A stretch of 39,523 nt of DNA from a bacterium (lineage in GTDB: Bacteria; JACRDZ01; JAQUKH01), in assembly GCA_043809805.1 (NCBI GenBank), contig JBDROR010000247.1, positions 1 to 39,523 of the forward strand, in the 5' to 3' direction. The notes beneath the pieces are model-generated. The model made no database searches and had not been told where the DNA came from. It saw only the letters and a list, made by a program, of their open reading frames with translations. The position numbers were made by a program, and so were the translations under genes. Of the stretch, positions 1 through 39,523 are shown piece by piece. Numbering within the stretch: position 1 is the first letter of the stretch; each line of letters starts with the position of its first letter.

Positions 1-298
1 CGCCTATGGTGTCCTTGCAAGTAGCAAGCAGTAAACCAAATTTATCATTTTTGTCAATCTTTAATGATTTACTTACTATGTCAAGATACCAACCCTCCGG
101 TAGTAAACCCTCGAAAAATGGAAATAGTTCATTGATTTCAAACGCTTCTTCTCTTACCGGCAAAGATATAGAAATGGGTATTCCGTTTTTAATAAAATCA
201 ATATCATAAACGAATTTATACCCATTCTCTGTTTCCTCCAATAGTCCGGCCAGTGTTTCCTTAAAATAAATTTTTGCTTTTCTTTTATTTTCTATCAT
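1..298 (-). CDS. hipA: HipA-family toxin kinase, N-terminal part only (runs off the left window edge)
   Basis: Absent from the ORF track because there is no stop in the window. Reverse-strand reading from ATG at 298 gives MIENKRKAKIYFKETLAGLLEETENGYKFVYDIDFIKNGIPISISLPVREEAFEINELFPFFEGLLPEGW. The FFEGLLPEGW motif is typical of the HipA N-terminal domain. The start overlaps the upstream HTH gene by 14 nt. Confidence 0.7.
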   Translation of the reverse strand, partial: MIENKRKAKIYFKETLAGLLEETENGYKFVYDIDFIKNGIPISISLPVREEAFEINELFPFFEGLLPEGWYLDIVSKSLKIDKNDKFGLLLATCKDTIG

Positions 299-485
299 TC
301 TTTACCGCCTCCAAATGATACCCGAAATATTCCAATAGTTGATGAACCTTATCCATTCTTACTGTTTTTTTCCCCTGTTCAAGATCTCTTATAAATCTTA
401 ATCCAACTCCCACCCTTTTGGCAAAATCTACCTGTGTCAATCCAGCTTTTTTCCGCAACTCTTTTATTTTTAATCCCATATTCAT
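285..485 (-). CDS. XRE-family helix-turn-helix antitoxin (HipB / Y4mF-like)
   Basis: 66 aa. IKELRKKAGLTQVDFAKRVGVGLRFIRDLEQGKK is a classic XRE HTH. It lies immediately upstream of, and overlaps, the HipA-like ORF. Confidence 0.8.
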   Translation of the reverse strand: MNMGLKIKELRKKAGLTQVDFAKRVGVGLRFIRDLEQGKKTVRMDKVHQLLEYFGYHLEAVKNDRK

Positions 486-487
486 AT

Positions 488-609
488 TATACCCTTTAGG
501 TTATATTTTGTCTTAAGATTATACCTTTTCAGGTATAATGTCAAGATAATTTATTACTTTTAATCTATGGAAAACAAATAATGCCACTTTCTATACCTGT
601 TAGGGTATA
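488..609. promoter_or_regulatory. Three operator-like palindromes TATACC-N6-GGTATA upstream of the hipBA-like operon
   Basis: 488-505 is tataccctttaggttata (one mismatch). 520-537 is tataccttttcaggtata (perfect). 592-609 is tatacctgttagggtata (perfect). On the minus strand two half-sites contain TATAAT (486-491 and 518-523). Confidence 0.45.
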
Positions 610-658
610 ATATCAGCATCCTCAAGCCAAAAAGGATTATAGATACAACGGTAAATAA

Positions 659-766
659 AGAAAAGCCCCGCAAGAAGCCGGGTTAAGACAATTCGAAGTT
701 GCTCATAAATTAAACAAACCGCAATCTTATATTTCAAAAATTGAGAGAGGTGAAAATAGGCATTAA
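659..766 (+). pseudogene. Fragment of an XRE-family HTH gene (C-terminal part of the HTH, no start codon)
   Basis: The frame reads RKAPQEAGLRQFEVAHKLNKPQSYISKIERGENRH*. An in-frame TAA at 656-658 lies directly upstream, so only about 35 codons remain. Confidence 0.45.
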
Positions 767-768
767 TA

Positions 769-1620
769 TCAAACTCCTACCTGCCCTGCTACTTTTTCCC
801 AATCTCCTCCGGAATTGGCTATTTTTATAATTTTTCCTATTTTTACAATATCTTTCGAAAGAGCAGAAAAATCTGATTTAGTGTCTTCAATAATACCTAA
901 CAAAATCAAATCTCTTTTTATTACTTTATTGAATCCAATGTAATTTTGTAAATCTTCTTCAAATATTGGAATTATTATATGAAATAAACAGCTTAAAGTA
1001 AGTATTATATTATTTATTGCCATTTTTAAAGAATCTTCATTTAAACTATAGATTAATGTAATTTTTTCTTTTGCCTTCTTCTCCCATATTTTTTTAAGTT
1101 TTTCCATGTTTCTAAAATTTTTTGAATGACTCATTAAACACATAATTTTATAAATAAATTCCCAATCTATATTAAGATGATCTTTACAAAAAGATGTAAC
1201 ATTAAACTGTATTTTCCCTTTTCTATCAACAAATATAGCTTCCCATTCCTTTGGATAACAAGATAGGAATATTATTCTAAAAAATGTTTCATACGCACTC
1301 CTACATAACATTATCGACTCATCATAATATCCGTTAATCAAAATTTCAAAAGAACAATGCAAAGTTTTTAATGCTTCGGGATACAAAAGATTTTGAAATT
1401 TTTTATGATTTTCCCACTTATCGCTGGGGACATAATTCAAATAATCTATAACCAATGTCAACTCTTGAAAAGAATCTTCAAAATCTTTAACAAACGGACC
1501 ATAACTGTTTAGAACAATATTCTTGTGTTTTTTAATATATTCATAAATACCCAAAGTTATTTTTGAGGGCTCATTGCTTCTGCTTTCATCTATAAGTAAT
1601 TTTAATTTTTCTTTGTCCAT
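769..1620 (-). CDS. Hypothetical protein, third gene of the AbiL-like unit; no domain recognised with confidence
   Basis: 283-aa ORF whose start overlaps the RloB-like gene by 19 nt. The motif INGYYDESIMLCRSAYETFF faintly recalls DUF5677/AbiV-type helical proteins. Confidence 0.6.
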   Translation of the reverse strand: MDKEKLKLLIDESRSNEPSKITLGIYEYIKKHKNIVLNSYGPFVKDFEDSFQELTLVIDYLNYVPSDKWENHKKFQNLLYPEALKTLHCSFEILINGYYDESIMLCRSAYETFFRIIFLSCYPKEWEAIFVDRKGKIQFNVTSFCKDHLNIDWEFIYKIMCLMSHSKNFRNMEKLKKIWEKKAKEKITLIYSLNEDSLKMAINNIILTLSCLFHIIIPIFEEDLQNYIGFNKVIKRDLILLGIIEDTKSDFSALSKDIVKIGKIIKIANSGGDWEKVAGQVGV

Positions 1621-2144
1621 AAGAAATATCCCCGCATCCCTTTCAAAATCTCTTCCAACTCCGGAATATTTTTTCGCCGCGCTTCAAACATTTCACGAGA
1701 AAATATTGCAGGGTAAGCGCGTTTATCCATTTTTTTATCACCCGAAAGATAATTTCGTTCAAATTCTTTCTTGCACATAACAGAGTAAGCTGTAACCTGT
1801 GAAAAATTAGGATACTGAAGAATCGCTAAAAATAATCCTTCAATATTTGGTGTTGCTTTCAGTATCCTGATTTTTTTTGTGTGCTTATTTATCTTACAAT
1901 CATTTTCCGATAACCTATCCGCGTCGATAAGCACAAAACATTTATCATAAGCCCTGCTCCCGCATAAACGTTTTGCTTTCTGAACAACACATTTGGGCGA
2001 ACCACCAGATCCACATTCAATTTTTACTACAATGTCATCGTCCCGTGTAACATACAGTTCTTTTAAATACTGCAGAAATGCTTTTTCTGTAGGGCCTTCT
2101 CCGACTATTAAAATTGCTGTTTTGGTACGTCTGGCCGGTTTCAT
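1602..2144 (-). CDS. RloB-like (Toprim-like) protein, AbiLii-like
   Basis: 180 aa. N-terminal TAILIVGEGPTEKAFLQYL and later CFVLIDADR fit the RloB pattern of a conserved Glu plus a DxD. There is an ATGA overlap with the upstream ATPase gene. Confidence 0.65.
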   Translation of the reverse strand: MKPARRTKTAILIVGEGPTEKAFLQYLKELYVTRDDDIVVKIECGSGGSPKCVVQKAKRLCGSRAYDKCFVLIDADRLSENDCKINKHTKKIRILKATPNIEGLFLAILQYPNFSQVTAYSVMCKKEFERNYLSGDKKMDKRAYPAIFSREMFEARRKNIPELEEILKGMRGYFLWTKKN

Positions 2145-3358
2145 ATATTTGGAACCGCTCCATATTTACCTGCCAGATATTTCGCGTAAATGTTATCATC
2201 TCTTCGCACACCTTTTAATTCATCAAGCCGATAAAGCTCGCTTTTACAATCTTTCTTTTTCTCAACAAGTATAATTTGCTCTTTTTCAAGATGATTAAGC
2301 ACTTCAAGCGAATGAGAAGTAAAAATAAGCTGGCTGTTTTTTGGATTCTTAACCGGGTTTACAAACAATTCGATTATATGCGGTATCGTATGCGGATGAA
2401 GGTCAATTTCAAGTTCATCTATAACAGCTATTCCTCCATGTTCAATCGCAGGAAAAAGAAAGTGAAGAAGTACAAACATATTTTTTGTACCGCTTGATTC
2501 ATAATTAAAAGGAAGTTTATACAACTTTTCATTTACCTTATGAACTCCATATGGTAAATTAACTTTCTTTTTATCTCCAGTTTTGGAATTATGGACTTCA
2601 CCTTCTTCGATTAAAACCCCATCGAATCCAAAGTCAATATCCTTTAAAAATTGAATAACTTTAGCAAAAATATTTTTATTTTTAACATATGATTCTGTTG
2701 CTTCTAAAATCCTTTTTTCTCCGAGAGAAGATATATCCCATGCTTTTCCCGCTCGATTAACATTGCTTATAATATTTTGCCAAAAAACAACAATGTCTGT
2801 TAAGACACTATTTTTGATGGCTACTCCCACTGAAACTAAGGATACATTTTTTCGTAATATTTTTTTTACCACCTCTGTTTCTAAACTAATATCTTGAACA
2901 ATGTCGTAACTTTCAGTTTTAGCATCCCAATTTCGTTTGAATAAATAGTTGAAATGCTGTGTTTCTTTCTTCTGGTATAGTTCTTCTTTAACAACATGTG
3001 TCCTGCATAAATACAAAATATATTTATAAACTTTTTTATTATGGTCAAATATTATTTCAAACTCAGAAACACTGTTTTTCTCTTCAGAAAATTTAAAATG
3101 ATCTATCGGAATTTCCTCTTTCTCACCCTCCAAACCAAAAAAAGAATTTCGGACAAACCAGCTAACAAATGCCAATGCCTTAAGCGCGTTCGTCTTGCCG
3201 GATGCGTTTGGCCCGACAACAATCATCACTTTACTAAGCGATTCAGTGTCGAAAAACATATTGTTTTTTGTCTCAATTCCTTTTCGAATATCCTCAAATG
3301 AGATTGTTGCCTCATCCGCAAAAGAACAAAAATTCTTAAATTTAAATGAATAAATCAT
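2141..3358 (-). CDS. AAA_21/ABC-type ATPase, AbiLi-like
   Basis: 405 aa. Walker A is GPNASGKT, Walker B-like is IAVIDELEIDLHP, and FTSHS lies downstream. Confidence 0.85.
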   Translation of the reverse strand: MIYSFKFKNFCSFADEATISFEDIRKGIETKNNMFFDTESLSKVMIVVGPNASGKTNALKALAFVSWFVRNSFFGLEGEKEEIPIDHFKFSEEKNSVSEFEIIFDHNKKVYKYILYLCRTHVVKEELYQKKETQHFNYLFKRNWDAKTESYDIVQDISLETEVVKKILRKNVSLVSVGVAIKNSVLTDIVVFWQNIISNVNRAGKAWDISSLGEKRILEATESYVKNKNIFAKVIQFLKDIDFGFDGVLIEEGEVHNSKTGDKKKVNLPYGVHKVNEKLYKLPFNYESSGTKNMFVLLHFLFPAIEHGGIAVIDELEIDLHPHTIPHIIELFVNPVKNPKNSQLIFTSHSLEVLNHLEKEQIILVEKKKDCKSELYRLDELKGVRRDDNIYAKYLAGKYGAVPNI

Positions 3359-3529
3359 TTTTTACCCCTTTTTAACTTTGTATTTCGGCATAATAATAAC
3401 ATATTAACATTTTTTTGTCAATAATTATTTATTTTATAATCCATTTTGACTATAATATGCCTTTCCCCACAAATTCATAACAAAACCGACAAATAGATTA
3501 ATCGTTTTTAATTGAACAAATTTGATGTT

Positions 3530-3628
3530 TTAGAAACTCTTCCTAACAACATCCTTGATTTTCATTAGGCAGATTTGGTTGGAGAGTTCCAGCTCGGCGA
3601 GGCGCGCAACATAACCGAACGAAAAAAC
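3530..3628 (-). pseudogene. Relic 3' end of a V-type ATPase subunit D paralogue
   Basis: Reverse frame reads VFSFGYVARLAELELSNQICLMKIKDVVRKSF*, against the intact D subunit end IKYIVMRLAELELSNQIRLMKIKDIVRKH*. Positions 3548-3605 match 35667-35724 at 50 of 58 ungapped positions. An in-frame stop lies just upstream. Confidence 0.6.
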
Positions 3629-3669
3629 TCAGAGGCGGCATGCTCGCTGTCCTCTGTAATTTGGAATCT

Positions 3670-3787
3670 AATCTATAGTAATCGGTCAGTTATTGGTGGT
3701 AGGCGCAGGCTTTAGCCTGCGAACAACAACGCAAGCTAAAGCTTGCGGCTACCGTTTCCACTAATAACTGACCGATTACAATCTATA
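3670..3787. mobile_element. MITE-like palindromic element with target-site duplication
   Basis: 22-bp terminal inverted repeats at 3678-3699 (gtaatcggtcagttattggtgg) and 3758-3779 (ccactaataactgaccgattac), with one mismatch. Two internal hairpins: cgcaggc-ttta-gcctgcg and cgcaagc-taaa-gcttgcg. The 8-bp direct repeat AATCTATA abuts both ends (3670-3677 and 3780-3787). Confidence 0.55.
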
Positions 3788-3798
3788 TTTGTTTGCAA

Positions 3799-3827
3799 TT
3801 GACATAAATTTATAATTATGGGATAAT
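3799..3827 (+). promoter_or_regulatory. Sigma70-like promoter: TTGACA, 17-nt spacer, GATAAT
   Basis: TTGACA at 3799-3804 and GATAAT at 3822-3827, only 7 nt before the GTG start at 3835. Confidence 0.35.
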
Positions 3828-3834
3828 TTCGATT

Positions 3835-4380
3835 GTGAAACGTAAAGACTATTTCATCAAAAAGGCATTTCAGTTAAAATTTGTCAGTATCTTTTTAGCT
3901 TTAATTGTCTCGGGAAGTGTAATTCTCGGGTGGGTGGTTTACGAAATGGCAAATCAAACTCTTTCACGCAGTTTTTACGAGTCGCATATTCAGATCAAGT
4001 CTACATGGGAGATTATTTTTCCCGCGGTAGTGGCGGCTACTTTACTTTCCATTTTTACAACAGGCGCTATTTGTGTAATAGTAGTTCTTGTCTTTTCTCA
4101 CAGAATCGCAGGGCCGTTATATCGTTTTGAAAAAAATTTAGAAGAAATCGCCAGAGGCAATTTTACTATAAATACCAGACTGCGAAAAACAGATGAATTT
4201 GAACTATTGGCCGATAAATTAAATCTTTTAACCCAGGAATTAAATAGACGAATAAAGGATATTAAAACAGGATTTGAAAAACTTTCGGAATGTCTTCATC
4301 CAGAAGATTCTTCAAAAAATAAAGAAATCAAAGATAACATGGAGCGGCTTAATAAGCTTTTTAGTCAATTTAGACTATAA
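3835..4380 (+). CDS. Membrane protein with two TM helices and a HAMP domain, no output domain
   Basis: 181 aa. TM segments are FVSIFLALIVSGSVILGWVVY and IIFPAVVAATLLSIFTTGAICVIVVLVF. They are followed by the HAMP-like HRIAGPLYRFEKNLEEIARGNFT...DEFELLADKLNLL. Confidence 0.7.
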   Translation: MKRKDYFIKKAFQLKFVSIFLALIVSGSVILGWVVYEMANQTLSRSFYESHIQIKSTWEIIFPAVVAATLLSIFTTGAICVIVVLVFSHRIAGPLYRFEKNLEEIARGNFTINTRLRKTDEFELLADKLNLLTQELNRRIKDIKTGFEKLSECLHPEDSSKNKEIKDNMERLNKLFSQFRL

Positions 4381-4391
4381 ATGAAACACCC

Positions 4392-5030
4392 ATGCTAACA
4401 AGTTGGCGAAAAAACGTCGTCCCCGCGAAGGCGGGGAACCAGAAAAATAATTTAAGAACACTGGATTCCCGCTTTCGCGGGAATGACGTATTGGGGTTAT
4501 GGATAATTTTGGCATTTTTGCTTTCTTTCTGCAGTATCGCCCAAAGGAATGATGGAAATAATCCGCATAATCTTGCGGCTAATTCAGAAAATTGTCTTTA
4601 TTGCCACAACAAAAGCAACATTCCTGCAGAAAGGGAAAGCTTGACAAGAGCCAGGCATACACATAAATTTAAATTAGAAATAGACTGCTGCAGTCAATGT
4701 CATATAATGGACGATACCAGAAGTAAAACCCCGAGGTTTAAAAAAAGTGTTACTGACTTATGCATTAAACCATGTCACAGCGGCGGGGCGTTAGGGGTAA
4801 GTCATCCCGTGGAGGTTGTTCCTGACTTTAAAGTGCCGGACTTTCTACCCCTGGAAAATGGGGAAGTTACCTGCGGGACATGCCATAATCCGCATAGCAG
4901 CCCGATAATAAAAACTAAGTCTTTAATAGGATGGAAAGGGGGAAAATCTTATTTCCTCAGAGTGGATAATTCACATGGAGAGCTATGCAGGACGTGCCAT
5001 GAGGCAAGTAATTGGCACAAAGAAAAATGA
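4392..5030 (+). CDS. Small multihaem c-type cytochrome (4 CXXCH); true start probably downstream, e.g. TTG 4491
   Basis: Motifs CLYCH, CSQCH, CGTCH, CRTCH, plus CIKPCH. The first ~33 codons (VVPAKAGNQ...DSRFRGND) are translation of a hairpin repeat. A signal-like LGLWIILAFLLSFCSIA follows. Confidence 0.75.
   Translation: MLTSWRKNVVPAKAGNQKNNLRTLDSRFRGNDVLGLWIILAFLLSFCSIAQRNDGNNPHNLAANSENCLYCHNKSNIPAERESLTRARHTHKFKLEIDCCSQCHIMDDTRSKTPRFKKSVTDLCIKPCHSGGALGVSHPVEVVPDFKVPDFLPLENGEVTCGTCHNPHSSPIIKTKSLIGWKGGKSYFLRVDNSHGELCRTCHEASNWHKEK
4425..4488. repeat. Hairpin repeat pair (family C, gtcattcccgc..gcgggaatc type)
   Basis: ccccgcgaaggcgggg, and ctggattcccgctttcgcgggaatgacg. The latter is nearly identical to 36300-36327. 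Confidence 0.8.
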
Positions 5031-5047
5031 AAATTGAGTGAAACATT

Positions 5048-6172
5048 ATGATAAAAGAACTAAAAAAATTAGTCCGTCCAAACCTCTTTAAAATTTCCCC
5101 CTATATCCCCGGCAAGTCAAAAGAGGAAATTTGCGGAGAATTTAACCTGCAAAAAGATGCTGTTATAAAAATGGCTTCTAACGAAAATGATTTGGGCGTA
5201 CCTGACTTTATTACCAAGACAATAAGAGAATGTTTGGATGAAATATATTTGTATCCGGAAGGATGCGGGAAAGAAGTTTGTAAAAAACTGGGACATTTGT
5301 GGGGAATTTCTCCGGATAATTTTATACTCGGGAACGGGTGTGATGAAATTATTTCTATGATTTGTGAGACATTTTTGAATCCGGGCGAAGAGGTAATTAT
5401 AGGAAATCCCACGTTTAGTTATTATGAAATTGCCAGCCGTATATCTGACGCCAAATGTATTTTCACGCCGTTAAAAAATTATAAATATGATCTTGCGGGA
5501 ATTTTAGAAACGATTACTTCAAAAACAAAACTGGTTTTTATTTGCAACCCCAATAATCCTACGGGAACAATCGTGACAAAAGAAGAAGTCGATAAGTTCC
5601 TTCTTTTATTACCGGATCATGTAATAGCGATTTTTGACGAGGCATACGCGGAATATGTGGATGATCCGAATTTCCCAAATAGCGTGGAATATATCAAGGG
5701 AGATACTGAAAAGAACGTAATTATTTTAAGAACGTTTTCTAAGGTCTATAGCCTTGCGGGACTGAGAATTGGGTATGGTATCGCAAGCAATGAAATCATA
5801 AAATACCTTAACCTTGTCAGAAAGCCATTTAATGTGAATAGATTAGCCCAGCACGCGGCATTGATTTCTTTGGAACATAAAGAATGGCTGGATAAATCGA
5901 GGAAGATGGTTTTTGACGGGAAAGAATATCTTTATAAACACCTGGACAAATTAGGGCTTCGATATATTCCGACTCAGGCCAATTTTTTATTGGTTGAATT
6001 AGGGGCTAATGCGAAAATAATTTCTGACAAATTACTGGCTTGCGGAATAATCGTCCGCCCAACAGCCAGTTTTGGGCTGCCTGATTTTATCAGAGTGACC
6101 ATAGGCACCAAAGAGCATAATAAAAGGTTTATCGAGGCTCTTGAGAAGAACAGCAATATATTCTCAATTTAA
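5048..6172 (+). CDS. hisC: Histidinol-phosphate aminotransferase
   Basis: 374 aa. MASNENDLG, NPNNPTG and the FSKVYSLAGLRIGYG lysine motif are typical class-II aminotransferase HisC features. Confidence 0.9.
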   Translation: MIKELKKLVRPNLFKISPYIPGKSKEEICGEFNLQKDAVIKMASNENDLGVPDFITKTIRECLDEIYLYPEGCGKEVCKKLGHLWGISPDNFILGNGCDEIISMICETFLNPGEEVIIGNPTFSYYEIASRISDAKCIFTPLKNYKYDLAGILETITSKTKLVFICNPNNPTGTIVTKEEVDKFLLLLPDHVIAIFDEAYAEYVDDPNFPNSVEYIKGDTEKNVIILRTFSKVYSLAGLRIGYGIASNEIIKYLNLVRKPFNVNRLAQHAALISLEHKEWLDKSRKMVFDGKEYLYKHLDKLGLRYIPTQANFLLVELGANAKIISDKLLACGIIVRPTASFGLPDFIRVTIGTKEHNKRFIEALEKNSNIFSI

Positions 6173-6394
6173 AAGCACAAAAACCTGTATTTTACGAAGT
6201 TCGTATTTTGTAACATTACGGGCTTTTTACGAAATATAAAACTAATTTATTGTAATAAAGCATCAAAAATTAGTGAAAAGTGTGTAATTATTGTTAAAAT
6301 TTCCGGCAATTATGAACTTCGTATATTAATTGTTGTCAGAGAAAAAATAAATTAAAAACCATTGTGAAGTTGTATATTCTGAAAGGAGAAAATA

Positions 6395-7498
6395 TTGAAA
6401 AAAAGCGTTTTTATCTCCTCAACATTTGATGATCTAAAAGAGATTAGAAAAAAAGTTTGGCAATTATTAAAAGAACACGATGTGATAATTAAGGGAATGG
6501 AGGATTTTGGGGCAAGAAAAGCAAAACCATTAGAAACATGCCTTAATGAAGTATCTCAATCTGACATTTATATTGGGATAATCGCTTTCCGATTGGGAAC
6601 AATTGATGAAAAAACAGGTAAGTCAATTACCCAACTTGAATACGAAAAAGCCTTGGAATTGGGTAAAGAGATATTAATATATTTTATGGACGATAAATTA
6701 TCTTCTATTGCTCCTATTTATGTAGATAAAGGCTCAGATGCGGATGCACTTAAAATATTTAAAGAAACATTAAAAGAAAATCATACAGTTGACTTTTTTA
6801 TCAACCCAGATGATTTATCTAATAAATTATCTAATAGATTTTCCATATTACTTACCAAATTGAATCCAGAACCAATTCAAGAAAAAGATAAATCAAAAGG
6901 CATACTGCAGAAATTTATTGTGATGCCAAAAATTCTTAGTGGTTTTGAAATTGAATGCAAGCTAAAAATTAACAGTAGCCCATTTCCTTTATCAAACGAG
7001 ATATGTAGAAATTTTAACTTCCAATTTGGAGAGACGGCTGGATTTGGAATAGAGTTCATAGATCCAAAGATAAAAGAAAATCCAATTGACCTACTTGTTG
7101 TTGAAAAATATTTGTTTGATGATTTTATTAAGAATAGTAAGTCAGAAGATGAGTTTAGTGTAGAGCTTTTATTTTCGAAAAATAGTGCAGAAAAAATATC
7201 CACATTTTTTAATAAGAAAAGACTTAGTATTGAAATCGAGAATCCGAAATACGATCCATCTATTCCAGAATCTGATTCAAATATATTATCTTCAACAACA
7301 TCTGTTTTTACCTTGGGAAATTTATTTGGAATGAAGTATAATCCAAAATATATTTATAAAACTATAGTTGAAAAAGGCGAAGGGCAAGTATTAGCAAGAT
7401 TAAAATCAATTAAAAATACCATAAATAAAGAATTAGAAACTGACAACAAAGCGCCAGACTGTGTGAAAACTCGGTTTTCCAAAAACAAGACCCAATAA
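6395..7498 (+). CDS. DUF4062-domain protein with an unknown C-terminal region of about 250 aa
   Basis: TTG start preceded by AGGAG. N-terminus VFISSTFDDLKEIRKKV...CLNEVSQSDIYIGIIAFRLG...SITQLEYEKALELGKEILIYF matches the DUF4062 pattern. Confidence 0.7.
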   Translation: MKKSVFISSTFDDLKEIRKKVWQLLKEHDVIIKGMEDFGARKAKPLETCLNEVSQSDIYIGIIAFRLGTIDEKTGKSITQLEYEKALELGKEILIYFMDDKLSSIAPIYVDKGSDADALKIFKETLKENHTVDFFINPDDLSNKLSNRFSILLTKLNPEPIQEKDKSKGILQKFIVMPKILSGFEIECKLKINSSPFPLSNEICRNFNFQFGETAGFGIEFIDPKIKENPIDLLVVEKYLFDDFIKNSKSEDEFSVELLFSKNSAEKISTFFNKKRLSIEIENPKYDPSIPESDSNILSSTTSVFTLGNLFGMKYNPKYIYKTIVEKGEGQVLARLKSIKNTINKELETDNKAPDCVKTRFSKNKTQ

Positions 7499-7557
7499 AA
7501 TCAAGGGTTTACAAGTTAAGAAATCCCAAAAAATGGGGTTTTCACACAGTCTGGCGC
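7451..7557. repeat. Perfect 20-bp inverted repeat with a 67-nt spacer
   Basis: gcgccagactgtgtgaaaac at 7451-7470 and gttttcacacagtctggcgc at 7538-7557. The left arm encodes the last residues of the DUF4062 protein. Confidence 0.85.
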
Positions 7558-7649
7558 TTCAAGCGACGCCTAACGGCGCGCCTGAGCTAAGACGTTGCAA
7601 GAGAAAAAATAGGAAATTAAGATTAAAGAAAAATAAAGAGGATAAGTTG

Positions 7650-8399
7650 ATGATAAATGATGAAATTACATTATTTAATGAATCGATAACTGAATGGTCA
7701 GAGAAATGGTGGTGGGGATATTGTTTTGATGAAAATGGAATAACAAGTGACTTTAAAAAAGATATGGAATTATATTTTCCATTTTTTCTTGAACATGATC
7801 CCAAAATATTAATTCATGAGAATTTAGTTGATTTTTCTTCGACAACCTACAACCATAAAATTGAAAATATTGAGAAGTTCCGTGAAAATATTATAAAATG
7901 GAAATACGGCTCTCAATATTATGAAATAAACTATAAAAATTCACTAAAAATAAAAAATGGAAATAGTATTGATTGTGTTTTTAACCATAGTTCTTTAGTT
8001 AGTCGAATTTTTTGGAAACATATCTATAATCCTTTAAGTTACCCAATTTTTGACCAAAGGACACTACGAACGTTTGCTCTCCTTTTTAATAAATCAAATG
8101 AATTTATACCTCTAAATCATTTGTGGATAGGTGGCGTTCCTACGGGAACAAATATTGAAAAGTATTACGATTCATGTTTCAAAAAAATTATAATCAATTC
8201 CATTAAAGAAATTACAAATGATATAGAAAAATTTTTATTATTAAGAAAAATTGATTATGCCTTGTTTGCATTCGATAAATTTATAATTTCAAAATCAATT
8301 AATAAAACAATACCCATATTTAAAAAAATCGTTGAAATATGTGATGAAAAAATACAAAATTTTACTTTCAGCAAATGTAATTTTAAAACATCGGACTAA
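7650..8399 (+). CDS. Hypothetical protein (249 aa), no recognisable domain
   Basis: The ORF track opens at 7533, but that part is translated from the inverted repeat and a GC-rich patch. ATG 7650 is preceded by AAGAGGA about 7 nt upstream. Confidence 0.55.
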   Translation: MINDEITLFNESITEWSEKWWWGYCFDENGITSDFKKDMELYFPFFLEHDPKILIHENLVDFSSTTYNHKIENIEKFRENIIKWKYGSQYYEINYKNSLKIKNGNSIDCVFNHSSLVSRIFWKHIYNPLSYPIFDQRTLRTFALLFNKSNEFIPLNHLWIGGVPTGTNIEKYYDSCFKKIIINSIKEITNDIEKFLLLRKIDYALFAFDKFIISKSINKTIPIFKKIVEICDEKIQNFTFSKCNFKTSD

Positions 8400-8662
8400 C
8401 AAATCATTGCAAATAAAATTAATAGTTTATCTTGGATAATAATTGCTAAATTCAATTTAGAAAAGTAGAAGGTAAATTTAATAAAAAAATTGGCACCTCT
8501 GTTTCCCAAAACTAAATCTCGGTATAATTCAATTAATTTGTGATATAATCAGCTTTACAAATAAAAAATAAAAGAAATTAAAAAAAGGAAAAATGAATGG
8601 CTGGATTATTGATCATAAAATCATCAAATAAATATGTTATACTTTAAGAAGGAAAAAATAAT

Positions 8663-8932
8663 ATGCCAGTTATAAGTATGTTTTATGGAATTATAATATC
8701 AATGTTTTATATTGATAATAGACGCCATAAAAAACCACACATTCATGTGCAATATCAAGGCGAAGAAGCAGTTATTTCTATACCCGACGGGAAAGTGCTT
8801 GAAGGTTCTATTAAAGCGTCAAAACTAAAACTTGTGCAGGCATGGATAGAAATACATAAGGAAGATCTTACGGCTGATTGGGAACTGGCGAAAAAAGGGC
8901 AAAATGTTTTCACAATCGAACCACTGAGGTGA
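8663..8932 (+). CDS. DUF4160-domain protein
   Basis: MPVISMFYGIIISMFYIDNRRHKKPHIHVQYQGEEAVISI is the characteristic DUF4160 N-terminus. Confidence 0.75.
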   Translation: MPVISMFYGIIISMFYIDNRRHKKPHIHVQYQGEEAVISIPDGKVLEGSIKASKLKLVQAWIEIHKEDLTADWELAKKGQNVFTIEPLR

Positions 8933-8935
8933 AAT

Positions 8936-9199
8936 ATGAATCCAAGAGTTAAAAAAGTAAAACCTGAACAAAACTTCAAATTAAGAATTTCTTTTGATAA
9001 TGGCGAAGTAAGAATTTTTGACATGTCACCACATCTTGATTTAGGTATATTCAAGGAACTAAAAAATACTACCTATTTCCGCCACGTAAAACCGCGTTAT
9101 GGCACTATAGCTTGGCCACATGGTCAAGATATCTGTCCCGATACCCTTTATCAAGAAAGCATCGTCACCAAGGGCGTACATAAAAGCACAAAAAAATAA
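8936..9199 (+). CDS. DUF2442-domain protein
   Basis: FKLRISFDNGEVRIFDMSPHL...TIAWPHGQDICPDTLY matches the DUF2442 pattern. It starts 4 nt after the DUF4160 gene. Confidence 0.7.
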   Translation: MNPRVKKVKPEQNFKLRISFDNGEVRIFDMSPHLDLGIFKELKNTTYFRHVKPRYGTIAWPHGQDICPDTLYQESIVTKGVHKSTKK

Positions 9200-9330
9200 A
9201 TTAAAATTTTAACCAAGCGCTTCCGGCGACGACTTACAGCTGCACCTGACCTTTTCCGGTTAAAAATAAATAAAAGGAAAAGATGAAAGTAACGTTGCTT
9301 TTAAGCACACAATGTGCTAATATATGAAAC

Positions 9331-9630
9331 GTGAATTCTTATAGATGGGATAGCGCAAAAAACGAACAACTTAAAGAACAACGAGGTATTGGTTTTGAAC
9401 AGATAGTTATGCATGTTGAACGTGGTGATATGATTGAAATTGTTGACCATCCAAACAGAGTTAAATATCCACACCAAAAGATGTTAGTGGTAAATGTTAA
9501 AGACTATGTTCATCTTGTTCCATTTGTTCAAAAAGACGATGAAATGTTTTTAAAAACAATTATTCCAAGCCGTAAGGCAACAAATAAATACCTGACTGCC
9601 GTCAGGCAAGTTTTAAGAGGTGAAAAATGA
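9331..9630 (+). CDS. BrnT-like (DUF497-like) toxin
   Basis: YRWDSAKNEQLKEQRGIGFEQIV resembles the BrnT N-terminal motif. GTG start, and a 4-nt overlap with the antitoxin gene. Confidence 0.55.
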   Translation: MNSYRWDSAKNEQLKEQRGIGFEQIVMHVERGDMIEIVDHPNRVKYPHQKMLVVNVKDYVHLVPFVQKDDEMFLKTIIPSRKATNKYLTAVRQVLRGEK

Positions 9631-9923
9631 AAAAATTAATATTAGATGAAGAAGAAAAAGAAATATTAGAATCTTTTGAGCGAGGAGAATGGAAACCTGT
9701 AAAGAATCTAAAAGCGGAAATTAAAAAACATCAGGGATATGCCAGAAACACTTTAAAAAAAGATAAAAGAGTAAACATTAGAATTTCAGCAAAAGTGCTT
9801 GAAGACATTCAAACCAAAGCAATAGAAGATGGAATTCCATATCAAACATTGATGTCAAGCGTTTTGCATAAATTTGCTGCTGGGCGTTTAATGGAAAGAA
9901 AAGAAGCAACAGGACATAATTAA
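9627..9923 (+). CDS. BrnA/CopG-like antitoxin
   Basis: KKDKRVNIRISAKVLEDIQTKAIEDGIPYQTLMSSVLHKFAAGRL is the typical ribbon-helix-helix BrnA-type C-terminus. Confidence 0.65.
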   Translation: MKKLILDEEEKEILESFERGEWKPVKNLKAEIKKHQGYARNTLKKDKRVNIRISAKVLEDIQTKAIEDGIPYQTLMSSVLHKFAAGRLMERKEATGHN

Positions 9924-9985
9924 TAGTGACGCCGCAATGAATATAGAAATTACTAACCATGTGAAGATTATACAAGGAGCAGAAC

Positions 9986-11971
9986 ATGTCAATAGAATCC
10001 GTAATGAAAGAACAAAGAATATTTTATCCTCCCAAAAAAATAAGCGAAAAGGCTTATATCAAAAGTATGGAAGAATACGAGAAGCTTTATAAAGAATCTG
10101 TGGATGAACCGGAAAAATTTTGGGCGGGTATGGCGGAACAAAATATTTCGTGGTTTAAAAAATGGGATAAAGTCATGGAATATGATTTCTCAAATATTGG
10201 CGAGGTTGAAGGGCCGTTTGTTAAATTTTTTCAAGGCGGCAAACTAAATGTTTCTTATAACTGCCTTGACAGGCATCTCAATTCATGGAAAAAAAATAAA
10301 GCCGCGATTATTTGGCAGGGAGATCATGAGAATGAACGCCGCACGGTTACCTATCAGGAATTGCATACGCAAGTTAACAGGTTTACCAATGTGCTAAAAA
10401 AACACGGAGTAAAAAAAGGCGATGTGGTTGTTATTTATCTACCAATGCTTATTGAGCTATCTGTCGCGATGCTTGCATGCAGCCGTATCGGCGCGATACA
10501 TTCAGTGGTTTTCTCCGCGTTTAATTCATCCGCCCTTCAGAACAGAATTCTTGATTCTAATGCGAAAATGGTTATTACGGCGGATGCGGGTTTCCATGGC
10601 GGGAAAGTTGTTGAATTAAAACAAAAAGCGGATGACGCGCTTGAAAAATGTAAATGTGTGGAAAAGGTTATTGTTTTTAACCGTGCGAATACAAAGGTTA
10701 ATATGAAAACGGGCAGAGATTTCTGGTGGTCGGAAGAGATGAATTCTCATGATATTAAAAATATTTGCCCTCCTGCACAAATGGATTCGGAGGATCCGCT
10801 TTTTATTTTGTACACAAGTGGAAGCACCGGCAAGCCGAAAGGTGTTTTGCATACTACGGCCGGTTATTTGCTTTATTCAAATCTTACCTTTAGATTGATC
10901 TTTGATGTGAAGGATGAGGATATTTTTTGGTGCACTGCCGATATTGGGTGGATAACGGGGCATTCCTACATTGTTTATGGCCCATTGTCAAATGGGGCAA
11001 CGACGCTTATGTTTGAGGGTATTCCTACTTATCCTGAGGCTGACAGATTTTGGAAGATAATAGAGGATTATAGGGTAAATATTTTTTATACTGCGCCGAC
11101 CGCTATAAGGGCATTGATGAGGTTTGGCGAAGAATTGCCGGATAAACACGATTTATCAAGCCTGAGGATTCTTGGGTCGGTAGGTGAGCCGATTAATCCT
11201 GAGGCATGGATGTGGTATTACCGAGTGATTGGGAAAGAGAAATGTCCAATAGTGGATACATGGTGGCAGACTGAAACAGGAGGAATATTGATTACTCCTC
11301 TTCCCGGAGCCACTCCGACAAAACCCGGATCGGCGTCAAGGCCGTTTTTTGGCGTTGTCCCTGAGGTGTTAAAAGAAGATGGCACAGTGGCAAATAAAAA
11401 TGAGGGAGGCTATTTGGTTATTAAAAAACCATGGCCTGGTATGATCCGCGGGGTATACGGCGATAAAAAAAATGAGCTTATAAAAAAATTTTATTTTTCA
11501 AAATTTTCCGGCAATTATTTAACAGGTGATGGATGTTATATTGATAATGAGGGGTTCTACTGGCTTTTGGGGAGAATTGATGATGTAATAAATGTTTCAG
11601 GCCATCGTTTTGGAACAGCGGAAATTGAAAGCGCGCTTGTTTCCAATGAGAAGGTTGCGGAAGCCGCGGTGGTAGGATACCCGCATGATGTTAAAGGGCA
11701 AGGGATTTATTGTTTTGTTACACTAAAAAAAGGAATAGTTCAGTCAGATGCCTTAAAAAAAGAATTAACAGGACATATCAGGACACAAATAAGCCCTGTT
11801 GCCACACCGGATAAAATCCAGTTTACCGACGCGCTTCCAAAAACCCGTTCAGGGAAAATAATGCGCCGTATTTTAAGAAAGATTGCGGAGGGAGATATCG
11901 ATTCGATAGGCGATACAACTACTTTGGCCGATCCGTCGGTTGTGGAATCGCTGGTTAAAGACAGAGAATAA
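9986..11971 (+). CDS. acs: Acetyl-CoA synthetase (acetate--CoA ligase)
   Basis: 661 aa with [20 protein letters not shown] and the C-terminal [17 protein letters not shown] motifs. AGGAG lies upstream. Confidence 0.95.
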
Positions 11972-12055
11972 CGGATATTAAAAAAGTAATTGACCTGAAT
12001 AATGAAAAGATGGTAGAATTGCCCTGTTGAAGGTAGAAAAGTGGCCGATATTTAT

Positions 12056-12162
12056 TGTCATTCCGAGCAGAGCGGTTTGTCATTCCGAACGAAGTGAGGA
12101 ATCTGTCTGTGAAGAAAGATTTCTCCCTTCGGTCGAAATGACAATTGTATGTTCGAAATGCC
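12056..12162. repeat. Cluster of family A repeats (tgtcattccgaacgaagtgaggaatc / ttctcccttcggtcgaaatgaca)
   Basis: The same units recur at 19391-19510, 24845-24917, 26964-27245, 31719-31840 and 33177-33205. Confidence 0.85.
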
Positions 12163-12191
12163 AAATATTTTAACATTAGGAGGATGAGAAT

Positions 12192-12356
12192 ATGATTTCT
12201 AGCGGAACTTATTTGTATTATGCCAACAGCTGGCTGGTATCTGAAGGTGGATACCTTAGAGTTTTCGAAACATTTTGTTGGGAATTCACTCTTGGGGTTC
12301 TCATACTTGGAGTATTTGCGTACTCTTTAAATAAAAACAAAATATTTGAAAAATAA
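12192..12356 (+). CDS. Small hypothetical protein (54 aa) with a C-terminal hydrophobic segment
   Basis: Below the ORF-track cutoff. AGGAGG at 12179-12184 lies 7 nt before the ATG. Product is MISSGTYLYYANSWLVSEGGYLRVFETFCWEFTLGVLILGVFAYSLNKNKIFEK. Confidence 0.4.
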   Translation: MISSGTYLYYANSWLVSEGGYLRVFETFCWEFTLGVLILGVFAYSLNKNKIFEK

Positions 12357-12364
12357 AAATTTGC

Positions 12365-12388
12365 AGGGGTGTATTGCGATACGCCCCT
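12365..12388. terminator. GC-rich hairpin between convergent genes, possible bidirectional terminator
   Basis: aggggtgtat-tgcg-atacgcccct forms a 10-bp stem with one G-T pair. It overlaps the stop of the DUF2914-like gene and resembles family B hairpins. Confidence 0.35.
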
Positions 12389-12785
12389 ATTCTATAGCAA
12401 ATATCAATCTTTTTATCACAGTCGTGTCATTTATAATCGCTTCCACCTGCCATTCCCCTTTTTGATTAGGGTTGGTTCCATAATAGCTCCATGTGCGGTA
12501 TTGTCCTGCTTTGTATTCCAGTTCTATTTCGTCTAATTTCATATTTTGGTAATACCAGACATGTTTTATCATCCCGGAAGAACCGCTTTTTATCTCTGTG
12601 AAGAAAAAAAGCTTACCGACAGTTTCAGAAAAACTAACGTCGCTTTCTACAGGTTCACGGCACTGGATATCTGCGCATATTGCCGCCCTCGGAATCGAAA
12701 CATTAACTTCCGCCTCTTCCGCGTAAACAGAAAAAACTAAAACACAAACTATAAACAAAACTAATAAGTAAATCTTATTTTTCAT
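12387..12785 (-). CDS. Secreted DUF2914-like protein
   Basis: Signal peptide MKNKIYLLVLFIVCVLVFSVYA, then KHVWYYQN...YRTWSY...GEWQVEAI. Confidence 0.55.
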   Translation of the reverse strand: MKNKIYLLVLFIVCVLVFSVYAEEAEVNVSIPRAAICADIQCREPVESDVSFSETVGKLFFFTEIKSGSSGMIKHVWYYQNMKLDEIELEYKAGQYRTWSYYGTNPNQKGEWQVEAIINDTTVIKRLIFAIE

Positions 12786-13125
12786 TTACCCCTCCCCTTT
12801 TACTTATGGATTCTCCGATCCATCTAAGATAATCATTATTTCCCCCAACAATTGGTACGGCAATTATTTCAGGAACTTTATAAGAATGCAATTCTTTGAT
12901 TCTTTTAGTCACAAAGGGAACATTCTTTTCAAGTGTTTTGATAATTAATAAAATTTCCTTCGCGTTATCAATTTTCCCCTCCCACCAAAAAAATGATTCA
13001 ATAGATGGAAGAATATTTACGCATGCGACTAATTTTTCTTCGAGCAATGCTTGGGTTATCTTCTTTGCCTCTTCATCTGATGAAACCGTAGAAAACATAA
13101 CAGTATAAGCCATATATTCCCCCAT
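12775..13125 (-). CDS. cutA: Divalent-cation tolerance protein CutA
   Basis: LVACVNILPSIESFFWWEGKI...ELHSYKVPEIIAVPI is typical CutA1. Confidence 0.85.
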   Translation of the reverse strand: MGEYMAYTVMFSTVSSDEEAKKITQALLEEKLVACVNILPSIESFFWWEGKIDNAKEILLIIKTLEKNVPFVTKRIKELHSYKVPEIIAVPIVGGNNDYLRWIGESISKRGGVNEK

Positions 13126-13127
13126 TT

Positions 13128-14066
13128 TTAATTATTAAAATACGCTCCGGCGAATTTCTTATCTTCTTCTTCAGTAAATTCCTGGAACCATCCATATTCA
13201 AAATTATATTTTTCAGCCAGATGAACCGCCTTGTCATATTCATCTCTGGTAATTTTCCTATCCAATTCAGGACACTTTTTTGCCTGATGATAAGGAAAAT
13301 ATTGGCTCATAAGGCTGATAGGTATTTTATTCGAAAAATTTTCGTATATAAATTCAAAAATTGACTCTGACCCGGCAATAGAATTTGGAAGAATTAAATG
13401 GCGGATAATTAACCCTTTTTGCATTATATTATCCTCGTTTATTTCAATATCCCCTGTTTGCTGAAAAATTTCACGGACAGCATTCTGATTAATTTGCGGA
13501 TAATCATACGCCCCTGAATATTGTCTTGAAGACTCTTTATTCGCGTATCGCATATCTACCAGATAAATATCAATTATACCATATAATAACTTAAGAATTT
13601 CTATTTTTTCGTAGCCGCTTGTATTATAAACTATAGGGATAGAAAGTCCGGCCTTTTTTGCCTGATAAATGGATTCCAAAATAAAGGGCAAAAAATGAGT
13701 TGGTGTAACTAAATTTATGTTGTGACACTTTTGGTTTTGGAGCCAGATCATTTTTTGGGCGAGAGTCTCTTTTGATATTTCATCTCCTTCAGATTGCTGG
13801 CTAAAAGGATAATTTTGGCAATATACGCAACGAAGATTGCAGTTAGAAAAAAAAATTGTTCCAGAGCCATATGTCCCGGAAATAGGCGGTTCCTCGCCAA
13901 AATGAGGAAATATGCGGCTGACTTTCAGTTTATATTCTGCCTTGCAAAATCCCTTTTCGCCTTTTTTGCGGTTAACTTTACAATCTCTGGGGCAAAGGAC
14001 ACAAGGATTGGTAAGATTATAAACCTTTTCGATACGGTCAGATAGTTCTGGGAGGGTAATGTTCAT
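13128..14066 (-). CDS. Radical SAM protein, PflX-like (COG1313 type)
   Basis: CNLRCVYCQN is a CX3CX2C cluster motif, with upstream CVLCPRDCKVNR and HFGEEPPISG. The track start at 14084 overlaps tRNA-Cys by 12 nt. The in-frame ATG at 14066 (MNITLPEL) avoids the overlap. Confidence 0.8.
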   Translation of the reverse strand: MNITLPELSDRIEKVYNLTNPCVLCPRDCKVNRKKGEKGFCKAEYKLKVSRIFPHFGEEPPISGTYGSGTIFFSNCNLRCVYCQNYPFSQQSEGDEISKETLAQKMIWLQNQKCHNINLVTPTHFLPFILESIYQAKKAGLSIPIVYNTSGYEKIEILKLLYGIIDIYLVDMRYANKESSRQYSGAYDYPQINQNAVREIFQQTGDIEINEDNIMQKGLIIRHLILPNSIAGSESIFEFIYENFSNKIPISLMSQYFPYHQAKKCPELDRKITRDEYDKAVHLAEKYNFEYGWFQEFTEEEDKKFAGAYFNN

Positions 14067-14072
14067 ATTAAA

Positions 14073-14148
14073 TGGAGGCGGCAATCGGACTTGAACCGAT
14101 GAATAGCGGTTTTGCAGACCGCCGCCTTAGCCACTTGGCTATGCCGCC
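14073..14148 (-). tRNA. tRNA-Cys(GCA): tRNA-Cys (anticodon GCA) with encoded CCA
   Basis: Reverse strand is GGCGGCATAGCCAAGTGGCTAAGGCGGCGGTCTGCAAAACCGCTATTCATCGGTTCAAGTCCGATTGCCGCCTCCA. It has a 7-bp acceptor stem, anticodon loop CTGCAAA, T-arm ATCGG-TTCAAGT-CCGAT and discriminator U73, as expected for Cys. Confidence 0.9.
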
Positions 14149-14189
14149 CCTAACATAAATTTTATATTAATTTTCCCCCAAAGTCAAGA

Positions 14190-17100
14190 TTATTCCAATC
14201 CCCTTCCGACCTCCCGCATCCTTGGAATATGATAATATTTATAACGGAAAATGGTATCAAACCTGTGGCAATCGGCACACAAGGTAAAATCTTTTTTCCG
14301 CAGGAAACTATTAGAAGCTGTTCCTTCAGTATTTTCCCCCGGCGCATTATTAGGCTTTCCAGCCTCCCATTGATGCGGGTTATGGCACGATCCACAGGAT
14401 ATAATGCCGCTTGTGACCCTGCTCCCGTTGCCTTTATCAAACAATGGAAGAGACCCGGGTTCACGCTCAACGCGCCTTCCTATATTAGTAGCAATAATAT
14501 CTGTAGGATGCGTATCAACCACAGGAATTTTGCCGGCAGCGCGCTGATTTATCGCATGACAGCTCTTACAAAGCATAGACGGCGTTTCAGGGTTTATTTG
14601 TGGTATTTTAGCCCACATAAGAGGCTTTTCAAAGGCATTGTGAGGGATATGGCATGCACTGCATGGCCCGCCTTCCTCCGCTGTTTGATTGATCACATTT
14701 TTTTCAGATGGCGCGGTAATTCTCATATCATGATCCGTGTTAACAACATATTTTTTGTTCGAATGACATGCTGTACACATCTCAGAATTTGTATTGTTTT
14801 CTCTTAAGAAACTATTTTTAATATCCCCTTCGACTTTCATGCCAGGCCCGTTTTCTTTTTTATCGGGATCCCATTGATGAAGGTTGTGACAGGTGGAACA
14901 AAGCACTTTACCCTTTTCCATATCATTGGTTCCCTGCAATGTAAATATGGGGAATGGGGATTCTCCTCTTAACCCCAGAAGGCTAAAATCTATACCGACT
15001 GGATGTGTCGCGCCAAGCTGTTTAGTATTCCCGCACCCGTCTTTATTATGACAGCTGCCGCATAAAGGCGTGATGCTATCAATCCCGTTCCCCTTTTGTT
15101 TTGCCCATAATTTCTCCGCAGAAGCATTATGAGGGACATGGCAGGCGCCGCAAGGACCTGATTCAAAAACGGTCTGTCTAAGCATATTTTTTTCTTCCGG
15201 CGCGGAAATTTTCATATCATGGTCTGTCCCTACAACAAAACCTTGCGGAGTATGACAGTCCCGGCATAAAGTTGCTTCAGGATCGGAAGCAAGCCGCAGA
15301 AAACTATTCAAAGCCGTTCCCTCAATATTTTCTTTAGCGTTTCCTTTTGTATTCCTTTTGGAATCCCAGACATGCGGATCGTGGCAGGAATAGCAATATA
15401 CTTTATTAAATGTAGGAAGTGTTGTTATTCCGTCAACAGTTACAATGGGCGCATTTGTAATAGGTACATTAACCGGATGGGAAAATTGCCCAAGCTGTTT
15501 CTTTTCACCGCATTTATTATTTGAATGGCATGAAAAACAGAATTTGGAAGAAACATCGGCAGTGTCATTGCCGGAAGTATCACCTAATTTCCTTGCCCAA
15601 ATCTTTGGGCCTAATCCATTATGCGCAACATGGCACGGACTGCAAACCCCGCCTGTTTTACGTGTATTATTCTCAAAATTTTTCACCAATGGAGCAGTGT
15701 TCGCGAGGTCATGGTCTGTCCTCTCAACCAGAGCTTGTTTTTCATGGCAATCTTTACACAAATCAGGTGATGGGAAGTTGGATATCCTTAAAAAACTATT
15801 TGTTTGATTCCCCTCTGTATTCTTACGGAGAGATACTTTCTTTTTAGCTGGATCCCAAACATGCGGATCGTGGCATGAGTTGCAATATACATTACCATTT
15901 TCTAAAGATTCACCTTTATCATTAAATAACGGCAGTGTAGAACTCCCATCCGCGTCTGAAATAGGGACAGCCGTTGGATGAGTAAAGGTTTCGACACCGT
16001 CGGTTAATATCTTTTTATCCTCCCCGGGATTCTTCTCGGAGTCGCTTCCGACACTATGACAACTAAAACATAAATTGCCGGACGTATCTTTCCCAATTCG
16101 CGGCACATCCCTTGCCCACATTTTGCGTTCTTTTCCATTATGCGCCAGATGGCAGGCGCTGCATATTCCTCCATCGGAACTCGTTTTCTTCTCAATATTT
16201 TTCGCGTCAGGGGAAATTACAGACATGTCATGTTCGGTATTTTCAATAAAGAATTTGTCTTCATGACAATCTTTGCAAAGGCCGGATTTAGCGTCATTTG
16301 GTTTACGTAAAAAACTATTTGTGAAATCACCTTCTCTATTTTGGCTGAAAGTTGTATCCAGCATGTTTGGATTCCAAACATGCGGATCATGACAGCTTGT
16401 GCAAAAGATATTCCCATCTGCTTTTTGTTGCCCCATCTCATCAAACAAAGGCAGTGAGGCTGTCCCATCGGCTTTTTTTATTGATTTATCCGTTGGATGT
16501 GAATATTTATCAATTGGTTTTTTGCCGGCAGAACCATCCTTATTGTGACAGCTGGTACAAAGCTGTGTGACAAAATCATTTTTACCGGAAAGTTTTTTTG
16601 CCCATCCATGAGAAAAATGGCAGGACCTGCAGATTCCGGACTGTGCTGCCGTTTGGTCCTGAATATTTAGTTCGGCTGGAGCGGTAATAGCTAAGTTATG
16701 GTCGGAATAAATTATGGTTTTTTTATCCTTATGACAGTCCAAACAAATTGATGATTGAACATTTTTCGTAACTAAAAGCGGGGTATCTTTAATCCCCTTG
16801 TGAGGAAGATGACATGTAGCACATATTACTTCCTTGTTTGGGCCAAGAGCCCCCCCTGCCCGGACAATATCTTCAGCAATTTTCACTTTATCTGAAATGA
16901 TGTTAACAGGATGCTTTATCGAGCCTATGGAATCGCGCATTCCACGGATTACTTTATTTTCGTGGCAGATATTACATAACGAGGAGAATTTATTGGCTGT
17001 TAAAAGATTTCGTGTTGCAGGCGCGGAATCATGTATTTTATGACAGCTTTCACAAACCAATCTTCCCTCTACGCCCTTTATTGCGCCTAATGCTAAAAGG

Positions 17101-18368
17101 GTTGTGGAAATTACCGCTTCAGATGGAATTAAATTAATTGGATGTGATCCATTTTCATATTTTGACTCATGACATTTACGGCATAACCCGGAATTTTTAT
17201 TAGAAATAGCCATAATTTTACCGTCAGTTCCATCATTAGCGCTATTATCTGCGGCATTATGAACCTTGTGGCAGCTTTCACATGTGACCAAATTATTTGG
17301 CCCTAGTTTCAAACTTTTGGGGACACTTTCTGGGTGCAATTCGTTAGTTAACAGCATGTTTACAGGATGTGTCCCTGTATTTTTTCCGCCAGTATCTTTA
17401 TTAAGTTTATCCCTATGGCATGTTTCACAGAAAGAGGAATTCACATTGTTGTCCACTAAAAGACGTGTTTCTTTTACCGCAGAGTGCGAAGAATGGCAGG
17501 AAACACATATCAAACTTTTGTCTTTGCCCATATTAGACGGATTTCCGGAATGCCATCGATACGGAATCGACGCCTTTTTTTGAGGAACGTCAACGGGATG
17601 AGAATCATGGCCGGTTCCATCCTTTTTGCCCGGACTATTTGTATGGCACGCCTCACAAAGCTCTGCGGACGTCCCGTCTTTTACCGGAAGCAATAAAAGA
17701 TTTTCCGCTTCGGCGGAATGGATCCTATGACAGCTTTCACAAATTATCTTATTAGGTTTATCCCCGCTGTACGCCCCTGCATCTTTTAGCCCTTTTGAAA
17801 AAGGGAGAGAATCTACATTTATCGGATGCATTCCTTCCTTCGGGCCGCTAACCTTATCCTTATGGCAGTCCATACACATTTCCGAGTTCTTGTTTTCTAC
17901 GCGAAGATAACAGGCGCGTTCCGGCACCACACCATCCTGGATACCTATAGCATGGGCAGTATGACAGCTTCCACAGTCTAATTCACCATAGAAACCATCT
18001 TCATCTTCATATGCGAAATTATTTACAAAATACAAAGGATATTTTTTTGAAATAGCTGCTCTTTCAAATGGAACTACCTTTATTGGATGGGAGATCTTTT
18101 TGCCCCAGACTTTGATGCGGGAATCCACCATAGAGCCGTCATGACAACTATAACAAATCCACTCATCCGCAACATATCGTTTAGCGCCAATATATCGCGG
18201 GATACGATCAGGGTTGTCTTTTTTTGAATGATCAGGATGCCATGCATAATGACAAACAGCACATTCCTGATTGGCGCTTTCAGGCATAACACTTCTGGCC
18301 CAAATTAGTTTTTGGGCAAAAAGCAAACATAGCATCGTTATTAGGAAAAAGGGAAAAAGACGTTTCAT
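14190..18368 (-). CDS. Giant multihaem c-type cytochrome, 34 CXXCH motifs
   Basis: 1392 aa with signal peptide MKRLFPFFLITMLCLLFAQKLIWA. I counted 34 CXXCH by eye. The C-terminal ~780 aa are tandem four-haem modules. Confidence 0.9.
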   Translation of the reverse strand: MKRLFPFFLITMLCLLFAQKLIWARSVMPESANQECAVCHYAWHPDHSKKDNPDRIPRYIGAKRYVADEWICYSCHDGSMVDSRIKVWGKKISHPIKVVPFERAAISKKYPLYFVNNFAYEDEDGFYGELDCGSCHTAHAIGIQDGVVPERACYLRVENKNSEMCMDCHKDKVSGPKEGMHPINVDSLPFSKGLKDAGAYSGDKPNKIICESCHRIHSAEAENLLLLPVKDGTSAELCEACHTNSPGKKDGTGHDSHPVDVPQKKASIPYRWHSGNPSNMGKDKSLICVSCHSSHSAVKETRLLVDNNVNSSFCETCHRDKLNKDTGGKNTGTHPVNMLLTNELHPESVPKSLKLGPNNLVTCESCHKVHNAADNSANDGTDGKIMAISNKNSGLCRKCHESKYENGSHPINLIPSEAVISTTLLALGAIKGVEGRLVCESCHKIHDSAPATRNLLTANKFSSLCNICHENKVIRGMRDSIGSIKHPVNIISDKVKIAEDIVRAGGALGPNKEVICATCHLPHKGIKDTPLLVTKNVQSSICLDCHKDKKTIIYSDHNLAITAPAELNIQDQTAAQSGICRSCHFSHGWAKKLSGKNDFVTQLCTSCHNKDGSAGKKPIDKYSHPTDKSIKKADGTASLPLFDEMGQQKADGNIFCTSCHDPHVWNPNMLDTTFSQNREGDFTNSFLRKPNDAKSGLCKDCHEDKFFIENTEHDMSVISPDAKNIEKKTSSDGGICSACHLAHNGKERKMWARDVPRIGKDTSGNLCFSCHSVGSDSEKNPGEDKKILTDGVETFTHPTAVPISDADGSSTLPLFNDKGESLENGNVYCNSCHDPHVWDPAKKKVSLRKNTEGNQTNSFLRISNFPSPDLCKDCHEKQALVERTDHDLANTAPLVKNFENNTRKTGGVCSPCHVAHNGLGPKIWARKLGDTSGNDTADVSSKFCFSCHSNNKCGEKKQLGQFSHPVNVPITNAPIVTVDGITTLPTFNKVYCYSCHDPHVWDSKRNTKGNAKENIEGTALNSFLRLASDPEATLCRDCHTPQGFVVGTDHDMKISAPEEKNMLRQTVFESGPCGACHVPHNASAEKLWAKQKGNGIDSITPLCGSCHNKDGCGNTKQLGATHPVGIDFSLLGLRGESPFPIFTLQGTNDMEKGKVLCSTCHNLHQWDPDKKENGPGMKVEGDIKNSFLRENNTNSEMCTACHSNKKYVVNTDHDMRITAPSEKNVINQTAEEGGPCSACHIPHNAFEKPLMWAKIPQINPETPSMLCKSCHAINQRAAGKIPVVDTHPTDIIATNIGRRVEREPGSLPLFDKGNGSRVTSGIISCGSCHNPHQWEAGKPNNAPGENTEGTASNSFLRKKDFTLCADCHRFDTIFRYKYYHIPRMREVGRGLE

Positions 18369-18373
18369 TATTC

Positions 18374-18443
18374 TAGTTTTCAGTTGTTAGTTTTCAGTTG
18401 TTAGATAAAAATCTGAAAACTGACGACTGAAAACTGACAACTA
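18374..18443. repeat. Heptamer-based palindromic element
   Basis: tag ttttcag ttgttag ttttcag ttgttag ataaaaat ctgaaaa ctgacga ctgaaaa ctgacaa cta. It fills the whole 72-nt gap between the NHL gene and the 34-haem gene. Confidence 0.85.
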
Positions 18444-19367
18444 CTGTAAACTGAAGACCTCAATAAGGTTGGCAATCATTTCAACCACATAGAGACGATT
18501 AGCATCGTCGACTAAAATTCCGACCGGCGTAATAAAATTCCTGCGATTATCATACTCGTTGTTGATTAAAGAGAGGAGTTCCCCATCCCTATTGAACACT
18601 TGAATCACACCAAGAAAGCTATCGCTTACAAATATTCTGTCCTGTTTATCTATAGTAATACCTTTTGGGCGGTAAAAAGTTCCTTTTTTTATACCCCAAA
18701 AACCTATTTGTCGCAAATAATTCCCGTCCTGATCAAAAACCTGCACACGAGCATTAATAACATCAACTACATAAATTTCACCGTTACTATCGCTTGATAA
18801 CATAAACGGGAACCTGAATTCCCCTTTTCTTCTGCCATTGGCGCCCCACTCTCTTACAAATTCCCCTTTTTTGTCATACACTAAAACCCTGTGGTTATCG
18901 TTGTCTACAATAAAACACTTGTCTTGGACAATAATAATATCCGTAGGATCAGCCGGCACTGTTCCTTCACCTGATTTGAGCGAAAATTGGTATTGGGAAT
19001 TTCCATCAGAATCGAATACCGCAATTCTATGATTTCCAGAATCAGCTACGTAAACTTTCCCATCGGTATCTACGGCAATTCCAAGAGGAGACATCAATTC
19101 TCCGGATTGACTGCCTTTTACACCAAATTCTTTAATGAATTCACCCTTTTGATTAGTGACTACAACTCTGTGATTTACCCCGTCGAGTATATATAGGCTT
19201 CCGCCTGGGCCGACAGCTATGTCGCTTGGTTGGTTTAAAGGTGCAGAGTCAGGGCCTTTAATTTCAGAAAGAAAACGGACTTTTATGGAAGTTTCTTCTC
19301 CAAGTACATAAACACTCTTCGTGAGAAGAAGTATAAAAAAAAGGAGGGCAAATTTTTTTTTAAACAT
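18441..19367 (-). CDS. Secreted NHL-repeat beta-propeller protein
   Basis: 308 aa with a signal peptide. There are about six repeats of the type P.GIAVD..G.iYVaD..NhRv.VFd..G. Confidence 0.85.
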   Translation of the reverse strand: MFKKKFALLFFILLLTKSVYVLGEETSIKVRFLSEIKGPDSAPLNQPSDIAVGPGGSLYILDGVNHRVVVTNQKGEFIKEFGVKGSQSGELMSPLGIAVDTDGKVYVADSGNHRIAVFDSDGNSQYQFSLKSGEGTVPADPTDIIIVQDKCFIVDNDNHRVLVYDKKGEFVREWGANGRRKGEFRFPFMLSSDSNGEIYVVDVINARVQVFDQDGNYLRQIGFWGIKKGTFYRPKGITIDKQDRIFVSDSFLGVIQVFNRDGELLSLINNEYDNRRNFITPVGILVDDANRLYVVEMIANLIEVFSLQ

Positions 19368-19390
19368 GTTTTCCGCACAACTTATTATAT

Positions 19391-19623
19391 TGTCATTTCG
19401 ACCACACCACTTGTGTCATTTCGACCGACTATTTTTGTCATTTCGACCGAAGGGAGAAATCTTTCTTCTCGCAGAAGACAGATTCCTCGCTCCCGCTCGG
19501 AATGACAACACTTCACTCAGAATAACAACATTCGGGGCGACCGCAAAGGCCGCCCCTACAAATTTCCCCACAACCCACAACACATCCACACAACAATAGG
19601 GCGATTCATGAATCGCCCCTACA
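19391..19623. repeat. Composite repeat block (family A units, then two family B hairpins)
   Basis: tgtcatttcgacc occurs three times, followed by gaagggagaaatct and agattcctcgctcccgctcggaatgaca. Then come ggggcgaccgcaaaggccgcccctaca and tagggcgattcatgaatcgcccctaca. Confidence 0.85.
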
Positions 19624-19624
19624 A

Positions 19625-20446
19625 TTACATACCCTTTTTAGTCCCGAAGAGACTACTCGGAATATAAAACCTGCCATATCGCCCGATAATTCCCGCGGCT
19701 TCAGTTCCGACTAGTTGGTCCATACGCGCTTCTGAATATCCAAGGGCTTTGAAAGATAGAACACTTTTAACACGATGACAATCTGTGCAATCCAATCCGG
19801 GATTAGATACTGCCTGATGTATGCGTCCTTTGATTATTCCTTGTTGACTGGTAGTCAACCTGCCCTGCATGGATACGAAAGGTCTGGCAAATTTTTCATC
19901 ATCCATCCGCATAGTTATCATTTTAAAACGTCCGTTTTCTTCAACATACGGCGTAATTAAAGGGGCACTGCCCCTTCCGGTAATCTCTTCATCAAAAGCA
20001 GAAATAAGCTGGTTAACATAAGGTTTTATCCTTATCAAGGGTTCTACTTTTCTTTCCCCTTTTTTTAACTCTGCTATACTGGCACTGCTTCCGTCAAACC
20101 ATCGATACCCGCTAATTCCGCCCTTTACATCTTTTACATGACAGGCATTGCAGTCTGTAAACGGAATATGAAAATTAAGCATAGCCCTTGTAACCTTATT
20201 TTTTGCATGGGGCATATCTCCATGACAAAGAACGCAAATCAAAGGATTTTGATCCTCGAAAGGGGCAGCATCTCCTTCTGTTTTGTTATGAAAATGGAAC
20301 TGCCGGGATTCCTTTTCGTTTACAATAAGTTTTTCTGTTAGCAGAATGTGATCCTCTCCTGACTTAATAGGTGCAACAAACGCCAACGCCACAGCGGAAA
20401 CCACAGCCACGGCCGCGCTTATCAATACATTACGTTTCTGCATCAT
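19625..20446 (-). CDS. Trihaem c-type cytochrome with an N-terminal anchor or signal
   Basis: 273 aa with CVLCH, CNACH and CTDCH. Hydrophobic N-terminus VLISAAVAVVSAVALAFV. SD-like AAGGGGGGT lies upstream. Confidence 0.75.
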   Translation of the reverse strand: MMQKRNVLISAAVAVVSAVALAFVAPIKSGEDHILLTEKLIVNEKESRQFHFHNKTEGDAAPFEDQNPLICVLCHGDMPHAKNKVTRAMLNFHIPFTDCNACHVKDVKGGISGYRWFDGSSASIAELKKGERKVEPLIRIKPYVNQLISAFDEEITGRGSAPLITPYVEENGRFKMITMRMDDEKFARPFVSMQGRLTTSQQGIIKGRIHQAVSNPGLDCTDCHRVKSVLSFKALGYSEARMDQLVGTEAAGIIGRYGRFYIPSSLFGTKKGM

Positions 20447-20471
20447 ATCCTACCCCCCTTTTCTTAAACTT

Positions 20472-20624
20472 AACCACAGAGAACACGGAGAAACCCTCCC
20501 TCTGTGTCCTCAAATTTAATCTTTTTATACCGTTTTTTAGCATTTCCACATTGCTCTTACCAAACCCAACTTACAACTGAGAACACTGAGAAATTCCTAG
20601 CTTTTCTCTGTGATCTCTGTGGTT
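20472..20624. repeat. Inverted repeat block of cacagagaacacggagaaa-type units
   Basis: aaccacagagaacacggagaaa at 20472-20493 pairs with tttctctgtgatctctgtggtt at 20603-20624 (20 of 22 complementary). Related internal units are ctccctctgtgtcctc and actgagaacactgagaaa. Confidence 0.8.
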
Positions 20625-20638
20625 CATTTTTTATTTCC

Positions 20639-21436
20639 TCATGTTTCTCTCTTTTCTTTTGCCACAATTTCATCATACCACATTTTACGCTCATGTATCA
20701 TTTCTTCTTCTGTCATTTTCCCTGTAATCCATGATTTAATCATTGGAAAATTTTCAGGGACAAAATGAACATTATAAAAATGGAATGTAAAAATAAAGAT
20801 AGTCGCCAAAAATGCCTCATAACTATGAATTGTAATACATACTGTCATCCACCACCAAGGCATGAAGGACATAACAAATTCCCTGAACAACAAGCACACA
20901 CCCGTGAGGCCGATCATTATTGTGCCAAATATGACGGCAAGATAATCAATTTTTTCCGCGTAAGCCCATTTTTTTAAGGCTGGCGGTTCCTTCTTTGTCC
21001 CAAAAAAATATCTAAACTTGTCGGCTATATCCCTACCATCTTTAGCCGATGGACACAAAGCAAGATCCCCCGTTTTCAACCTTGAAAAAAAGTTTTTAAA
21101 AGGGTTCCACCCTTCATGTATCCACCTGAAGATCAAATAACCAAAATGATAAACAGTTAATAACAAGCTCAAAATTCCACAAATACGGTGTATTACCGGT
21201 GCTATTTCCGGTCCGCCAAAGAGCATAAACAAAGGTTTAGAGTACGGCATATGCGGAAATTTTTGGGGCATTCCAGTCGCTATTAAAATCAAAAATGTAA
21301 CAGTCAAAACCAAATGCTGAATAATTTGATTAACAGTCAATCTTTGAAACAGCCTCGGCCCCCCGGTTCTCGCCGGCTTAGGGCTCGCCACCCCGGAACT
21401 CGCCCCCATGGGGCTCGTGCAACCAGAATATTCCAT
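20639..21436 (-). CDS. Membrane b-type cytochrome, FdnI/HydC-like
   Basis: 265 aa. The start of the fold, RLTVNQIIQHLVLTVTFLILIATGMPQKF, is typical. There are four to five TM segments with conserved His residues. AGGAG lies 8 nt upstream. Confidence 0.65.
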   Translation of the reverse strand: MEYSGCTSPMGASSGVASPKPARTGGPRLFQRLTVNQIIQHLVLTVTFLILIATGMPQKFPHMPYSKPLFMLFGGPEIAPVIHRICGILSLLLTVYHFGYLIFRWIHEGWNPFKNFFSRLKTGDLALCPSAKDGRDIADKFRYFFGTKKEPPALKKWAYAEKIDYLAVIFGTIMIGLTGVCLLFREFVMSFMPWWWMTVCITIHSYEAFLATIFIFTFHFYNVHFVPENFPMIKSWITGKMTEEEMIHERKMWYDEIVAKEKRET

Positions 21437-21475
21437 GATCCAACTCCTTTCAATCCCCCGACAGGAGACTTTTCA

Positions 21476-22642
21476 TCATTTTTTAGACGGCCCAAGTATT
21501 TTTCTCAACAAATCTAAAGTAATCATAGTAAGGGCAAAAGCCAATACAAGGTAAACCAACCAGAAATAAACTTCACTTAGAATGGTTAACCCAAGATAAT
21601 CCCTTGTGTCAATATGCGCAACTGAACGAGCAAAGGATTTAGATTCTTTGGCTTTCGGGTGACAAATATCAATACTGCATGTTTTTACCAGATTATCTTT
21701 TTCTTTCTTAAAATGTCTGCCTTCTGTAATATAAACCGCTGAACTTTCAAAACCAGGTTTCCCCTCTTTATTGCTTAATAATTCATGTATCCCCGCTCCT
21801 CCGCCTGACGCACGGTCTGGGTCCATTGGATAATTGACTTTGGTATGACAATCAGCGCATCCAGCCCATCTTTCTCCACCATGATAAACCATTTTATAAT
21901 GAAATGTTTTTTCATATTCCGTAACCGGCGCGGAACTGAGTTTGTGTCTTTTCATCATATCGTCATTACCATGACAGTCAACACAAAGTTGAACCGCCTG
22001 ATATTTGGTTCTGCTGGTCTTCATATCAAAACGATGTTTTGTATGGCGGTAAAATCTAGCGGAATAGTTGTCCTTGTGACACCCACGGCATCTTTTCAGC
22101 TGAAAATCATTAACCAGTGGTATTTCACTTCCCACTCTTTCATAAACCGGGTTTTCACTATGACAGTACACACAATATGGCGCGTCCTTATCTTGTTTTT
22201 CCGGCGGTATTTCTCTGTCAGCTATACCGTGAACACTTTCTTTATAAGCATTATAGACATTTTGATGAGAGAAATATTTTTTATCGTTTGAATCATTCGC
22301 CCGGGATGGTTCAATTACGCTGTGGCATACCGAGTTACAGTGAACCTTTTCTGTAATTAACGGCTGGTGAGGAACTTTTGGTTCGTTCCCTTCCATAATA
22401 TAAGTATGACAGTCTACGCACCTGACATTTCCATGAACACTTCTGGTAATAAAAATATCCTCTTCTATATAAAAATTCCTTTTTATTCCTTTCTCGTTCA
22501 TCCGGATAAAACCGGGATGGTCATGACATACCATACAGCCATCCGGATCGGCCGCCGCGGAACTTTGATGTTCGTAAAAAATACATATGAAGGTTAATAC
22601 AAATAACGCGAAAACGCCCCTAACAAAATTTTTTCTATTCAA
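21476..22642 (-). CDS. Multihaem c-type cytochrome (6 CXXCH plus CX3CH and CX4CH variants) with a C-terminal TM anchor
   Basis: 388 aa with CMVCH, CVDCH, CVYCH, CRGCH, CVDCH, CADCH, CNSVCH and CSIDICH. The C-terminal segment is LTILSEVYFWLVYLVLAFALTMITL. TTG start with GGGGGTGA upstream. Confidence 0.8.
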   Translation of the reverse strand: MNRKNFVRGVFALFVLTFICIFYEHQSSAAADPDGCMVCHDHPGFIRMNEKGIKRNFYIEEDIFITRSVHGNVRCVDCHTYIMEGNEPKVPHQPLITEKVHCNSVCHSVIEPSRANDSNDKKYFSHQNVYNAYKESVHGIADREIPPEKQDKDAPYCVYCHSENPVYERVGSEIPLVNDFQLKRCRGCHKDNYSARFYRHTKHRFDMKTSRTKYQAVQLCVDCHGNDDMMKRHKLSSAPVTEYEKTFHYKMVYHGGERWAGCADCHTKVNYPMDPDRASGGGAGIHELLSNKEGKPGFESSAVYITEGRHFKKEKDNLVKTCSIDICHPKAKESKSFARSVAHIDTRDYLGLTILSEVYFWLVYLVLAFALTMITLDLLRKILGPSKK

Positions 22643-22648
22643 GATTTC

Positions 22649-22730
22649 ACCCCCTTGTTTCCTCCCCCCTTGTGGGGGAAGATTAAGGTGGGGGATGTAA
22701 TTTCAATCACTCTTACCCCTCACCCTGCCT
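22649..22730. repeat. C/G-tract hairpin repeat
   Basis: tcctcccccc-ttgt-gggggaaga followed by aaggtggggga and accctcaccctgcc. Its minus-strand copy supplies the SD for the upstream-reading cytochrome gene. Confidence 0.6.
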
Positions 22731-22800
22731 TTCCTCAAATTAACAAAAAAACAGCATTGATATTAACATAATAACAGTTCTTATGTCAATAAGGAAAAAA

Positions 22801-22989
22801 CTAGTGCGACCGAACTGTCAATATCGAGCCATCAAACAATTTTATTAAATGAACAATTCCAACAAAAAGAAAAAACGCGCCGAGCAAAGATACTATTCCC
22901 CCGCTCGTCAGACAAAGATACCCGCCGACTACGTAAGATACCGTTAGTAACCATACACATATGACTTGCAAAAATTTTTCTATATTCAA
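22801..22989 (-). CDS. Small two-TM membrane protein (62 aa)
   Basis: TTG start with AAGGGGGG about 6 nt upstream. Two hydrophobic helices. It lies inside the cytochrome operon. Confidence 0.45.
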   Translation of the reverse strand: MNIEKFLQVICVWLLTVSYVVGGYLCLTSGGIVSLLGAFFLFVGIVHLIKLFDGSILTVRSH

Positions 22990-23010
22990 GTATATCCCCC
23001 CCTTCCGTAG

Positions 23011-23080
23011 TAGTTGTTAGTTTTCAGTTGTTAGTTGTCAGATAAAAATCTAAAAACTGAAAACTAACAACTGAAAACTA
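23011..23080. repeat. Second copy of the heptamer-based palindromic element
   Basis: tag ttgttag ttttcag ttgttag ttgtcag ataaaaat ctaaaaa ctgaaaa ctaacaa ctgaaaa cta. It uses the same heptamers and the same ATAAAAAT centre as 18374-18443. Confidence 0.85.
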
Positions 23081-23082
23081 AT

Positions 23083-24723
23083 TTACTTCAATCCCCTCCC
23101 CGTATGGCACACCTGACATAACAATCCGTCTTTTTTAACTAAACGCAGTTTGTCCGGCTCATCCGCGCCTTTCGCTCCTGCTCCCCACGGGATGATTCCC
23201 TTTTCGTGGGGATTATGACATGTTACACATGTTACATTTTCTTCCCCATCCATTGGAAAAAATACATTCTGTTCAATTTCATAAACACTTTTTCTCTTTT
23301 GCATATCGGCAGATACCCGTTTCATATGATCTTTTTGCCCTGGATGGAATTTATCCCTGTGGCAGCGCACACATAAATCTGCCATAGGAGCGACAAAATT
23401 ACTGGAATCCTGCTTTTGCATCTTAACTTTTCTATCAGGCTGGACGCGATGACAATATAAACAAACGCCTTCCCGCACAATTCCTCTGGAATCTATCTGA
23501 TCATGAACATTATATTTTATATACGCGTCGCGTTCATGGCAATCGAAACATATATCGCTACGGTATTGATATGGCCCGCCGCGAAGGAATATCTTATTAT
23601 TTTTTTTAACTTCTTTTTTATTTTCTATCTGACAGTCCGCGAGATGGCAAGTGAGGCAAGTAATTTTTCCGTCAAAAAGCCTAAGTTTTTTTGGGTTATG
23701 CCTGCCCGGGATATCCACTGAAACATTAACCGGATGGAAATCCGCGGTTCTCCAGGGGAACTCATCTTTATGGCAACGCATACAAGCATCCACCACATTA
23801 CCACCAAATCTAATATTCGAAACGCCCTTTACAGGCTCTTCCGTATGACAAGTTACGCAAAAAGCATTTTTAAAATGAGGGTTTATTTTTTTAGATTCAT
23901 TTGCTAATTCTTCATATCCTGAATTAACAAAATGTCCTTTTTGGGAATAACCGTGGACATCATGGCAAGTCACACATTCCGGATCTTCTTTCAAATCCGA
24001 ATAGGGGTTCACATCTTTATAGTGTTCAGGACTTAATTCATTGTGGCAAAAATGACATATATTTTCTGTTTTCTGCCGTAGGGGCGATTCGGTGAATCGC
24101 CCTGTTGGGCGACCCAGCGGGTCGCCCCTACTTCCGACATGACAAAATTCACACGGAGACATATCTCCCTTATGAGGGATGCGCGACGCAACCCTGTCTC
24201 CATGGCAACTTTTGCAAAATGATTCGCGATTTTGGAAAACAGGCTCGAAATCAAACGCGCTTTTTGGAAAACCCCTGAGCAGATAAAAGTTACCTATACC
24301 GGCATGAAGGTCATGGCAGGTGGAACAGATGATAGCGCCCGTTCCACTTCCGTATTTCCCTATGGGGAAGATGTCTGGAATAGACATAGGTTTTTCTATT
24401 TTTCTGGCATCCACCCCTGTCGGATGGAGGCTCGTTTTTTTATGACAGCTTTCGCATAAGCTTATTTCATCAAACCAGAATGTACCCGCCCACGTCCGAA
24501 GCTCTTCTTCCGTCGAACCTGGTATAGGCCTTTGTTTGTGACAACTCTCACAACTTACCCCAAGATGCGGTTCAGACACTTCTTCAAATAAAGGCTTCGG
24601 TTGCGCCTCTGGTTCTTCTATAACAATTTTTTCATCGTATTCTCCCTCAGCCGCACAGAACGACAAAAGAGAGAAAAAATATAAAACAAAAATAACGAAA
24701 GAGATCAGACGCGAATTTTTCAT
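23083..24723 (-). CDS. Multihaem c-type cytochrome, 15 CXXCH motifs
   Basis: 546 aa with signal peptide MKNSRLISFVIFVLYFFSLLSFCAA. I counted 15 CXXCH motifs. Confidence 0.85.
   Translation of the reverse strand: MKNSRLISFVIFVLYFFSLLSFCAAEGEYDEKIVIEEPEAQPKPLFEEVSEPHLGVSCESCHKQRPIPGSTEEELRTWAGTFWFDEISLCESCHKKTSLHPTGVDARKIEKPMSIPDIFPIGKYGSGTGAIICSTCHDLHAGIGNFYLLRGFPKSAFDFEPVFQNRESFCKSCHGDRVASRIPHKGDMSPCEFCHVGSRGDPLGRPTGRFTESPLRQKTENICHFCHNELSPEHYKDVNPYSDLKEDPECVTCHDVHGYSQKGHFVNSGYEELANESKKINPHFKNAFCVTCHTEEPVKGVSNIRFGGNVVDACMRCHKDEFPWRTADFHPVNVSVDIPGRHNPKKLRLFDGKITCLTCHLADCQIENKKEVKKNNKIFLRGGPYQYRSDICFDCHERDAYIKYNVHDQIDSRGIVREGVCLYCHRVQPDRKVKMQKQDSSNFVAPMADLCVRCHRDKFHPGQKDHMKRVSADMQKRKSVYEIEQNVFFPMDGEENVTCVTCHNPHEKGIIPWGAGAKGADEPDKLRLVKKDGLLCQVCHTGRGLK
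24078..24131. repeat. 54-nt double-hairpin family B repeat inside the 15-haem cytochrome CDS
   Basis: gtaggggcgattcggtgaatcgccctgttgggcgacccagcgggtcgcccctac. It spans 18 codons in frame and encodes roughly GSRGDPLGRPTGRFTESPL between two haem motifs. Confidence 0.8.
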
Positions 24724-24844
24724 TATTAAGGAAACCTAATCCTGCTAAGGATTGTAGCATAAAACAAATTTCTAAGTCAATAAAAAAATTGACCTTGGAC
24801 ATTCCACTTTAGACAGCAGCATTGCTTTACTAAACCCAACTTAT

Positions 24845-24917
24845 TGTCATCCCGGGCGGTTCCTTATTATTTCAGCATTTTCCAATCCTTGTCATTCCGA
24901 ACGAAGTGAGGAATCTT
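24845..24917. repeat. Family A repeats in the divergent promoter region
   Basis: tgtcatcccgggcggttcc and tgtcattccgaacgaagtgaggaatcttatacta. The second unit recurs at 27188-27220 with the same tail. Confidence 0.8.
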
Positions 24918-25022
24918 ATACTAGTGAGACTATCGTTACATGTTTTACAGTATTTTGTTATGGGGCAAATTCTTTAAATTTAAGATTGCTTTTTCTCTGC
25001 AATTTGATATTCTCATTATGTT

Positions 25023-26903
25023 ATGTATATTTATCCTAAAAATTACGATTGTGTCATTGTAGGCGCCGGCCACGCGGGATGCGAAGCCGCGCTTGCGTGT
25101 GCACGCATGGGGATGGAAACACTCCTTTTGACGACTAATATTGATAGTATCGCGTTGATGCCCTGTAATCCTGCTATTGGCGGATTGGCTAAAGGACATT
25201 TGGTAAAAGAGATAGATGCTTTGGGTGGTGAAATGGCAAAGGTTACTGATAAGACAGGAATTCAATTCAAGATTTTGAATAAAAGCAGGGGGCCGGCCGT
25301 TCAATCTCCCCGCGCGCAGTCTGATAAATTGGAATACAGACTGGAAATGACAAAGATTTTAGAAAATCAGGAAGGATTAGATATAAAACAAGGGTTGGTG
25401 GAAGAAATATTGGTTCACAGGAGTGTCCACGGAAGTGTTCACGGCAATAAAGTAAAAGGCGTAAGGACTGATATGGATATTATGTATCGGTCAAAGGCAC
25501 TAATTATCTGTACAGGAACGTTTTTAAATGGATTAGTTCACGTTGGGTTAACATCTTTTCCAGCCGGTAGAATGATTGAGTTTCCATCAAACGGTTTGGC
25601 AAAAAGTTTAAATAAACTAGGCTTTCGCTTGGGAAGATTAAAAACCGGGACTAATCCAAGGCTTGATAGCAGGAGTATTGATTTTTCAAAGACAACCTCT
25701 CAATATGGTGATATCCCCCCTACCCCATTTTCTTATTGGACAAAGTCAATATCTCGGGAACAATTACCCTGTTTTTTAACATATACCAACAAAAAAACAC
25801 ATAAAATTATTTTGAATAATCTCAAAAGATCCCCTCTTTACTCGGGGAGAATAAAAGGCATAGGGCCACGGTATTGTCCATCCATAGAGGATAAGGTCGT
25901 TAGGTTTCCGGATAAAGAGAGGCACCAGATATTTCTTGAACCGGAAGGCAGGGAAACAACAGAAATTTACGCGAATGGTATTTCAACAAGCCTCCCTTCT
26001 GATATTCAGCTCAGATTTCTACGCACAATAGAAGGATTGGAAAACGCTGAAATAATAAGGCCTGGCTACGCTATAGAATATGATTTTGTTTATCCTGATC
26101 AAATAAAATTAAATTTAGAAACAAAATTAATTGAAGGTCTTTTCTTAGCGGGCCAGATAAATGGGACATCAGGATACGAAGAAGCGGCAGCTCAAGGACT
26201 AATGGCAGGCATAAATGCGGTTTTAAAGATAAAAAAGGAAAACCCTTTCATTTTAAACAGATCAGAGGCATATATTGGGGTTTTAATAGATGATTTGGTT
26301 ACGAAAGAGATATTCGAACCATATAGGATGTTTACTTCAAGGGCAGAATATAGACTAATATTGAGAATAGACAACACTGACCAAAGATTAATGGGTTATG
26401 GGAACAAATTAGGATTGATTTCTAATGCAAATTACAAAAATTTTAACAAAAAAATGGAAAAAATAGAAAAACTCAAAGGAATACTATGCAAAATTGACAA
26501 GAAACAATATAATATTCCAAAGAAACCGGAAAATGTTACATTGACGCAATATTTAAAAAGACCGGAAGCGCGTTTGATGGATATTGTAGGGGCAATTCAT
26601 GAATTGCCCTTACACAAATTTGACTCCGACGTTATAAATCAAGTCGAAATTCAAATAAAATATGAAGGATACATAAACAGACAGGCATTACAGGTTAAAA
26701 AATTTAAAAACTTAGAAAGTAAATTAATCCCGGACAATTTTGATTATAGCAAAATAACTAGTTTTTCCTGTGAAGCAAAAGAACTATTGTTAAAAATAAA
26801 GCCAAGGTCAATAGGCCAAGCATCAAGAATAACTGGTGTTACCCCTGCGGATGTGGATGTTTTAATGATTTATTTAAAGAAAATACAAAAATGTTCCACG
26901 TGA
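25023..26903 (+). CDS. mnmG: tRNA uridine 5-carboxymethylaminomethyl modification enzyme MnmG (GidA)
   Basis: 626 aa with the FAD motif YDCVIVGAGHAGCEAALACARMG. Also GPRYCPSIEDK and the C-terminal GQASRITGVTPADV. Confidence 0.95.
   Translation: MYIYPKNYDCVIVGAGHAGCEAALACARMGMETLLLTTNIDSIALMPCNPAIGGLAKGHLVKEIDALGGEMAKVTDKTGIQFKILNKSRGPAVQSPRAQSDKLEYRLEMTKILENQEGLDIKQGLVEEILVHRSVHGSVHGNKVKGVRTDMDIMYRSKALIICTGTFLNGLVHVGLTSFPAGRMIEFPSNGLAKSLNKLGFRLGRLKTGTNPRLDSRSIDFSKTTSQYGDIPPTPFSYWTKSISREQLPCFLTYTNKKTHKIILNNLKRSPLYSGRIKGIGPRYCPSIEDKVVRFPDKERHQIFLEPEGRETTEIYANGISTSLPSDIQLRFLRTIEGLENAEIIRPGYAIEYDFVYPDQIKLNLETKLIEGLFLAGQINGTSGYEEAAAQGLMAGINAVLKIKKENPFILNRSEAYIGVLIDDLVTKEIFEPYRMFTSRAEYRLILRIDNTDQRLMGYGNKLGLISNANYKNFNKKMEKIEKLKGILCKIDKKQYNIPKKPENVTLTQYLKRPEARLMDIVGAIHELPLHKFDSDVINQVEIQIKYEGYINRQALQVKKFKNLESKLIPDNFDYSKITSFSCEAKELLLKIKPRSIGQASRITGVTPADVDVLMIYLKKIQKCST
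26586..26613. repeat. Family B hairpin inside the mnmG CDS
   Basis: gtaggggcaattc-at-gaattgcccttac, encoding VGAIHELPLH in the MnmG C-terminal linker. Confidence 0.75.
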
Positions 26904-26907
26904 AACA
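26892..26907. promoter_or_regulatory. parS: parS site (ParB binding site)
   Basis: TGTTCCACGTGAAACA fits the consensus TGTTNCACGTGAAACA. The mnmG stop codon TGA lies inside it. Confidence 0.75.
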
Positions 26908-26936
26908 TTTGAACGCCAATTGGCAATCTCAAAAAA

Positions 26937-26952
26937 TGTTTCACGTGGAACA
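26937..26952. promoter_or_regulatory. parS: parS site, inverted copy
   Basis: TGTTTCACGTGGAACA is the exact reverse complement of the first site, 29 nt downstream of it. Confidence 0.75.
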
Positions 26953-26963
26953 TTGTAAGACAT

Positions 26964-27245
26964 TGTCATTCCGAACGGTGTAGGGGCGGCTCCCTGTGGC
27001 CGCCCATTTGTAGGAGCGACCCGTTGGGTCACCCAAAATAGGACGATTCACCGAATCACCCCGACATAAAAGGGCAGGCACGGGGACCTGCCCCTACGGA
27101 AGAAAAATTTCTCCCTTTGGTCGAAATGACAGTTGTGCGGTCAAGTTATCATTTCTAACGGACTTTGTCACTTTGAACGGTTTTTTTGTCATTCCGAACG
27201 AAGTGAGGAATCTTATACTAACAAATTGTGTGGTCGAAAGGACAA
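26964..27245. repeat. Large composite block of family A and family B repeats
   Basis: The block runs: tgtcattccgaacgg; then gtaggggcggctccctgtggccgccc, gtaggagcgacccgttgggtcaccc, ggacgattcaccgaatcacc and gggcaggcacggggacctgcccctac; then ttctccctttggtcgaaatgaca; then tgtcattccgaacgaagtgaggaatc. Confidence 0.85.
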
Positions 27246-27560
27246 TATAATAAGTCTCAGTGCAGAAAAAACAAAGTTCGTATTTGCTCGTATTGTATAG
27301 ATTTTACGAAATGCCTGTCGAGTGAATTTCTTTATTTTTATTGACTTAGATAAAATACTGGTTTAAAATTATTACGATAAATTCAAATTGGCAAATTCTA
27401 AATCCAGATGATTATAAAAAAACTCTTAAATGCTCTATTGGGTATCGTATCAAAATTAATAAACATAAGAAGGAATAATACTCTTTAACAAATCAACAGT
27501 GGCTTTTCTAGTCCTAATTTCAGGCGTTCGCACTCGCCGTTAAAAATAAAAAGAAAGATA

Positions 27561-27588
27561 TTGACAAAAGGTATATATAAGGTATAAT
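27561..27588 (+). promoter_or_regulatory. Consensus sigma70 promoter: TTGACA, 16-nt spacer, TATAAT
   Basis: TTGACA at 27561-27566 and TATAAT at 27583-27588. The brnT ATG is at 27598, so the leader would be only a few nt. Confidence 0.55.
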
Positions 27589-27597
27589 TATTATATC

Positions 27598-27861
27598 ATG
27601 GAATTTGAGTTTGATTCTCGAAAAAGTATTAGTAATAAAAAAAAACACGGGATTGATTTCTATGAAGCACAGATATTATGGGATGATTCTAATATAATTG
27701 AGATTCCATTAAAAACCAGCGATGAACCAAGATATTTAGTTATTGGTAAGATATTAGAAAAATGTTGGTCGGGTATTGTTACTTATAGAAATTATAAAAT
27801 AAGAATTATTTCGGTCAGAAGATCAAGAAAAGAGGAGATTGATATATATGAAAGCACATGA
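27598..27861 (+). CDS. brnT: BrnT-family toxin (DUF497)
   Basis: MEFEFDSRKSISNKKKHGIDFYEAQILWDD...IRIISVRRSRKEE is the classic BrnT pattern. Confidence 0.8.
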   Translation: MEFEFDSRKSISNKKKHGIDFYEAQILWDDSNIIEIPLKTSDEPRYLVIGKILEKCWSGIVTYRNYKIRIISVRRSRKEEIDIYEST

Positions 27862-28069
27862 ACTTGACAAAAAATTTGATGAGGGTGAAGATATTGCCAG
27901 ACACCTTGATTTGTCGAAGGCAAAAAGATCCGCACAGGAGCAAAAAAGGGTAAATGTAGATTTTCCTTTATGGATGATCCATTTATTAGACAGAGAATCA
28001 AAACGTTTAGGTGTTCCTCGGCAGTCGGTTATCAAAGTCTGGGTAGCAGAACGACTTGGGAAAGCATAA
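27848..28069 (+). CDS. brnA: BrnA-like ribbon-helix-helix antitoxin
   Basis: RVNVDFPLWMIHLLDRESKRLGVPRQSVIKVWVAERL. The track start is TTG 27839, but ATG 27848 is better placed after GAGGAG at 27832-27837. Confidence 0.7.
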   Translation: MKAHELDKKFDEGEDIARHLDLSKAKRSAQEQKRVNVDFPLWMIHLLDRESKRLGVPRQSVIKVWVAERLGKA

Positions 28070-28150
28070 CTCAATTATTTTTCCCCAAAGTAGAAAAATC
28101 TCGACAACAATTTATACTTTGGTGTAATTTGTAGGAATGGAAGGAGACAA

Positions 28151-29194
28151 ATGAGTAAGAAAATAATTTTTACTATTTTTGCGTTATTTTGCTCAACATT
28201 TTGTAATAATGGGATTCTCGCGTCAAATGATACTACAAGTAGTGGCTTAACGATGCAGATTTCATCGGATAAGAAAAAATACCAACCATTTCAACCAATA
28301 AATATAAGCATTACAATCACAAATAATACGCCAAATGAAATAACCTTTAATAAACGATTCGCCATAACTAAAAGAAAAGAAGCCGGTTTCAAAAGCGAGA
28401 TAGAGTTTAAGGTGGTTAAGCCTGATGGGGGTGAAGCTGAGATTGAATTTATATCAGATGTTGCCTCATTGGCAGAGAGTGATTTTGTAAAGATAAAGCC
28501 AAAAACAAAGTATGAGAAGATATTGGAAATTAATAGATGGTATTGGAAGGAATTAGCCGAAACAGGGCTATATACACTAAAATGTAATTATTTTAATGAT
28601 ATGCCAGGATATCAGAAGCTTGGAAGTGAAGGCTATGAGTTAGTGGAACTGTCCGCATGGATTGGAGGGTTAGACTCAAATACAATTACGTTTGTTATGG
28701 AAAACATTACTAAGGAAGGAGTGAATGCCTTAACCGCCAGATTAACTGATGAAACCATTTACTGGGGTGAAAGAAGTAAAGTTGCGGAAATATTAGGTGA
28801 TTTAAAGAATGGTTGGGCTTTGGCCCCTTTATTGAGCAGGTTAACAACAGGTGAAAATGAGGTGGTTAGAAATAAATGTATCGAAGCGATTGTAAAATAT
28901 GGGACATTCCCTACAAAAAGACTAATAAGGCTTTTGGCTAGTAGTGATCCTATAACCAGAATTTTGTCGGCAAAGACATTATGTTTATTAGGAGAAAAAA
29001 AGGGGATAAGAGTTGTTCGTAAAGAATTGCAAAACAAAGACTGGCAAGTTGTTAGAGAAGCGATGCTTGCCTTGCAGTGTTTGGATAAAGACATAGCTAT
29101 TAAAGATATTACAAAATATGATCTTGTTAACGATGAAGAGGAAATAATTAGTTTTACAGCGGCAAAAATTCTGAGGGAGTTGGGGGTTGAATGA
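28151..29194 (+). CDS. Secreted protein with a C-terminal HEAT-repeat region
   Basis: Signal peptide MSKKIIFTIFALFCSTFCNNGILA. HEAT-like repeats include VAEILGDLKNGWALAPLLSRL, VRNKCIEAIVKYG and ITRILSAKTLCLLG. There is a 4-nt overlap with rsmG. Confidence 0.6.
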   Translation: MSKKIIFTIFALFCSTFCNNGILASNDTTSSGLTMQISSDKKKYQPFQPINISITITNNTPNEITFNKRFAITKRKEAGFKSEIEFKVVKPDGGEAEIEFISDVASLAESDFVKIKPKTKYEKILEINRWYWKELAETGLYTLKCNYFNDMPGYQKLGSEGYELVELSAWIGGLDSNTITFVMENITKEGVNALTARLTDETIYWGERSKVAEILGDLKNGWALAPLLSRLTTGENEVVRNKCIEAIVKYGTFPTKRLIRLLASSDPITRILSAKTLCLLGEKKGIRVVRKELQNKDWQVVREAMLALQCLDKDIAIKDITKYDLVNDEEEIISFTAAKILRELGVE

Positions 29195-29862
29195 TAGATT
29201 TATTAAAACAGGGTTTATTGCAGTTGGGTATTGAGTCCAGTCCTGAACGTGAGGAGAAGGTTGTATTATATACGAAAGAGCTAATTGACTGGAGTAAAAA
29301 AATAAATTTAACAGCAATAAAGGTTCCTGATGATATAATAGTAAAACATTTTCTGGATTCATTGGTATGTTTAAAAGAAATTGAAGGGAAAGCGGTAAAG
29401 CTGCTTGATATAGGAACAGGCGCGGGGTTTCCGGGATTGCCGTTAAAAATATTTAGTCCGAATCTTTCTGTATCTATGATGGAGGCGACCGGAAAAAAAG
29501 TTCGATTTCTCCATGAACTTTTAATAAAGTTAAACATAGAAGATGTTGTATTACTTCATGGCAGGGCGGAAGAACTATCCAAAAAAGAGAATTTGCGGGG
29601 AAAATTTGATGTTATAGTGATAAGGGCGGTTGGAGAGTTAAAACTTTTAGCAAAACTTTCATTCCCTTTTCTCAAAAAGGGAGGATGCCTTTTGGCCTTA
29701 AAAGGATTTATAATTGACGAAGAAGTAAAACGAAGCCAAAAAGTTTTAGACAAGATGGGTGGCACCATTGAAAAAATATTGGATTATGAACTTATTTCAG
29801 GGAAAAAAGGGAAATTAGTGAAGATAGTTAAAGGAATTTATGAAAAAAATAGTACAGAATAA
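29191..29862 (+). CDS. rsmG: 16S rRNA (guanine527-N7)-methyltransferase RsmG (GidB)
   Basis: VKHFLDSL and the SAM motif LLDIGTGAGFPGLPLKI, then ARAV-like IVIRAVGEL. Confidence 0.9.
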   Translation: MIDLLKQGLLQLGIESSPEREEKVVLYTKELIDWSKKINLTAIKVPDDIIVKHFLDSLVCLKEIEGKAVKLLDIGTGAGFPGLPLKIFSPNLSVSMMEATGKKVRFLHELLIKLNIEDVVLLHGRAEELSKKENLRGKFDVIVIRAVGELKLLAKLSFPFLKKGGCLLALKGFIIDEEVKRSQKVLDKMGGTIEKILDYELISGKKGKLVKIVKGIYEKNSTE

Positions 29863-30856
29863 TTACGTTGAGTTTTTAGGCGAAATAAAAGAAAGAATCC
29901 GCCGCGCTCAATATGACGCTTTAAAAGCTGTAAATAAAGAACTTATAGCGCTTTATTGGGATATTGGCAGGATGATTGTAGAGCGCCAGAATCAATATGG
30001 ATGGGGTAAGGCGGTGGTAGAGAATCTAGCAAAAGATTTGCAAAAAGAGTTTCCGGGGATAAATGGGTATTCAAAAGATAATCTGTGGCGTATGCGAAAA
30101 TTTTACTTGCAGTATAAGAATAATGAAAAACTTGCACCATTGGTGCAAGAAATCGGATGGACGCATAATATTATTGTAATGGAGCGTTGCGAGGATAATT
30201 TAGAGCGTGAATTTTACATTCGTATGACGCGCAAATTTGGCTGGACAAAAAATGTTCTTATTCATCAAATAGAAAATAAAACCTATGAAAAAACAATGCT
30301 GAATCAAACTAATTTCAACAAAGTTCTTTCTGAAAAAATCCGCAATCAGGCAAAATTGGCAGTAAAAGATGAATATACTTTTGACTTTCTTGAACTTGGT
30401 GAAGATCACAGCGAACTGGAATTGGAACGAGCGCTAATGTCTAAAATTAACCGTTTTTTAATAGAAATGGGTGGAGTGTTTACATTTGTGGGAAATCAAT
30501 TCCGGCTTGAGATTAATGGCAAGGAATTTTTTATCGATGTTTTACTTTACCATCGCCGCTTAAAGTGCCTTGTAGCGATTGAGTTGAAAAGCGTGGAATT
30601 CAAGCCAGAGCATGCGGGTAAAATGCAATTTTATCTTGCTGTATTGGATGATTTGGTAAAAATGAAAGATGAAAATCCATCTATAGGTATTATTCTTTGC
30701 AAAAATAAAGATCGTACGATTGTAGAATATGCTTTGCGGGTATCAAAAAAGCCGATTGGTGTTGCTACATATAAGATAACCACGCAGCTTCCGGTAAATC
30801 TTAAAAAAGAACTTCCATCACCTGAACAGGTAGCAATGTTAATTGAAGAAATATAA
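29840..30856 (+). CDS. DUF1016 / YhcG-like PDDEXK nuclease family protein
   Basis: N-terminus NKELIALYWDIGRMIVERQNQYGWGKAVVENLAKDLQKEFPGINGYSKDNLWRMRKFY. The C-terminal core IDVLLYHRRLKCLVAIELK fits D...ExK. Confidence 0.8.
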   Translation: MKKIVQNNYVEFLGEIKERIRRAQYDALKAVNKELIALYWDIGRMIVERQNQYGWGKAVVENLAKDLQKEFPGINGYSKDNLWRMRKFYLQYKNNEKLAPLVQEIGWTHNIIVMERCEDNLEREFYIRMTRKFGWTKNVLIHQIENKTYEKTMLNQTNFNKVLSEKIRNQAKLAVKDEYTFDFLELGEDHSELELERALMSKINRFLIEMGGVFTFVGNQFRLEINGKEFFIDVLLYHRRLKCLVAIELKSVEFKPEHAGKMQFYLAVLDDLVKMKDENPSIGIILCKNKDRTIVEYALRVSKKPIGVATYKITTQLPVNLKKELPSPEQVAMLIEEI

Positions 30857-30948
30857 GTTTGCGAGGAATTTACTTTATCCCTAGTAAATGATTTACAAAT
30901 TATATGATTTAACCGATAAAGAAATAAAAACTGTGGAGAATTGTAAAA

Positions 30949-31767
30949 ATGGCCAATGAAATAGAAAAAAAAGATTTAGCCGTATTATTAAAGGAATCAT
31001 GGGAGTTTTTTACTAAAAGGTGGGCTATCCTTTTTCAGGTAACTCTTTTTGTATGGATTCCTATTTTAATGATAGCTCCATTAGCGGGATTTTTGTGGAC
31101 GAGTTATAATAATTTATTAAAAAATAACCCGGAATTATTATTTTCATTTAAAGTTATCCTTTCCGGCGGAGTTTTAGTTTTTACCATAGTTGGCATACTT
31201 GTTGCCGTTTTGTTAATAGATCGACTAATAAAGGTAACAATAATGGATAGCTTATGGGAAAAGCCGGAAGAAAAATATTGTCTGAATATCTTTAAATTAT
31301 TAAAAGAAGTATGGCCCAAAATGGGAGGATTGTATAAAACACAGATTTTGGCATGGTTTATTATCTTTTTATGGTCTTTGCTGTTCTTTGTGCCTGGGGT
31401 GTTTTTCTTTATTTTGTTTTCTTTTGTTCCATATGAAGTAATTCTGAAGGGAAAAATGGGAAATGACGCTTTAGTGTCGAGTAAAAAAATTGTGAGATGT
31501 AATTTGGGGAAATTTGTGGGTAACATGCTGGTTATGGTTGGGATTTTAGTTTTTATTAATATCGGATTAAGCGGTTTTTTTAAATTGATATTTTCTTCTT
31601 TCCACTCGATGACTCTTTTGAATTTAGGGGAGTTAGCAGCAACAATTATTTCCAATATTTTAGGCCTATGGGGAACGATTTTCCATTTTAGCTTGTATAA
31701 GGAACTGGAAAGAAGGTCTGTTATTCCGAGCGGAGTAGGGGCGACCCTATGTGGTCGCCCGATGTAG
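30949..31767 (+). CDS. Polytopic membrane protein of unknown function
   Basis: 272 aa with about six hydrophobic helices. The last ~15 codons (SVIPSGVGATLCGRPM) are translated from repeats, so the true C-terminus is uncertain. Confidence 0.55.
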   Translation: MANEIEKKDLAVLLKESWEFFTKRWAILFQVTLFVWIPILMIAPLAGFLWTSYNNLLKNNPELLFSFKVILSGGVLVFTIVGILVAVLLIDRLIKVTIMDSLWEKPEEKYCLNIFKLLKEVWPKMGGLYKTQILAWFIIFLWSLLFFVPGVFFFILFSFVPYEVILKGKMGNDALVSSKKIVRCNLGKFVGNMLVMVGILVFINIGLSGFFKLIFSSFHSMTLLNLGELAATIISNILGLWGTIFHFSLYKELERRSVIPSGVGATLCGRPM

Positions 31768-31840
31768 GGGCGCAATTTATTGCGCCCAGAAATCAGGGCG
31801 TGATAAATCGAAAGATTTCTCCCTTCGGTCGAAATGACAA
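31719..31840. repeat. Family A and B repeat block
   Basis: gttattccgagcgg, gtaggggcgaccctatgtggtcgccc, gtaggggcgcaatttattgcgccc and agatttctcccttcggtcgaaatgaca. Confidence 0.85.
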
Positions 31841-31850
31841 AATACGAACG

Positions 31851-33170
31851 ATGGAACATCACCCGAAGCCTTGGCGAAGGGTGACAAACGACGAATTTAT
31901 GAATTTATTTGAAGAGGAAGAAAAAAATAATATTGAAAAAATTGCGCCTTTAGCTTTGCGGATGGCACCAAAAATTTTAAGGGATTTTGTTGGGCAAAAC
32001 CATATTCTTGGACAAGGAAAAATTTTAAGGCGATTAATTGAGGCGGATCGGATTGTATCCATTATTCTGGCCGGCCCGCCCGGTTCAGGGAAAACGGCGT
32101 TGGCCAAATTAATTGCCGGCGTGACAAAATCACATTTTATATCCTTAAATGCTGTAATTGCGAAAGTAGATGATTTAAGAAAGGTTATCGAAAAGGCTCG
32201 GTATCAGCTCAAGACAAAAGGGGAGAAAACTATAGTTCTTATTGATGAGATACATCGTTTTAGCAAAGTTCAGCAAGAGGCATTATTACCGTCAGTTGAA
32301 AATGGAACAATCATTTTGATCGGACTTACCACGGAAAATCCTAATTTTGCCATTTGCGCCGCGCTGACGTCCCGCGCGCAAATATTTGTTTTAAAAAAGT
32401 TAAATGATGACGATGTTCGGATTGTTTTGAAAAATGCCGTTGAAAATAAAGAACGGGGATTAGGCAAATTAAAGATAAAAATGGAGCCTTTGGCCTTGGA
32501 GCATTTAATTAAAATGTCCGATGGTGACGCGCGCAAGGCATTATCCGCACTGGAATTAGGGGCATTAACTACCGAACCGGACAAAAATAATGTAATAAAT
32601 TTTGCTTTGCAAGTTGCGGAAGAGTCAATTCAGAAGAAAAAGGTTTTATATGACCGCGATGGGGATGAACATTATAATACAATTTCCGCTTTTATAAAAA
32701 GTATGCGGGGATCGGATCCCGATGCGGTGGTTTATTGGCTGGCAAAAATGCTGTATGCGGGCGAGGATCCGAGATTTATTGCAAGGAGAATCGTTATTTG
32801 CGCCGCTGAGGATGTCGGGGACGCGGATCCAATGGCTTTAGTGATTGCGAACGCAGCGTACCAGGTGAGTGAACTGATTGGAATGCCCGAGGCAAGGATT
32901 CCTTTGGCAGAAGCCGCAATCTATATCGCGTGCGCGCCGAAAAGCAACGCGTGTTACATGGCTATTGAAAAGGCAATGGAAGATGTAAGTAAAGAGCGGG
33001 TTCAGGATGTTCCGATACATTTGCAGGACAAACATTCTTCACGGCCCGACGCGGGTGAGGGGTATAAATACCCTCATAGTTATAAAGACGCAAAGGTCGA
33101 GCAGAAATATTTGGATAAGGGGAAAAAGTATTATTGCAGGGGTAAATCCATGTGTGCTCCCACTTGTTGA
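31851..33170 (+). CDS. rarA: Replication-associated recombination protein A (RarA/MgsA AAA+ ATPase)
   Basis: Walker A is GPPGSGKT and Walker B is VLIDEIHRF. The C-terminal MgsA domain reads YDRDGDEHYNTISAFIKSMRGSDPDA. The track start at 31749 is repeat-derived, so ATG 31851 or 31899 is more likely. Confidence 0.85.
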   Translation: MEHHPKPWRRVTNDEFMNLFEEEEKNNIEKIAPLALRMAPKILRDFVGQNHILGQGKILRRLIEADRIVSIILAGPPGSGKTALAKLIAGVTKSHFISLNAVIAKVDDLRKVIEKARYQLKTKGEKTIVLIDEIHRFSKVQQEALLPSVENGTIILIGLTTENPNFAICAALTSRAQIFVLKKLNDDDVRIVLKNAVENKERGLGKLKIKMEPLALEHLIKMSDGDARKALSALELGALTTEPDKNNVINFALQVAEESIQKKKVLYDRDGDEHYNTISAFIKSMRGSDPDAVVYWLAKMLYAGEDPRFIARRIVICAAEDVGDADPMALVIANAAYQVSELIGMPEARIPLAEAAIYIACAPKSNACYMAIEKAMEDVSKERVQDVPIHLQDKHSSRPDAGEGYKYPHSYKDAKVEQKYLDKGKKYYCRGKSMCAPTC

Positions 33171-33176
33171 AAGCGT

Positions 33177-33216
33177 TGTCATTCCGAGCGAAGCGAGGAA
33201 TCTGTTGTAGGGGCAA
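33177..33216. repeat. Family A unit plus a partial family B unit
   Basis: tgtcattccgagcgaagcgaggaatctgttgtaggggcaat. Confidence 0.8.
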
Positions 33217-33247
33217 TATAATAAATTGAAATAAGGGAGATTTTCGA

Positions 33248-33889
33248 ATGAAAAAGCTATTTTTTATTGTTTTTTTGGTGTTAATTGTGCTATCCTGTTC
33301 TTCTATGGAAGCGAAAGAATTAAGTATAGTAAATGAAAAAGAAAAGAAATTTTTGTTGGATCTTGTAAAAAGAACATTAGATGAATATTTAAAAAATGGA
33401 AGTATGCCAAAAATAGATGAAGAGGAATTGACGCAAACCATAAAGGAAGACTACGGCTGTTTTGTTACGCTTGGACTTGATGGTAAACTTCGCGGCTGTA
33501 TTGGATATTTACAGGCAATAAAACCTCTGTATAAAGCGGTAATGGATAATGCTATCAATGCCGCAACGAAAGATCCACGATTCCATCCGGTTAAATACGA
33601 GGAATTAAAAAATATTAAAGTAGAAATAAGCGTTTTGAGCAGTCTTAAAGAATTAAAATTCGATTCACCGGATGATCTTTTAAATAAATTAGTGCCCCTG
33701 CGCGACGGTGTAATTTTGAAGATTGGCGGATCCAACGCAACCTTTCTTCCGCAAGTTTGGGGCGGCCTGTCAAATAAAACAGATTTTTTAGAACAGTTAA
33801 GTTTAAAAAGCGGCAATTCGCCTGACGCATGGAAAGAGAAGGGCGTAAAGGTATACACATATTTTGCGGATGTGTTTGGAGAGGAATAA
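33248..33889 (+). CDS. AMMECR1-domain protein with a signal-like N-terminus
   Basis: GCFVTLGLDGKLRGCIGYLQAIKPLYKAVMDNAINAATKDPRFHPV is the AMMECR1 core. Confidence 0.8.
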   Translation: MKKLFFIVFLVLIVLSCSSMEAKELSIVNEKEKKFLLDLVKRTLDEYLKNGSMPKIDEEELTQTIKEDYGCFVTLGLDGKLRGCIGYLQAIKPLYKAVMDNAINAATKDPRFHPVKYEELKNIKVEISVLSSLKELKFDSPDDLLNKLVPLRDGVILKIGGSNATFLPQVWGGLSNKTDFLEQLSLKSGNSPDAWKEKGVKVYTYFADVFGEE

Positions 33890-34684
33890 ATGTCCAGAAT
33901 AATTGCTGTGGTAAATCAAAAAGGCGGAGTAGGAAAGACTACCACTGCCATTAATTTAGCCGCGTGCTTAGGCAGGGCGGGAAAAAATGTTTTGCTTATC
34001 GATATGGACCCGCAGGGAAATGCCACAAGCGGGCTTGGAATAAATAAAAATACGGTTAAAAAAAGCATTTATGATGTTTTAATTAATGGTGTCAACATAG
34101 AAGATACAATTATCCTTACAGAAAGCCACGGTGTAGTTATAATCCCTTCTAATGTTCACCTGACCGGCGCGGAAGTTGAGTTAGTGGATGTCTTGGGAAG
34201 AGAGTCAAAGCTAAAGACTTCGTTAGCGGGGATAAAAAACAATTATGATTATATTGTGATTGATTGTCCTCCTTCTCTTGGGCTTTTAACCGTGAACAGC
34301 CTTAATTCGGCGGATGGTGTAATAATTCCGGTTCAGTGCGAGTATTATGCGCTTGAAGGATTAAGCCAGTTGTTAGCCACAATCAAACTAGTTAAAGAAC
34401 GGTTAAATCTGCAATTGGAAATTGACGGCGCGCTTTTAACAATGCATGATGAAAGGACGAATTTATCAAAGCAGGTGGTTCAGGAAATCCAGAAATATTT
34501 CACTGATAAAGTTTATAAAACAATTATCCCCAGAAACGTCAGGCTAAGCGAATCTCCAAGTTATGGCAAGCCAATAATATATTATGATATAAAATGTCTT
34601 GGCGCGCAGACATATTTGCAATTTTGTGATGAAGTGATGGAAAGAAGAGTCACAAGTGAGGAAAGGTCACACGTCACAAGTTAA
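33890..34684 (+). CDS. parA: Chromosome partitioning ATPase ParA (Soj)
   Basis: Deviant Walker A NQKGGVGKTTT, followed by DMDPQGNAT and IDCPPSLG. Confidence 0.9.
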   Translation: MSRIIAVVNQKGGVGKTTTAINLAACLGRAGKNVLLIDMDPQGNATSGLGINKNTVKKSIYDVLINGVNIEDTIILTESHGVVIIPSNVHLTGAEVELVDVLGRESKLKTSLAGIKNNYDYIVIDCPPSLGLLTVNSLNSADGVIIPVQCEYYALEGLSQLLATIKLVKERLNLQLEIDGALLTMHDERTNLSKQVVQEIQKYFTDKVYKTIIPRNVRLSESPSYGKPIIYYDIKCLGAQTYLQFCDEVMERRVTSEERSHVTS

Positions 34685-34714
34685 GAATAATACTTGTGAC
34701 CTTATTAGGAGGGA

Positions 34715-35665
34715 ATGAAAATGCTTAAAAAAAGCGGGTTGGGACGTGGTTTAGATTCTCTTATTCCTCAAGTAAAGGTCGAAACAGAACCTATGCCTGG
34801 AAGCGGTATTGATAAATTAGAATCCCAGTTAGTTCATTTGGCGATAAGTGAAGGACATGTAATAAAAATTCCATTGAATTCTATCGTTGCCAACCAGTTT
34901 CAGCCAAGAGAGGATTTTGATCAGGAAAAACTGAATGAGTTGGTAGAATCGATTAAAGAAAAGGGCATAATTCAGCCTGTATTAGTTAGAAAAAAGGGCG
35001 AGGCCAACAGTGAAGCCTATGAATTAATTGCGGGAGAACGCAGGTTCCGCGCGGCAAAAAAAGCAGGCTTGACGGAGATCCCGGCTATTGTGCGGGATGC
35101 GAATAATGAGGAATCACTGGAGCTTGCCCTGATTGAAAATATTCAGCGATCCAATTTAAATCCAATGGAAGAGGCAAAAGCGTACCGGAAGTTGATGGAA
35201 AGTTTCGGTTTGAATCAAGATGAATTGTCAAAAAAGGTTGGGAAAGAAAGATCTACCGTAGCAAATACGCTCAGACTCTTGAAATTACCGGAAGAAATTC
35301 AAAAGGCGATTACGGAAGAAAAAATTACTTATGGCCATGGGAGGGCATTATTAGGCCTTACGACAGAAGTTGAACAATTAATGGTGTACGGCAAAATTAT
35401 TCTAAAAAATCTTTCTGTCAGGGACACTGAGCAGATAGTTCAAAAAGCCAATCGGCAGGGAGGAATTAGATTAAAACCCATAGTGGAAAAATCTAAGGAT
35501 CCATTTTTATTTCAATATGAAGAATCGCTAAAAAGATTTTTTGGCACACAGGTCAAGATAAATACAAGGGGGAAGGGCGGGCATATTGAGATTGAATATT
35601 ATTCAAAAGACGACCTTGTACGGATAATTGAATGTTTTCCCGGCAGTACTACTAATGTTTCCTGA
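34715..35665 (+). CDS. parB: Chromosome partitioning protein ParB (Spo0J)
   Basis: GLGRGLDSLI, the ParB box IAGERRFRAAKKAG, and the HTH QDELSKKVGKERSTVANTLRLLKLP. The start could be ATG 34715 or 34721. Confidence 0.9.
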   Translation: MKMLKKSGLGRGLDSLIPQVKVETEPMPGSGIDKLESQLVHLAISEGHVIKIPLNSIVANQFQPREDFDQEKLNELVESIKEKGIIQPVLVRKKGEANSEAYELIAGERRFRAAKKAGLTEIPAIVRDANNEESLELALIENIQRSNLNPMEEAKAYRKLMESFGLNQDELSKKVGKERSTVANTLRLLKLPEEIQKAITEEKITYGHGRALLGLTTEVEQLMVYGKIILKNLSVRDTEQIVQKANRQGGIRLKPIVEKSKDPFLFQYEESLKRFFGTQVKINTRGKGGHIEIEYYSKDDLVRIIECFPGSTTNVS

Positions 35666-36272
35666 CAATATCCTTGATTTTCATCAACCGGATCTGGTTG
35701 GAGAGTTCTAACTCGGCGAGGCGCATTACGATATATTTGATTGTCTGTTTTAATTCAGGGATTAAGATATATTCAAGGGCGTTTACACGTCTTCGTGTTT
35801 GTTCAATCTCAGACGCCAATAGCTCCGCTCTTTTCTCAATCTCAGATAAACGGAGCAGTTTTGGGAAGATGTTCTTGTATCCGTCCAATGCCAAGTCTAA
35901 CTGCTGGGATGTCCAAAGAAATCCATAAGAATAGATGTCTCCCTCAATATTAAAATCCAGTTTGGGTGTTTGGATGTTAAATACCTGTTCATGGCCGGTT
36001 GAAAGGTTAAGGGATACCTGCGGAACCATAATTGCCTCTTCTAGAAACTCTCTGGACATTACACCCTGCGCCCATAAAAATTGTTTATGCACTTTCTGAA
36101 GCTCATTTTCAACTTCGTGGCGATATGATTTTATTTCATCAAGAAGCTCCAGAAATTTTCGCATCAGTTCGTCCTGCTTATCCTTCAAGAGCTTGTGCCC
36201 GCGGAGCGCAATTACATAGCGCTTTTTCATTTTCATCAAATTCATTCTGGTTAAACTGACATCAGCTAACAT
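35652..36272 (-). CDS. ntpD: V-type ATP synthase subunit D
   Basis: 206 aa. The N-terminus LTRMNLMKMKKRYVIALRGHKLLKDKQDELMRKF is typical of V/A-type D. It follows the B and A subunit genes. Confidence 0.85.
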   Translation of the reverse strand: MLADVSLTRMNLMKMKKRYVIALRGHKLLKDKQDELMRKFLELLDEIKSYRHEVENELQKVHKQFLWAQGVMSREFLEEAIMVPQVSLNLSTGHEQVFNIQTPKLDFNIEGDIYSYGFLWTSQQLDLALDGYKNIFPKLLRLSEIEKRAELLASEIEQTRRRVNALEYILIPELKQTIKYIVMRLAELELSNQIRLMKIKDIVRKH

Positions 36273-36299
36273 TTATTTCCCCTTAACATACCCTCACAA

Positions 36300-36327
36300 C
36301 TGGATTCCCGCCTTCGCGGGAATGACG
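36300..36327. repeat. Family C hairpin
   Basis: ctggattcccgccttcgcgggaatgacg differs by one base from 4461-4488. Confidence 0.85.
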
Positions 36328-36346
36328 GGACTCTTCACTGGTGACC

Positions 36347-37717
36347 TCATTTATCCATATATTTTTTAATCTGGTCATCTTTAACCCGTTTCAGTTCACC
36401 TCGTGGAAGGATTTTTAAAAGTTCCCATCCGATATTTAAACTTTCTTCAATGGTGCGATTTTTATACTCGCCTTGCGTTAAAAACTTATTTTCAAACTCA
36501 TCAGCAAATTTTGAAAAAAGTTTATCCGTATCCGACAACGCAGCCTCACCAAGAATAACCGCCAATTCCTTTGCCTCTTTCCCCCTTGCATAACCGGCAA
36601 AAAGCTGATTAGTCACATCTGCATGATCTTCCCTTGTTCTTCCTCGTCCTATTCCCTTTTGTTTTAACCGCGAAAGCGACGGCAGGACATCAATCGGCGG
36701 ATAGATATTTTTCTGATGGAGCGACCGCGAGAGAATTATTTGTCCTTCAGTGATATATCCAGTCAAATCAGGAATAGGATGTGTCTTGTCATCTTCAGGC
36801 ATTGTGAGAATCGGGATCTGCGTGATGGAACCTTTTTGTCCCTGGATGCGTCCCGCCCGTTCATATATTGACGCAAGGTCTGTGTACAAATATCCCGGAT
36901 AACCTCTTCTGCCCGGCACCTCTTTTCTTGCGGCAGAAACCTCGCGGAGCGCTTCGCAATAGTTTGTCATATCGGTAAGAATAACCAAAACATGCTTGTC
37001 TTTTTCAAATGCAAGATATTCTGCTGTGCTTAAAACAACACGCGGCGTGGCAATTCGTTCAATCGGCGGGTCGCTCGCCAAATTGATAAAAAGGACTGCG
37101 CGGTCAATAGCGCCTGTCTTTTTAAAATCTTCAATAAAAAAGTTTGCCTCTTCAAATGTAATACCCATTGCCCCGAATACTACAGCAAATTCCTCTTCCT
37201 TTCCTAAAACCTTTGCCTGCCTTGCAATTTGTGCCGCAATGTTTGCGTGTGGGAGCCCTGACCCGGAAAATATAGGAAGTTTCTGTCCCCGAACCAGTGT
37301 ATTCATTCCGTCAATCGAAGAAATTCCTGTCTGGATAAATTCTTTAGGGAAATCTCTCGCGTAAGGATTTATCGGGCTTCCGTTAATATCCACTTTTTTC
37401 TCAGGCAATATTCTTGGGCCGTTATCAATTGGTGCACCAAGCCCGTTAAATACTCGGCTGAGCATATCCAAAGACACTCCAATCTCTATGCTTTTACCGC
37501 TAAATCTGACACGGCTTCCTGTAAGATTGATACCCGAACTTCCTTCAAAAATCTGGATAAGAGCCTTATCGCCTGAAACTTCCAATACCTGACCGCGCCT
37601 TATCTCTTTATTTTCCAGCTCAATCTCTACAAGCTCTCCATATTTGACCTCTTCAATATGTTCCGCTAATAAAAGCGGCCCGCTGACAGCAGTGATGGAA
37701 AGGTATTCTTTAAACAT
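36347..37717 (-). CDS. ntpB: V-type ATP synthase subunit B
   Basis: The track start at 37735 uses an ATG created by the hairpin repeat. ATG 37717 ([17 protein letters not shown]) matches the usual B-subunit N-terminus and has AGGGGTGA upstream. Confidence 0.9.
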
Positions 37718-37730
37718 GTTCACCCCTTGT

Positions 37731-37754
37731 GTCATTCCCGCACAGGCGGGAATC
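37731..37754. repeat. Family C hairpin between the A and B subunit genes
   Basis: gtcattcccgcacaggcgggaatc reaches the stop codon of the A subunit gene. Confidence 0.8.
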
Positions 37755-39508
37755 TAGTTTTCTTTATCGCTCTTGTTACGGATAGAAAATAACTTCTCAA
37801 AAGCCTGATTTATCTCATTTTCCAAATTCCCAAAAGCCTCTAATTGTTCCTCAGGAATAAATTTTGATTTGGCAATTTCTTCCCGAATAGGCAGTTTGAA
37901 AATTTCTTTAGCGTGAATTTTTTTATCTAAACAAATCATGGACTTTTCATGAAATAAAAGTATGAGTTTCAGCATATTGTATTGTTTTTTTAATGAAGTA
38001 TAAGTATCCTGTTCATCAAAAGCATTCTGGTGAAGGAAATCCTCCCTGATTGATTTTGCGGTTTCCATTATAAGTTTATCATGATCGGACATGGCGTCAA
38101 CACCGACCAGCCGAACAATTTCTTCTAATTCCGCTTCTTCCTGAAGAATACGCATGGATTGATCCCGCAATCCGGAAATTTCCGGAGCAACGGGATATAA
38201 GGAATAACTCCTGAGCCAATTTATTGCAGGGAAATGCCTGCGATACGCGAGTTTATCCTCCAACCCCCAAAATACCTTTACGATACGAAGTGTAGCCTGA
38301 ACTACCGGATCAGAAAGATCTCCACCGGGAGGCGATACTGCCCCGATAATTGAAATGCTTCCTATGCGTTTGTCCTTGCTCGCAAGACATACAACCTGAC
38401 CTGCGCGTTCATAAAATCCAGCAATTCTGGATGCAAGATAGGCCGGATACCCTTCTTCACCCGGCATCTCTTCCAGCCGTCCGGAAATTTCACGCAATGC
38501 TTCGGCCCATCGGGATGTAGAGTCAGCCATGACTGCCACATTATAACCCATATCCCTGTAATACTCTGCTATAGTGACACCGGTGTATATTGACGCCTCG
38601 CGCGCCGCTACGGGCATATTTGATGTGTTTGCGACCAAAACAGTTCTTTTCATCAAAGGCTCGCCGCTTTTTGGATCCTTTAATTCCGGGAATTCCAGCA
38701 AAACATCCGTCATCTCGTTTCCACGCTCACCACATCCAATGTAGATAACGATATCCGCGTCCGCCCATTTCGCAAGCTGCTGCTGGACTACGGTTTTCCC
38801 GCTCCCGAAGGGGCCGGGGATACAGGCTGTCCCGCCTTTGGTCACAGGGAAAAATGTGTCAATTACCCTTTGGCCTGAAGACAACAATTCTTTTGGCGCC
38901 ATTTTTTTTGCGTAAGGGCGCATTTTTCTCATAGGCCATTTGTGAAGCATTGTTATTTCTTTTATACCTTCGGAGGTTTTTATTTTGGCTATCGGTTCAG
39001 TAATTGTGTAATCGCCTTTTCCCGCCATCCAAATTAATTCTCCTTCAATATCATTCGGGACTAAAATATAATGCTTGATAAGGACTGTTTCCTGAACAAC
39101 ACCTAGTTTATCGCCCGCAAAAACGGCTTCGTCGTTCTTTGCAAGAGGTTCAAATGTCCATTTTTTATCGCGGTTTAATGCCGGAACGGAAATCCCGCGT
39201 GTTATATAATTTCCGGCCTTTTCCTTGATTACATCAAGCGGCCTTTGAATCCCGTCAAATATTGATTCCAAAAGGCCCGGCCCTAATTCGATGGAAAGCG
39301 GAAATCCCGTATCTTCGACAGGTTCTCCTCGTCCTATGCCTATGGTTTCTTCATAAACCTGAATGGATACCTTGTCCTGTTTTAATTCTATAACTTCTCC
39401 AACCAACCCATATTTACTTACCTTGACCACATTATACATACTAACACCGGTCATATTATCAGCAACTACAAGCGGCCCCGCGACTTTTGTTATTTGACCT
39501 TTTATCAT
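37754..39508 (-). CDS. ntpA: V-type ATP synthase catalytic subunit A
   Basis: 584 aa with Walker A GPFGSGKTV, N-terminus MIKGQITKVAGPLVVA, and the non-homologous insert typical of A subunits. Confidence 0.9.
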   Translation of the reverse strand: MIKGQITKVAGPLVVADNMTGVSMYNVVKVSKYGLVGEVIELKQDKVSIQVYEETIGIGRGEPVEDTGFPLSIELGPGLLESIFDGIQRPLDVIKEKAGNYITRGISVPALNRDKKWTFEPLAKNDEAVFAGDKLGVVQETVLIKHYILVPNDIEGELIWMAGKGDYTITEPIAKIKTSEGIKEITMLHKWPMRKMRPYAKKMAPKELLSSGQRVIDTFFPVTKGGTACIPGPFGSGKTVVQQQLAKWADADIVIYIGCGERGNEMTDVLLEFPELKDPKSGEPLMKRTVLVANTSNMPVAAREASIYTGVTIAEYYRDMGYNVAVMADSTSRWAEALREISGRLEEMPGEEGYPAYLASRIAGFYERAGQVVCLASKDKRIGSISIIGAVSPPGGDLSDPVVQATLRIVKVFWGLEDKLAYRRHFPAINWLRSYSLYPVAPEISGLRDQSMRILQEEAELEEIVRLVGVDAMSDHDKLIMETAKSIREDFLHQNAFDEQDTYTSLKKQYNMLKLILLFHEKSMICLDKKIHAKEIFKLPIREEIAKSKFIPEEQLEAFGNLENEINQAFEKLFSIRNKSDKEN

Positions 39509-39523
39509 AATGCTCCCCTAATG

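Follow-up and report, generated by a model that had tools for sequence, protein, structure and literature searches.

The window, i.e. the whole 39,523-nucleotide stretch of contig JBDROR010000247.1 that was analysed, carries close to its beginning three genes on the minus strand: ORF1 (2141-3358, 405 amino acids), ORF2 (1602-2144, 180 amino acids) and ORF3 (769-1620, 283 amino acids). ORF1 and ORF2 overlap by the four nucleotides ATGA (2141-2144), and ORF2 and ORF3 by nineteen nucleotides (1602-1620, ATGGACAAAGAAAAATTAA). This chain, with both overlaps, had been described in a first-pass annotation of the sequence and was recovered at these positions. All three are real genes and not chance open reading frames, as judged from the profile scores of ORF1 and ORF2 and from homologues of ORF3 down to 1e-119.

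ORF1 encodes an ATPase matching Pfam AAA_21 with 112.6 bits (cut-off 27) and AAA_15 with 55.4 bits. Its best PADLOC model is by far AbiLi (4.8e-77), and it also matches the AriA (2.2e-36), HEC-01A, PtuA and mad3 models. The Walker A motif GPNASGKT (residues 49-56, 3191-3214) and the Walker B motif VIDELEIDLHP (residues 312-322, 2393-2425) are accompanied by an SSGT signature and the H-loop FTSHS, and the protein shares 70-76% identity with the RloB-adjoining ATPases of six other loci. For ORF2 the Pfam comparison proposed in the annotation came out above the gathering score of the RloB model (PF13707, 40.8 against 31.5 bits), and PADLOC AbiLii was matched at 3.4e-8 and 7.7e-7; a profile search of the PDB gave no match. 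Its Toprim-like glutamate motif ILIVGEGPTEK (residues 11-21, 2082-2114) and DxD motif LIDADR (residues 72-77, 1914-1931) contribute E16, D74 and D76, which are invariant across an alignment of 19 homologues. More than 120 RloB homologues were found, at 53-79% identity. The motifs that the annotation had quoted for both proteins are thus all in place. Because of the PADLOC AbiLi and AbiLii matches, the AAA_21 match, an RloB score exceeding its Pfam cut-off and the conservation of the glutamate and DxD residues, ORF1 and ORF2 are assigned from their sequences as a canonical two-gene AbiL module (3421-1629) composed of an ABC/SMC-type ATPase and a Toprim-like RloB protein, as the annotation had proposed.

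AbiL is a two-component system, functional as two genes in Lactococcus (PMC13064643), and has been grouped with PARIS and its kin (PMC11464382). The module described here shares with the Lactococcus lactis AbiL, as modelled in PADLOC and DefenseFinder, an AAA_21/AAA_15 ATPase directly followed by an RloB-family protein in one operon; it differs in that the host is an uncultured low-GC bacterium and in that an unrelated gene is joined at the 3' end of the operon. PARIS (AriA/AriB), Gabija and MADS3-4 have in common with it the logic of an ABC ATPase sensor combined with a Toprim nuclease, but in PARIS the partner AriB is of the DUF4435/Toprim-OLD type, whereas here it is RloB (PF13707). If PARIS and the OLD family are taken as a guide, AbiLi may act as sensor and scaffold, and RloB would be the nuclease effector, freed or activated upon infection.

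Upstream of AbiLi a promoter-like site is present on the minus strand (3393-3421, TTGACA-17-TATTAT with a TG extension), which matches the consensus at 11 of 12 positions and is the joint best in a scan of positions 1 to 4000. It is followed, on its 3' side, by the AbiLi ribosome-binding site GGGG, 6 nt 5' of the AbiLi ATG. Past the other end of the chain, 90 nt beyond the ORF3 stop, a terminator-like hairpin followed by a T-run (664-679, minus strand, consensus match) was found, and the consensus scan detected neither promoter-like nor terminator-like sites in the interval between RloB and ORF3. From this arrangement of predicted signals, ORF3 is probably co-transcribed with AbiL here, from the predicted AbiL promoter. 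The start of ORF3 is preceded by a Shine-Dalgarno-like GGGGA, 8 nt ahead of its ATG, and together with the tight overlap this is compatible with genuine translational coupling.

ORF3 matches Pfam DUF5677 (PF18928) over residues 79-132 with 21.0 bits and an E value of 3.7e-4, the gathering score being 27.1; no match was found among the PADLOC, NCBIfam or PHROGs models or in a profile search of the PDB. The structure prediction and Foldseek search that had been suggested for the third protein gave an all-helical and very confident model (pLDDT 96.0) with no significant PDB match: at E <= 1e-3 nothing was found for either of two models (pLDDT 81.8 and 96.0) in the PDB, nor for the first of them in the viral collection BFVD. 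The matches listed are generic helical bundles and GPCRs, all with a query-normalised TM score of at most 0.30. Two residues, R107 and H165, lie 58 positions apart and are invariant in the family.

The ORF3 family is small, with 172 clusters among 1.84 billion representatives and a typical length of about 280 amino acids. Among 150 listed representatives almost every one is either a single-domain protein, about 260-310 amino acids long, or a shorter fragment; the longest has 390, and none is fused to an ATPase. A match to DUF5677 at E <= 0.01 is found in 44 of 69 family members (best 5.4e-8), and the core common to both is a helix with an invariant arginine, ES..L.RS....R. An hhalign comparison of the family profile with one true DUF5677 protein aligned this arginine helix, with a probability of only 8.8%. 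Since ORF3 scores below the gathering score while its family matches DUF5677, it is classified by sequence as a distant relative, or superfamily member, of DUF5677 below the threshold of formal membership. The DUF5677 model has 166 positions, whereas members of the ORF3 family have about 280 residues and, towards both termini, conserved helices peculiar to the family; the family is a divergent branch of Pfam DUF5677, sporadically distributed and low in GC. A protein search with the 69-sequence profile returned only eight proteins, a PADLOC scan of the 69 members only two weak PDC-S52 matches at 0.002, and no relative was present in plasmid, phage or IMG/VR collections.

The junction between RloB and ORF3 coincides with a break in DNA homology. 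In blastn comparisons with four other AbiL loci (L025, L008, L029 and L009) the matches start at about 3459-3361, those to L008 and L025 reaching out to about 3459 and so past the promoter-like site, and all of them stop by 1636-1627. The resulting breakpoint (1627-1635) lies 6-15 nt ahead of the ORF3 ATG and coincides with the canonical stop position of RloB, where the window reads TAT (1626-1628). The conserved body of RloB stops at 1629, and positions 1605-1628 encode a non-conserved tail of eight residues, YFLWTKKN, which is missing where no gene is packed closely behind RloB; the homologues from such loci end in ...ILKAMQV. GC content is 32.2% in AbiLi, 37.0% in RloB and 26.2% in ORF3, a fall of 11 points from RloB to ORF3. 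These data point to the ORF3 gene having been joined, in this genome, straight to the RloB gene at its 3' end. The canonical RloB stop position is a sense codon here, so that the RloB frame runs eight codons into the joined-on DNA. The nineteen-nucleotide overlap results from this extension of the RloB frame, the non-conserved tail.

The first-pass annotation had interpreted the three genes as a possible three-gene variant of AbiL and had proposed to look, across genomes, at whether ORF3 homologues co-occur with pairs of ATPase and RloB. Fourteen further ORF3 loci were fetched, of which eleven are distinct and have readable upstream DNA; two more are uninformative contigs, and one record is a duplicate. 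As the search used a seven-sequence alignment, only close relatives were recovered. Neither AbiLi nor RloB was detected in any of the eleven distinct informative loci, several of which are short contigs, by precomputed Pfam assignments, tblastn or purpose-built HMMs (fifteen scanned including duplicates and uninformative contigs), an outcome that the annotation itself had named as refuting its proposal. Genes next to ORF3 relatives include type I restriction-modification, Fic (three loci), HipA_C, NYN, PIN and AbiEii, and a weak HNH match just under the Pfam threshold; some relatives adjoin ordinary genes (Cupin_2, UPF0047, TspO). At locus L018 the stop of hsdS, a type I restriction gene, lies in an ATGA overlap with an ORF3 relative, and at L020 one stands in tandem with a true DUF5677 paralogue. 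In eight of eight loci the GC content of the ORF3 relative is below that of its surroundings. Genes of this type normally stand alone, often amid toxin-antitoxin and defence genes.

The converse comparison gave the same result, the ORF3-family HMM finding no match in any of eleven AbiL loci scanned, which represent seven distinct arrangements. Relatives of the AbiL pair come mostly from Omnitrophota metagenome-assembled genomes, and what follows RloB varies amongst them. The two closest loci (L008 and L025, RloB identity 79% and 76%) have a Pycsar-cyclase-like (PycC-like) gene right after RloB, either overlapping it by 8 nt or separated from it by 3 nt. At L011 the position is taken by UPF0758_N and an SNF2/PLD helicase and at L026 by type I restriction-modification genes, while at L009 and L029 it is empty. 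In L026-L028 an AbiL pair is linked to hsdMSR.

We consider it likely that AbiL is here an ordinary two-gene module and that ORF3, which moves separately, was attached at the end of its operon and is not a dedicated third component. This independence is concluded from the lack of co-occurrence in either direction, the homology breakpoint, the non-conserved tail and the drop in GC. A true three-component AbiL, in which ORF3 works physically with AbiLi and AbiLii as a further sensor, effector or regulator and the position past RloB holds exchangeable third partners, is in our estimate distinctly improbable. It would account for the operonic layout, the overlap and the lack of internal promoter-like or terminator-like sites, and also for the tightly packed, though different, third gene of the two closest RloB relatives; this AbiL subclade could have an exchange slot past RloB for alternative partners, either DUF5677-like or a PycC-like cyclase. 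The PycC-like gene is, however, explained more simply if a neighbouring Pycsar system begins there than as an AbiL partner, an ORF3 relative is likewise coupled to an unrelated hsdS gene, and the overlap that suggested a third component is itself made of the non-conserved tail at the breakpoint. The absence of ORF3 from related AbiL loci, and of AbiL from ORF3 loci, and the function of AbiL as two genes in Lactococcus also speak against it. Co-expression could still have bred functional cooperation of ORF3 with AbiL in this lineage.

What ORF3 itself does is the weakest step of the preferred reading, that of a separately mobile gene. It most likely acts by itself, perhaps in defence, and a single-protein defence or toxin-like function is proposed, with a candidate pocket around the invariant Arg107 and His165 that would include H32, N62, Q76 and E111. 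That the family constitutes a novel defence or toxin module made of a single protein, which spreads by attaching to the 3' ends of other defence operons (AbiL here, hsdS at L018) and relies on these for being transcribed and translated, is a tentative suggestion that we hold to be rather unlikely. A similarly low probability is given to a role of ORF3 outside defence, as a regulatory, housekeeping-accessory or mobile-element cargo gene lying beside AbiL by chance. The ordinary neighbours of some relatives would fit such a role, as would the lack of any PADLOC or PHROGs match and the one DUF5677 protein assayed, in Enterococcus faecalis, which failed to protect against six phages (PMC12632615). 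It is less easily reconciled with the recurrence of restriction-modification, Fic, HipA, NYN, PIN and AbiEii neighbours, with a sparse and patchy distribution at a GC content consistently under that of the host locus, or with the statistical enrichment of Pfam DUF5677 in recombinase-marked defence islands (PMC12632615); the absence from phage, plasmid and IMG/VR collections counts against simple phage or plasmid cargo. The first-pass annotation had also linked DUF5677 with AbiV, and of this hint the DUF5677 part holds at superfamily level while the AbiV part does not. An AbiV-like HEPN RNase toxin beside AbiL, possibly with an RNA antitoxin, could be seen in an all-helical protein with an invariant arginine and histidine, and the AbiV crystal structure 9bj7_N does appear in the Foldseek list, at rank 48, but with a non-significant E value of 2.7 and a TM score of 0.22. 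In Pfam and PADLOC, both presumed to include an AbiV model, no HEPN or AbiV match at E <= 0.01 is listed for any of the 69 family members, and a spacing of 58 residues between R107 and H165 does not give an Rx4-6H motif. Neither the RloB-ORF3 region nor the spacer downstream has a tandem repeat array like those that encode type III antitoxin RNAs; a weak array of 28 nt within the ORF3 coding sequence (819-846) is the only one, and no Rfam family was found. Assignment of ORF3 to AbiV/HEPN was therefore rejected on model match, motif and fold alike, and we regard this reading as very improbable.

The rlo genes are restriction-linked open reading frames embedded in type I restriction-modification loci, where RloB got its name. 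They resemble the present case in being accessory genes put into or onto defence operons, as with the ORF3 relative on hsdS and the AbiL pairs linked to hsdMSR; the ORF3 family differs in having no known description as an rlo gene. The locus may serve as a caution that tight overlap and common orientation in a defence island are not equivalent to a system, and that comparative context can tell a real component from a joined-on neighbour. As a by-product it yields a defined and previously uncharacterised family of 172 clusters, with invariant R107 and H165, a model of pLDDT 96 and no structural relative detected, that recurs beside restriction-modification, Fic, HipA, PIN, NYN, AbiEii and AbiL genes. 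It is a reasonable low-cost candidate for phage-defence and toxicity screening, and would offer DUF5677 a first functional handle.

The description of the surroundings as a defence island was broadly right, with some changes in detail. A gene encoding an HTH_3 protein (285-485, Pfam HTH_3 47.8 bits) is present in the neighbourhood annotated as a hipBA module. The 99 amino acid fragment that follows it, from a gene cut by the window end, has as its best matches the HipS proteins of three-gene HipBST systems (Legionella 7vkb_B, 1.6e-17; E. coli 7ab3_B, 1.2e-11), full HipA matching more poorly at 3e-4. The annotation had also reported mobile-element scars; none is recognisable in the spacer at 486-768, which instead contains, ahead of the HTH gene, three palindromes TATACC-N6-GGTATA in an operator-like pattern.

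The ORF list and the sequence itself bear out the three chained minus-strand genes described in the first-pass annotation: ORF1 (3358-2141, 405 aa), ORF2 (2144-1602, 180 aa) and ORF3 (1620-769, 283 aa), with an ATGA overlap between ORF1 and ORF2 (2141-2144) and a 19 nt overlap between ORF2 and ORF3 (1602-1620). The quoted motifs are likewise in place: Walker A GPNASGKT (residues 49-56) and VIDELEIDLHP (residues 312-322) in ORF1, ILIVGEGPTEK (residues 11-21) and LIDADR (residues 72-77) in ORF2. All three ORFs have strong homologues and are therefore genes, not chance ORFs.

By sequence, the first two genes are the canonical pair of AbiL, itself already known, in agreement with their initial assignment as an AbiL-type ATPase/RloB pair. 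ORF1 matches Pfam AAA_21 (112.6 bits) and AAA_15 (55.4 bits) and the AbiLi model of the defence-system library PADLOC (4.8e-77), the runners-up AriA, HEC-01A, PtuA and mad3 being far weaker. ORF2 reaches 40.8 bits with Pfam RloB (gathering score 31.5), matches two PADLOC AbiLii models (3.4e-8 and 7.7e-7) and has more than 120 homologues of 53-79% identity, usually of 176-180 aa and many from Omnitrophota MAGs. Its Glu16 and Asp74-x-Asp76, invariant in an alignment of 19 homologues, are the acidic positions that a Toprim-like site should have. An AAA_21 gene lies directly upstream of the RloB gene in all fetched related loci that reach upstream. AbiL is treated as a two-component system that pairs a Rad50/SMC-like ATPase with a TOPRIM/OLD-like protein and is grouped with PARIS (PMC13064643; PMC11464382); the ATPase would act as sensor and the Toprim nuclease as effector. 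When window 1602-3358 is compared to the AbiL loci L008, L009, L011, L025, L026 and L029, the nearest relatives of RloB are in L008 and L025 (79% and 76% identity) and those of AbiLi in L029 and L011 (76%), AbiLi having just 70-73% identity to L008 and L025. This difference in ranking suggests recombination within the operon.

The survey of ORF3 relatives covered 14 loci besides the window (L001-L007 and L017-L024, L024 being the same record as L019); L021 and L022 are one sequence and L004 and L007 are without readable upstream DNA, which leaves 11 distinct informative loci. No AbiLi or RloB gene is found in any of the 11 by precomputed Pfam tables, tblastn or HMMs, and HMMs made from AbiLi and RloB homologues match the window alone among the ORF3-relative loci. 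In L018 the relative overlaps by ATGA the hsdS stop of a type I R-M operon (hsdR-fic-hsdM-hsdS), and in L019, from a Deltaproteobacteria MAG, it stands alone among NYN, HipA_C and Fic genes. Other neighbours are Fic and AbiEii (L022), PIN (L002), a weak HNH match (L003; 20.6 bits, cut-off 21.4), a true DUF5677 paralogue in tandem (L020) and ordinary genes (Cupin_2, UPF0047, TspO; L005 and L022). Three independent loci each encode a Fic-domain protein of 353-356 aa no more than about 3 kb from the ORF3 relative (L018:2164-3225; L019:7442-8500, minus strand; L022:5615-6685), in L018 between hsdR and hsdM inside the operon; the association could be real, or it could reflect mere defence-island crowding.

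Scanned with the ORF3-family HMM, all 11 AbiL loci are without a match, and the content of the slot downstream of RloB differs between them: UPF0758_N and an SNF2/PLD helicase in L011, a 158-aa gene and hsdM-hsdS-hsdR in L026-L028, a convergent gene in L009 and housekeeping genes in L029-L032. In L008 (4506-5444) and L025 (1992-2753, cut by the contig end) a 312-aa gene directly follows RloB, overlapping it by 8 nt or leaving 3 nt between them; its copies are 83% identical, and it matches PADLOC models of the Pycsar cyclase PycC (1.3e-9), holds a FDKFTGDGVLAFF motif and has no Pfam match. Both contigs stop before the region where an effector gene could appear. That these nearest AbiL loci likewise carry a tightly packed third gene, though a different one, speaks for the first-pass proposal that ORF3 is an added effector or sensor of a three-component AbiL. 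Against it, ORF3 homologues stand without the ATPase/RloB pair in 11/11 loci, an outcome that the first-pass annotation itself had named as a refutation, and ORF3 relatives occur in 0/11 AbiL loci; the proposal keeps a small probability.

The best reading is that ORF3 is an independently mobile gene of the DUF5677 superfamily, which the AbiL operon captured at its 3' end. The window has 69-77% DNA identity to six AbiL loci (blastn), and the matches to L025, L008, L029 and L009 begin at about 3459-3361 and break off at 1636-1627. RloB homologues in loci without a tightly packed downstream gene end in ILKAMQV; the window RloB aligns through ILKGMRG, followed by eight non-conserved residues, YFLWTKKN (1605-1628), and the canonical stop position is a TAT codon. 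This tail and the TAT codon indicate that the 19-nt overlap arose as a side effect when a foreign gene was joined on at the RloB stop or a few bases beyond. GC content is 26.2% for ORF3 (GC3 20%), 37.0% for RloB, 32.2% for AbiLi and 37.8% for the window, and ORF3 relatives are below their surroundings in GC in 8/8 loci. A promoter-like TTGACA-17-TATTAT with TG, a strong consensus match, is found at 3421-3393 and a terminator-like hairpin at 679-664. Since the scan reported no such site between RloB and ORF3, and the ORF3 ATG has a GGGGA 8 nt before it, co-transcription and translational coupling of ORF3 with AbiL are plausible in the window.

ORF3 has no match in PADLOC, NCBIfam or PHROGs; its sole Pfam match is a sub-threshold DUF5677 (21.0 bits, cut-off 27.1, residues 79-132). 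A word-indexed search of 5.8 billion proteins gave six relatives, and scanning all 1.84 billion cluster representatives with an HMM gave 172 clusters (E <= 1e-3); none were found in plasmid, phage and IMG/VR collections. Almost every one of the 150 clusters listed is either a single-domain protein of about 260-310 aa or a shorter fragment, and the longest listed has 390 aa, therefore none of these is fused to an ATPase. R107 and H165 are the only residues shared by all of 69 full-length members, at least 90% of which keep H32, N62, W69, Q76, G97, E111, F139, L149, W153 and Y157. DUF5677 is matched by 44/69 members (E <= 0.01; best 5.4e-8) and AbiV/HEPN models by none among the Pfam and PADLOC matches listed, which indicates a divergent branch of the DUF5677 superfamily. 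Besides this weak similarity, genomic context ties the family to DUF5677: L020 carries a tandem pair (154-918 and 1044-1598) in which a true DUF5677 gene (44.8 bits, above gathering score) lies about 130 nt upstream of the ORF3-family gene. In L001 (7883-8756 of a 38-kb contig) the N-terminal 53 residues of the relative are in another reading frame than the remainder (tblastn segments 7898-8056 and 8067-8747); the gene is a frameshifted pseudogene, or the assembly has an error at this point.

The AlphaFold2 model of ORF3 (69-sequence alignment) is all-helical, with pLDDT 96.0 and pTM 0.91. Foldseek found nothing significant in the PDB (best E 0.32, listed query-normalised TM <=0.30; AbiV structure 9bj7_N at rank 48, E 2.7) nor, for the first model, in the viral set BFVD. 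The family is uncharacterised; its fold is confidently predicted, a structural relative was not detected, and its members tend to attach to defence operons. Their repeatedly low GC, their sparse occurrence and their position beside defence or toxin-antitoxin genes make a stand-alone defence or toxin-like role the most likely, though no other step of the reading is as weak. Recombinase-marked defence islands are enriched in Pfam DUF5677, and the one member assayed gave no protection against six phages (PMC12632615).

In the neighbouring module, assigned as hipBA in the first-pass annotation, the HTH_3 gene (285-485, minus strand) is followed by a fragment, within 2-485 on the minus strand and cut by the window edge, that best matches HipS of tripartite HipBST systems (7vkb_B 1.6e-17; 7ab3_B 1.2e-11) and full-length HipA at just 3e-4, so that the module may be hipBST and not hipBA. 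The supposed mobile-element scars near 486-620 are three TATACC-N6-GGTATA palindromes (488-505, 520-537, 592-609) which flank a promoter-like TTGACA...TATAAT upstream of the HTH_3 gene and look like operators. The plus-strand stretch 6395-8399 holds a gene for a DUF4062 protein (367 aa, 87 bits) and, 35 nt further on, one whose 288-aa product matches nothing in Pfam or PADLOC. Both are low in GC (29% and 27% against 38% for the window) and, with hisC on one side and an acetyl-CoA synthetase gene on the other, may be a second small acquired module. The only Rfam family in the window is a tRNA (14076-14148, minus strand, 66.9 bits), which borders the downstream end of a gene for a 1392-aa multihaem cytochrome.

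Follow-up and report, generated by a model that had tools for sequence, protein, structure and literature searches.

In 2026, three preprints on Swarozyc, Evangelion and NIR proteins reported that single proteins, in which a DUF4062 TIR-like NADase core is followed by a variable C-terminal sensor region (AUX), deplete NAD+ and abort infection. Swarozyc was described with KpSwz from Klebsiella pneumoniae, for which the structures PDB 10wc, 11cq and 11cv were reported (Osinski et al., bioRxiv 10.64898/2026.05.01.722283). Evangelion comprises Eva01 from the Staphylococcus aureus plasmid pMW2 and the lineages Eva02-04, it is associated with toxin-antitoxin (TA) modules and mobile DNA, and it was shown that mutation of Eva01 F11 or E87-Y88 abolishes defence (Ibarra-Chavez et al., bioRxiv 10.64898/2026.06.25.731849). 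The third preprint describes Vesta, consisting of the small NIR protein VstA and the alkaline phosphatase VstB, and Vulcan, in which NIR is combined with HEAT repeats (Le Mouellic et al., bioRxiv 10.64898/2026.09.04.749371). In the characterised DUF4062 proteins the catalytic glutamate is KpSwz E97, Eva01 E87, PsAvs2 E108 and TEP1 E1008, NAD+ hydrolysis was shown for PsAvs2 and TEP1, and a Q/W/E motif was reported to be conserved in the Evangelion and Swarozyc cores. However, human NWD1, NWD2 and NPHP3 carry DUF4062 yet have no NADase activity in vitro, so DUF4062 alone does not guarantee activity.

Here, we analysed a bacterial contig of 39,523 nucleotides (the window), in which a gene encoding a DUF4062 protein (gene A) is followed by a second gene (gene B) in an islet between a hisC-like gene and an acs gene. 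A first-pass annotation made from the sequence had suggested a defence or NAD/nucleotide-targeting system lacking the usual STAND NTPase, and an NAD-targeting defence protein without this NTPase is what gene A most likely encodes, by analogy, because single-protein relatives were shown experimentally to act in this way. In our preferred reading, to which we assign a probability of roughly 70%, A is an abortive-infection defence of the DUF4062 kind (NIR, TIR-like NADase) that consists of one self-contained protein, with a core using Glu82 as catalytic residue and an AUX sensor, and B is not part of it. As the three preprints showed NAD- or nucleotide-targeting without a STAND NTPase for relatives, there is now reasonable confidence for annotating A as more than a domain of unknown function. 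Judged by its sequence, A would belong to the already known kind of DUF4062 plus AUX proteins, its novel part being a putative new type of AUX sensor. The features of the locus are collected in Table 1.

Table 1. Features of the locus, numbered by position in the window.
Feature	Position	Strand	Basis or remark
AbiL-type abortive-infection system (AbiLi ATPase 2141-3358; AbiLii/RloB-like 1602-2144)	1602-3358	-	3 kb upstream of A
Gene A, stand-alone DUF4062 (NIR / TIR-like) protein with C-terminal AUX domain	6395-7498	+	ORF, Pfam, homologues, AF2
TIR-like catalytic core (predicted) and conserved helical extension, A residues 1-157	6395-6865	+	Homology to Swarozyc and Eva01; Foldseek
Glu82 codon, predicted catalytic glutamate, motif S-I-T-Q-L-E-Y-E	6638-6640	+	Alignment; codon checked
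AUX region, A residues ~158-350, family-specific mixed alpha/beta, presumed sensor	6866-7444	+	Family conservation; AF2
Hairpin of 111 nt, 22-bp perfect stem, 67-nt loop	7449-7559		Spans the 3' end of A (16 codons plus stop codon) and reaches into the A-B spacer
Gene B, protein of 249 aa, very rare family	7650-8399	+	ATG start, GAGGA upstream
DUF4160 (8663-8932) and DUF2442 (8936-9199), putative toxin-antitoxin-like pair	8663-9199	+	Both above the Pfam cut-off (E 1e-23 and 3e-13)
BrnT-like toxin (9331-9630) and CopG/BrnA-like antitoxin (9627-9923), 4-nt overlap	9331-9923	+	Pfam

Domain layout and predicted active site of gene A

Gene A starts with a TTG codon that is preceded by AGGAG 8 nt upstream, and it encodes a protein of 367 aa. 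Pfam PF13271 (DUF4062) matches residues 5-86 with an E-value of 9.6e-25 and 87 bits (cut-off 24.7), covering 81 of the 82 model positions, which bears out the DUF4062 N-terminus recognised earlier by eye. Outside of DUF4062 the protein has no match in Pfam, NCBIfam or PADLOC. In this respect the first-pass description of about 250 motif-less residues after the domain stands; about 60 of these (residues ~100-157) nevertheless form a conserved core extension that is homologous to Swarozyc. No model of PADLOC v2 (2023) matches A, because this database predates the descriptions of 2026. Pfam and PADLOC revealed no P-loop domain within the 367 aa, i.e., no central STAND/NACHT NTPase. This distinguishes A from the NIR/DUF4062-Avs2, other NLR-like proteins and human TEP1, which resemble it in the catalytic domain family and which additionally contain a STAND/NACHT NTPase and repeat sensor domains, both absent from A. 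The lack of a STAND NTPase next to a DUF4062/NIR effector is shared with Vesta and Vulcan. HEAT or other repeats were not found in A by Pfam and the AF2 model of its AUX is mixed alpha/beta, so that, in contrast to Vulcan, the AUX is not a HEAT-repeat domain.

The AF2 model of A has a pLDDT of 79, with residues 1-100 mostly at 85-95 and a dip to 66-75 at ~31-50, the BB-loop region. Foldseek searches with the model returned the plant TIRs RPS4, RPP1 and L6, SPARTA TIR-APAZ, TIR-STING, nucleoside 2-deoxyribosyltransferases (NDT), BcmB and DNPH1 (prob ~1.0, TM to target 0.5-0.7), in agreement with the relationship to the TIR and nucleoside 2-deoxyribosyltransferase folds that the first-pass annotation had given for DUF4062. 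By hhalign, the A profile aligned with the verified Swarozyc alignment with a probability of 99.5% and an E-value of 1e-22, restricted to residues 4-157; KpSwz itself (PDB 10wc) matches profile positions 4-123 with an E-value of 1e-12 and TEP1 (PDB 11gz) matches with 9e-6. Likewise, an Eva01-like plasmid protein shows 32% identity to A over residues 1-163 only, with no alignment of the AUX.

The conserved catalytic glutamate, which the first-pass annotation had suggested looking for, is present: E82 is invariant in 36/36 sequences of the A family, it is equivalent to KpSwz E97 and aligns with the position mutated to alanine in the E97A structure PDB 10wc. A further likeness to Evangelion is that F6 and E82-Y83 of A align with F11 and E87-Y88 of Eva01, and a GME-F BB-loop motif is common to A and KpSwz. 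By contrast, the Q/W/E motif is not retained, the aligned positions in the A family reading P-L-E/x, while T48 and E52 are invariant instead; active-site details of A may therefore differ from those of Swarozyc and Evangelion. Foldseek E-values similar to those of the TIRs were obtained for the CMP N-glycosidase BcmB, for DNPH1 and for nucleoside 2-deoxyribosyltransferases, which, together with the missing Q/W/E motif, the perturbation of several adenine metabolites upon Eva01 activation and the remark of the Swarozyc authors that DUF4062 activities may extend beyond NADase (bioRxiv 10.64898/2026.05.01.722283), would fit a defence effector with a chemistry other than simple NAD+ depletion, making a signalling nucleotide or cleaving another nucleotide as CMP/dNMP N-glycosidases do. 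We regard such a chemistry as unlikely, given that all DUF4062 domains found active in assays so far split NAD(P)+ into ADPR(P) and nicotinamide with no other products, and given that the A core is homologous to that of Swarozyc and has the same catalytic glutamate.

In the preferred reading of A as an NAD-targeting defence protein, residues 1-157 would be the TIR-like catalytic core, with NADase activity and with Glu82 acting as catalytic residue, and the AUX would serve as sensor. By analogy to Swarozyc and Evangelion, A may be held as an autoinhibited oligomer, until the AUX is engaged by a trigger that comes from the phage, be it a protein or a replication intermediate, and the TIR-like domains are rearranged, with an abortive outcome of infection being expected.

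The AUX is the part in which A departs from its relatives. Residues P178, S200, C204, G212 and F272 are invariant across the A family, and the AUX occurs fused to the DUF4062 core and is conserved together with it; a search with an AUX-only profile returned DUF4062 proteins exclusively. It has no match in Pfam or among PDB sequences. As a candidate for a known sensor, the best similarity to a PDB sequence was considered and rejected, as it covers 27 residues of the ubiquitin-like F1 lobe of kindlin-2 with a non-significant E-value of 0.34. Swarozyc has the same layout as A, in that a single protein (~330 aa) begins with a DUF4062 TIR-like NADase core and ends with an AUX. However, the AUX of KpSwz is of winged-HTH type and binds the phage portal, whereas that of A is predicted to be mixed alpha/beta, and in Swarozyc the core is followed by a GWVR motif and a coiled-coil stalk, both missing in A. 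The two AUX domains are not detectably related in sequence: there is no alignment past residue 157, the AUX-only profile gave an hhalign probability of 0.1% against the Swarozyc alignment, and KpSwz was not matched when the AUX profile was compared with the PDB at E<=10.

By definition, Evangelion is a defence encoded by one gene, in which a conserved DUF4062 core is joined to a diversified AUX, and A fits this broad definition. Eva01, though, is smaller than A and its AUX is short, its gene lies on plasmids in Firmicutes and it senses functions of recombination or replication, while A is chromosomal and has an unrelated AUX of 190 residues. With no AUX homology and no Q/W/E motif, A is placed by sequence comparison outside of the Eva01 lineage in the narrow sense. 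As neither the portal-binding AUX of Swarozyc nor the short one of Eva01 is related to the AUX of A, the latter probably recognises a phage cue other than those of these relatives. This AUX of ~190 residues is conserved in at least five phyla of bacteria and in some archaea.

Distribution and neighbourhoods of the gene A family

The A family comprises at least 420 homologues, mostly full-length and of 310-350 aa, with a patchy distribution in Bacteroidota, Chloroflexota, Proteobacteria, Clostridia, Acidobacteriota and archaea, and members are also present in viral contigs of IMG/VR. The low GC content of gene A (see below) and the patchy distribution across phyla point to horizontal transfer. 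Its members are frequent in Bacteroidota and in metagenomes from the environment, for which there are few validated defence systems.

Gene A is a stand-alone gene without a conserved partner: all-vs-all comparison, done for 13 loci and then for 19, found no family shared among the 210 neighbouring ORFs of the 19 loci. The neighbourhoods are variable and rich in defence genes. In one locus (L003) Type III mod and res flank the family gene, and others contain a Type I REase (L009), a PD-T4-6-like kinase (L012), genes for TIR_2, NUDIX and deaminase proteins (L081), MNT/HEPN and Fic (L085) or an AAA_21 ATPase (L088); Drt8 was encountered twice among the neighbours. Like Swarozyc, A lies in a defence island, and the window contains an AbiL-type system upstream, for which PADLOC gave E-values of 4.8e-77 (AbiLi) and 3.4e-8 (AbiLii) and Pfam matched AAA_21 and RloB.

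Some homologues are found among metabolic genes, namely transporters, glycosidases and genes of amino-acid biosynthesis, and A itself is situated between hisC and acs, as might be expected for a housekeeping or regulatory nucleotide-metabolising enzyme that has no immune role and shares only the fold. We consider this highly unlikely in view of the patchy occurrence across phyla, the GC content that is low relative to the host, the absence of a conserved neighbourhood, the presence in viral contigs and the frequent RM, DRT, TA and transposase neighbours. Published data, moreover, show an enrichment of DUF4062 genes near defence genes (20% vs 3.9% expected).

Gene B and the question of a two-gene system

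The mechanically called ORF of gene B extends from 7533 to 8399 (288 aa), and we place the true start at the ATG in position 7650, as this is where the homologues P0122 and P0123 start, and as the related locus L082 becomes homologous at the DNA level only 8 bp upstream. The resulting protein of 249 aa is a real ORF product and has no match in the family libraries, including Pfam and NCBIfam, just as it had been described at first sight. Its family has 16 representatives among 1.84 billion proteins, in which H124, P128, P132, D135, D202, A204, L205 and F208 are invariant. The motifs H-x3-P-x3-P-x2-D-Q, which is invariant, and D-x-A-L-F-x-F suggest an enzyme. The AF2 model is all-alpha (pLDDT 92.4, pTM 0.91), and Foldseek found no match for it at E<=0.001 in PDB or BFVD. 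The segment YPIFDQR of B resembles FPILDGN of MutY, and this raised the idea of a DNA glycosylase of the HhH-GPD / OGG fold. It was rejected, as there is no Pfam/NCBIfam match, Foldseek returned MUTYH only at E-values of 4-9 (prob 0.08) and hhalign against E. coli EndoIII gave a probability of 0.07%. One family member aligned with DUF6308 at a non-significant E-value of 0.25. An origin as phage or plasmid gene was likewise discarded, with no match in PHROGs, BFVD, GenBank phages, PLSDB plasmids and IMG/VR.

The first-pass annotation had read A and B as a compact two-gene system, and this was not borne out when the neighbourhoods of homologues were surveyed. In the linkage search, B was compared by tblastn with 80 genome loci and later with 182; B is missing from 170 DUF4062 loci, A-like genes are missing from all 12 B-family loci, and the 19 A-family loci share no neighbours, so that A and B are not conserved neighbours elsewhere. 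What would favour a local two-gene system, with B as sensor, regulator or immunity-type accessory like VstB for VstA, is that both genes are co-oriented, 151 bp apart and in the same low-GC islet, that the 18-nt motif GTTGYMAGAGAAAAAATA is confined, within the window, to two sites ~50-60 bp ahead of the A and B start codons, and that Vesta is an existing two-gene DUF4062 system. We give this arrangement very little probability. In addition to the survey, the short readable flanks of the closest homologues show no synteny: B is not found in the 296 bp downstream of the nearest A homologue (63% identity), and the nearest B homologue (79%) carries no A-like 3' end in the 118 bp that precede the start of homology to the window. 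In contrast to VstB, B is not an alkaline phosphatase, nor does it belong to another known family, and it never adjoins DUF4062 elsewhere. A and B are furthermore separated by a strong hairpin and have separate Shine-Dalgarno sequences, and the A family is conserved in full length without any partner.

In the preferred reading, B is an independent rare accessory gene outside of A's system, co-resident with A and the two TA-like pairs in a variable low-GC islet. Its relatives recur beside TA pairs, transposases, WYL regulators and nucleases. Whether B founds a new kind of defence-island gene, acting on its own in defence or counter-defence or, just in this genome, as a recruited accessory of the DUF4062 NADase, seems doubtful to us. 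As a rare family without structural match it merits separate study, and showing that it is not a partner of A keeps a false two-gene system out of defence catalogues.

Composition and organisation of the islet

The islet spans 3.8 kb (6173-9985) and has a GC content of 0.298, compared to 0.371 for the hisC-like gene, 0.410 for acs and 0.378 for the whole window, so that the AT-richness relative to both flanks noticed earlier is real; the GC content is 0.293 in A (GC3 0.23) and 0.248 in B (GC3 0.19). The TA pairs noticed downstream were recovered by Pfam as a DUF4160/DUF2442 pair and a BrnT-like/CopG-BrnA pair, in which the antitoxin is above the cut-off and the BrnT-like gene, with 32.2 bits, is just below its cut-off of 34.5. 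A tRNA-linked integration of the islet was dismissed, as the only tRNA of the window is far off (14073-14148).

The co-orientation of all six islet genes, TA modules included, raises the question of an array of cassettes (integron-like or CALIN), where each of A, B and the TA pairs would have been acquired separately, with recombination sites between them. A long imperfect palindrome precedes both A (6188-6328) and B (7449-7559), each followed by GTTG(T/C)(C/A)AGAG, the heptamer TGACAAC (7441) is GTTGTCA (6332) inverted, GC-rich stretches between genes are repeated (7554-7577 and 9217-9240, 79% identical), and B-family genes elsewhere likewise adjoin TA pairs. We nevertheless judge a cassette array to be improbable. 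A strict scan for attC core sites (RYYYAAC ... GTTRRRY, 40-160 nt apart) found none in 6100-10100, and the Pfam scan, which covered the ORFs of the window except about six of at least 120 aa (among them 33890-34684 and 37754-39508), returned no integrase. In the hairpin in front of B, the AAC/GTT ends face the loop and not the base, and 34 extra nt lie between the hairpin and the GTTG motif.

The same hairpin was also considered as a known RNA or a terminator and rejected as such, since Rfam gave sub-threshold spurious miRNA-like matches only and a T-tract is missing. Folded as DNA it reaches -39.6 kcal/mol (z = -8.0), and both of its arms are unique in the window.

Domain layout and conservation of the DUF4062 protein

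The standing of DUF4062 was changed by three 2026 preprints, found by full-text literature search, and systems of this kind are now known. It was reported that DUF4062 is a TIR-like NADase and that the Swarozyc protein KpSwz combines a DUF4062 core, a helical stalk and an AUX domain in one protein; KpSwz is an autoinhibited oligomer activated by phage portal binding, it converts NAD+ to ADPR and nicotinamide resulting in abortive infection, and it needs E97 and the AUX domain (Osinski et al., bioRxiv 10.64898/2026.05.01.722283). Evangelion encompasses systems of one gene each, in which a conserved DUF4062 core is combined with a diversified AUX; of these, Eva01 requires F11, E87, W162 and its AUX, and NAD+ falls (Ibarra-Chavez et al., bioRxiv 10.64898/2026.06.25.731849). 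DUF4062 was renamed NIR, NAD+ depletion was described for an Avs2, for Vulcan (NIR with HEAT repeats) and for Vesta (a small NIR protein with an alkaline phosphatase), and NIR genes were found near defence genes in 20% vs 3.9% expected (Le Mouellic et al., bioRxiv 10.64898/2026.09.04.749371).

The gene for the DUF4062 protein (gene A) and the adjoining gene B are located in an islet with a GC content of 0.298 (A 0.293, B 0.248), compared to 0.371 for the hisC-like aminotransferase gene and 0.410 for acs on its flanks and 0.378 for the whole window, and GC3 shows the same contrast between islet and flanking genes. They are followed 3' by a DUF4160/DUF2442 pair and a BrnT-like/CopG-BrnA-like pair (Pfam), confirming both the AT-richness and the downstream toxin-antitoxin pairs of the first-pass annotation. 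The DUF4062 N-terminus that it had recognised was recovered as PF13271 on residues 5-86 (E 9.6e-25, far over the curated cut-off), and the remainder of A, described there as lacking recognisable motifs, has no match in Pfam, NCBIfam, PADLOC or PHROGs.

Coordinates of features in the window
Feature	Coordinates	Strand	Remarks
ORF adjoining AbiL	769-1620	-	283 aa; no family match
AbiL-type abortive-infection system	1602-3358	-	PADLOC; 3 kb upstream of A, opposite strand
AbiLii, RloB-like	1602-2144	-	PADLOC E 3.4e-8
AbiLi, AAA_21 ATPase	2141-3358	-	PADLOC E 4.8e-77
Low-GC islet	6173-9985		
Near-palindromic element TTAYGAASTTCGTAT, 18-21 nt	6188-6208 and 6308-6328		two copies, ~120 bp apart
18-nt motif GTTGYMAGAGAAAAAATA	6332-6349 and 7594-7611		50-60 bp upstream of A and B start codons
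Gene A	6395-7498	+	367 aa, TTG start, AGGAG 8 nt upstream
Hairpin	7449-7559		111 nt, 22-bp perfect stem, -39.6 kcal/mol, z = -8
GC-rich segment GCGCTTCAAGCGACGCCTAACGGC	7554-7577		between A and B
Gene B	7650-8399	+	249 aa, ATG start at 7650; mechanical ORF 7533-8399
GC-rich segment GCGCTTCCGGCGACGACTTACAGC	9217-9240		between DUF2442 and BrnT
gidA	25023-26903		
gidB	29191-29862		
YhcG/DUF1016 PDDEXK nuclease gene	29840-30856	+	inserted between gidB and downstream genes
parB	34715-35665		

At least 420 homologues of A were found, the majority of 310-350 aa and most with 40-63% identity across 75-99% of its length, in Bacteroidota, Chloroflexota, Proteobacteria, Clostridia, Acidobacteriota and Heimdall-type archaea. 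In an alignment of 36 members the N-terminal half is nearly invariant at F6-I-S-S-T10, D13, R18, W22, the G34-M-E36-x-F-G-A-R loop, E52, D57 and the motif K76-S-x-T-Q-L-E82-Y83. The C-terminal half is more weakly conserved and clearly homologous, with P178, S200, C204, G212 and F272 invariant. In the AF2 model (pLDDT 79), residues 1-100 form a five-stranded alpha/beta domain and residues 114-152 two long helices; the third part, mixed alpha/beta from 163 to ~340, has a variable low-confidence insert. Foldseek against the PDB matched the model to plant TIR domains, SPARTA TIR-APAZ and TIR-STING and also to nucleoside 2-deoxyribosyltransferases, the CMP N-glycosidase BcmB and DNPH1, in agreement with the annotated relation of DUF4062 to both TIR and deoxyribosyltransferase folds. 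That the core of A carries out another chemistry is considered unlikely.

Relation to Swarozyc and Evangelion and predicted function

The A-family profile matched the KpSwz chains 10wc, 11cq and 11cv in the PDB (E 1e-12) over profile positions 4-123 only, with E82 opposite the alanine of the deposited KpSwz E97A mutant. The search for a conserved catalytic glutamate recommended in the first-pass annotation thus leads to E82, located in a near-invariant motif, as the predicted catalytic residue of A and equivalent of KpSwz E97. A Swarozyc alignment was built from true homologues recovered in the fetched loci, such as an ORF on a viral contig (L170, 4689-5711) that aligns with KpSwz over the full length (E 4.5e-82). 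True homologues of Swarozyc occur commonly on viral or proviral contigs (L170 and about 20 other IMG/VR loci, L105-L171), showing 50-63% identity to the KpSwz core and a common GWVR motif, coiled-coil stalk and AUX domain.

Comparison of both families by hhalign gave a probability of 99.5% (E 1e-22) over A residues 4-157, with nothing aligned past residue 157. A profile of the C-terminal presumed sensor region alone (AUX, ~residues 158-350) reached a probability of 0.1% against the Swarozyc alignment, had no meaningful match among PDB sequences and returned DUF4062 proteins alone from a 5.8-billion-protein database. The core is therefore homologous to Swarozyc, whereas the AUX has no detectable relation to it, and A was rejected as a Swarozyc. 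Assignment to the Eva01 lineage was likewise rejected, as Eva01-type S. aureus plasmid proteins share 32% identity over residues 1-163 and the A family does not keep the Q/W/E motif noted in Evangelion and Swarozyc cores; Vulcan, Vesta and Avs were ruled out as well. A 299-aa DUF4062 protein of the Clostridium estertheticum plasmid pCF007-E (L094, 360-1259) has 44% identity to A residues 5-185 and keeps the junction motif KF-x-x-x-PK-x-x-G-x-E, followed by an unrelated C-terminus; it is a direct and clear example of AUX swapping at a conserved junction.

A is a single-protein DUF4062 predicted NADase with a private AUX, its presumed sensor, and is a new member of a known general kind. With a probability of roughly 0.7, the best-supported reading, A is a stand-alone abortive-infection protein in which the AUX detects a phage cue, NAD+ is hydrolysed by the TIR-like core through E82 and the NAD+ loss halts the infected cell. 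The analysis establishes the domain, the fold, the conserved catalytic residue, the extent of homology to Swarozyc, the absence of a partner and the defence-type setting; NAD+ hydrolysis, the trigger, autoinhibition as an oligomer and the abortive outcome are inferred from relatives.

The neighbourhoods of A-family genes are variable and contain many defence and mobility genes, and a non-immune role of A is considered very unlikely. In an Algoriphagus MAG (L003) the family member (7227-8288) lies within a Type III restriction-modification locus, with the methyltransferase gene on one side and the restriction enzyme gene on the other. Other neighbours are a Type I restriction enzyme (L009), a PD-T4-6-like kinase (L012), a Type II REase-like protein (L013), Drt8 (two occurrences), TIR_2, NUDIX, dCMP deaminase and RadC genes (L081), an MNT/HEPN pair and Fic (L085), a DDE transposase (L086) and a 617-aa AAA_21 ATPase (L088). 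The Algoriphagus genes (5265-13308) follow the order mod, DUF4062 gene, a gene for a 616-aa protein and res, co-oriented with overlapping or near-abutting ends, and in PADLOC the 616-aa protein weakly resembles pAgo/SIR2-associated modules (E 4e-15).

Gene B and the search for a partner

B is a real gene under selection, as it shares 79% and 44% identity with two homologues in long invariant blocks. Its start was set at the ATG where both of these nearest homologues begin; the 249-aa protein, annotated before as of no assigned function, has zero matches in Pfam, NCBIfam, PADLOC and PHROGs. The spurious 5' extension of the mechanical ORF (7533-7649) reads through the right arm of the hairpin. 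An exhaustive HMMER profile search gave 16 matches among 1.84 billion representative proteins, and B had no matches in plasmid, phage and viral-contig collections. Invariant in an alignment of 15 members are H124, P128, P132 and D135 with the motif HIxxPxxYPIFDQR, and D202, A204, L205 and F208 with the motif RKIDxALFAFDK. The AF2 model is essentially all-alpha (pLDDT 92.4, pTM 0.91), and Foldseek against PDB and BFVD gave no match at E<=0.001, the best being MUTYH (E 4-9). A likeness of the motif to the MutY/EndoIII catalytic Asp loop was not upheld when tested.

The first-pass annotation had proposed A and B as a possible two-gene defence or NAD/nucleotide-targeting system without a STAND NTPase, to be refuted if the genes are not conserved neighbours. 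Loci examined comprised 80 genome loci encoding A relatives, 5 contexts from exact-protein look-ups and 80 viral-contig loci; by tblastn, B was absent from all 170 DUF4062-carrying loci. Among 210 neighbouring ORFs within 5 kb at 19 loci with full-length A-family members, window included, no family except the A family itself is common to different loci (E<=1e-3). The contig of the nearest A homologue (63% identity) has no B in 296 bp downstream, with room for ~49 codons, and similarity between the window and the contig of the nearest B homologue (79% identity) ends 8 bp upstream of the B start. Since the genes are not conserved neighbours in other genomes, the two-gene proposal, the main attraction of that annotation, is refuted by its own criterion, and a local partnership of the adjoining genes appears most improbable. 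What remains of value is the AUX trigger of A and the rare B family, which lacks a structural match.

In three kinds of context elsewhere, B-family loci contain no DUF4062 gene. IS1595, DUF6364-PIN and MNT-type toxin-antitoxin modules adjoin in one kind (L096-L098), and WYL, ARPP-1, RNase H-like, integrase and NDT genes in another (L099). In L091 a 345-aa protein without Pfam match is encoded downstream (1736-2773), with a C-terminal PD-(D/E)xK (Mrr-like) nuclease-like motif D...FFCECK by eye only. B is best regarded as a rare accessory gene that belongs to variable islands and is independent of A.

Repeats and chromosomal setting

The hairpin lacks a T-tract, has no second copy within the window and looks like an inserted element; the C-terminal tail of A is longer than in most relatives because the gene's last 16 codons, together with its stop codon, lie within the hairpin. 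GTTGYMAGAGAAAAAATA occurs nowhere else in the window, and its two copies may mark a cassette boundary or serve A and B as a common promoter or operator. Together with the heptamer TGACAAC (7441-7447), the inverse of GTTGTCA at 6332, and long imperfect palindromes preceding both genes, it recalls cassette boundaries. However, a strict attC core-site scan was negative, no integrase was detected among the window ORFs scanned against Pfam and the hairpin geometry is unlike attC, making an origin of the islet as a cassette array, itself compatible with a stand-alone role of A, unlikely. The repeats and palindromes are compatible with separate acquisition of A and B, integron or not. In the spacer between hisC and A, the TTAYGAASTTCGTAT copies immediately precede the GTTGTCAGAG motif; they may represent a pair of operators or the two arms of one long, imperfect palindrome. 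The segments GCGCTTCAAGCGACGCCTAACGGC and GCGCTTCCGGCGACGACTTACAGC are 79% identical, and comparable GC-rich tracts flank homologues in L082, L084 and L091.

The window is chromosomal, with gidA, gidB, parB, V-type ATPase and many multihaem cytochrome genes, and the presence of gidA, gidB and parB places it near the chromosomal origin region. The AbiL system sits in a low-GC stretch. Apparently, the host is a low-GC bacterium that specialises in electron transfer, either extracellular or respiratory. Among the multihaem c-type cytochromes (4392-5030, 14190-18368 and 19625-24723) are an MtrC/MtrF-like protein and one of 1392 aa in which paired-CXXCH motifs recur; an NHL-repeat propeller accompanies them.

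Follow-up and report, generated by a model that had tools for sequence, protein, structure and literature searches.

A 19-gene multihaem cytochrome cluster has been described in Deferribacter desulfuricans, D. autotrophicus, D. abyssi and D. thermophilus, where a role in metal reduction has been suggested (PMC13186404, PMC6896113); D. autotrophicus is a cultured Fe(III) reducer. OmcE, solved from Geobacter sulfurreducens (7TFS) and Desulfuromonas soudanensis (9YUQ), is a monomer of ~220-230 aa that polymerises extracellularly by an inter-subunit His-haem bond, its interfacial haem taking a His ligand from the adjacent subunit (PMC12954529, PMC9473688). The omcE clusters also encode other multihaem cytochromes, one large beta-barrel protein and a pair of propeller lipoproteins, and even minimal ones include beta-propeller proteins (bioRxiv 10.1101/2025.10.22.684050). 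Geobacter CbcBA (GSU0593/GSU0594) and other Cbc-type inner-membrane quinol:cytochrome c oxidoreductases (10.1101/2021.04.15.440034) place a dihaem b-type membrane subunit beside a periplasmic multihaem c-type cytochrome with a C-terminal transmembrane (TM) helix. Further systems are the Uet cluster of 'Ca. Tenderia electrophaga' and Gallionella (10.1101/2022.05.06.490989, PMC10734462), the clusters DFE_0448-0451 and DFE_0461-0465 of Desulfovibrio ferrophilus IS5 (PMC5815863, PMC9769857), and the porin-cytochrome complexes MtrCAB/MtoAB, Geobacter Pcc and PCC3 of He et al. 2017 (PMC5566968).

Here we analysed a window of 39,523 nucleotides from an unclassified bacterium. In agreement with the original prediction, it holds seven ORFs that all lie on the minus strand (24723..14190) and that we call A to G:

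A, 23083..24723, minus strand: secreted c-type cytochrome of 546 aa with 15 CXXCH motifs
B, 22801..22989, minus strand: protein of 62 aa with two predicted TM segments
C, 21476..22642, minus strand: membrane-anchored protein of 388 aa with a signal peptide, six CXXCH motifs, one CX3CH and one CX4CH
D, 20639..21436, minus strand: FdnI-type dihaem cytochrome b of 265 aa, matching Ni_hydr_CYTB (PF01292)
E, 19625..20446, minus strand: trihaem c-type cytochrome of 273 aa with three CXXCH motifs and an N-terminal TM anchor
F, 18441..19367, minus strand: secreted six-bladed NHL beta-propeller of 308 aa
G, 14190..18368, minus strand: multihaem cytochrome of 1392 aa with a signal peptide and 34 CXXCH motifs

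The predicted total of 58 CXXCH motifs was also borne out (15 in A, 6 in C, 3 in E and 34 in G); with C counted as an octahaem protein, the number of c-haem sites would rise to 60, alongside two b haems. The claim of an unusual composition did not survive. Of the 77 best G-like loci found in species genomes, 48 combine C-D-E with a G-like giant cytochrome and 25 show strict contiguous C-D-E-F-G order, and the lineages carrying C-D-E and G include Deferribacter, Gallionellaceae/Sideroxydans, Thiobacillus, Desulfobacterales and Nitrospirota. Both Fe(III) reducers and Fe(II)/S oxidisers are among the relatives. A sister MAG, a more distant uncultured bacterium (L029) and D. autotrophicus all retain the order [A-like]-C-D-E-F-G, and A-like genes with 8 to 15 haems stand before C in many related loci. 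Proteobacterial relatives carry, after G, a gene for an NHL protein, one for an 11-haem protein, and ResB/CcsA genes.

The module has in fact already been noticed within the Deferribacter 19-gene cluster (PMC13186404). Six genes are truly orthologous between the two loci and stand in the same order (BLAST E 1e-20 to 1e-101): A' with 10 haems, C' with 6+2 haems and a C-terminal TM helix, the cytochrome b D', E' with 3 haems, the propeller F', and G' with 28 haems as against 34 in G. The Deferribacter cluster is larger, with additional 13-haem and 8-haem cytochromes, a TPR protein and a second NHL protein, as well as a histidine kinase and a sigma-54 response regulator downstream, and it lacks B. 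In the window, B is preceded by a strong GGAAGGGGGGG Shine-Dalgarno sequence and is conserved in the sister MAG (dN/dS about 0.24), although it is omitted from the NCBI annotation; no homologue was found beyond that of the sister MAG, which is 64.5% identical, so that B is lineage-specific and lies outside the conserved core.

Within that core, C, D and E probably form a membrane module. The two variant haem motifs of C (CX3CH at residue 102, CX4CH at residue 322) are conserved like its canonical ones, all eight motifs and eight distal, non-motif histidines being retained in 97-100% of 70 homologues; C is therefore probably an octahaem c-type cytochrome, with its C-terminal TM helix at about residues 358-383. 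D had been predicted to be FdnI-like, and its family profile matches Escherichia coli FdnI (1kqf_C) over the full length with E 1.2e-14; TIGR01583 also matches, but below its cut-off. Three hydrophobic segments of D were scored and a fourth was read by eye, FdnI having four helices; His41, 83, 204 and 219 are invariant and His97 is 96% conserved (67 homologues). For E we found no significant Pfam match; its family comprises 304 clusters at 50% identity in a search of 1.84 billion proteins, and its three CXXCH motifs plus His53, 80, 93 and 210 are invariant among homologues. Natural fusions join C-D-E (P0284 and P0296), C-E (P0255) and D-E, and their membrane topologies are mutually consistent; these fusions indicate that octahaem c, FdnI-type dihaem b and trihaem c would act as one membrane complex. 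By architecture, this complex resembles the Cbc-type enzymes, and the proposed role of both is to connect periplasmic cytochromes with the quinone pool. Compared with CbcBA, however, C has 8 haems instead of 7, there is a third subunit, the trihaem E, and no sigma-54/BccR-type regulator or promoter adjoins the cluster in the window.

The giant cytochrome G falls into two parts:

G N-terminal part (residues 1-551), 16716..18368, minus strand: signal peptide, then 14 haems in seven dihaem 'paired CXXCH' modules
G C-terminal part (residues 552-1392), 14190..16715, minus strand: five tandem OmcE-like tetrahaem modules, 20 haems

The NCBI start of G cuts off the signal peptide, which is restored by the ATG at 18368. 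Paired_CXXCH_1 scores 192 bits on G, and the dihaem modules carry conserved CxxCH..H and HP(V/I)N histidines. When profiles of the G family and of the tetrahaem module were compared with the PDB, the two top matches were the two solved OmcE nanowires: 7tfs_A (E 3.4e-12 with the family profile, 3.2e-8 with the module profile) and 9yuq_N from D. soudanensis (1.5e-9 and 3e-8), with other multihaem cytochromes far below. The matches extend over the sequence around each of the four haem motifs, and every tetrahaem module aligns collinearly with OmcE. OmcE, the five modules and the final four-haem segment of A all have four CXXCH motifs and four histidines, and share the flanking signatures TxHD, CxxCHxPHN..LW.R, CxSCH, CxSCHxxH..FLR and LCxxCH. 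An AF2 model of G reached pLDDT 87 and pTM 0.76. When two confident AF2 models of the protein were submitted to Foldseek, no similar solved structure came up, so the link to OmcE is one of sequence profiles. The tetrahaem modules look as if OmcE subunits had been fused head-to-tail, a resemblance with moderate E-values in Cys/His-rich sequence.

Whereas OmcE is assembled from monomers, G is one covalent chain. Every tetrahaem module has a His 11-12 residues past its last CXXCH, the final one being the invariant His1380 in the C-terminal RYKYYH tail, and the conserved histidines of G suffice for bis-His ligation of all 34 haems. Because G has a terminal His of its own, OmcE-style polymerisation is unlikely. 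The cluster also differs from that of omcE in its attached cytochrome bc complex, in having no beta-barrel and in that F is not a lipoprotein.

F, which almost always accompanies G, has six readable 'D..N.R(I/V)..F(D/N)..G' blades and scores 107 bits with the NHL profile (cut-off 20); DUF5128, a 6-bladed propeller, matches as well, and we found no lipobox. In most loci an orthologue with 37-50% identity immediately precedes the G-like gene, and NHL-multihaem fusion proteins exist (P0111-P0117). A matches Mtrc-MtrF_II-IV_dom (76 bits) and Paired_CXXCH_1, and an OmcE-like module holds the last four of its haems (residues 410-543 against the G module profile, hhalign probability 96%, E 1.4e-9), the protein ending 6 residues past its final CXXCH.

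The other described systems were compared by description. The Uet cluster shares NHL propellers (UetH/I), a 'doubled-CXXCH' undecahaem cytochrome (UetJ) and trihaem cytochromes with our locus, but it also encodes the beta-barrel UetC together with a PPIase and a cupredoxin, no cytochrome b is listed among its 18 conserved genes, and none of its cytochromes exceeds 11 haems. The D. ferrophilus clusters likewise combine multihaem cytochromes with NHL beta-propellers, proposed to stabilise the cytochrome complex (PMC5815863, PMC9769857), and have no apparent porin gene; no cytochrome b is described there, unlike here. With the porin-cytochrome systems the locus shares periplasmic or extracellular cytochromes with very many haems (medians of 21 and 34 in PCC3), a putative dihaem b-type membrane protein and an occurrence in Fe(II) oxidisers. 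Those systems are nevertheless defined by a porin gene adjoining the cytochrome, which the window cluster lacks, and the PCC3 membrane protein, with five helices and two HX13H motifs, is not FdnI-like; PCC3 cytochromes are of low complexity, rich in T, S, A and G, and the gene order differs.

Our preferred reading, held with moderate confidence, is that the cluster encodes a bc-type complex, linked to the quinone pool, that feeds a haem wire made of one polypeptide chain, the six-bladed NHL propeller being its partner. A bolder proposal, in line with the original prediction, is that the cluster forms a complete trans-envelope conduit for extracellular electron transfer, with G and/or A at the surface, reached either by way of an outer-membrane partner whose gene lies elsewhere or with no porin at all, and direct mineral redox. 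The presence of homologous clusters both in Deferribacter, which reduces Fe(III), and in numerous lineages of Fe(II) oxidisers points this way, as do the likeness of the G modules to an extracellular nanowire subunit, the MtrC/MtrF-type domains of A, and candidate beta-barrel genes within the clusters of some proteobacterial relatives; the porin-less D. ferrophilus clusters have been proposed as outer-membrane complexes (PMC5815863). However, as originally predicted for porins, none of the ORFs in the window resembles a beta-barrel, and neither a beta-barrel nor a secretion or sorting signal was found there, in the two loci of the sister MAG or beside the clusters of the closest relatives. G and A have Sec-type signal peptides, and neither shows a sorting signal or a convincing lipobox; the Cys at the signal-peptide-like N-terminus of A is preceded by an atypical L-S-F-C and is absent in the sister MAG. 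The built-in terminal His also argues against nanowire-like assembly of G, and deleting NHL-associated cytochrome genes in D. ferrophilus, which may not be orthologues of those studied here, gave no Fe(III)-oxide phenotype (PMC9769857), a result that weighs on our preferred reading as well. We therefore consider such a conduit rather unlikely. The earlier suggestion that the longest cytochrome may itself cross the envelope or form a wire finds support in its second half, given the OmcE-collinear modules and sufficient histidines of G, and not in its first, with no sorting signal or convincing lipobox.

Less probable again is a periplasmic electron store or hub, in which ~60 haems would buffer quinone-pool electrons for several reductases or oxidases without long-distance wiring. 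A haem load of one per 36-41 residues in A and G, possible bis-His ligation throughout, the missing porin and hosts of very different respiratory lifestyles are all consistent with such a 'capacitor', yet the ordered, modular head-to-tail architecture and a dedicated propeller exceed what storage needs. Storage and wiring are in any case compatible and not mutually exclusive.

That F, or a haem of A lacking bis-His ligation, acts catalytically on some soluble compound, for instance an oxyanion of N or S, the cytochromes supplying electrons, seems to us highly improbable. Enzymes do exist among NHL and SGL-type propellers, and F has weak matches to lactonase, arylesterase and Vgb-lyase families. 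A has 12 conserved free histidines for 15 haems, so that some of these may not be simple bis-His relay centres, a point that also counts against our preferred reading, and a local dihaem motif of E recurs in octahaem tetrathionate reductase (1sp3, E 6.7e-6; TIGR04315). Nonetheless, the matches to F and the TIGR04315 match to E are far below curated cut-offs, profile searches of the cluster proteins gave no match to catalytic multihaem families above cut-off, and the conserved residues of F are those of the generic NHL blade motif. No CXXCK or other unusual catalytic motif was seen in the cluster proteins, and no molybdopterin, Fe-S or copper subunit is encoded within the cluster.

Intergenic gaps across the cluster range from 39 to 257 bp, and two elements may bear on its transcription:

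E-F spacer, 19368..19624, minus strand: 257 bp with two G+C-rich hairpins and three GGTCGAAATGACA copies, REP-like
Sigma-70-like promoter candidate, 24751..24780, minus strand: TTGACT-18-TACAAT with TG, 27 nt upstream of the A start, a consensus match only

No sigma-54 site was found upstream of the cluster. Promoter-like sites, some of them inside the cluster, occur across the region at chance level (32 against 26.8 +/- 5.7 expected). The E-F spacer, the longest gap, is filled by REP-like repeats that occur genome-wide; it is probably a mere insertion, although it may attenuate transcription or stabilise mRNA. That the genes lie side by side by chance and share no function, split into separate transcription units by this gap, its two strong hairpins and internal promoter matches, is scarcely credible: order and orientation are conserved from the source lineage to Deferribacterota and Proteobacteria, C/D/E and NHL-multihaem fusions occur, and the insertion is missing from the 78-bp equivalent spacer of the sister MAG, all of which upholds the idea of one conserved functional unit.

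The quinone-linked complex feeding a haem wire would be a two-part machine, with C, D and E in the membrane and G, F and A exported. D would sit in the cytoplasmic membrane and exchange electrons with (mena)quinol or quinone, while C and E, held by their C-terminal and N-terminal helices, respectively, would present an 11-haem platform on the periplasmic face. F probably docks, scaffolds or helps assemble G, and A, with its 15 haems, could serve as a further soluble carrier or end piece. In G, we infer that the His supplied by the neighbouring subunit in OmcE filaments is replaced in cis, from the next module or from the C-terminal tail, so that the seven dihaem modules and then the five tetrahaem modules, arranged head-to-tail, could hold all haems in bis-His coordination. 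If linear, G would form a single-chain haem wire of ~25-30 nm, long enough to span a periplasm.

The seven co-oriented genes described in the original prediction are present as ORFs on the minus strand, running from 24723 to 14190, and the CXXCH motifs summed over them come to the 58 canonical haem motifs that it had counted:

A, 23083-24723, minus strand: 546-aa cytochrome with 15 CXXCH motifs
B, 22801-22989, minus strand: 62-aa protein with two hydrophobic segments
C, 21476-22642, minus strand: 388-aa cytochrome with 6 CXXCH motifs, a CX3CH at residue 102, a CX4CH at residue 322 and a C-terminal TM helix
D, 20639-21436, minus strand: 265-aa cytochrome b
E, 19625-20446, minus strand: 273-aa cytochrome with 3 CXXCH motifs
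F, 18441-19367, minus strand: 308-aa NHL-repeat protein
G, 14190-18368, minus strand: 1392-aa cytochrome with 34 CXXCH motifs

Pfam and NCBIfam upheld the cytochrome, cytochrome b (PF01292) and NHL assignments, and no NCBIfam model matched C. Signal-peptide-like hydrophobic N-termini were found on A, C, E, F and G. None of the five carries a convincing lipobox: the sole candidate, an atypical L-S-F-C in A, is missing from the counterpart of A in a sister MAG (GCA_028719205.1). For G, the start annotated by NCBI (1365 aa) cuts off the signal peptide (window 18288-18368). The small protein B was detected in the sister MAG only and, judging from a dN/dS of 0.24 and a strong Shine-Dalgarno sequence, appears to be under purifying selection. 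In the public record there is no accession slot for it between A and C, despite this conservation and the strong ribosome-binding site.

In the giant cytochrome G, a signal peptide precedes seven dihaem 'paired-CXXCH' modules, which reach to about residue 551 and are followed by five tetrahaem modules of ~165 residues. G contains 38 free histidines for 34 haems. In the G-family alignment each dihaem module keeps two extra histidines and each tetrahaem module four, so that each haem of G can be bis-His. Single-sequence searches of the PDB gave no matches for A or G and only noise for C. With profiles, the best PDB matches of both the G family and a set of 26 tetrahaem modules were 7tfs_A (E = 3.4e-12 and 3.2e-8, respectively) and 9yuq_N (E = 1.5e-9 and 3e-8), which are the OmcE nanowires of Geobacter sulfurreducens (PMC12954529) and Desulfuromonas soudanensis (10.1101/2025.10.22.684050). 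These E-values are moderate, and the remaining multihaem cytochromes in the PDB fell far below the OmcE chains in the G profile searches. The invariant positions of the module profile (A5) are H6, C29xxCH33, H36, C60xxCH64, H90, C122xxCH126, H129 and C164xxCH168, and the alignments of G modules with OmcE cover all four motif contexts, collinear save for one weak short match.

Motif contexts common to the tetrahaem modules of G and to OmcE
Motif 1: TxHD(L)...CxxCHxPHN..(P)LW.R
Motif 2: CxSCH
Motif 3: LPLF..CxSCHxxH...FLR
Motif 4: LCxxCH

The OmcE chain stops right after its fourth CXXCH, with the mature start near ..NTKHDL, and in OmcE filaments a neighbouring subunit supplies the His ligand of one haem (PMC9473688, PMC12954529). 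Behind the last CXXCH of each G module, at a distance of 11-12 residues, lies a His: His557, 713, 886, 1050 and 1213 are the TxHD histidines of the following module, and His1380 belongs to a conserved C-terminal RYKYYH tail. From these alignments we infer that the tetrahaem part of G amounts to a head-to-tail fusion of five OmcE subunits, which supplies the filament interface in cis and has a terminal His of its own. Whereas OmcE is a single tetrahaem subunit of ~220-230 aa that polymerises extracellularly via an inter-subunit His-haem bond, G has five units covalently joined in one chain behind 14 other haems and ends with His1380 after the last motif. The rise of OmcE is 34 Å per four haems (PMC12954529); if G were linear, its five modules would extend over ~17 nm and the other 14 haems over ~12 nm, giving an estimated 25-30 nm. 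The literature searched contained no description of a giant cytochrome built as tandem OmcE-type units with cis 'interface' histidines. Confident AlphaFold2 models of G residues 560-1392 (833 aa; pLDDT 87.2, pTM 0.76) and 716-1052 (337 aa; pLDDT 83.7, pTM 0.80) found nothing below E = 4 when compared with the PDB by Foldseek. Rather than taking this blank as a sign of a new fold, we attribute it to a limit of the method with haem-less, coil-rich models.

The last four haems of A also form an OmcE-like module (hhalign probability 96%). This protein stops six residues past its last CXXCH and has 12 conserved free histidines for 15 haems. At another locus (L025 8217-17338), the sister MAG has a second giant cytochrome gene (2526 aa, 37 CXXCH). 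In front of it lies the gene of a 7-haem protein with three TM segments, neighbouring genes encode a NosD-like beta-helix protein and Mrp/Nuo antiporter-like 12-TM subunits, and there is no porin there.

Conservation of the membrane cytochromes C, D and E was scored over 57-70 homologues each. In D, His41, 83, 204 and 219 occur in 67 of 67 homologues and His97 in 96%; four conserved TM histidines correspond to two b haems, a ligation predicted from sequence. D scores 34.2 bits against PF01292 (cut-off 30.1), and its family profile aligned with Escherichia coli FdnI (1kqf_C) over the full length (E = 1.2e-14; profile 13-248, chain 3-214). The six CXXCH motifs of C, both of its variant motifs and eight further histidines are nearly invariant, and C is therefore a probable octahaem cytochrome. 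The same is true of the three CXXCH motifs and His53, 80, 93 and 210 of E, whose family (304 clusters at 50% identity, of 1.84 billion, in an exhaustive HMMER search) has no significant Pfam match. PDB searches with the C and E family profiles returned weak local motif matches only (NrfH/NrfB and the octahaem Otr, 1sp3). C lies 39 bp upstream of D, and natural fusions join the three proteins: of the top 150 representatives of the E family, 23 reach 450 aa or more, and all six of the long ones examined are fusions, of D-E (P0250, P0268, P0272), C-E (P0255) or C-D-E (P0284, P0296). The helix order of the fusions fits a single predicted topology, with C periplasmic and its C-terminal helix running into the cytoplasm, D in four helices with both ends cytoplasmic, and the N-terminal helix of E leading back to the periplasm. 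Given the fusions and this consistent topology, C, D and E are most likely subunits of one complex that has 11 c haems outside and two b haems in the membrane. No description of a three-subunit C-D-E complex backed by natural fusions was found in the literature searched. By architecture, and as far as the likeness can be drawn from its description, the nearest characterised analogue is Geobacter CbcBA, a dihaem b with a heptahaem c that has a C-terminal anchor (10.1101/2021.04.15.440034). In both, the gene of a dihaem cytochrome b lies next to that of a C-terminally anchored multihaem c, whereas C has eight conserved haem motifs and CbcA seven. As for sigma-54/BccR control like that of CbcBA, no -24/-12 match was found upstream of A, nor does a regulator gene lie beside the cluster.

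The propeller protein F matches NHL (PF01436) at 107.4 bits (cut-off 20) and the 6-bladed propeller DUF5128 at 80 bits, and six D..N.R(I/V)..F(D/N)..G repeats, equal to six blades, can be read in its sequence. In most loci, a G-like gene directly follows an orthologue of F (37-50% identity), and NHL-multihaem fusion proteins also occur (P0111-P0117). Propeller partners are known elsewhere, as UetH/I of the Uet cluster (10.1101/2022.05.06.490989, PMC10734462) and as NHL proteins with multihaem cytochromes in D. ferrophilus clusters, where a porin gene is not apparent (PMC5815863, PMC9769857). Besides OmcE itself, the minimal omcE cluster encodes a large beta-barrel, two propeller lipoproteins and two multihaem cytochromes (10.1101/2025.10.22.684050); in contrast, the window cluster has one propeller, without a lipobox, and no beta-barrel candidate.

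Multihaem clusters tied to cytochrome b and NHL proteins are a known kind, and the "unusual composition" assigned to this one did not hold, as the ordered module recurs across the genomes of relatives. A word-indexed search with D found four homologues, one of them in the sister MAG, where all seven genes are present with their order kept. In Ca. Firestonebacteria, reached via G homologues, the F orthologue lies directly upstream of a G-like gene. The cultured Fe(III) reducer Deferribacter autotrophicus has orthologous and collinear genes A'-C'-D'-E'-F'-G' (BLAST E 1e-20 to 1e-101), with 10 haems in A', 6+2 in C' (which has a C-terminal TM), three in E' and 28 in G'; a histidine kinase and a sigma-54 response regulator lie downstream of the cluster. 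This stretch belongs to a '19-gene multihaem cluster' of all four Deferribacter genomes, for which metal reduction was suggested (PMC13186404), so the module has already been noticed, unanalysed, in Deferribacter. Scanning the G-family alignment against one genome per species gave at least 549 G-like stretches. The strict C-D-E-F-G order was found in 25 of the best 77 G-like loci, 23 more of these 77 have C-D-E together with G, and, listed after these two classes, 15 have F beside G. An A-like cytochrome of 8-15 haems is commonly found upstream of C in related loci. Hosts of the best 77 include unclassified MAGs, Desulfobacterales ('Deltaproteobacteria'), Nitrospirota, Gallionellaceae, Sideroxydans, Sulfurimicrobium, Thiobacillus, Sulfuricella, Sedimenticola, Thiohalobacter and Thiogranum. 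The literature searched held no description of so broad a phylogenetic spread of the ordered module.

In betaproteobacterial Fe/S oxidisers (L055 12877-18056; also L031, L033, L051 and L079), C-D-E is duplicated (C-D-E, C-D-E). Behind it come G, with 22-24 haems, another NHL gene and an 11-haem cytochrome gene; in L055, the locus checked, ResB/CcsA genes come after the latter. These trailing genes recall one part of the Uet cluster, with its NHL, undecahaem and CcsAB genes. An analogy with the electron-transfer module of anammox bacteria was dropped, as no homologue pointed to it.

Housekeeping genes flank the cluster (gidA, rsmG, parA/parB, V-type ATPase, acs, tRNA-Cys). It adjoins gidA-rsmG-parA-parB in the window (24724-35665) and sits between gidA and recF-dnaN-dnaA in the sister MAG (L001 1-20765), a neighbourhood that places it near the replication origin; the sign of the GC skew switches near 24-26 kb of the window. 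GidA has four relatives at 81-87% identity, and the next-best matches, at 59-63%, are mostly Nitrospirota, with some Nitrospinota, where named, indicating a deep, unclassified host lineage. A YhcG-type PDDEXK nuclease gene lies between rsmG and a DUF7847 gene and is missing at that site in the sister MAG, and further defence-like or mobile genes, including RloB with an AAA_21 ATPase, a DUF4062 protein and small toxin-antitoxin-like ORF pairs, occupy 769-3358, 6395-9923 and 29840-30856. A tRNA-Cys(GCA) gene (14073-14148, minus strand) sits 41 nt downstream of G, whose sequence contains 72 Cys codons; a link with this Cys-rich protein was discarded as probable coincidence, since the adjacency is absent from the sister MAG. 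On the plus strand, an ORF with a weak HAMP-domain match (3835-4380) precedes a further small multihaem cytochrome ORF (4392-5030; 212 aa, Paired_CXXCH_1), whose first ~40 residues resemble a translated REP element, so that the real start is probably further downstream. An AMMECR1-family gene (33248-33889), labelled after its syntenic gene in the sister MAG, and a radical-SAM gene (13128-14084), Pfam-scanned in the window, lie ~19 kb apart; reading their translations, we would guess that they may be parts of an AmmeMemoRadiSam system.

Within the cluster, the intergenic gaps measure 39-257 bp, and a candidate sigma-70-like site lies 27 nt upstream of A. A mostly intergenic REP-like family (12056-12163, 19391-19619, 24890-24902, 26964-27244, 31734-31839 and 33177-33189), in which GGTCGAAATGACA has 15 copies against 1.05 expected and which includes TGTAGGGGCG...CGCCCC hairpins, fills the E-F spacer and extends into several spurious-looking ORF starts. 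Two hairpins after E were rejected as terminators: they are members of this family, and the E-F spacer is 78 bp in the sister MAG. For these reasons we did not take them as evidence for two operons.

As a whole, the cluster is probably, if by no means securely, a quinone-linked D with a C/E relay, a wire of G with F, and A as an extra carrier. D would give electrons to, or take them from, the quinone pool, C and E would carry its electrons on the periplasmic face, and G would conduct them over tens of nanometres, with F as a docking or assembly partner and A as an extra carrier or terminal piece. Electrons might run either way, as the relatives include both reducers and oxidisers.

Among the rivals, which the analysis weighted in the order given here, the first is a complete conduit reaching the cell surface, which we consider unlikely. 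As originally predicted, no beta-barrel-like ORF was found anywhere in the window, and the two G-like loci of the sister MAG likewise have no beta-barrel genes, nor does one adjoin the cluster in L007, L029, L016, L011, L014 and L055, where the flanking genes encode TPR, F5/8-type-C, NosD-like beta-helix, ResB/CcsA and housekeeping proteins. A heuristic beta-barrel scan over the 77 loci gave candidates only in some proteobacterial loci (L059, L062, L072) and in L015, of 540-620 aa with a signal peptide and, for the most part, ending in an aromatic residue; L042 has a similar 589-aa protein ending in Leu. None of the candidate barrels has a Pfam match. The unannotated secreted proteins of 540-600 aa at L015 13462-15087, L072 1746-4569 and L042 417-3337, two of the three with an aromatic end, may be new beta-barrels. 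The candidate is followed by a BamB-like propeller gene in L072 and L042 and by a 16-haem cytochrome gene in L015. An outer-membrane component may thus be part of some versions of the module, the window's version being without one. In contrast to this cluster, porin-cytochrome systems (Mtr/Mto, Pcc, PCC3) need an adjacent outer-membrane porin gene. Membership of PCC3 was rejected, as gene order, membrane-protein type and porin requirement all differ, and against the MtrA/DmsE-family decahaem model (TIGR03508) G scored 106 bits and A 50.5 bits, under the cut-off of 192.2.

A periplasmic electron store is improbable in our judgement. More improbable still is an enzyme with its catalytic site in F or A: A is the exception to the conserved distal His available for every haem of C, E and G, but the cluster has no CXXCK such as was looked for with catalytic multihaem enzymes in mind (NrfA, HAO/ONR, MccA, octahaem Otr), no catalytic-family match, with NrfB/NrfA and Otr model scores far under their cut-offs, and no non-haem redox subunit. 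That the neighbouring genes are unrelated in function is scarcely credible. The original interpretation is supported in part: for an electron conduit, the wire-like cytochrome and the lack of a local porin, but not for the unusual composition.

A more far-reaching joint reading is offered only tentatively: G as a single-chain nanowire plugged, with NHL aid, into C-D-E, in a widespread and largely porin-independent module on which A docks. In G, a lead of 14 haems would precede five OmcE-type subunits joined head-to-tail; the His-haem bond between subunits of the filament would be restored in cis, with a C-terminal 'stopper' His as the cap. C-D-E would be a previously undescribed three-subunit bc complex (octahaem c, FdnI-type dihaem b, trihaem c) receiving the wire directly, and A, whose last OmcE-like module is 'open' as in OmcE, could dock or polymerise on G via His-haem cross-ligation. 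The periplasm-spanning wire would then be common to metal reducers and iron/sulfur oxidisers, and the module might be either ancestor or derivative of the polymerising OmcE nanowires.

To our knowledge, the route of electrons over the ~25-30 nm periplasm is unclear for most metal-respiring and metal-oxidising bacteria beyond Shewanella and Geobacter. If our interpretation is true, one conserved module would provide a hard-wired route, a membrane bc-type complex with its own 22- to 35-haem wire, present from Deferribacter to Gallionellaceae, Thiobacillus, Desulfobacterales, Nitrospirota and several unclassified lineages. The orthologues in cultured Deferribacter make this hypothesis directly testable, and the genes would supply a marker set for metagenome annotation, including the E family that Pfam does not match significantly. 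Polymerising OmcE nanowires and giant multihaem proteins, usually studied apart, would share one building block, which would bear on the evolution of cytochrome filaments and on the design of fixed-length protein wires.

Follow-up and report, generated by a model that had tools for sequence, protein, structure and literature searches.

Intragenic REPs of the GTAG and CGTC classes have been described previously; more than half of them are dimers, and they encode stretches of 20-30 amino acids (Di Nocera, De Gregorio & Rocco 2013, BMC Genomics 14:522, PMC3733652). Those of the GTAG class are most numerous in Opitutus terrae, with dozens of copies, and in the recB genes of two Xanthomonas different REPs are found at about the same site of the orthologous genes (PMC3733652). 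Rickettsia palindromic elements (RPEs) are likewise selfish palindromes that reside in frame within permissive regions of functional genes (Ogata et al. 2000, cited in PMC3733652), and RPE-4 and RPE-6 have been equated with CGTC-class REPs (PMC3733652). The anatomy of the GTAG-tagged REP and of its BIME/REPIN-like dimer has been defined (PMC3733652, PMC2817692), and the repeat family described below fits it.

We analysed a stretch of bacterial DNA of 39,523 nucleotides (hereafter the window), which is contig C247 of a 2.06-Mb MAG with 38% GC, 247 contigs and 92% completeness. The element under study very probably represents a non-autonomous GTAG-tagged REP dimer of the BIME/REPIN-like type, which reached the coding sequence of a periplasmic or extracellular 15-haem cytochrome by copying or by conversion. 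As in the intragenic GTAG REPs described before (PMC3733652), the family shows a GTAG end tag, a GC-rich stem of 6-9 bp, a high copy number with mostly intergenic location, frequent head-outward dimers, and a minority of copies lying wholly in genes and in frame. It differs from them by the GGGC-N-GCCC core of its stem family with many compensatory subtypes, by its occurrence in a lineage that is unclassified and sparsely sampled and whose 2-Mb genome is AT-rich, by a multihaem cytochrome as host, and by the replacement of native loop residues rather than their simple extension. The intragenic density is at least as high here, with at least 36 copies in 2.06 Mb versus about 70 'terrae' occurrences (PMC3733652, supplementary table). 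Since intragenic GTAG REPs, dimers included, were already documented (PMC3733652), the comparison with RPEs is an established link and not a new one; the phenomenon is known, the lineage and the host protein are new, and the density is notably high.

The element shares with RPEs the in-frame residence in functional protein genes. However, its tag is GTAG, unlike RPE-4 and RPE-6, which belong to the CGTC class (PMC3733652), and we describe it as RPE-like in behaviour without filing it as an RPE. The GTCATTCC-type repeats of the window genome are nearer to the CGTC class than the 54-nt element is. RPE-1 is much longer than this element, and a sequence relationship between the two is not expected. 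An inverted REP pair, which may fold into one long hairpin, is shared with REPINs and with the BIMEs of E. coli (Nunvar 2010; Bertels & Rainey 2011), and as in REPIN/RAYT systems, Y1 HUH transposases are encoded in the genome, two of them flanked by GTAG REPs of another family (REPtron). In contrast to classical REPINs, which are extragenic by definition and tied to one flanked RAYT, the element is intragenic, and the RayT clade associated with the family carries REPs inside its ORF. Furthermore, the two units of the dimer have different inner stems, and therefore two separate hairpins compete with the long one, unlike in a REPIN.

Layout of the element and its host gene

The double hairpin lies inside the cytochrome coding sequence as originally predicted, with exact sequence and coordinates (Table 1). 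Both units are short GC-rich stem-loop palindromes of 21 nt, within the 20-40 bp known for GTAG REPs, and each bears the tetranucleotide tag at one end. The GC content of the element reaches 63-70% (local), versus 43% for the cytochrome gene. The mRNA strand with 10-nt flanks folds at -42.3 kcal/mol (z = -6.0 versus shuffles). For the bare 54 nt, RNA parameters gave a single long REPIN-like hairpin as the MFE structure (-39.5, versus -34.4 for two hairpins), while the two-hairpin form was the minimum (-21.7) under DNA parameters. No direct repeat flanking the element and no IS-like TIRs were found. A MITE identity was rejected, as the TIRs of a parent IS and a target-site duplication are missing and the whole element consists of two short palindromes. 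Rfam returned no family at threshold for the element; its best match, gyrA RNA (17.5 versus 45 bits, E 0.19), was judged a chance match on a GC hairpin.

Table 1 Features of the window discussed in the text.
Feature	Coordinates	Strand	Remarks
Multihaem cytochrome gene	23083..24723	-	546 aa, secreted, 15 CXXCH motifs; intact, under purifying selection
GTAG-tagged REP dimer, heads outward	24078..24131	.	54 nt; minus-strand in-frame reading corresponds to cytochrome residues 198-216
GTAG tag of unit 1	24078..24081	+	Head present in 214 of the 453 units in the genome
Hairpin 1, GATTC subtype	24082..24102	.	GGGCGATTC/ggt/GAATCGCCC; 9-bp perfect stem, 3-nt loop
Spacer between units	24103..24106	.	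TGTT, 4 nt; TATATT in the C52 sibling copy
Hairpin 2, GACCC subtype	24107..24127	.	GGGCGACCC/agc/GGGTCGCCC; 9-bp perfect stem, 3-nt loop; commonest subtype in the genome
CTAC, GTAG tag of unit 2 on the opposite strand	24128..24131	-	Tail present in 229 of the 453 units
Two intergenic units, tail-tagged	19535..19622	.	Hairpin scan; 19535-19559 and 19599-19622
Intergenic cluster	26980..27097	.	Hairpin scan; intact units 26980-27005 and 27072-27097, two degenerate units between
Intergenic pair, head-tagged	31735..31787	.	Hairpin scan; 31735-31760 and 31764-31787
Single 28-nt unit in frame in mnmG (25023-26903)	26586..26613	+	Encodes VGAIHELPL

The host protein matches the MtrC/MtrF domain II/IV, Paired_CXXCH and cytochrome c3/c7 families of Pfam, and its N-terminus resembles a signal peptide. 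The element begins at the second base of codon S198, ends at the first base of codon R216 and encodes RGDPLGRPTGRFTESPL between haem motifs 5 and 6, CEFCH (191-195) and CHFCH (223-227). This agrees with the peptide first proposed except for G197, which had been counted in and lies outside the element. All 15 haem motifs are retained, and the comparison with the nearest orthologue, L001, gave a dN of 0.094 and a dS of 0.795 (dN/dS about 0.12); the gene is not a pseudogene.

The AlphaFold2 model built on a 32-sequence alignment was mediocre (mean pLDDT 67.7, pTM 0.46). It places residues 198-212 in a coil with pLDDT below 50, which is consistent with a flexible loop. The loop that tolerates the insert is variable, and its exposure at the surface, as originally proposed, is supported only indirectly, by a spacer of 17-31 aa among homologues and by this low-pLDDT coil.

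The repeat family and its copies in protein genes

Genome-wide, GTAGGGGCG occurs 381 times, versus 3.6 expected. The hairpin scan identified 453 GGGC..GCCC units in 310 elements, of which 173 are singles, 132 are dimers and 5 are larger. As is typical of GTAG REPs, the family is present in high copy, mostly intergenic and often arranged as inverted dimers. By their inner stems, the units form subtypes that differ through compensatory changes (GACC, AGCC, GAGG, GCAA, GTGA, GATT and others), and the dimers pair specific subtypes with the tags outward. The three groups of intergenic hairpins in the window all belong to this family, far above chance, in agreement with the original prediction. The dimer type found in the cytochrome gene, GATTC (ggt loop) plus GACCC, has a second genome copy in non-coding DNA (G000 C52:13966-14021), with the same tags, an identical unit 1, a unit 2 one loop base apart and a different spacer. 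The double-tagged motif with other stems was detected in both same-genus genomes and, outside the genus, in 6 of the 28 genomes, 3 of them from the same phylum and 3 more distant.

Elements were counted as intragenic when the surrounding ORF had 150 codons or more, of which at least 40 preceded and at least 25 followed the element. Among the 310 elements, 45 lie within such ORFs, and 36 of these have coding-type codon usage on both sides. Stop-to-stop ORFs of this minimum length (150 codons) make up 78% of the genome and contain 12-15% of the family elements, about one in eight. Given a coverage of 78% versus about 12% of the elements, the family is strongly depleted from genes (binomial p ~1e-137). 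The 36 copies are confined in their reading frame: 25 are read as GTA-GGG-GCx (VGA..) and 10 as xGT-AGG-GGC (xRG..), and no tagged unit is read in the G-TAG frame, the sole frame-2 case being an untagged false family member. The CATG-loop subtype, which also has a TGA in the second frame, occurs in the first frame only.

Singles are found in genes more often than dimers (31/173 versus 5/137, Fisher p = 6e-5), and the RATTCATGAATY subtype reaches 12 of 25. Length modulo 3 was tried as the explanation for intragenic survival and rejected: only 3 of 59 singles with a 22-nt hairpin (30 nt with tags, divisible by 3) are intragenic, versus 22 of 84 with a 20-nt hairpin (28 nt with tags). The census inside and outside coding sequences that had been suggested as a check thus places 36-45 of the 310 elements in frame, with no explanatory role for length modulo 3. 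Compared with orthologues, the net length changes are -2, 0, +5, +6, +7, +9 and about +48 to +60 codons.

Strong Pfam matches identify 19 of the 20 tested host ORFs as well-known conserved genes. Among their products are Fmt, HsdR, RsmE, an aminotransferase, YchF, a heptosyltransferase, ValRS, a PyrK-like protein, an ATP synthase b/delta fusion, a subtilase, RecN/SMC, CdhD, a TolC-like protein, MutS, BatA and GltB. For the ATP-synthase b/delta ORF, the search in the same-genus genomes G001 and G002 found nothing. Clean insertion or replacement was observed against same-genus genomes for YchF, ValRS, MutS, GltB, Fmt, RsmE and MnmG. In YchF the net gain is 5 codons with about 5 native codons replaced, and in RsmE it is 7 codons. 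In GltB, Fmt and MutS, the extra residues number 48-60 and stem from entire composite arrays read in frame; in each array a GTCATTCCGA-type unit is followed by one or two GTAG REPs and then by a GATTTCTCCCTTCGGTCGAAATGAC-type unit.

Two hosts show the same site in several genomes. For MnmG, the 5.8-billion-protein collection holds four close relatives only; the window unit replaces the native LEKIDPKSIN, while MnmG of L001 keeps the native residues and carries at this site a 27-nt unit that belongs to a different subtype, and P0173 and P0174 have no REP unit. In ValRS, the window genome and G002 have units in the same loop that differ in subtype and entry frame, G001 has no unit, and loop length varies by one residue at most among the three. 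By these comparisons, clean insertion and replacement both occur, and occupation of the same site in related genomes is common.

Replacement of native residues in the cytochrome loop

Orthologues of the cytochrome are few: four close relatives in the 5.8-billion-protein collection and one in the GTDB representatives, and an exact look-up of the window protein (P0001) found no other contig. L001 and L003 are true orthologues, because the divergent mnmG neighbour is common to both. The spacer between CEFCH and CHFCH measures 27 aa in the window protein, 17 aa in P0002, and 21 aa in P0003, P0004, P0005 and several distant homologues. It is 19-22 aa long in 27 of 31 homologues and 31 aa in two. 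With 27 versus 21 aa, the net gain is only 6 residues; the element has therefore taken the place of about 12 native ones (ASDPKISSNPKQT in P0003). The loop DNA of L003 and L123 is AT-rich native sequence with no palindrome, and the element is missing from these next-closest syntenic orthologues as well as from 27 more distant homologues. No REP-free orthologue in the alignment shares the 18 residues. The idea of an 18-codon in-frame insert was right in that the frame stays open, and had to be corrected from a clean insertion to one in which about 12 native residues were replaced for a net +6 aa.

The closest orthologues carry related sequence in the loop. In L002, one intact unit, GTAG-GGGCGGTTC-gc-GAATCGCCC-CTAC, encodes VGAVRESPL at the position of window unit 2 and is preceded, in place of unit 1, by the native-like residues AEDQN. 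L001 contains a stretch of 24 nt that matches unit 1 position by position at 18/24 (75%) but forms no palindrome. In the loop-masked tree, P0001, P0002 and P0005 form a clade (97/99 support) apart from P0003 and P0004, and the sister orthologues P0002 and P0005 have REP-derived sequence in the same loop, which therefore has a history of occupation. From sequence comparison, either the loop would have been occupied by REPs since the ancestor of the three-member clade, or it would be a recurrent target. A neutrally evolving ancestral palindrome would not be expected to stay perfect at a dS of 0.795. Perfect stems at a dS of about 0.8 would therefore make the window copy either a young (re)insertion or one homogenised by gene conversion.

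GCGACCC of unit 1 and CCCTTCG of the REP tail also occur in the native orthologues, either by coincidence or because the conserved D-P and L-R residues are under selection. A microhomology-mediated replacement was rejected, as the REP head precedes the shared heptamer by 9 nt and the boundaries do not fit a simple two-ended event.

A variant of the preferred explanation, with another timing and mechanism, is a single ancient colonisation in the common ancestor of P0001, P0002 and P0005, with the dimer kept uniform by ectopic gene conversion instead of arriving by recent insertion. REP-derived sequence in the loop of all three clade members and in neither outgroup would follow from such a history, as would the base-for-base match of the L001 stretch to unit 1, and the different REP subtypes at the MnmG and ValRS sites of related genomes speak for it as well. 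However, L002 keeps the native-like AEDQN at the unit 1 position. Moreover, G001 is closer than G002 to the window genome (judged from three proteins) yet does not have the ValRS unit of G002, which favours recurrent insertion. We consider a single ancient colonisation possible, but we would not expect it.

Transposases and the spread of the family

Matches to PF01797 were found on seven contigs. Two of these, C17 and C194, encode RAYTs of 172-174 aa that score above the cut-off of NCBIfam NF047646 (REP_Tyr_transpos). Both have GTAGCCGCAGGCTTTAGCCTGCG on each side in inverted arrangement, forming the classical REPtron of a different GTAG family, and in C17 the GTAGCCGCAGGCTTTAGCCTGCG REP is also found in frame inside the RAYT ORF itself. 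C240 carries a truncated RayT-like ORF without the HUH segment, which contains a GGGC-type unit; its homologues are RayT proteins, and most of those with a named source come from Candidatus Omnitrophota MAGs. A tblastn search added a full-length RayT on C113, with an intact HUH and an internal perfect palindrome after GTAG, and a partial RayT on C196 that stops at the contig edge within the same palindrome. No RAYT flanked by GGGC-type REPs was found in the 92%-complete assembly.

We observed that in RayT genes of the C240/C113 type the ORF itself contains REP hairpins, placed immediately behind the HUH motif. Among 13 aligned RayT homologues, 12 continue from this motif straight into VG[AV].., a translated GTAG REP. 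In L124, GTAG-GGGCGATTCATGAATCGCCC, about 100 AT-rich bases and GGGCGATTCATGAATCGCCC-CTAC follow one another within the ORF; L125 shows the same layout with different but fully compensatory stems. A homologue of this type in another MAG contains exactly the GATTC-CATG REP subtype. Taken together, a cognate enzyme is plausibly present, with a circumstantial link to the GGGC family.

The preferred reading, a REP dimer copied into or converted onto the cytochrome gene, may be described as follows. A Y1 HUH transposase of the RAYT/RayT type would act in trans on the hairpins in single-stranded DNA and copy them. A copy that arrives in a gene would survive only if it is in frame, off the TAG-containing frame and in a permissive loop. 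The native residues around the insert would then be trimmed, and loop length would therefore come to lie near its ancestral value. At the protein level, the copy would be a tolerated passenger rather than a functional module. The comparisons above support a selfish palindromic family that colonises protein genes in frame and is tolerated here in a variable loop. The suggestion that an RPE-like process operates in this lineage is borne out by the intergenic sibling dimer, the 36-45 of 310 elements in frame, the conserved host genes and the REP-free outgroups.

The colonisation of proteins by REPs may also be non-random, with RayT seeding and maintaining REPs from its own gene and targeting YTA(C)-like sites or what is left of earlier REPs; variable loops would then be overwritten in a directed manner. 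This could account for the same loops being hit or converted again in relatives (cytochrome, MnmG, ValRS), often with their length kept, and for the REP tail CTA, which often stands for a native Leu codon. The GTAG hairpins after HUH in the RayT ORF, with compensatory stems between homologues, point in the same direction. We regard directed colonisation as unlikely.

A further reading takes the hairpin as an exapted REP kept for a role at the mRNA level: it might, for instance, hinder decay, be a target of RNase III or RNase E, or pause translation and thereby aid secretion or haem attachment. The very stable fold would suit this role, and both stems are perfect despite a synonymous divergence of about 0.8 to the nearest orthologue. 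If the 24-nt stretch of L001 is orthologous, each of the 6 differences disrupts the palindrome in L001 and none does so in the window copy, and REPs able to modulate mRNA fate are known from the literature. However, the family also resides in unrelated genes at variable loops and linkers, the structure is decayed in L001, present only by half in L002 and missing in L003 and L123, no U-tract follows the hairpin, and no Rfam family reached the threshold. An mRNA-level role seems quite improbable to us on this balance. A repeat-induced assembly chimera is hardly credible: the MAG is fragmented and family repeats lie at contig ends (e.g. C240, C196), yet both flanks carry on the orthologous frame exactly, the insert is in frame and free of stops, and the same phenomenon is seen at homologous loops in the independent assemblies L001, L002 and G002 (ValRS).

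In the cytochrome itself, the insert marks a loop between haems 5 and 6 that tolerates 17-31 residues. For annotation, recurring peptides such as VGAIHESPL and RGDPxGRP are repeat-derived and are neither conserved motifs nor sequencing errors. The choice between insertion and replacement, the different subtypes at the same site and the REPs inside RayT genes bear on how REPs are copied and where they land. In conclusion, a deep-branching uncultivated lineage joins the few genomes in which REP-class palindromes are translated in essential proteins.

REP sequences translated within housekeeping genes

In the 2.06-Mb MAG under study (G000), GltB, Fmt, and MutS contain complete composite repeat arrays, composed of a GTCATTCCGA-type unit, one or more GTAG REPs, and a GATTTCTCCCTTCGGTCGAAATGAC-type unit, which are read in frame as 48-60 additional residues. 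These arrays are missing from the same-genus genomes G001 and G002. In ValRS, a zinc-finger-like loop is occupied by a REP in both G000 and G002, with different subtypes and entry frames. The G001 enzyme carries unrelated sequence at this loop, the length of which stays within one residue of that in the other genomes.

Locations of repeat-bearing genes and repeat elements (C, contig; L, locus in another assembly)
Feature	Genome	Position	Strand
GltB with array	G000	C210:8622-13046	
Fmt with array	G000	C4:13574-14392	
MutS with array	G000	C149:4906-7623	
ValRS	G000	C65:6476-9283	
ValRS orthologue	G002	C78, locus L114	
REPtron 1	G000	C17:6400-7010	
REPtron 2	G000	C194:1600-2210	
RayT ORF with internal REP	G000	C113, about 233-865	minus
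RayT-type gene with internal REP	G000	C196:3642-4007	
RayT-type gene with internal REP	G000	C240:1677-2102	
RayT-type gene with internal REP		L124:6001-6669	
RayT-type gene with internal REP		L125:5001-5621	
Second-superfamily sites	G000	window 4454-4488, 12077-12148, 19380-19470, 24889-24923, 27099-27255, 31807-31844, 36298-36327, 37731-37764	
Heptamer-built palindromic elements	G000	window 18374-18448, 23009-23085	
MnmG duplication	G000	window about 25420-25450	

REP sequences and their transposase genes

GTAG-tagged REP hairpins were also observed within the ORFs of RayT-type Y1 transposases (Omnitrophota-like clade), immediately 3' of the HUH motif, and this arrangement is found at the protein level in 12 of 13 RayT homologues. 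A second, tail-tagged unit lies ~100 nt further downstream in the ORFs of L124 and L125, and all differences between the internal stems of these two genes are compensatory. No description of such a layout was found in the REP literature examined.

Two classical REPtrons are present in G000, in which the RAYT gene has inverted GTAGCCGCAGGCTTTAGCCTGCG on either side. GTAGCCGCAGGCTTTAGCCTGCG represents a second GTAG REP family of this genome; counting both strands, there are 64 genomic copies of its initial 12-base stretch, GTAGCCGCAGGC. The C17 RAYT harbors an in-frame copy of its own REP, encoding GSRRLQPAF; its C194 paralogue has none.

Other repeats of the genome

Palindromic elements built of heptamers (TTTTCAG / TTGTTAG arrays) flank the cytochrome genes in the window and have no relation to the REP family; the end of one lies 2 nt away from the stop codon of the gene for the 15-haem cytochrome. 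MnmG contains an 8-residue direct duplication, HRSVHGSV (residues about 133-140), which is missing from all 10 aligned orthologues and is not a REP unit.

A second repeat superfamily is commoner in G000 than the GGGC-type GTAG REPs, with 821 genomic occurrences of GTCATT[CT]CGA and 99 of CGTCATTCCCGC. The GTCATT[CT]CGA superfamily has the look of CGTC-tagged REPs. Its translated forms, VIPSGSEES and CHSERSEES, are similar to the peptides of VIPAKAGI type that Di Nocera et al. (2013, PMC3733652) list under CGTC-1 of Rickettsia.
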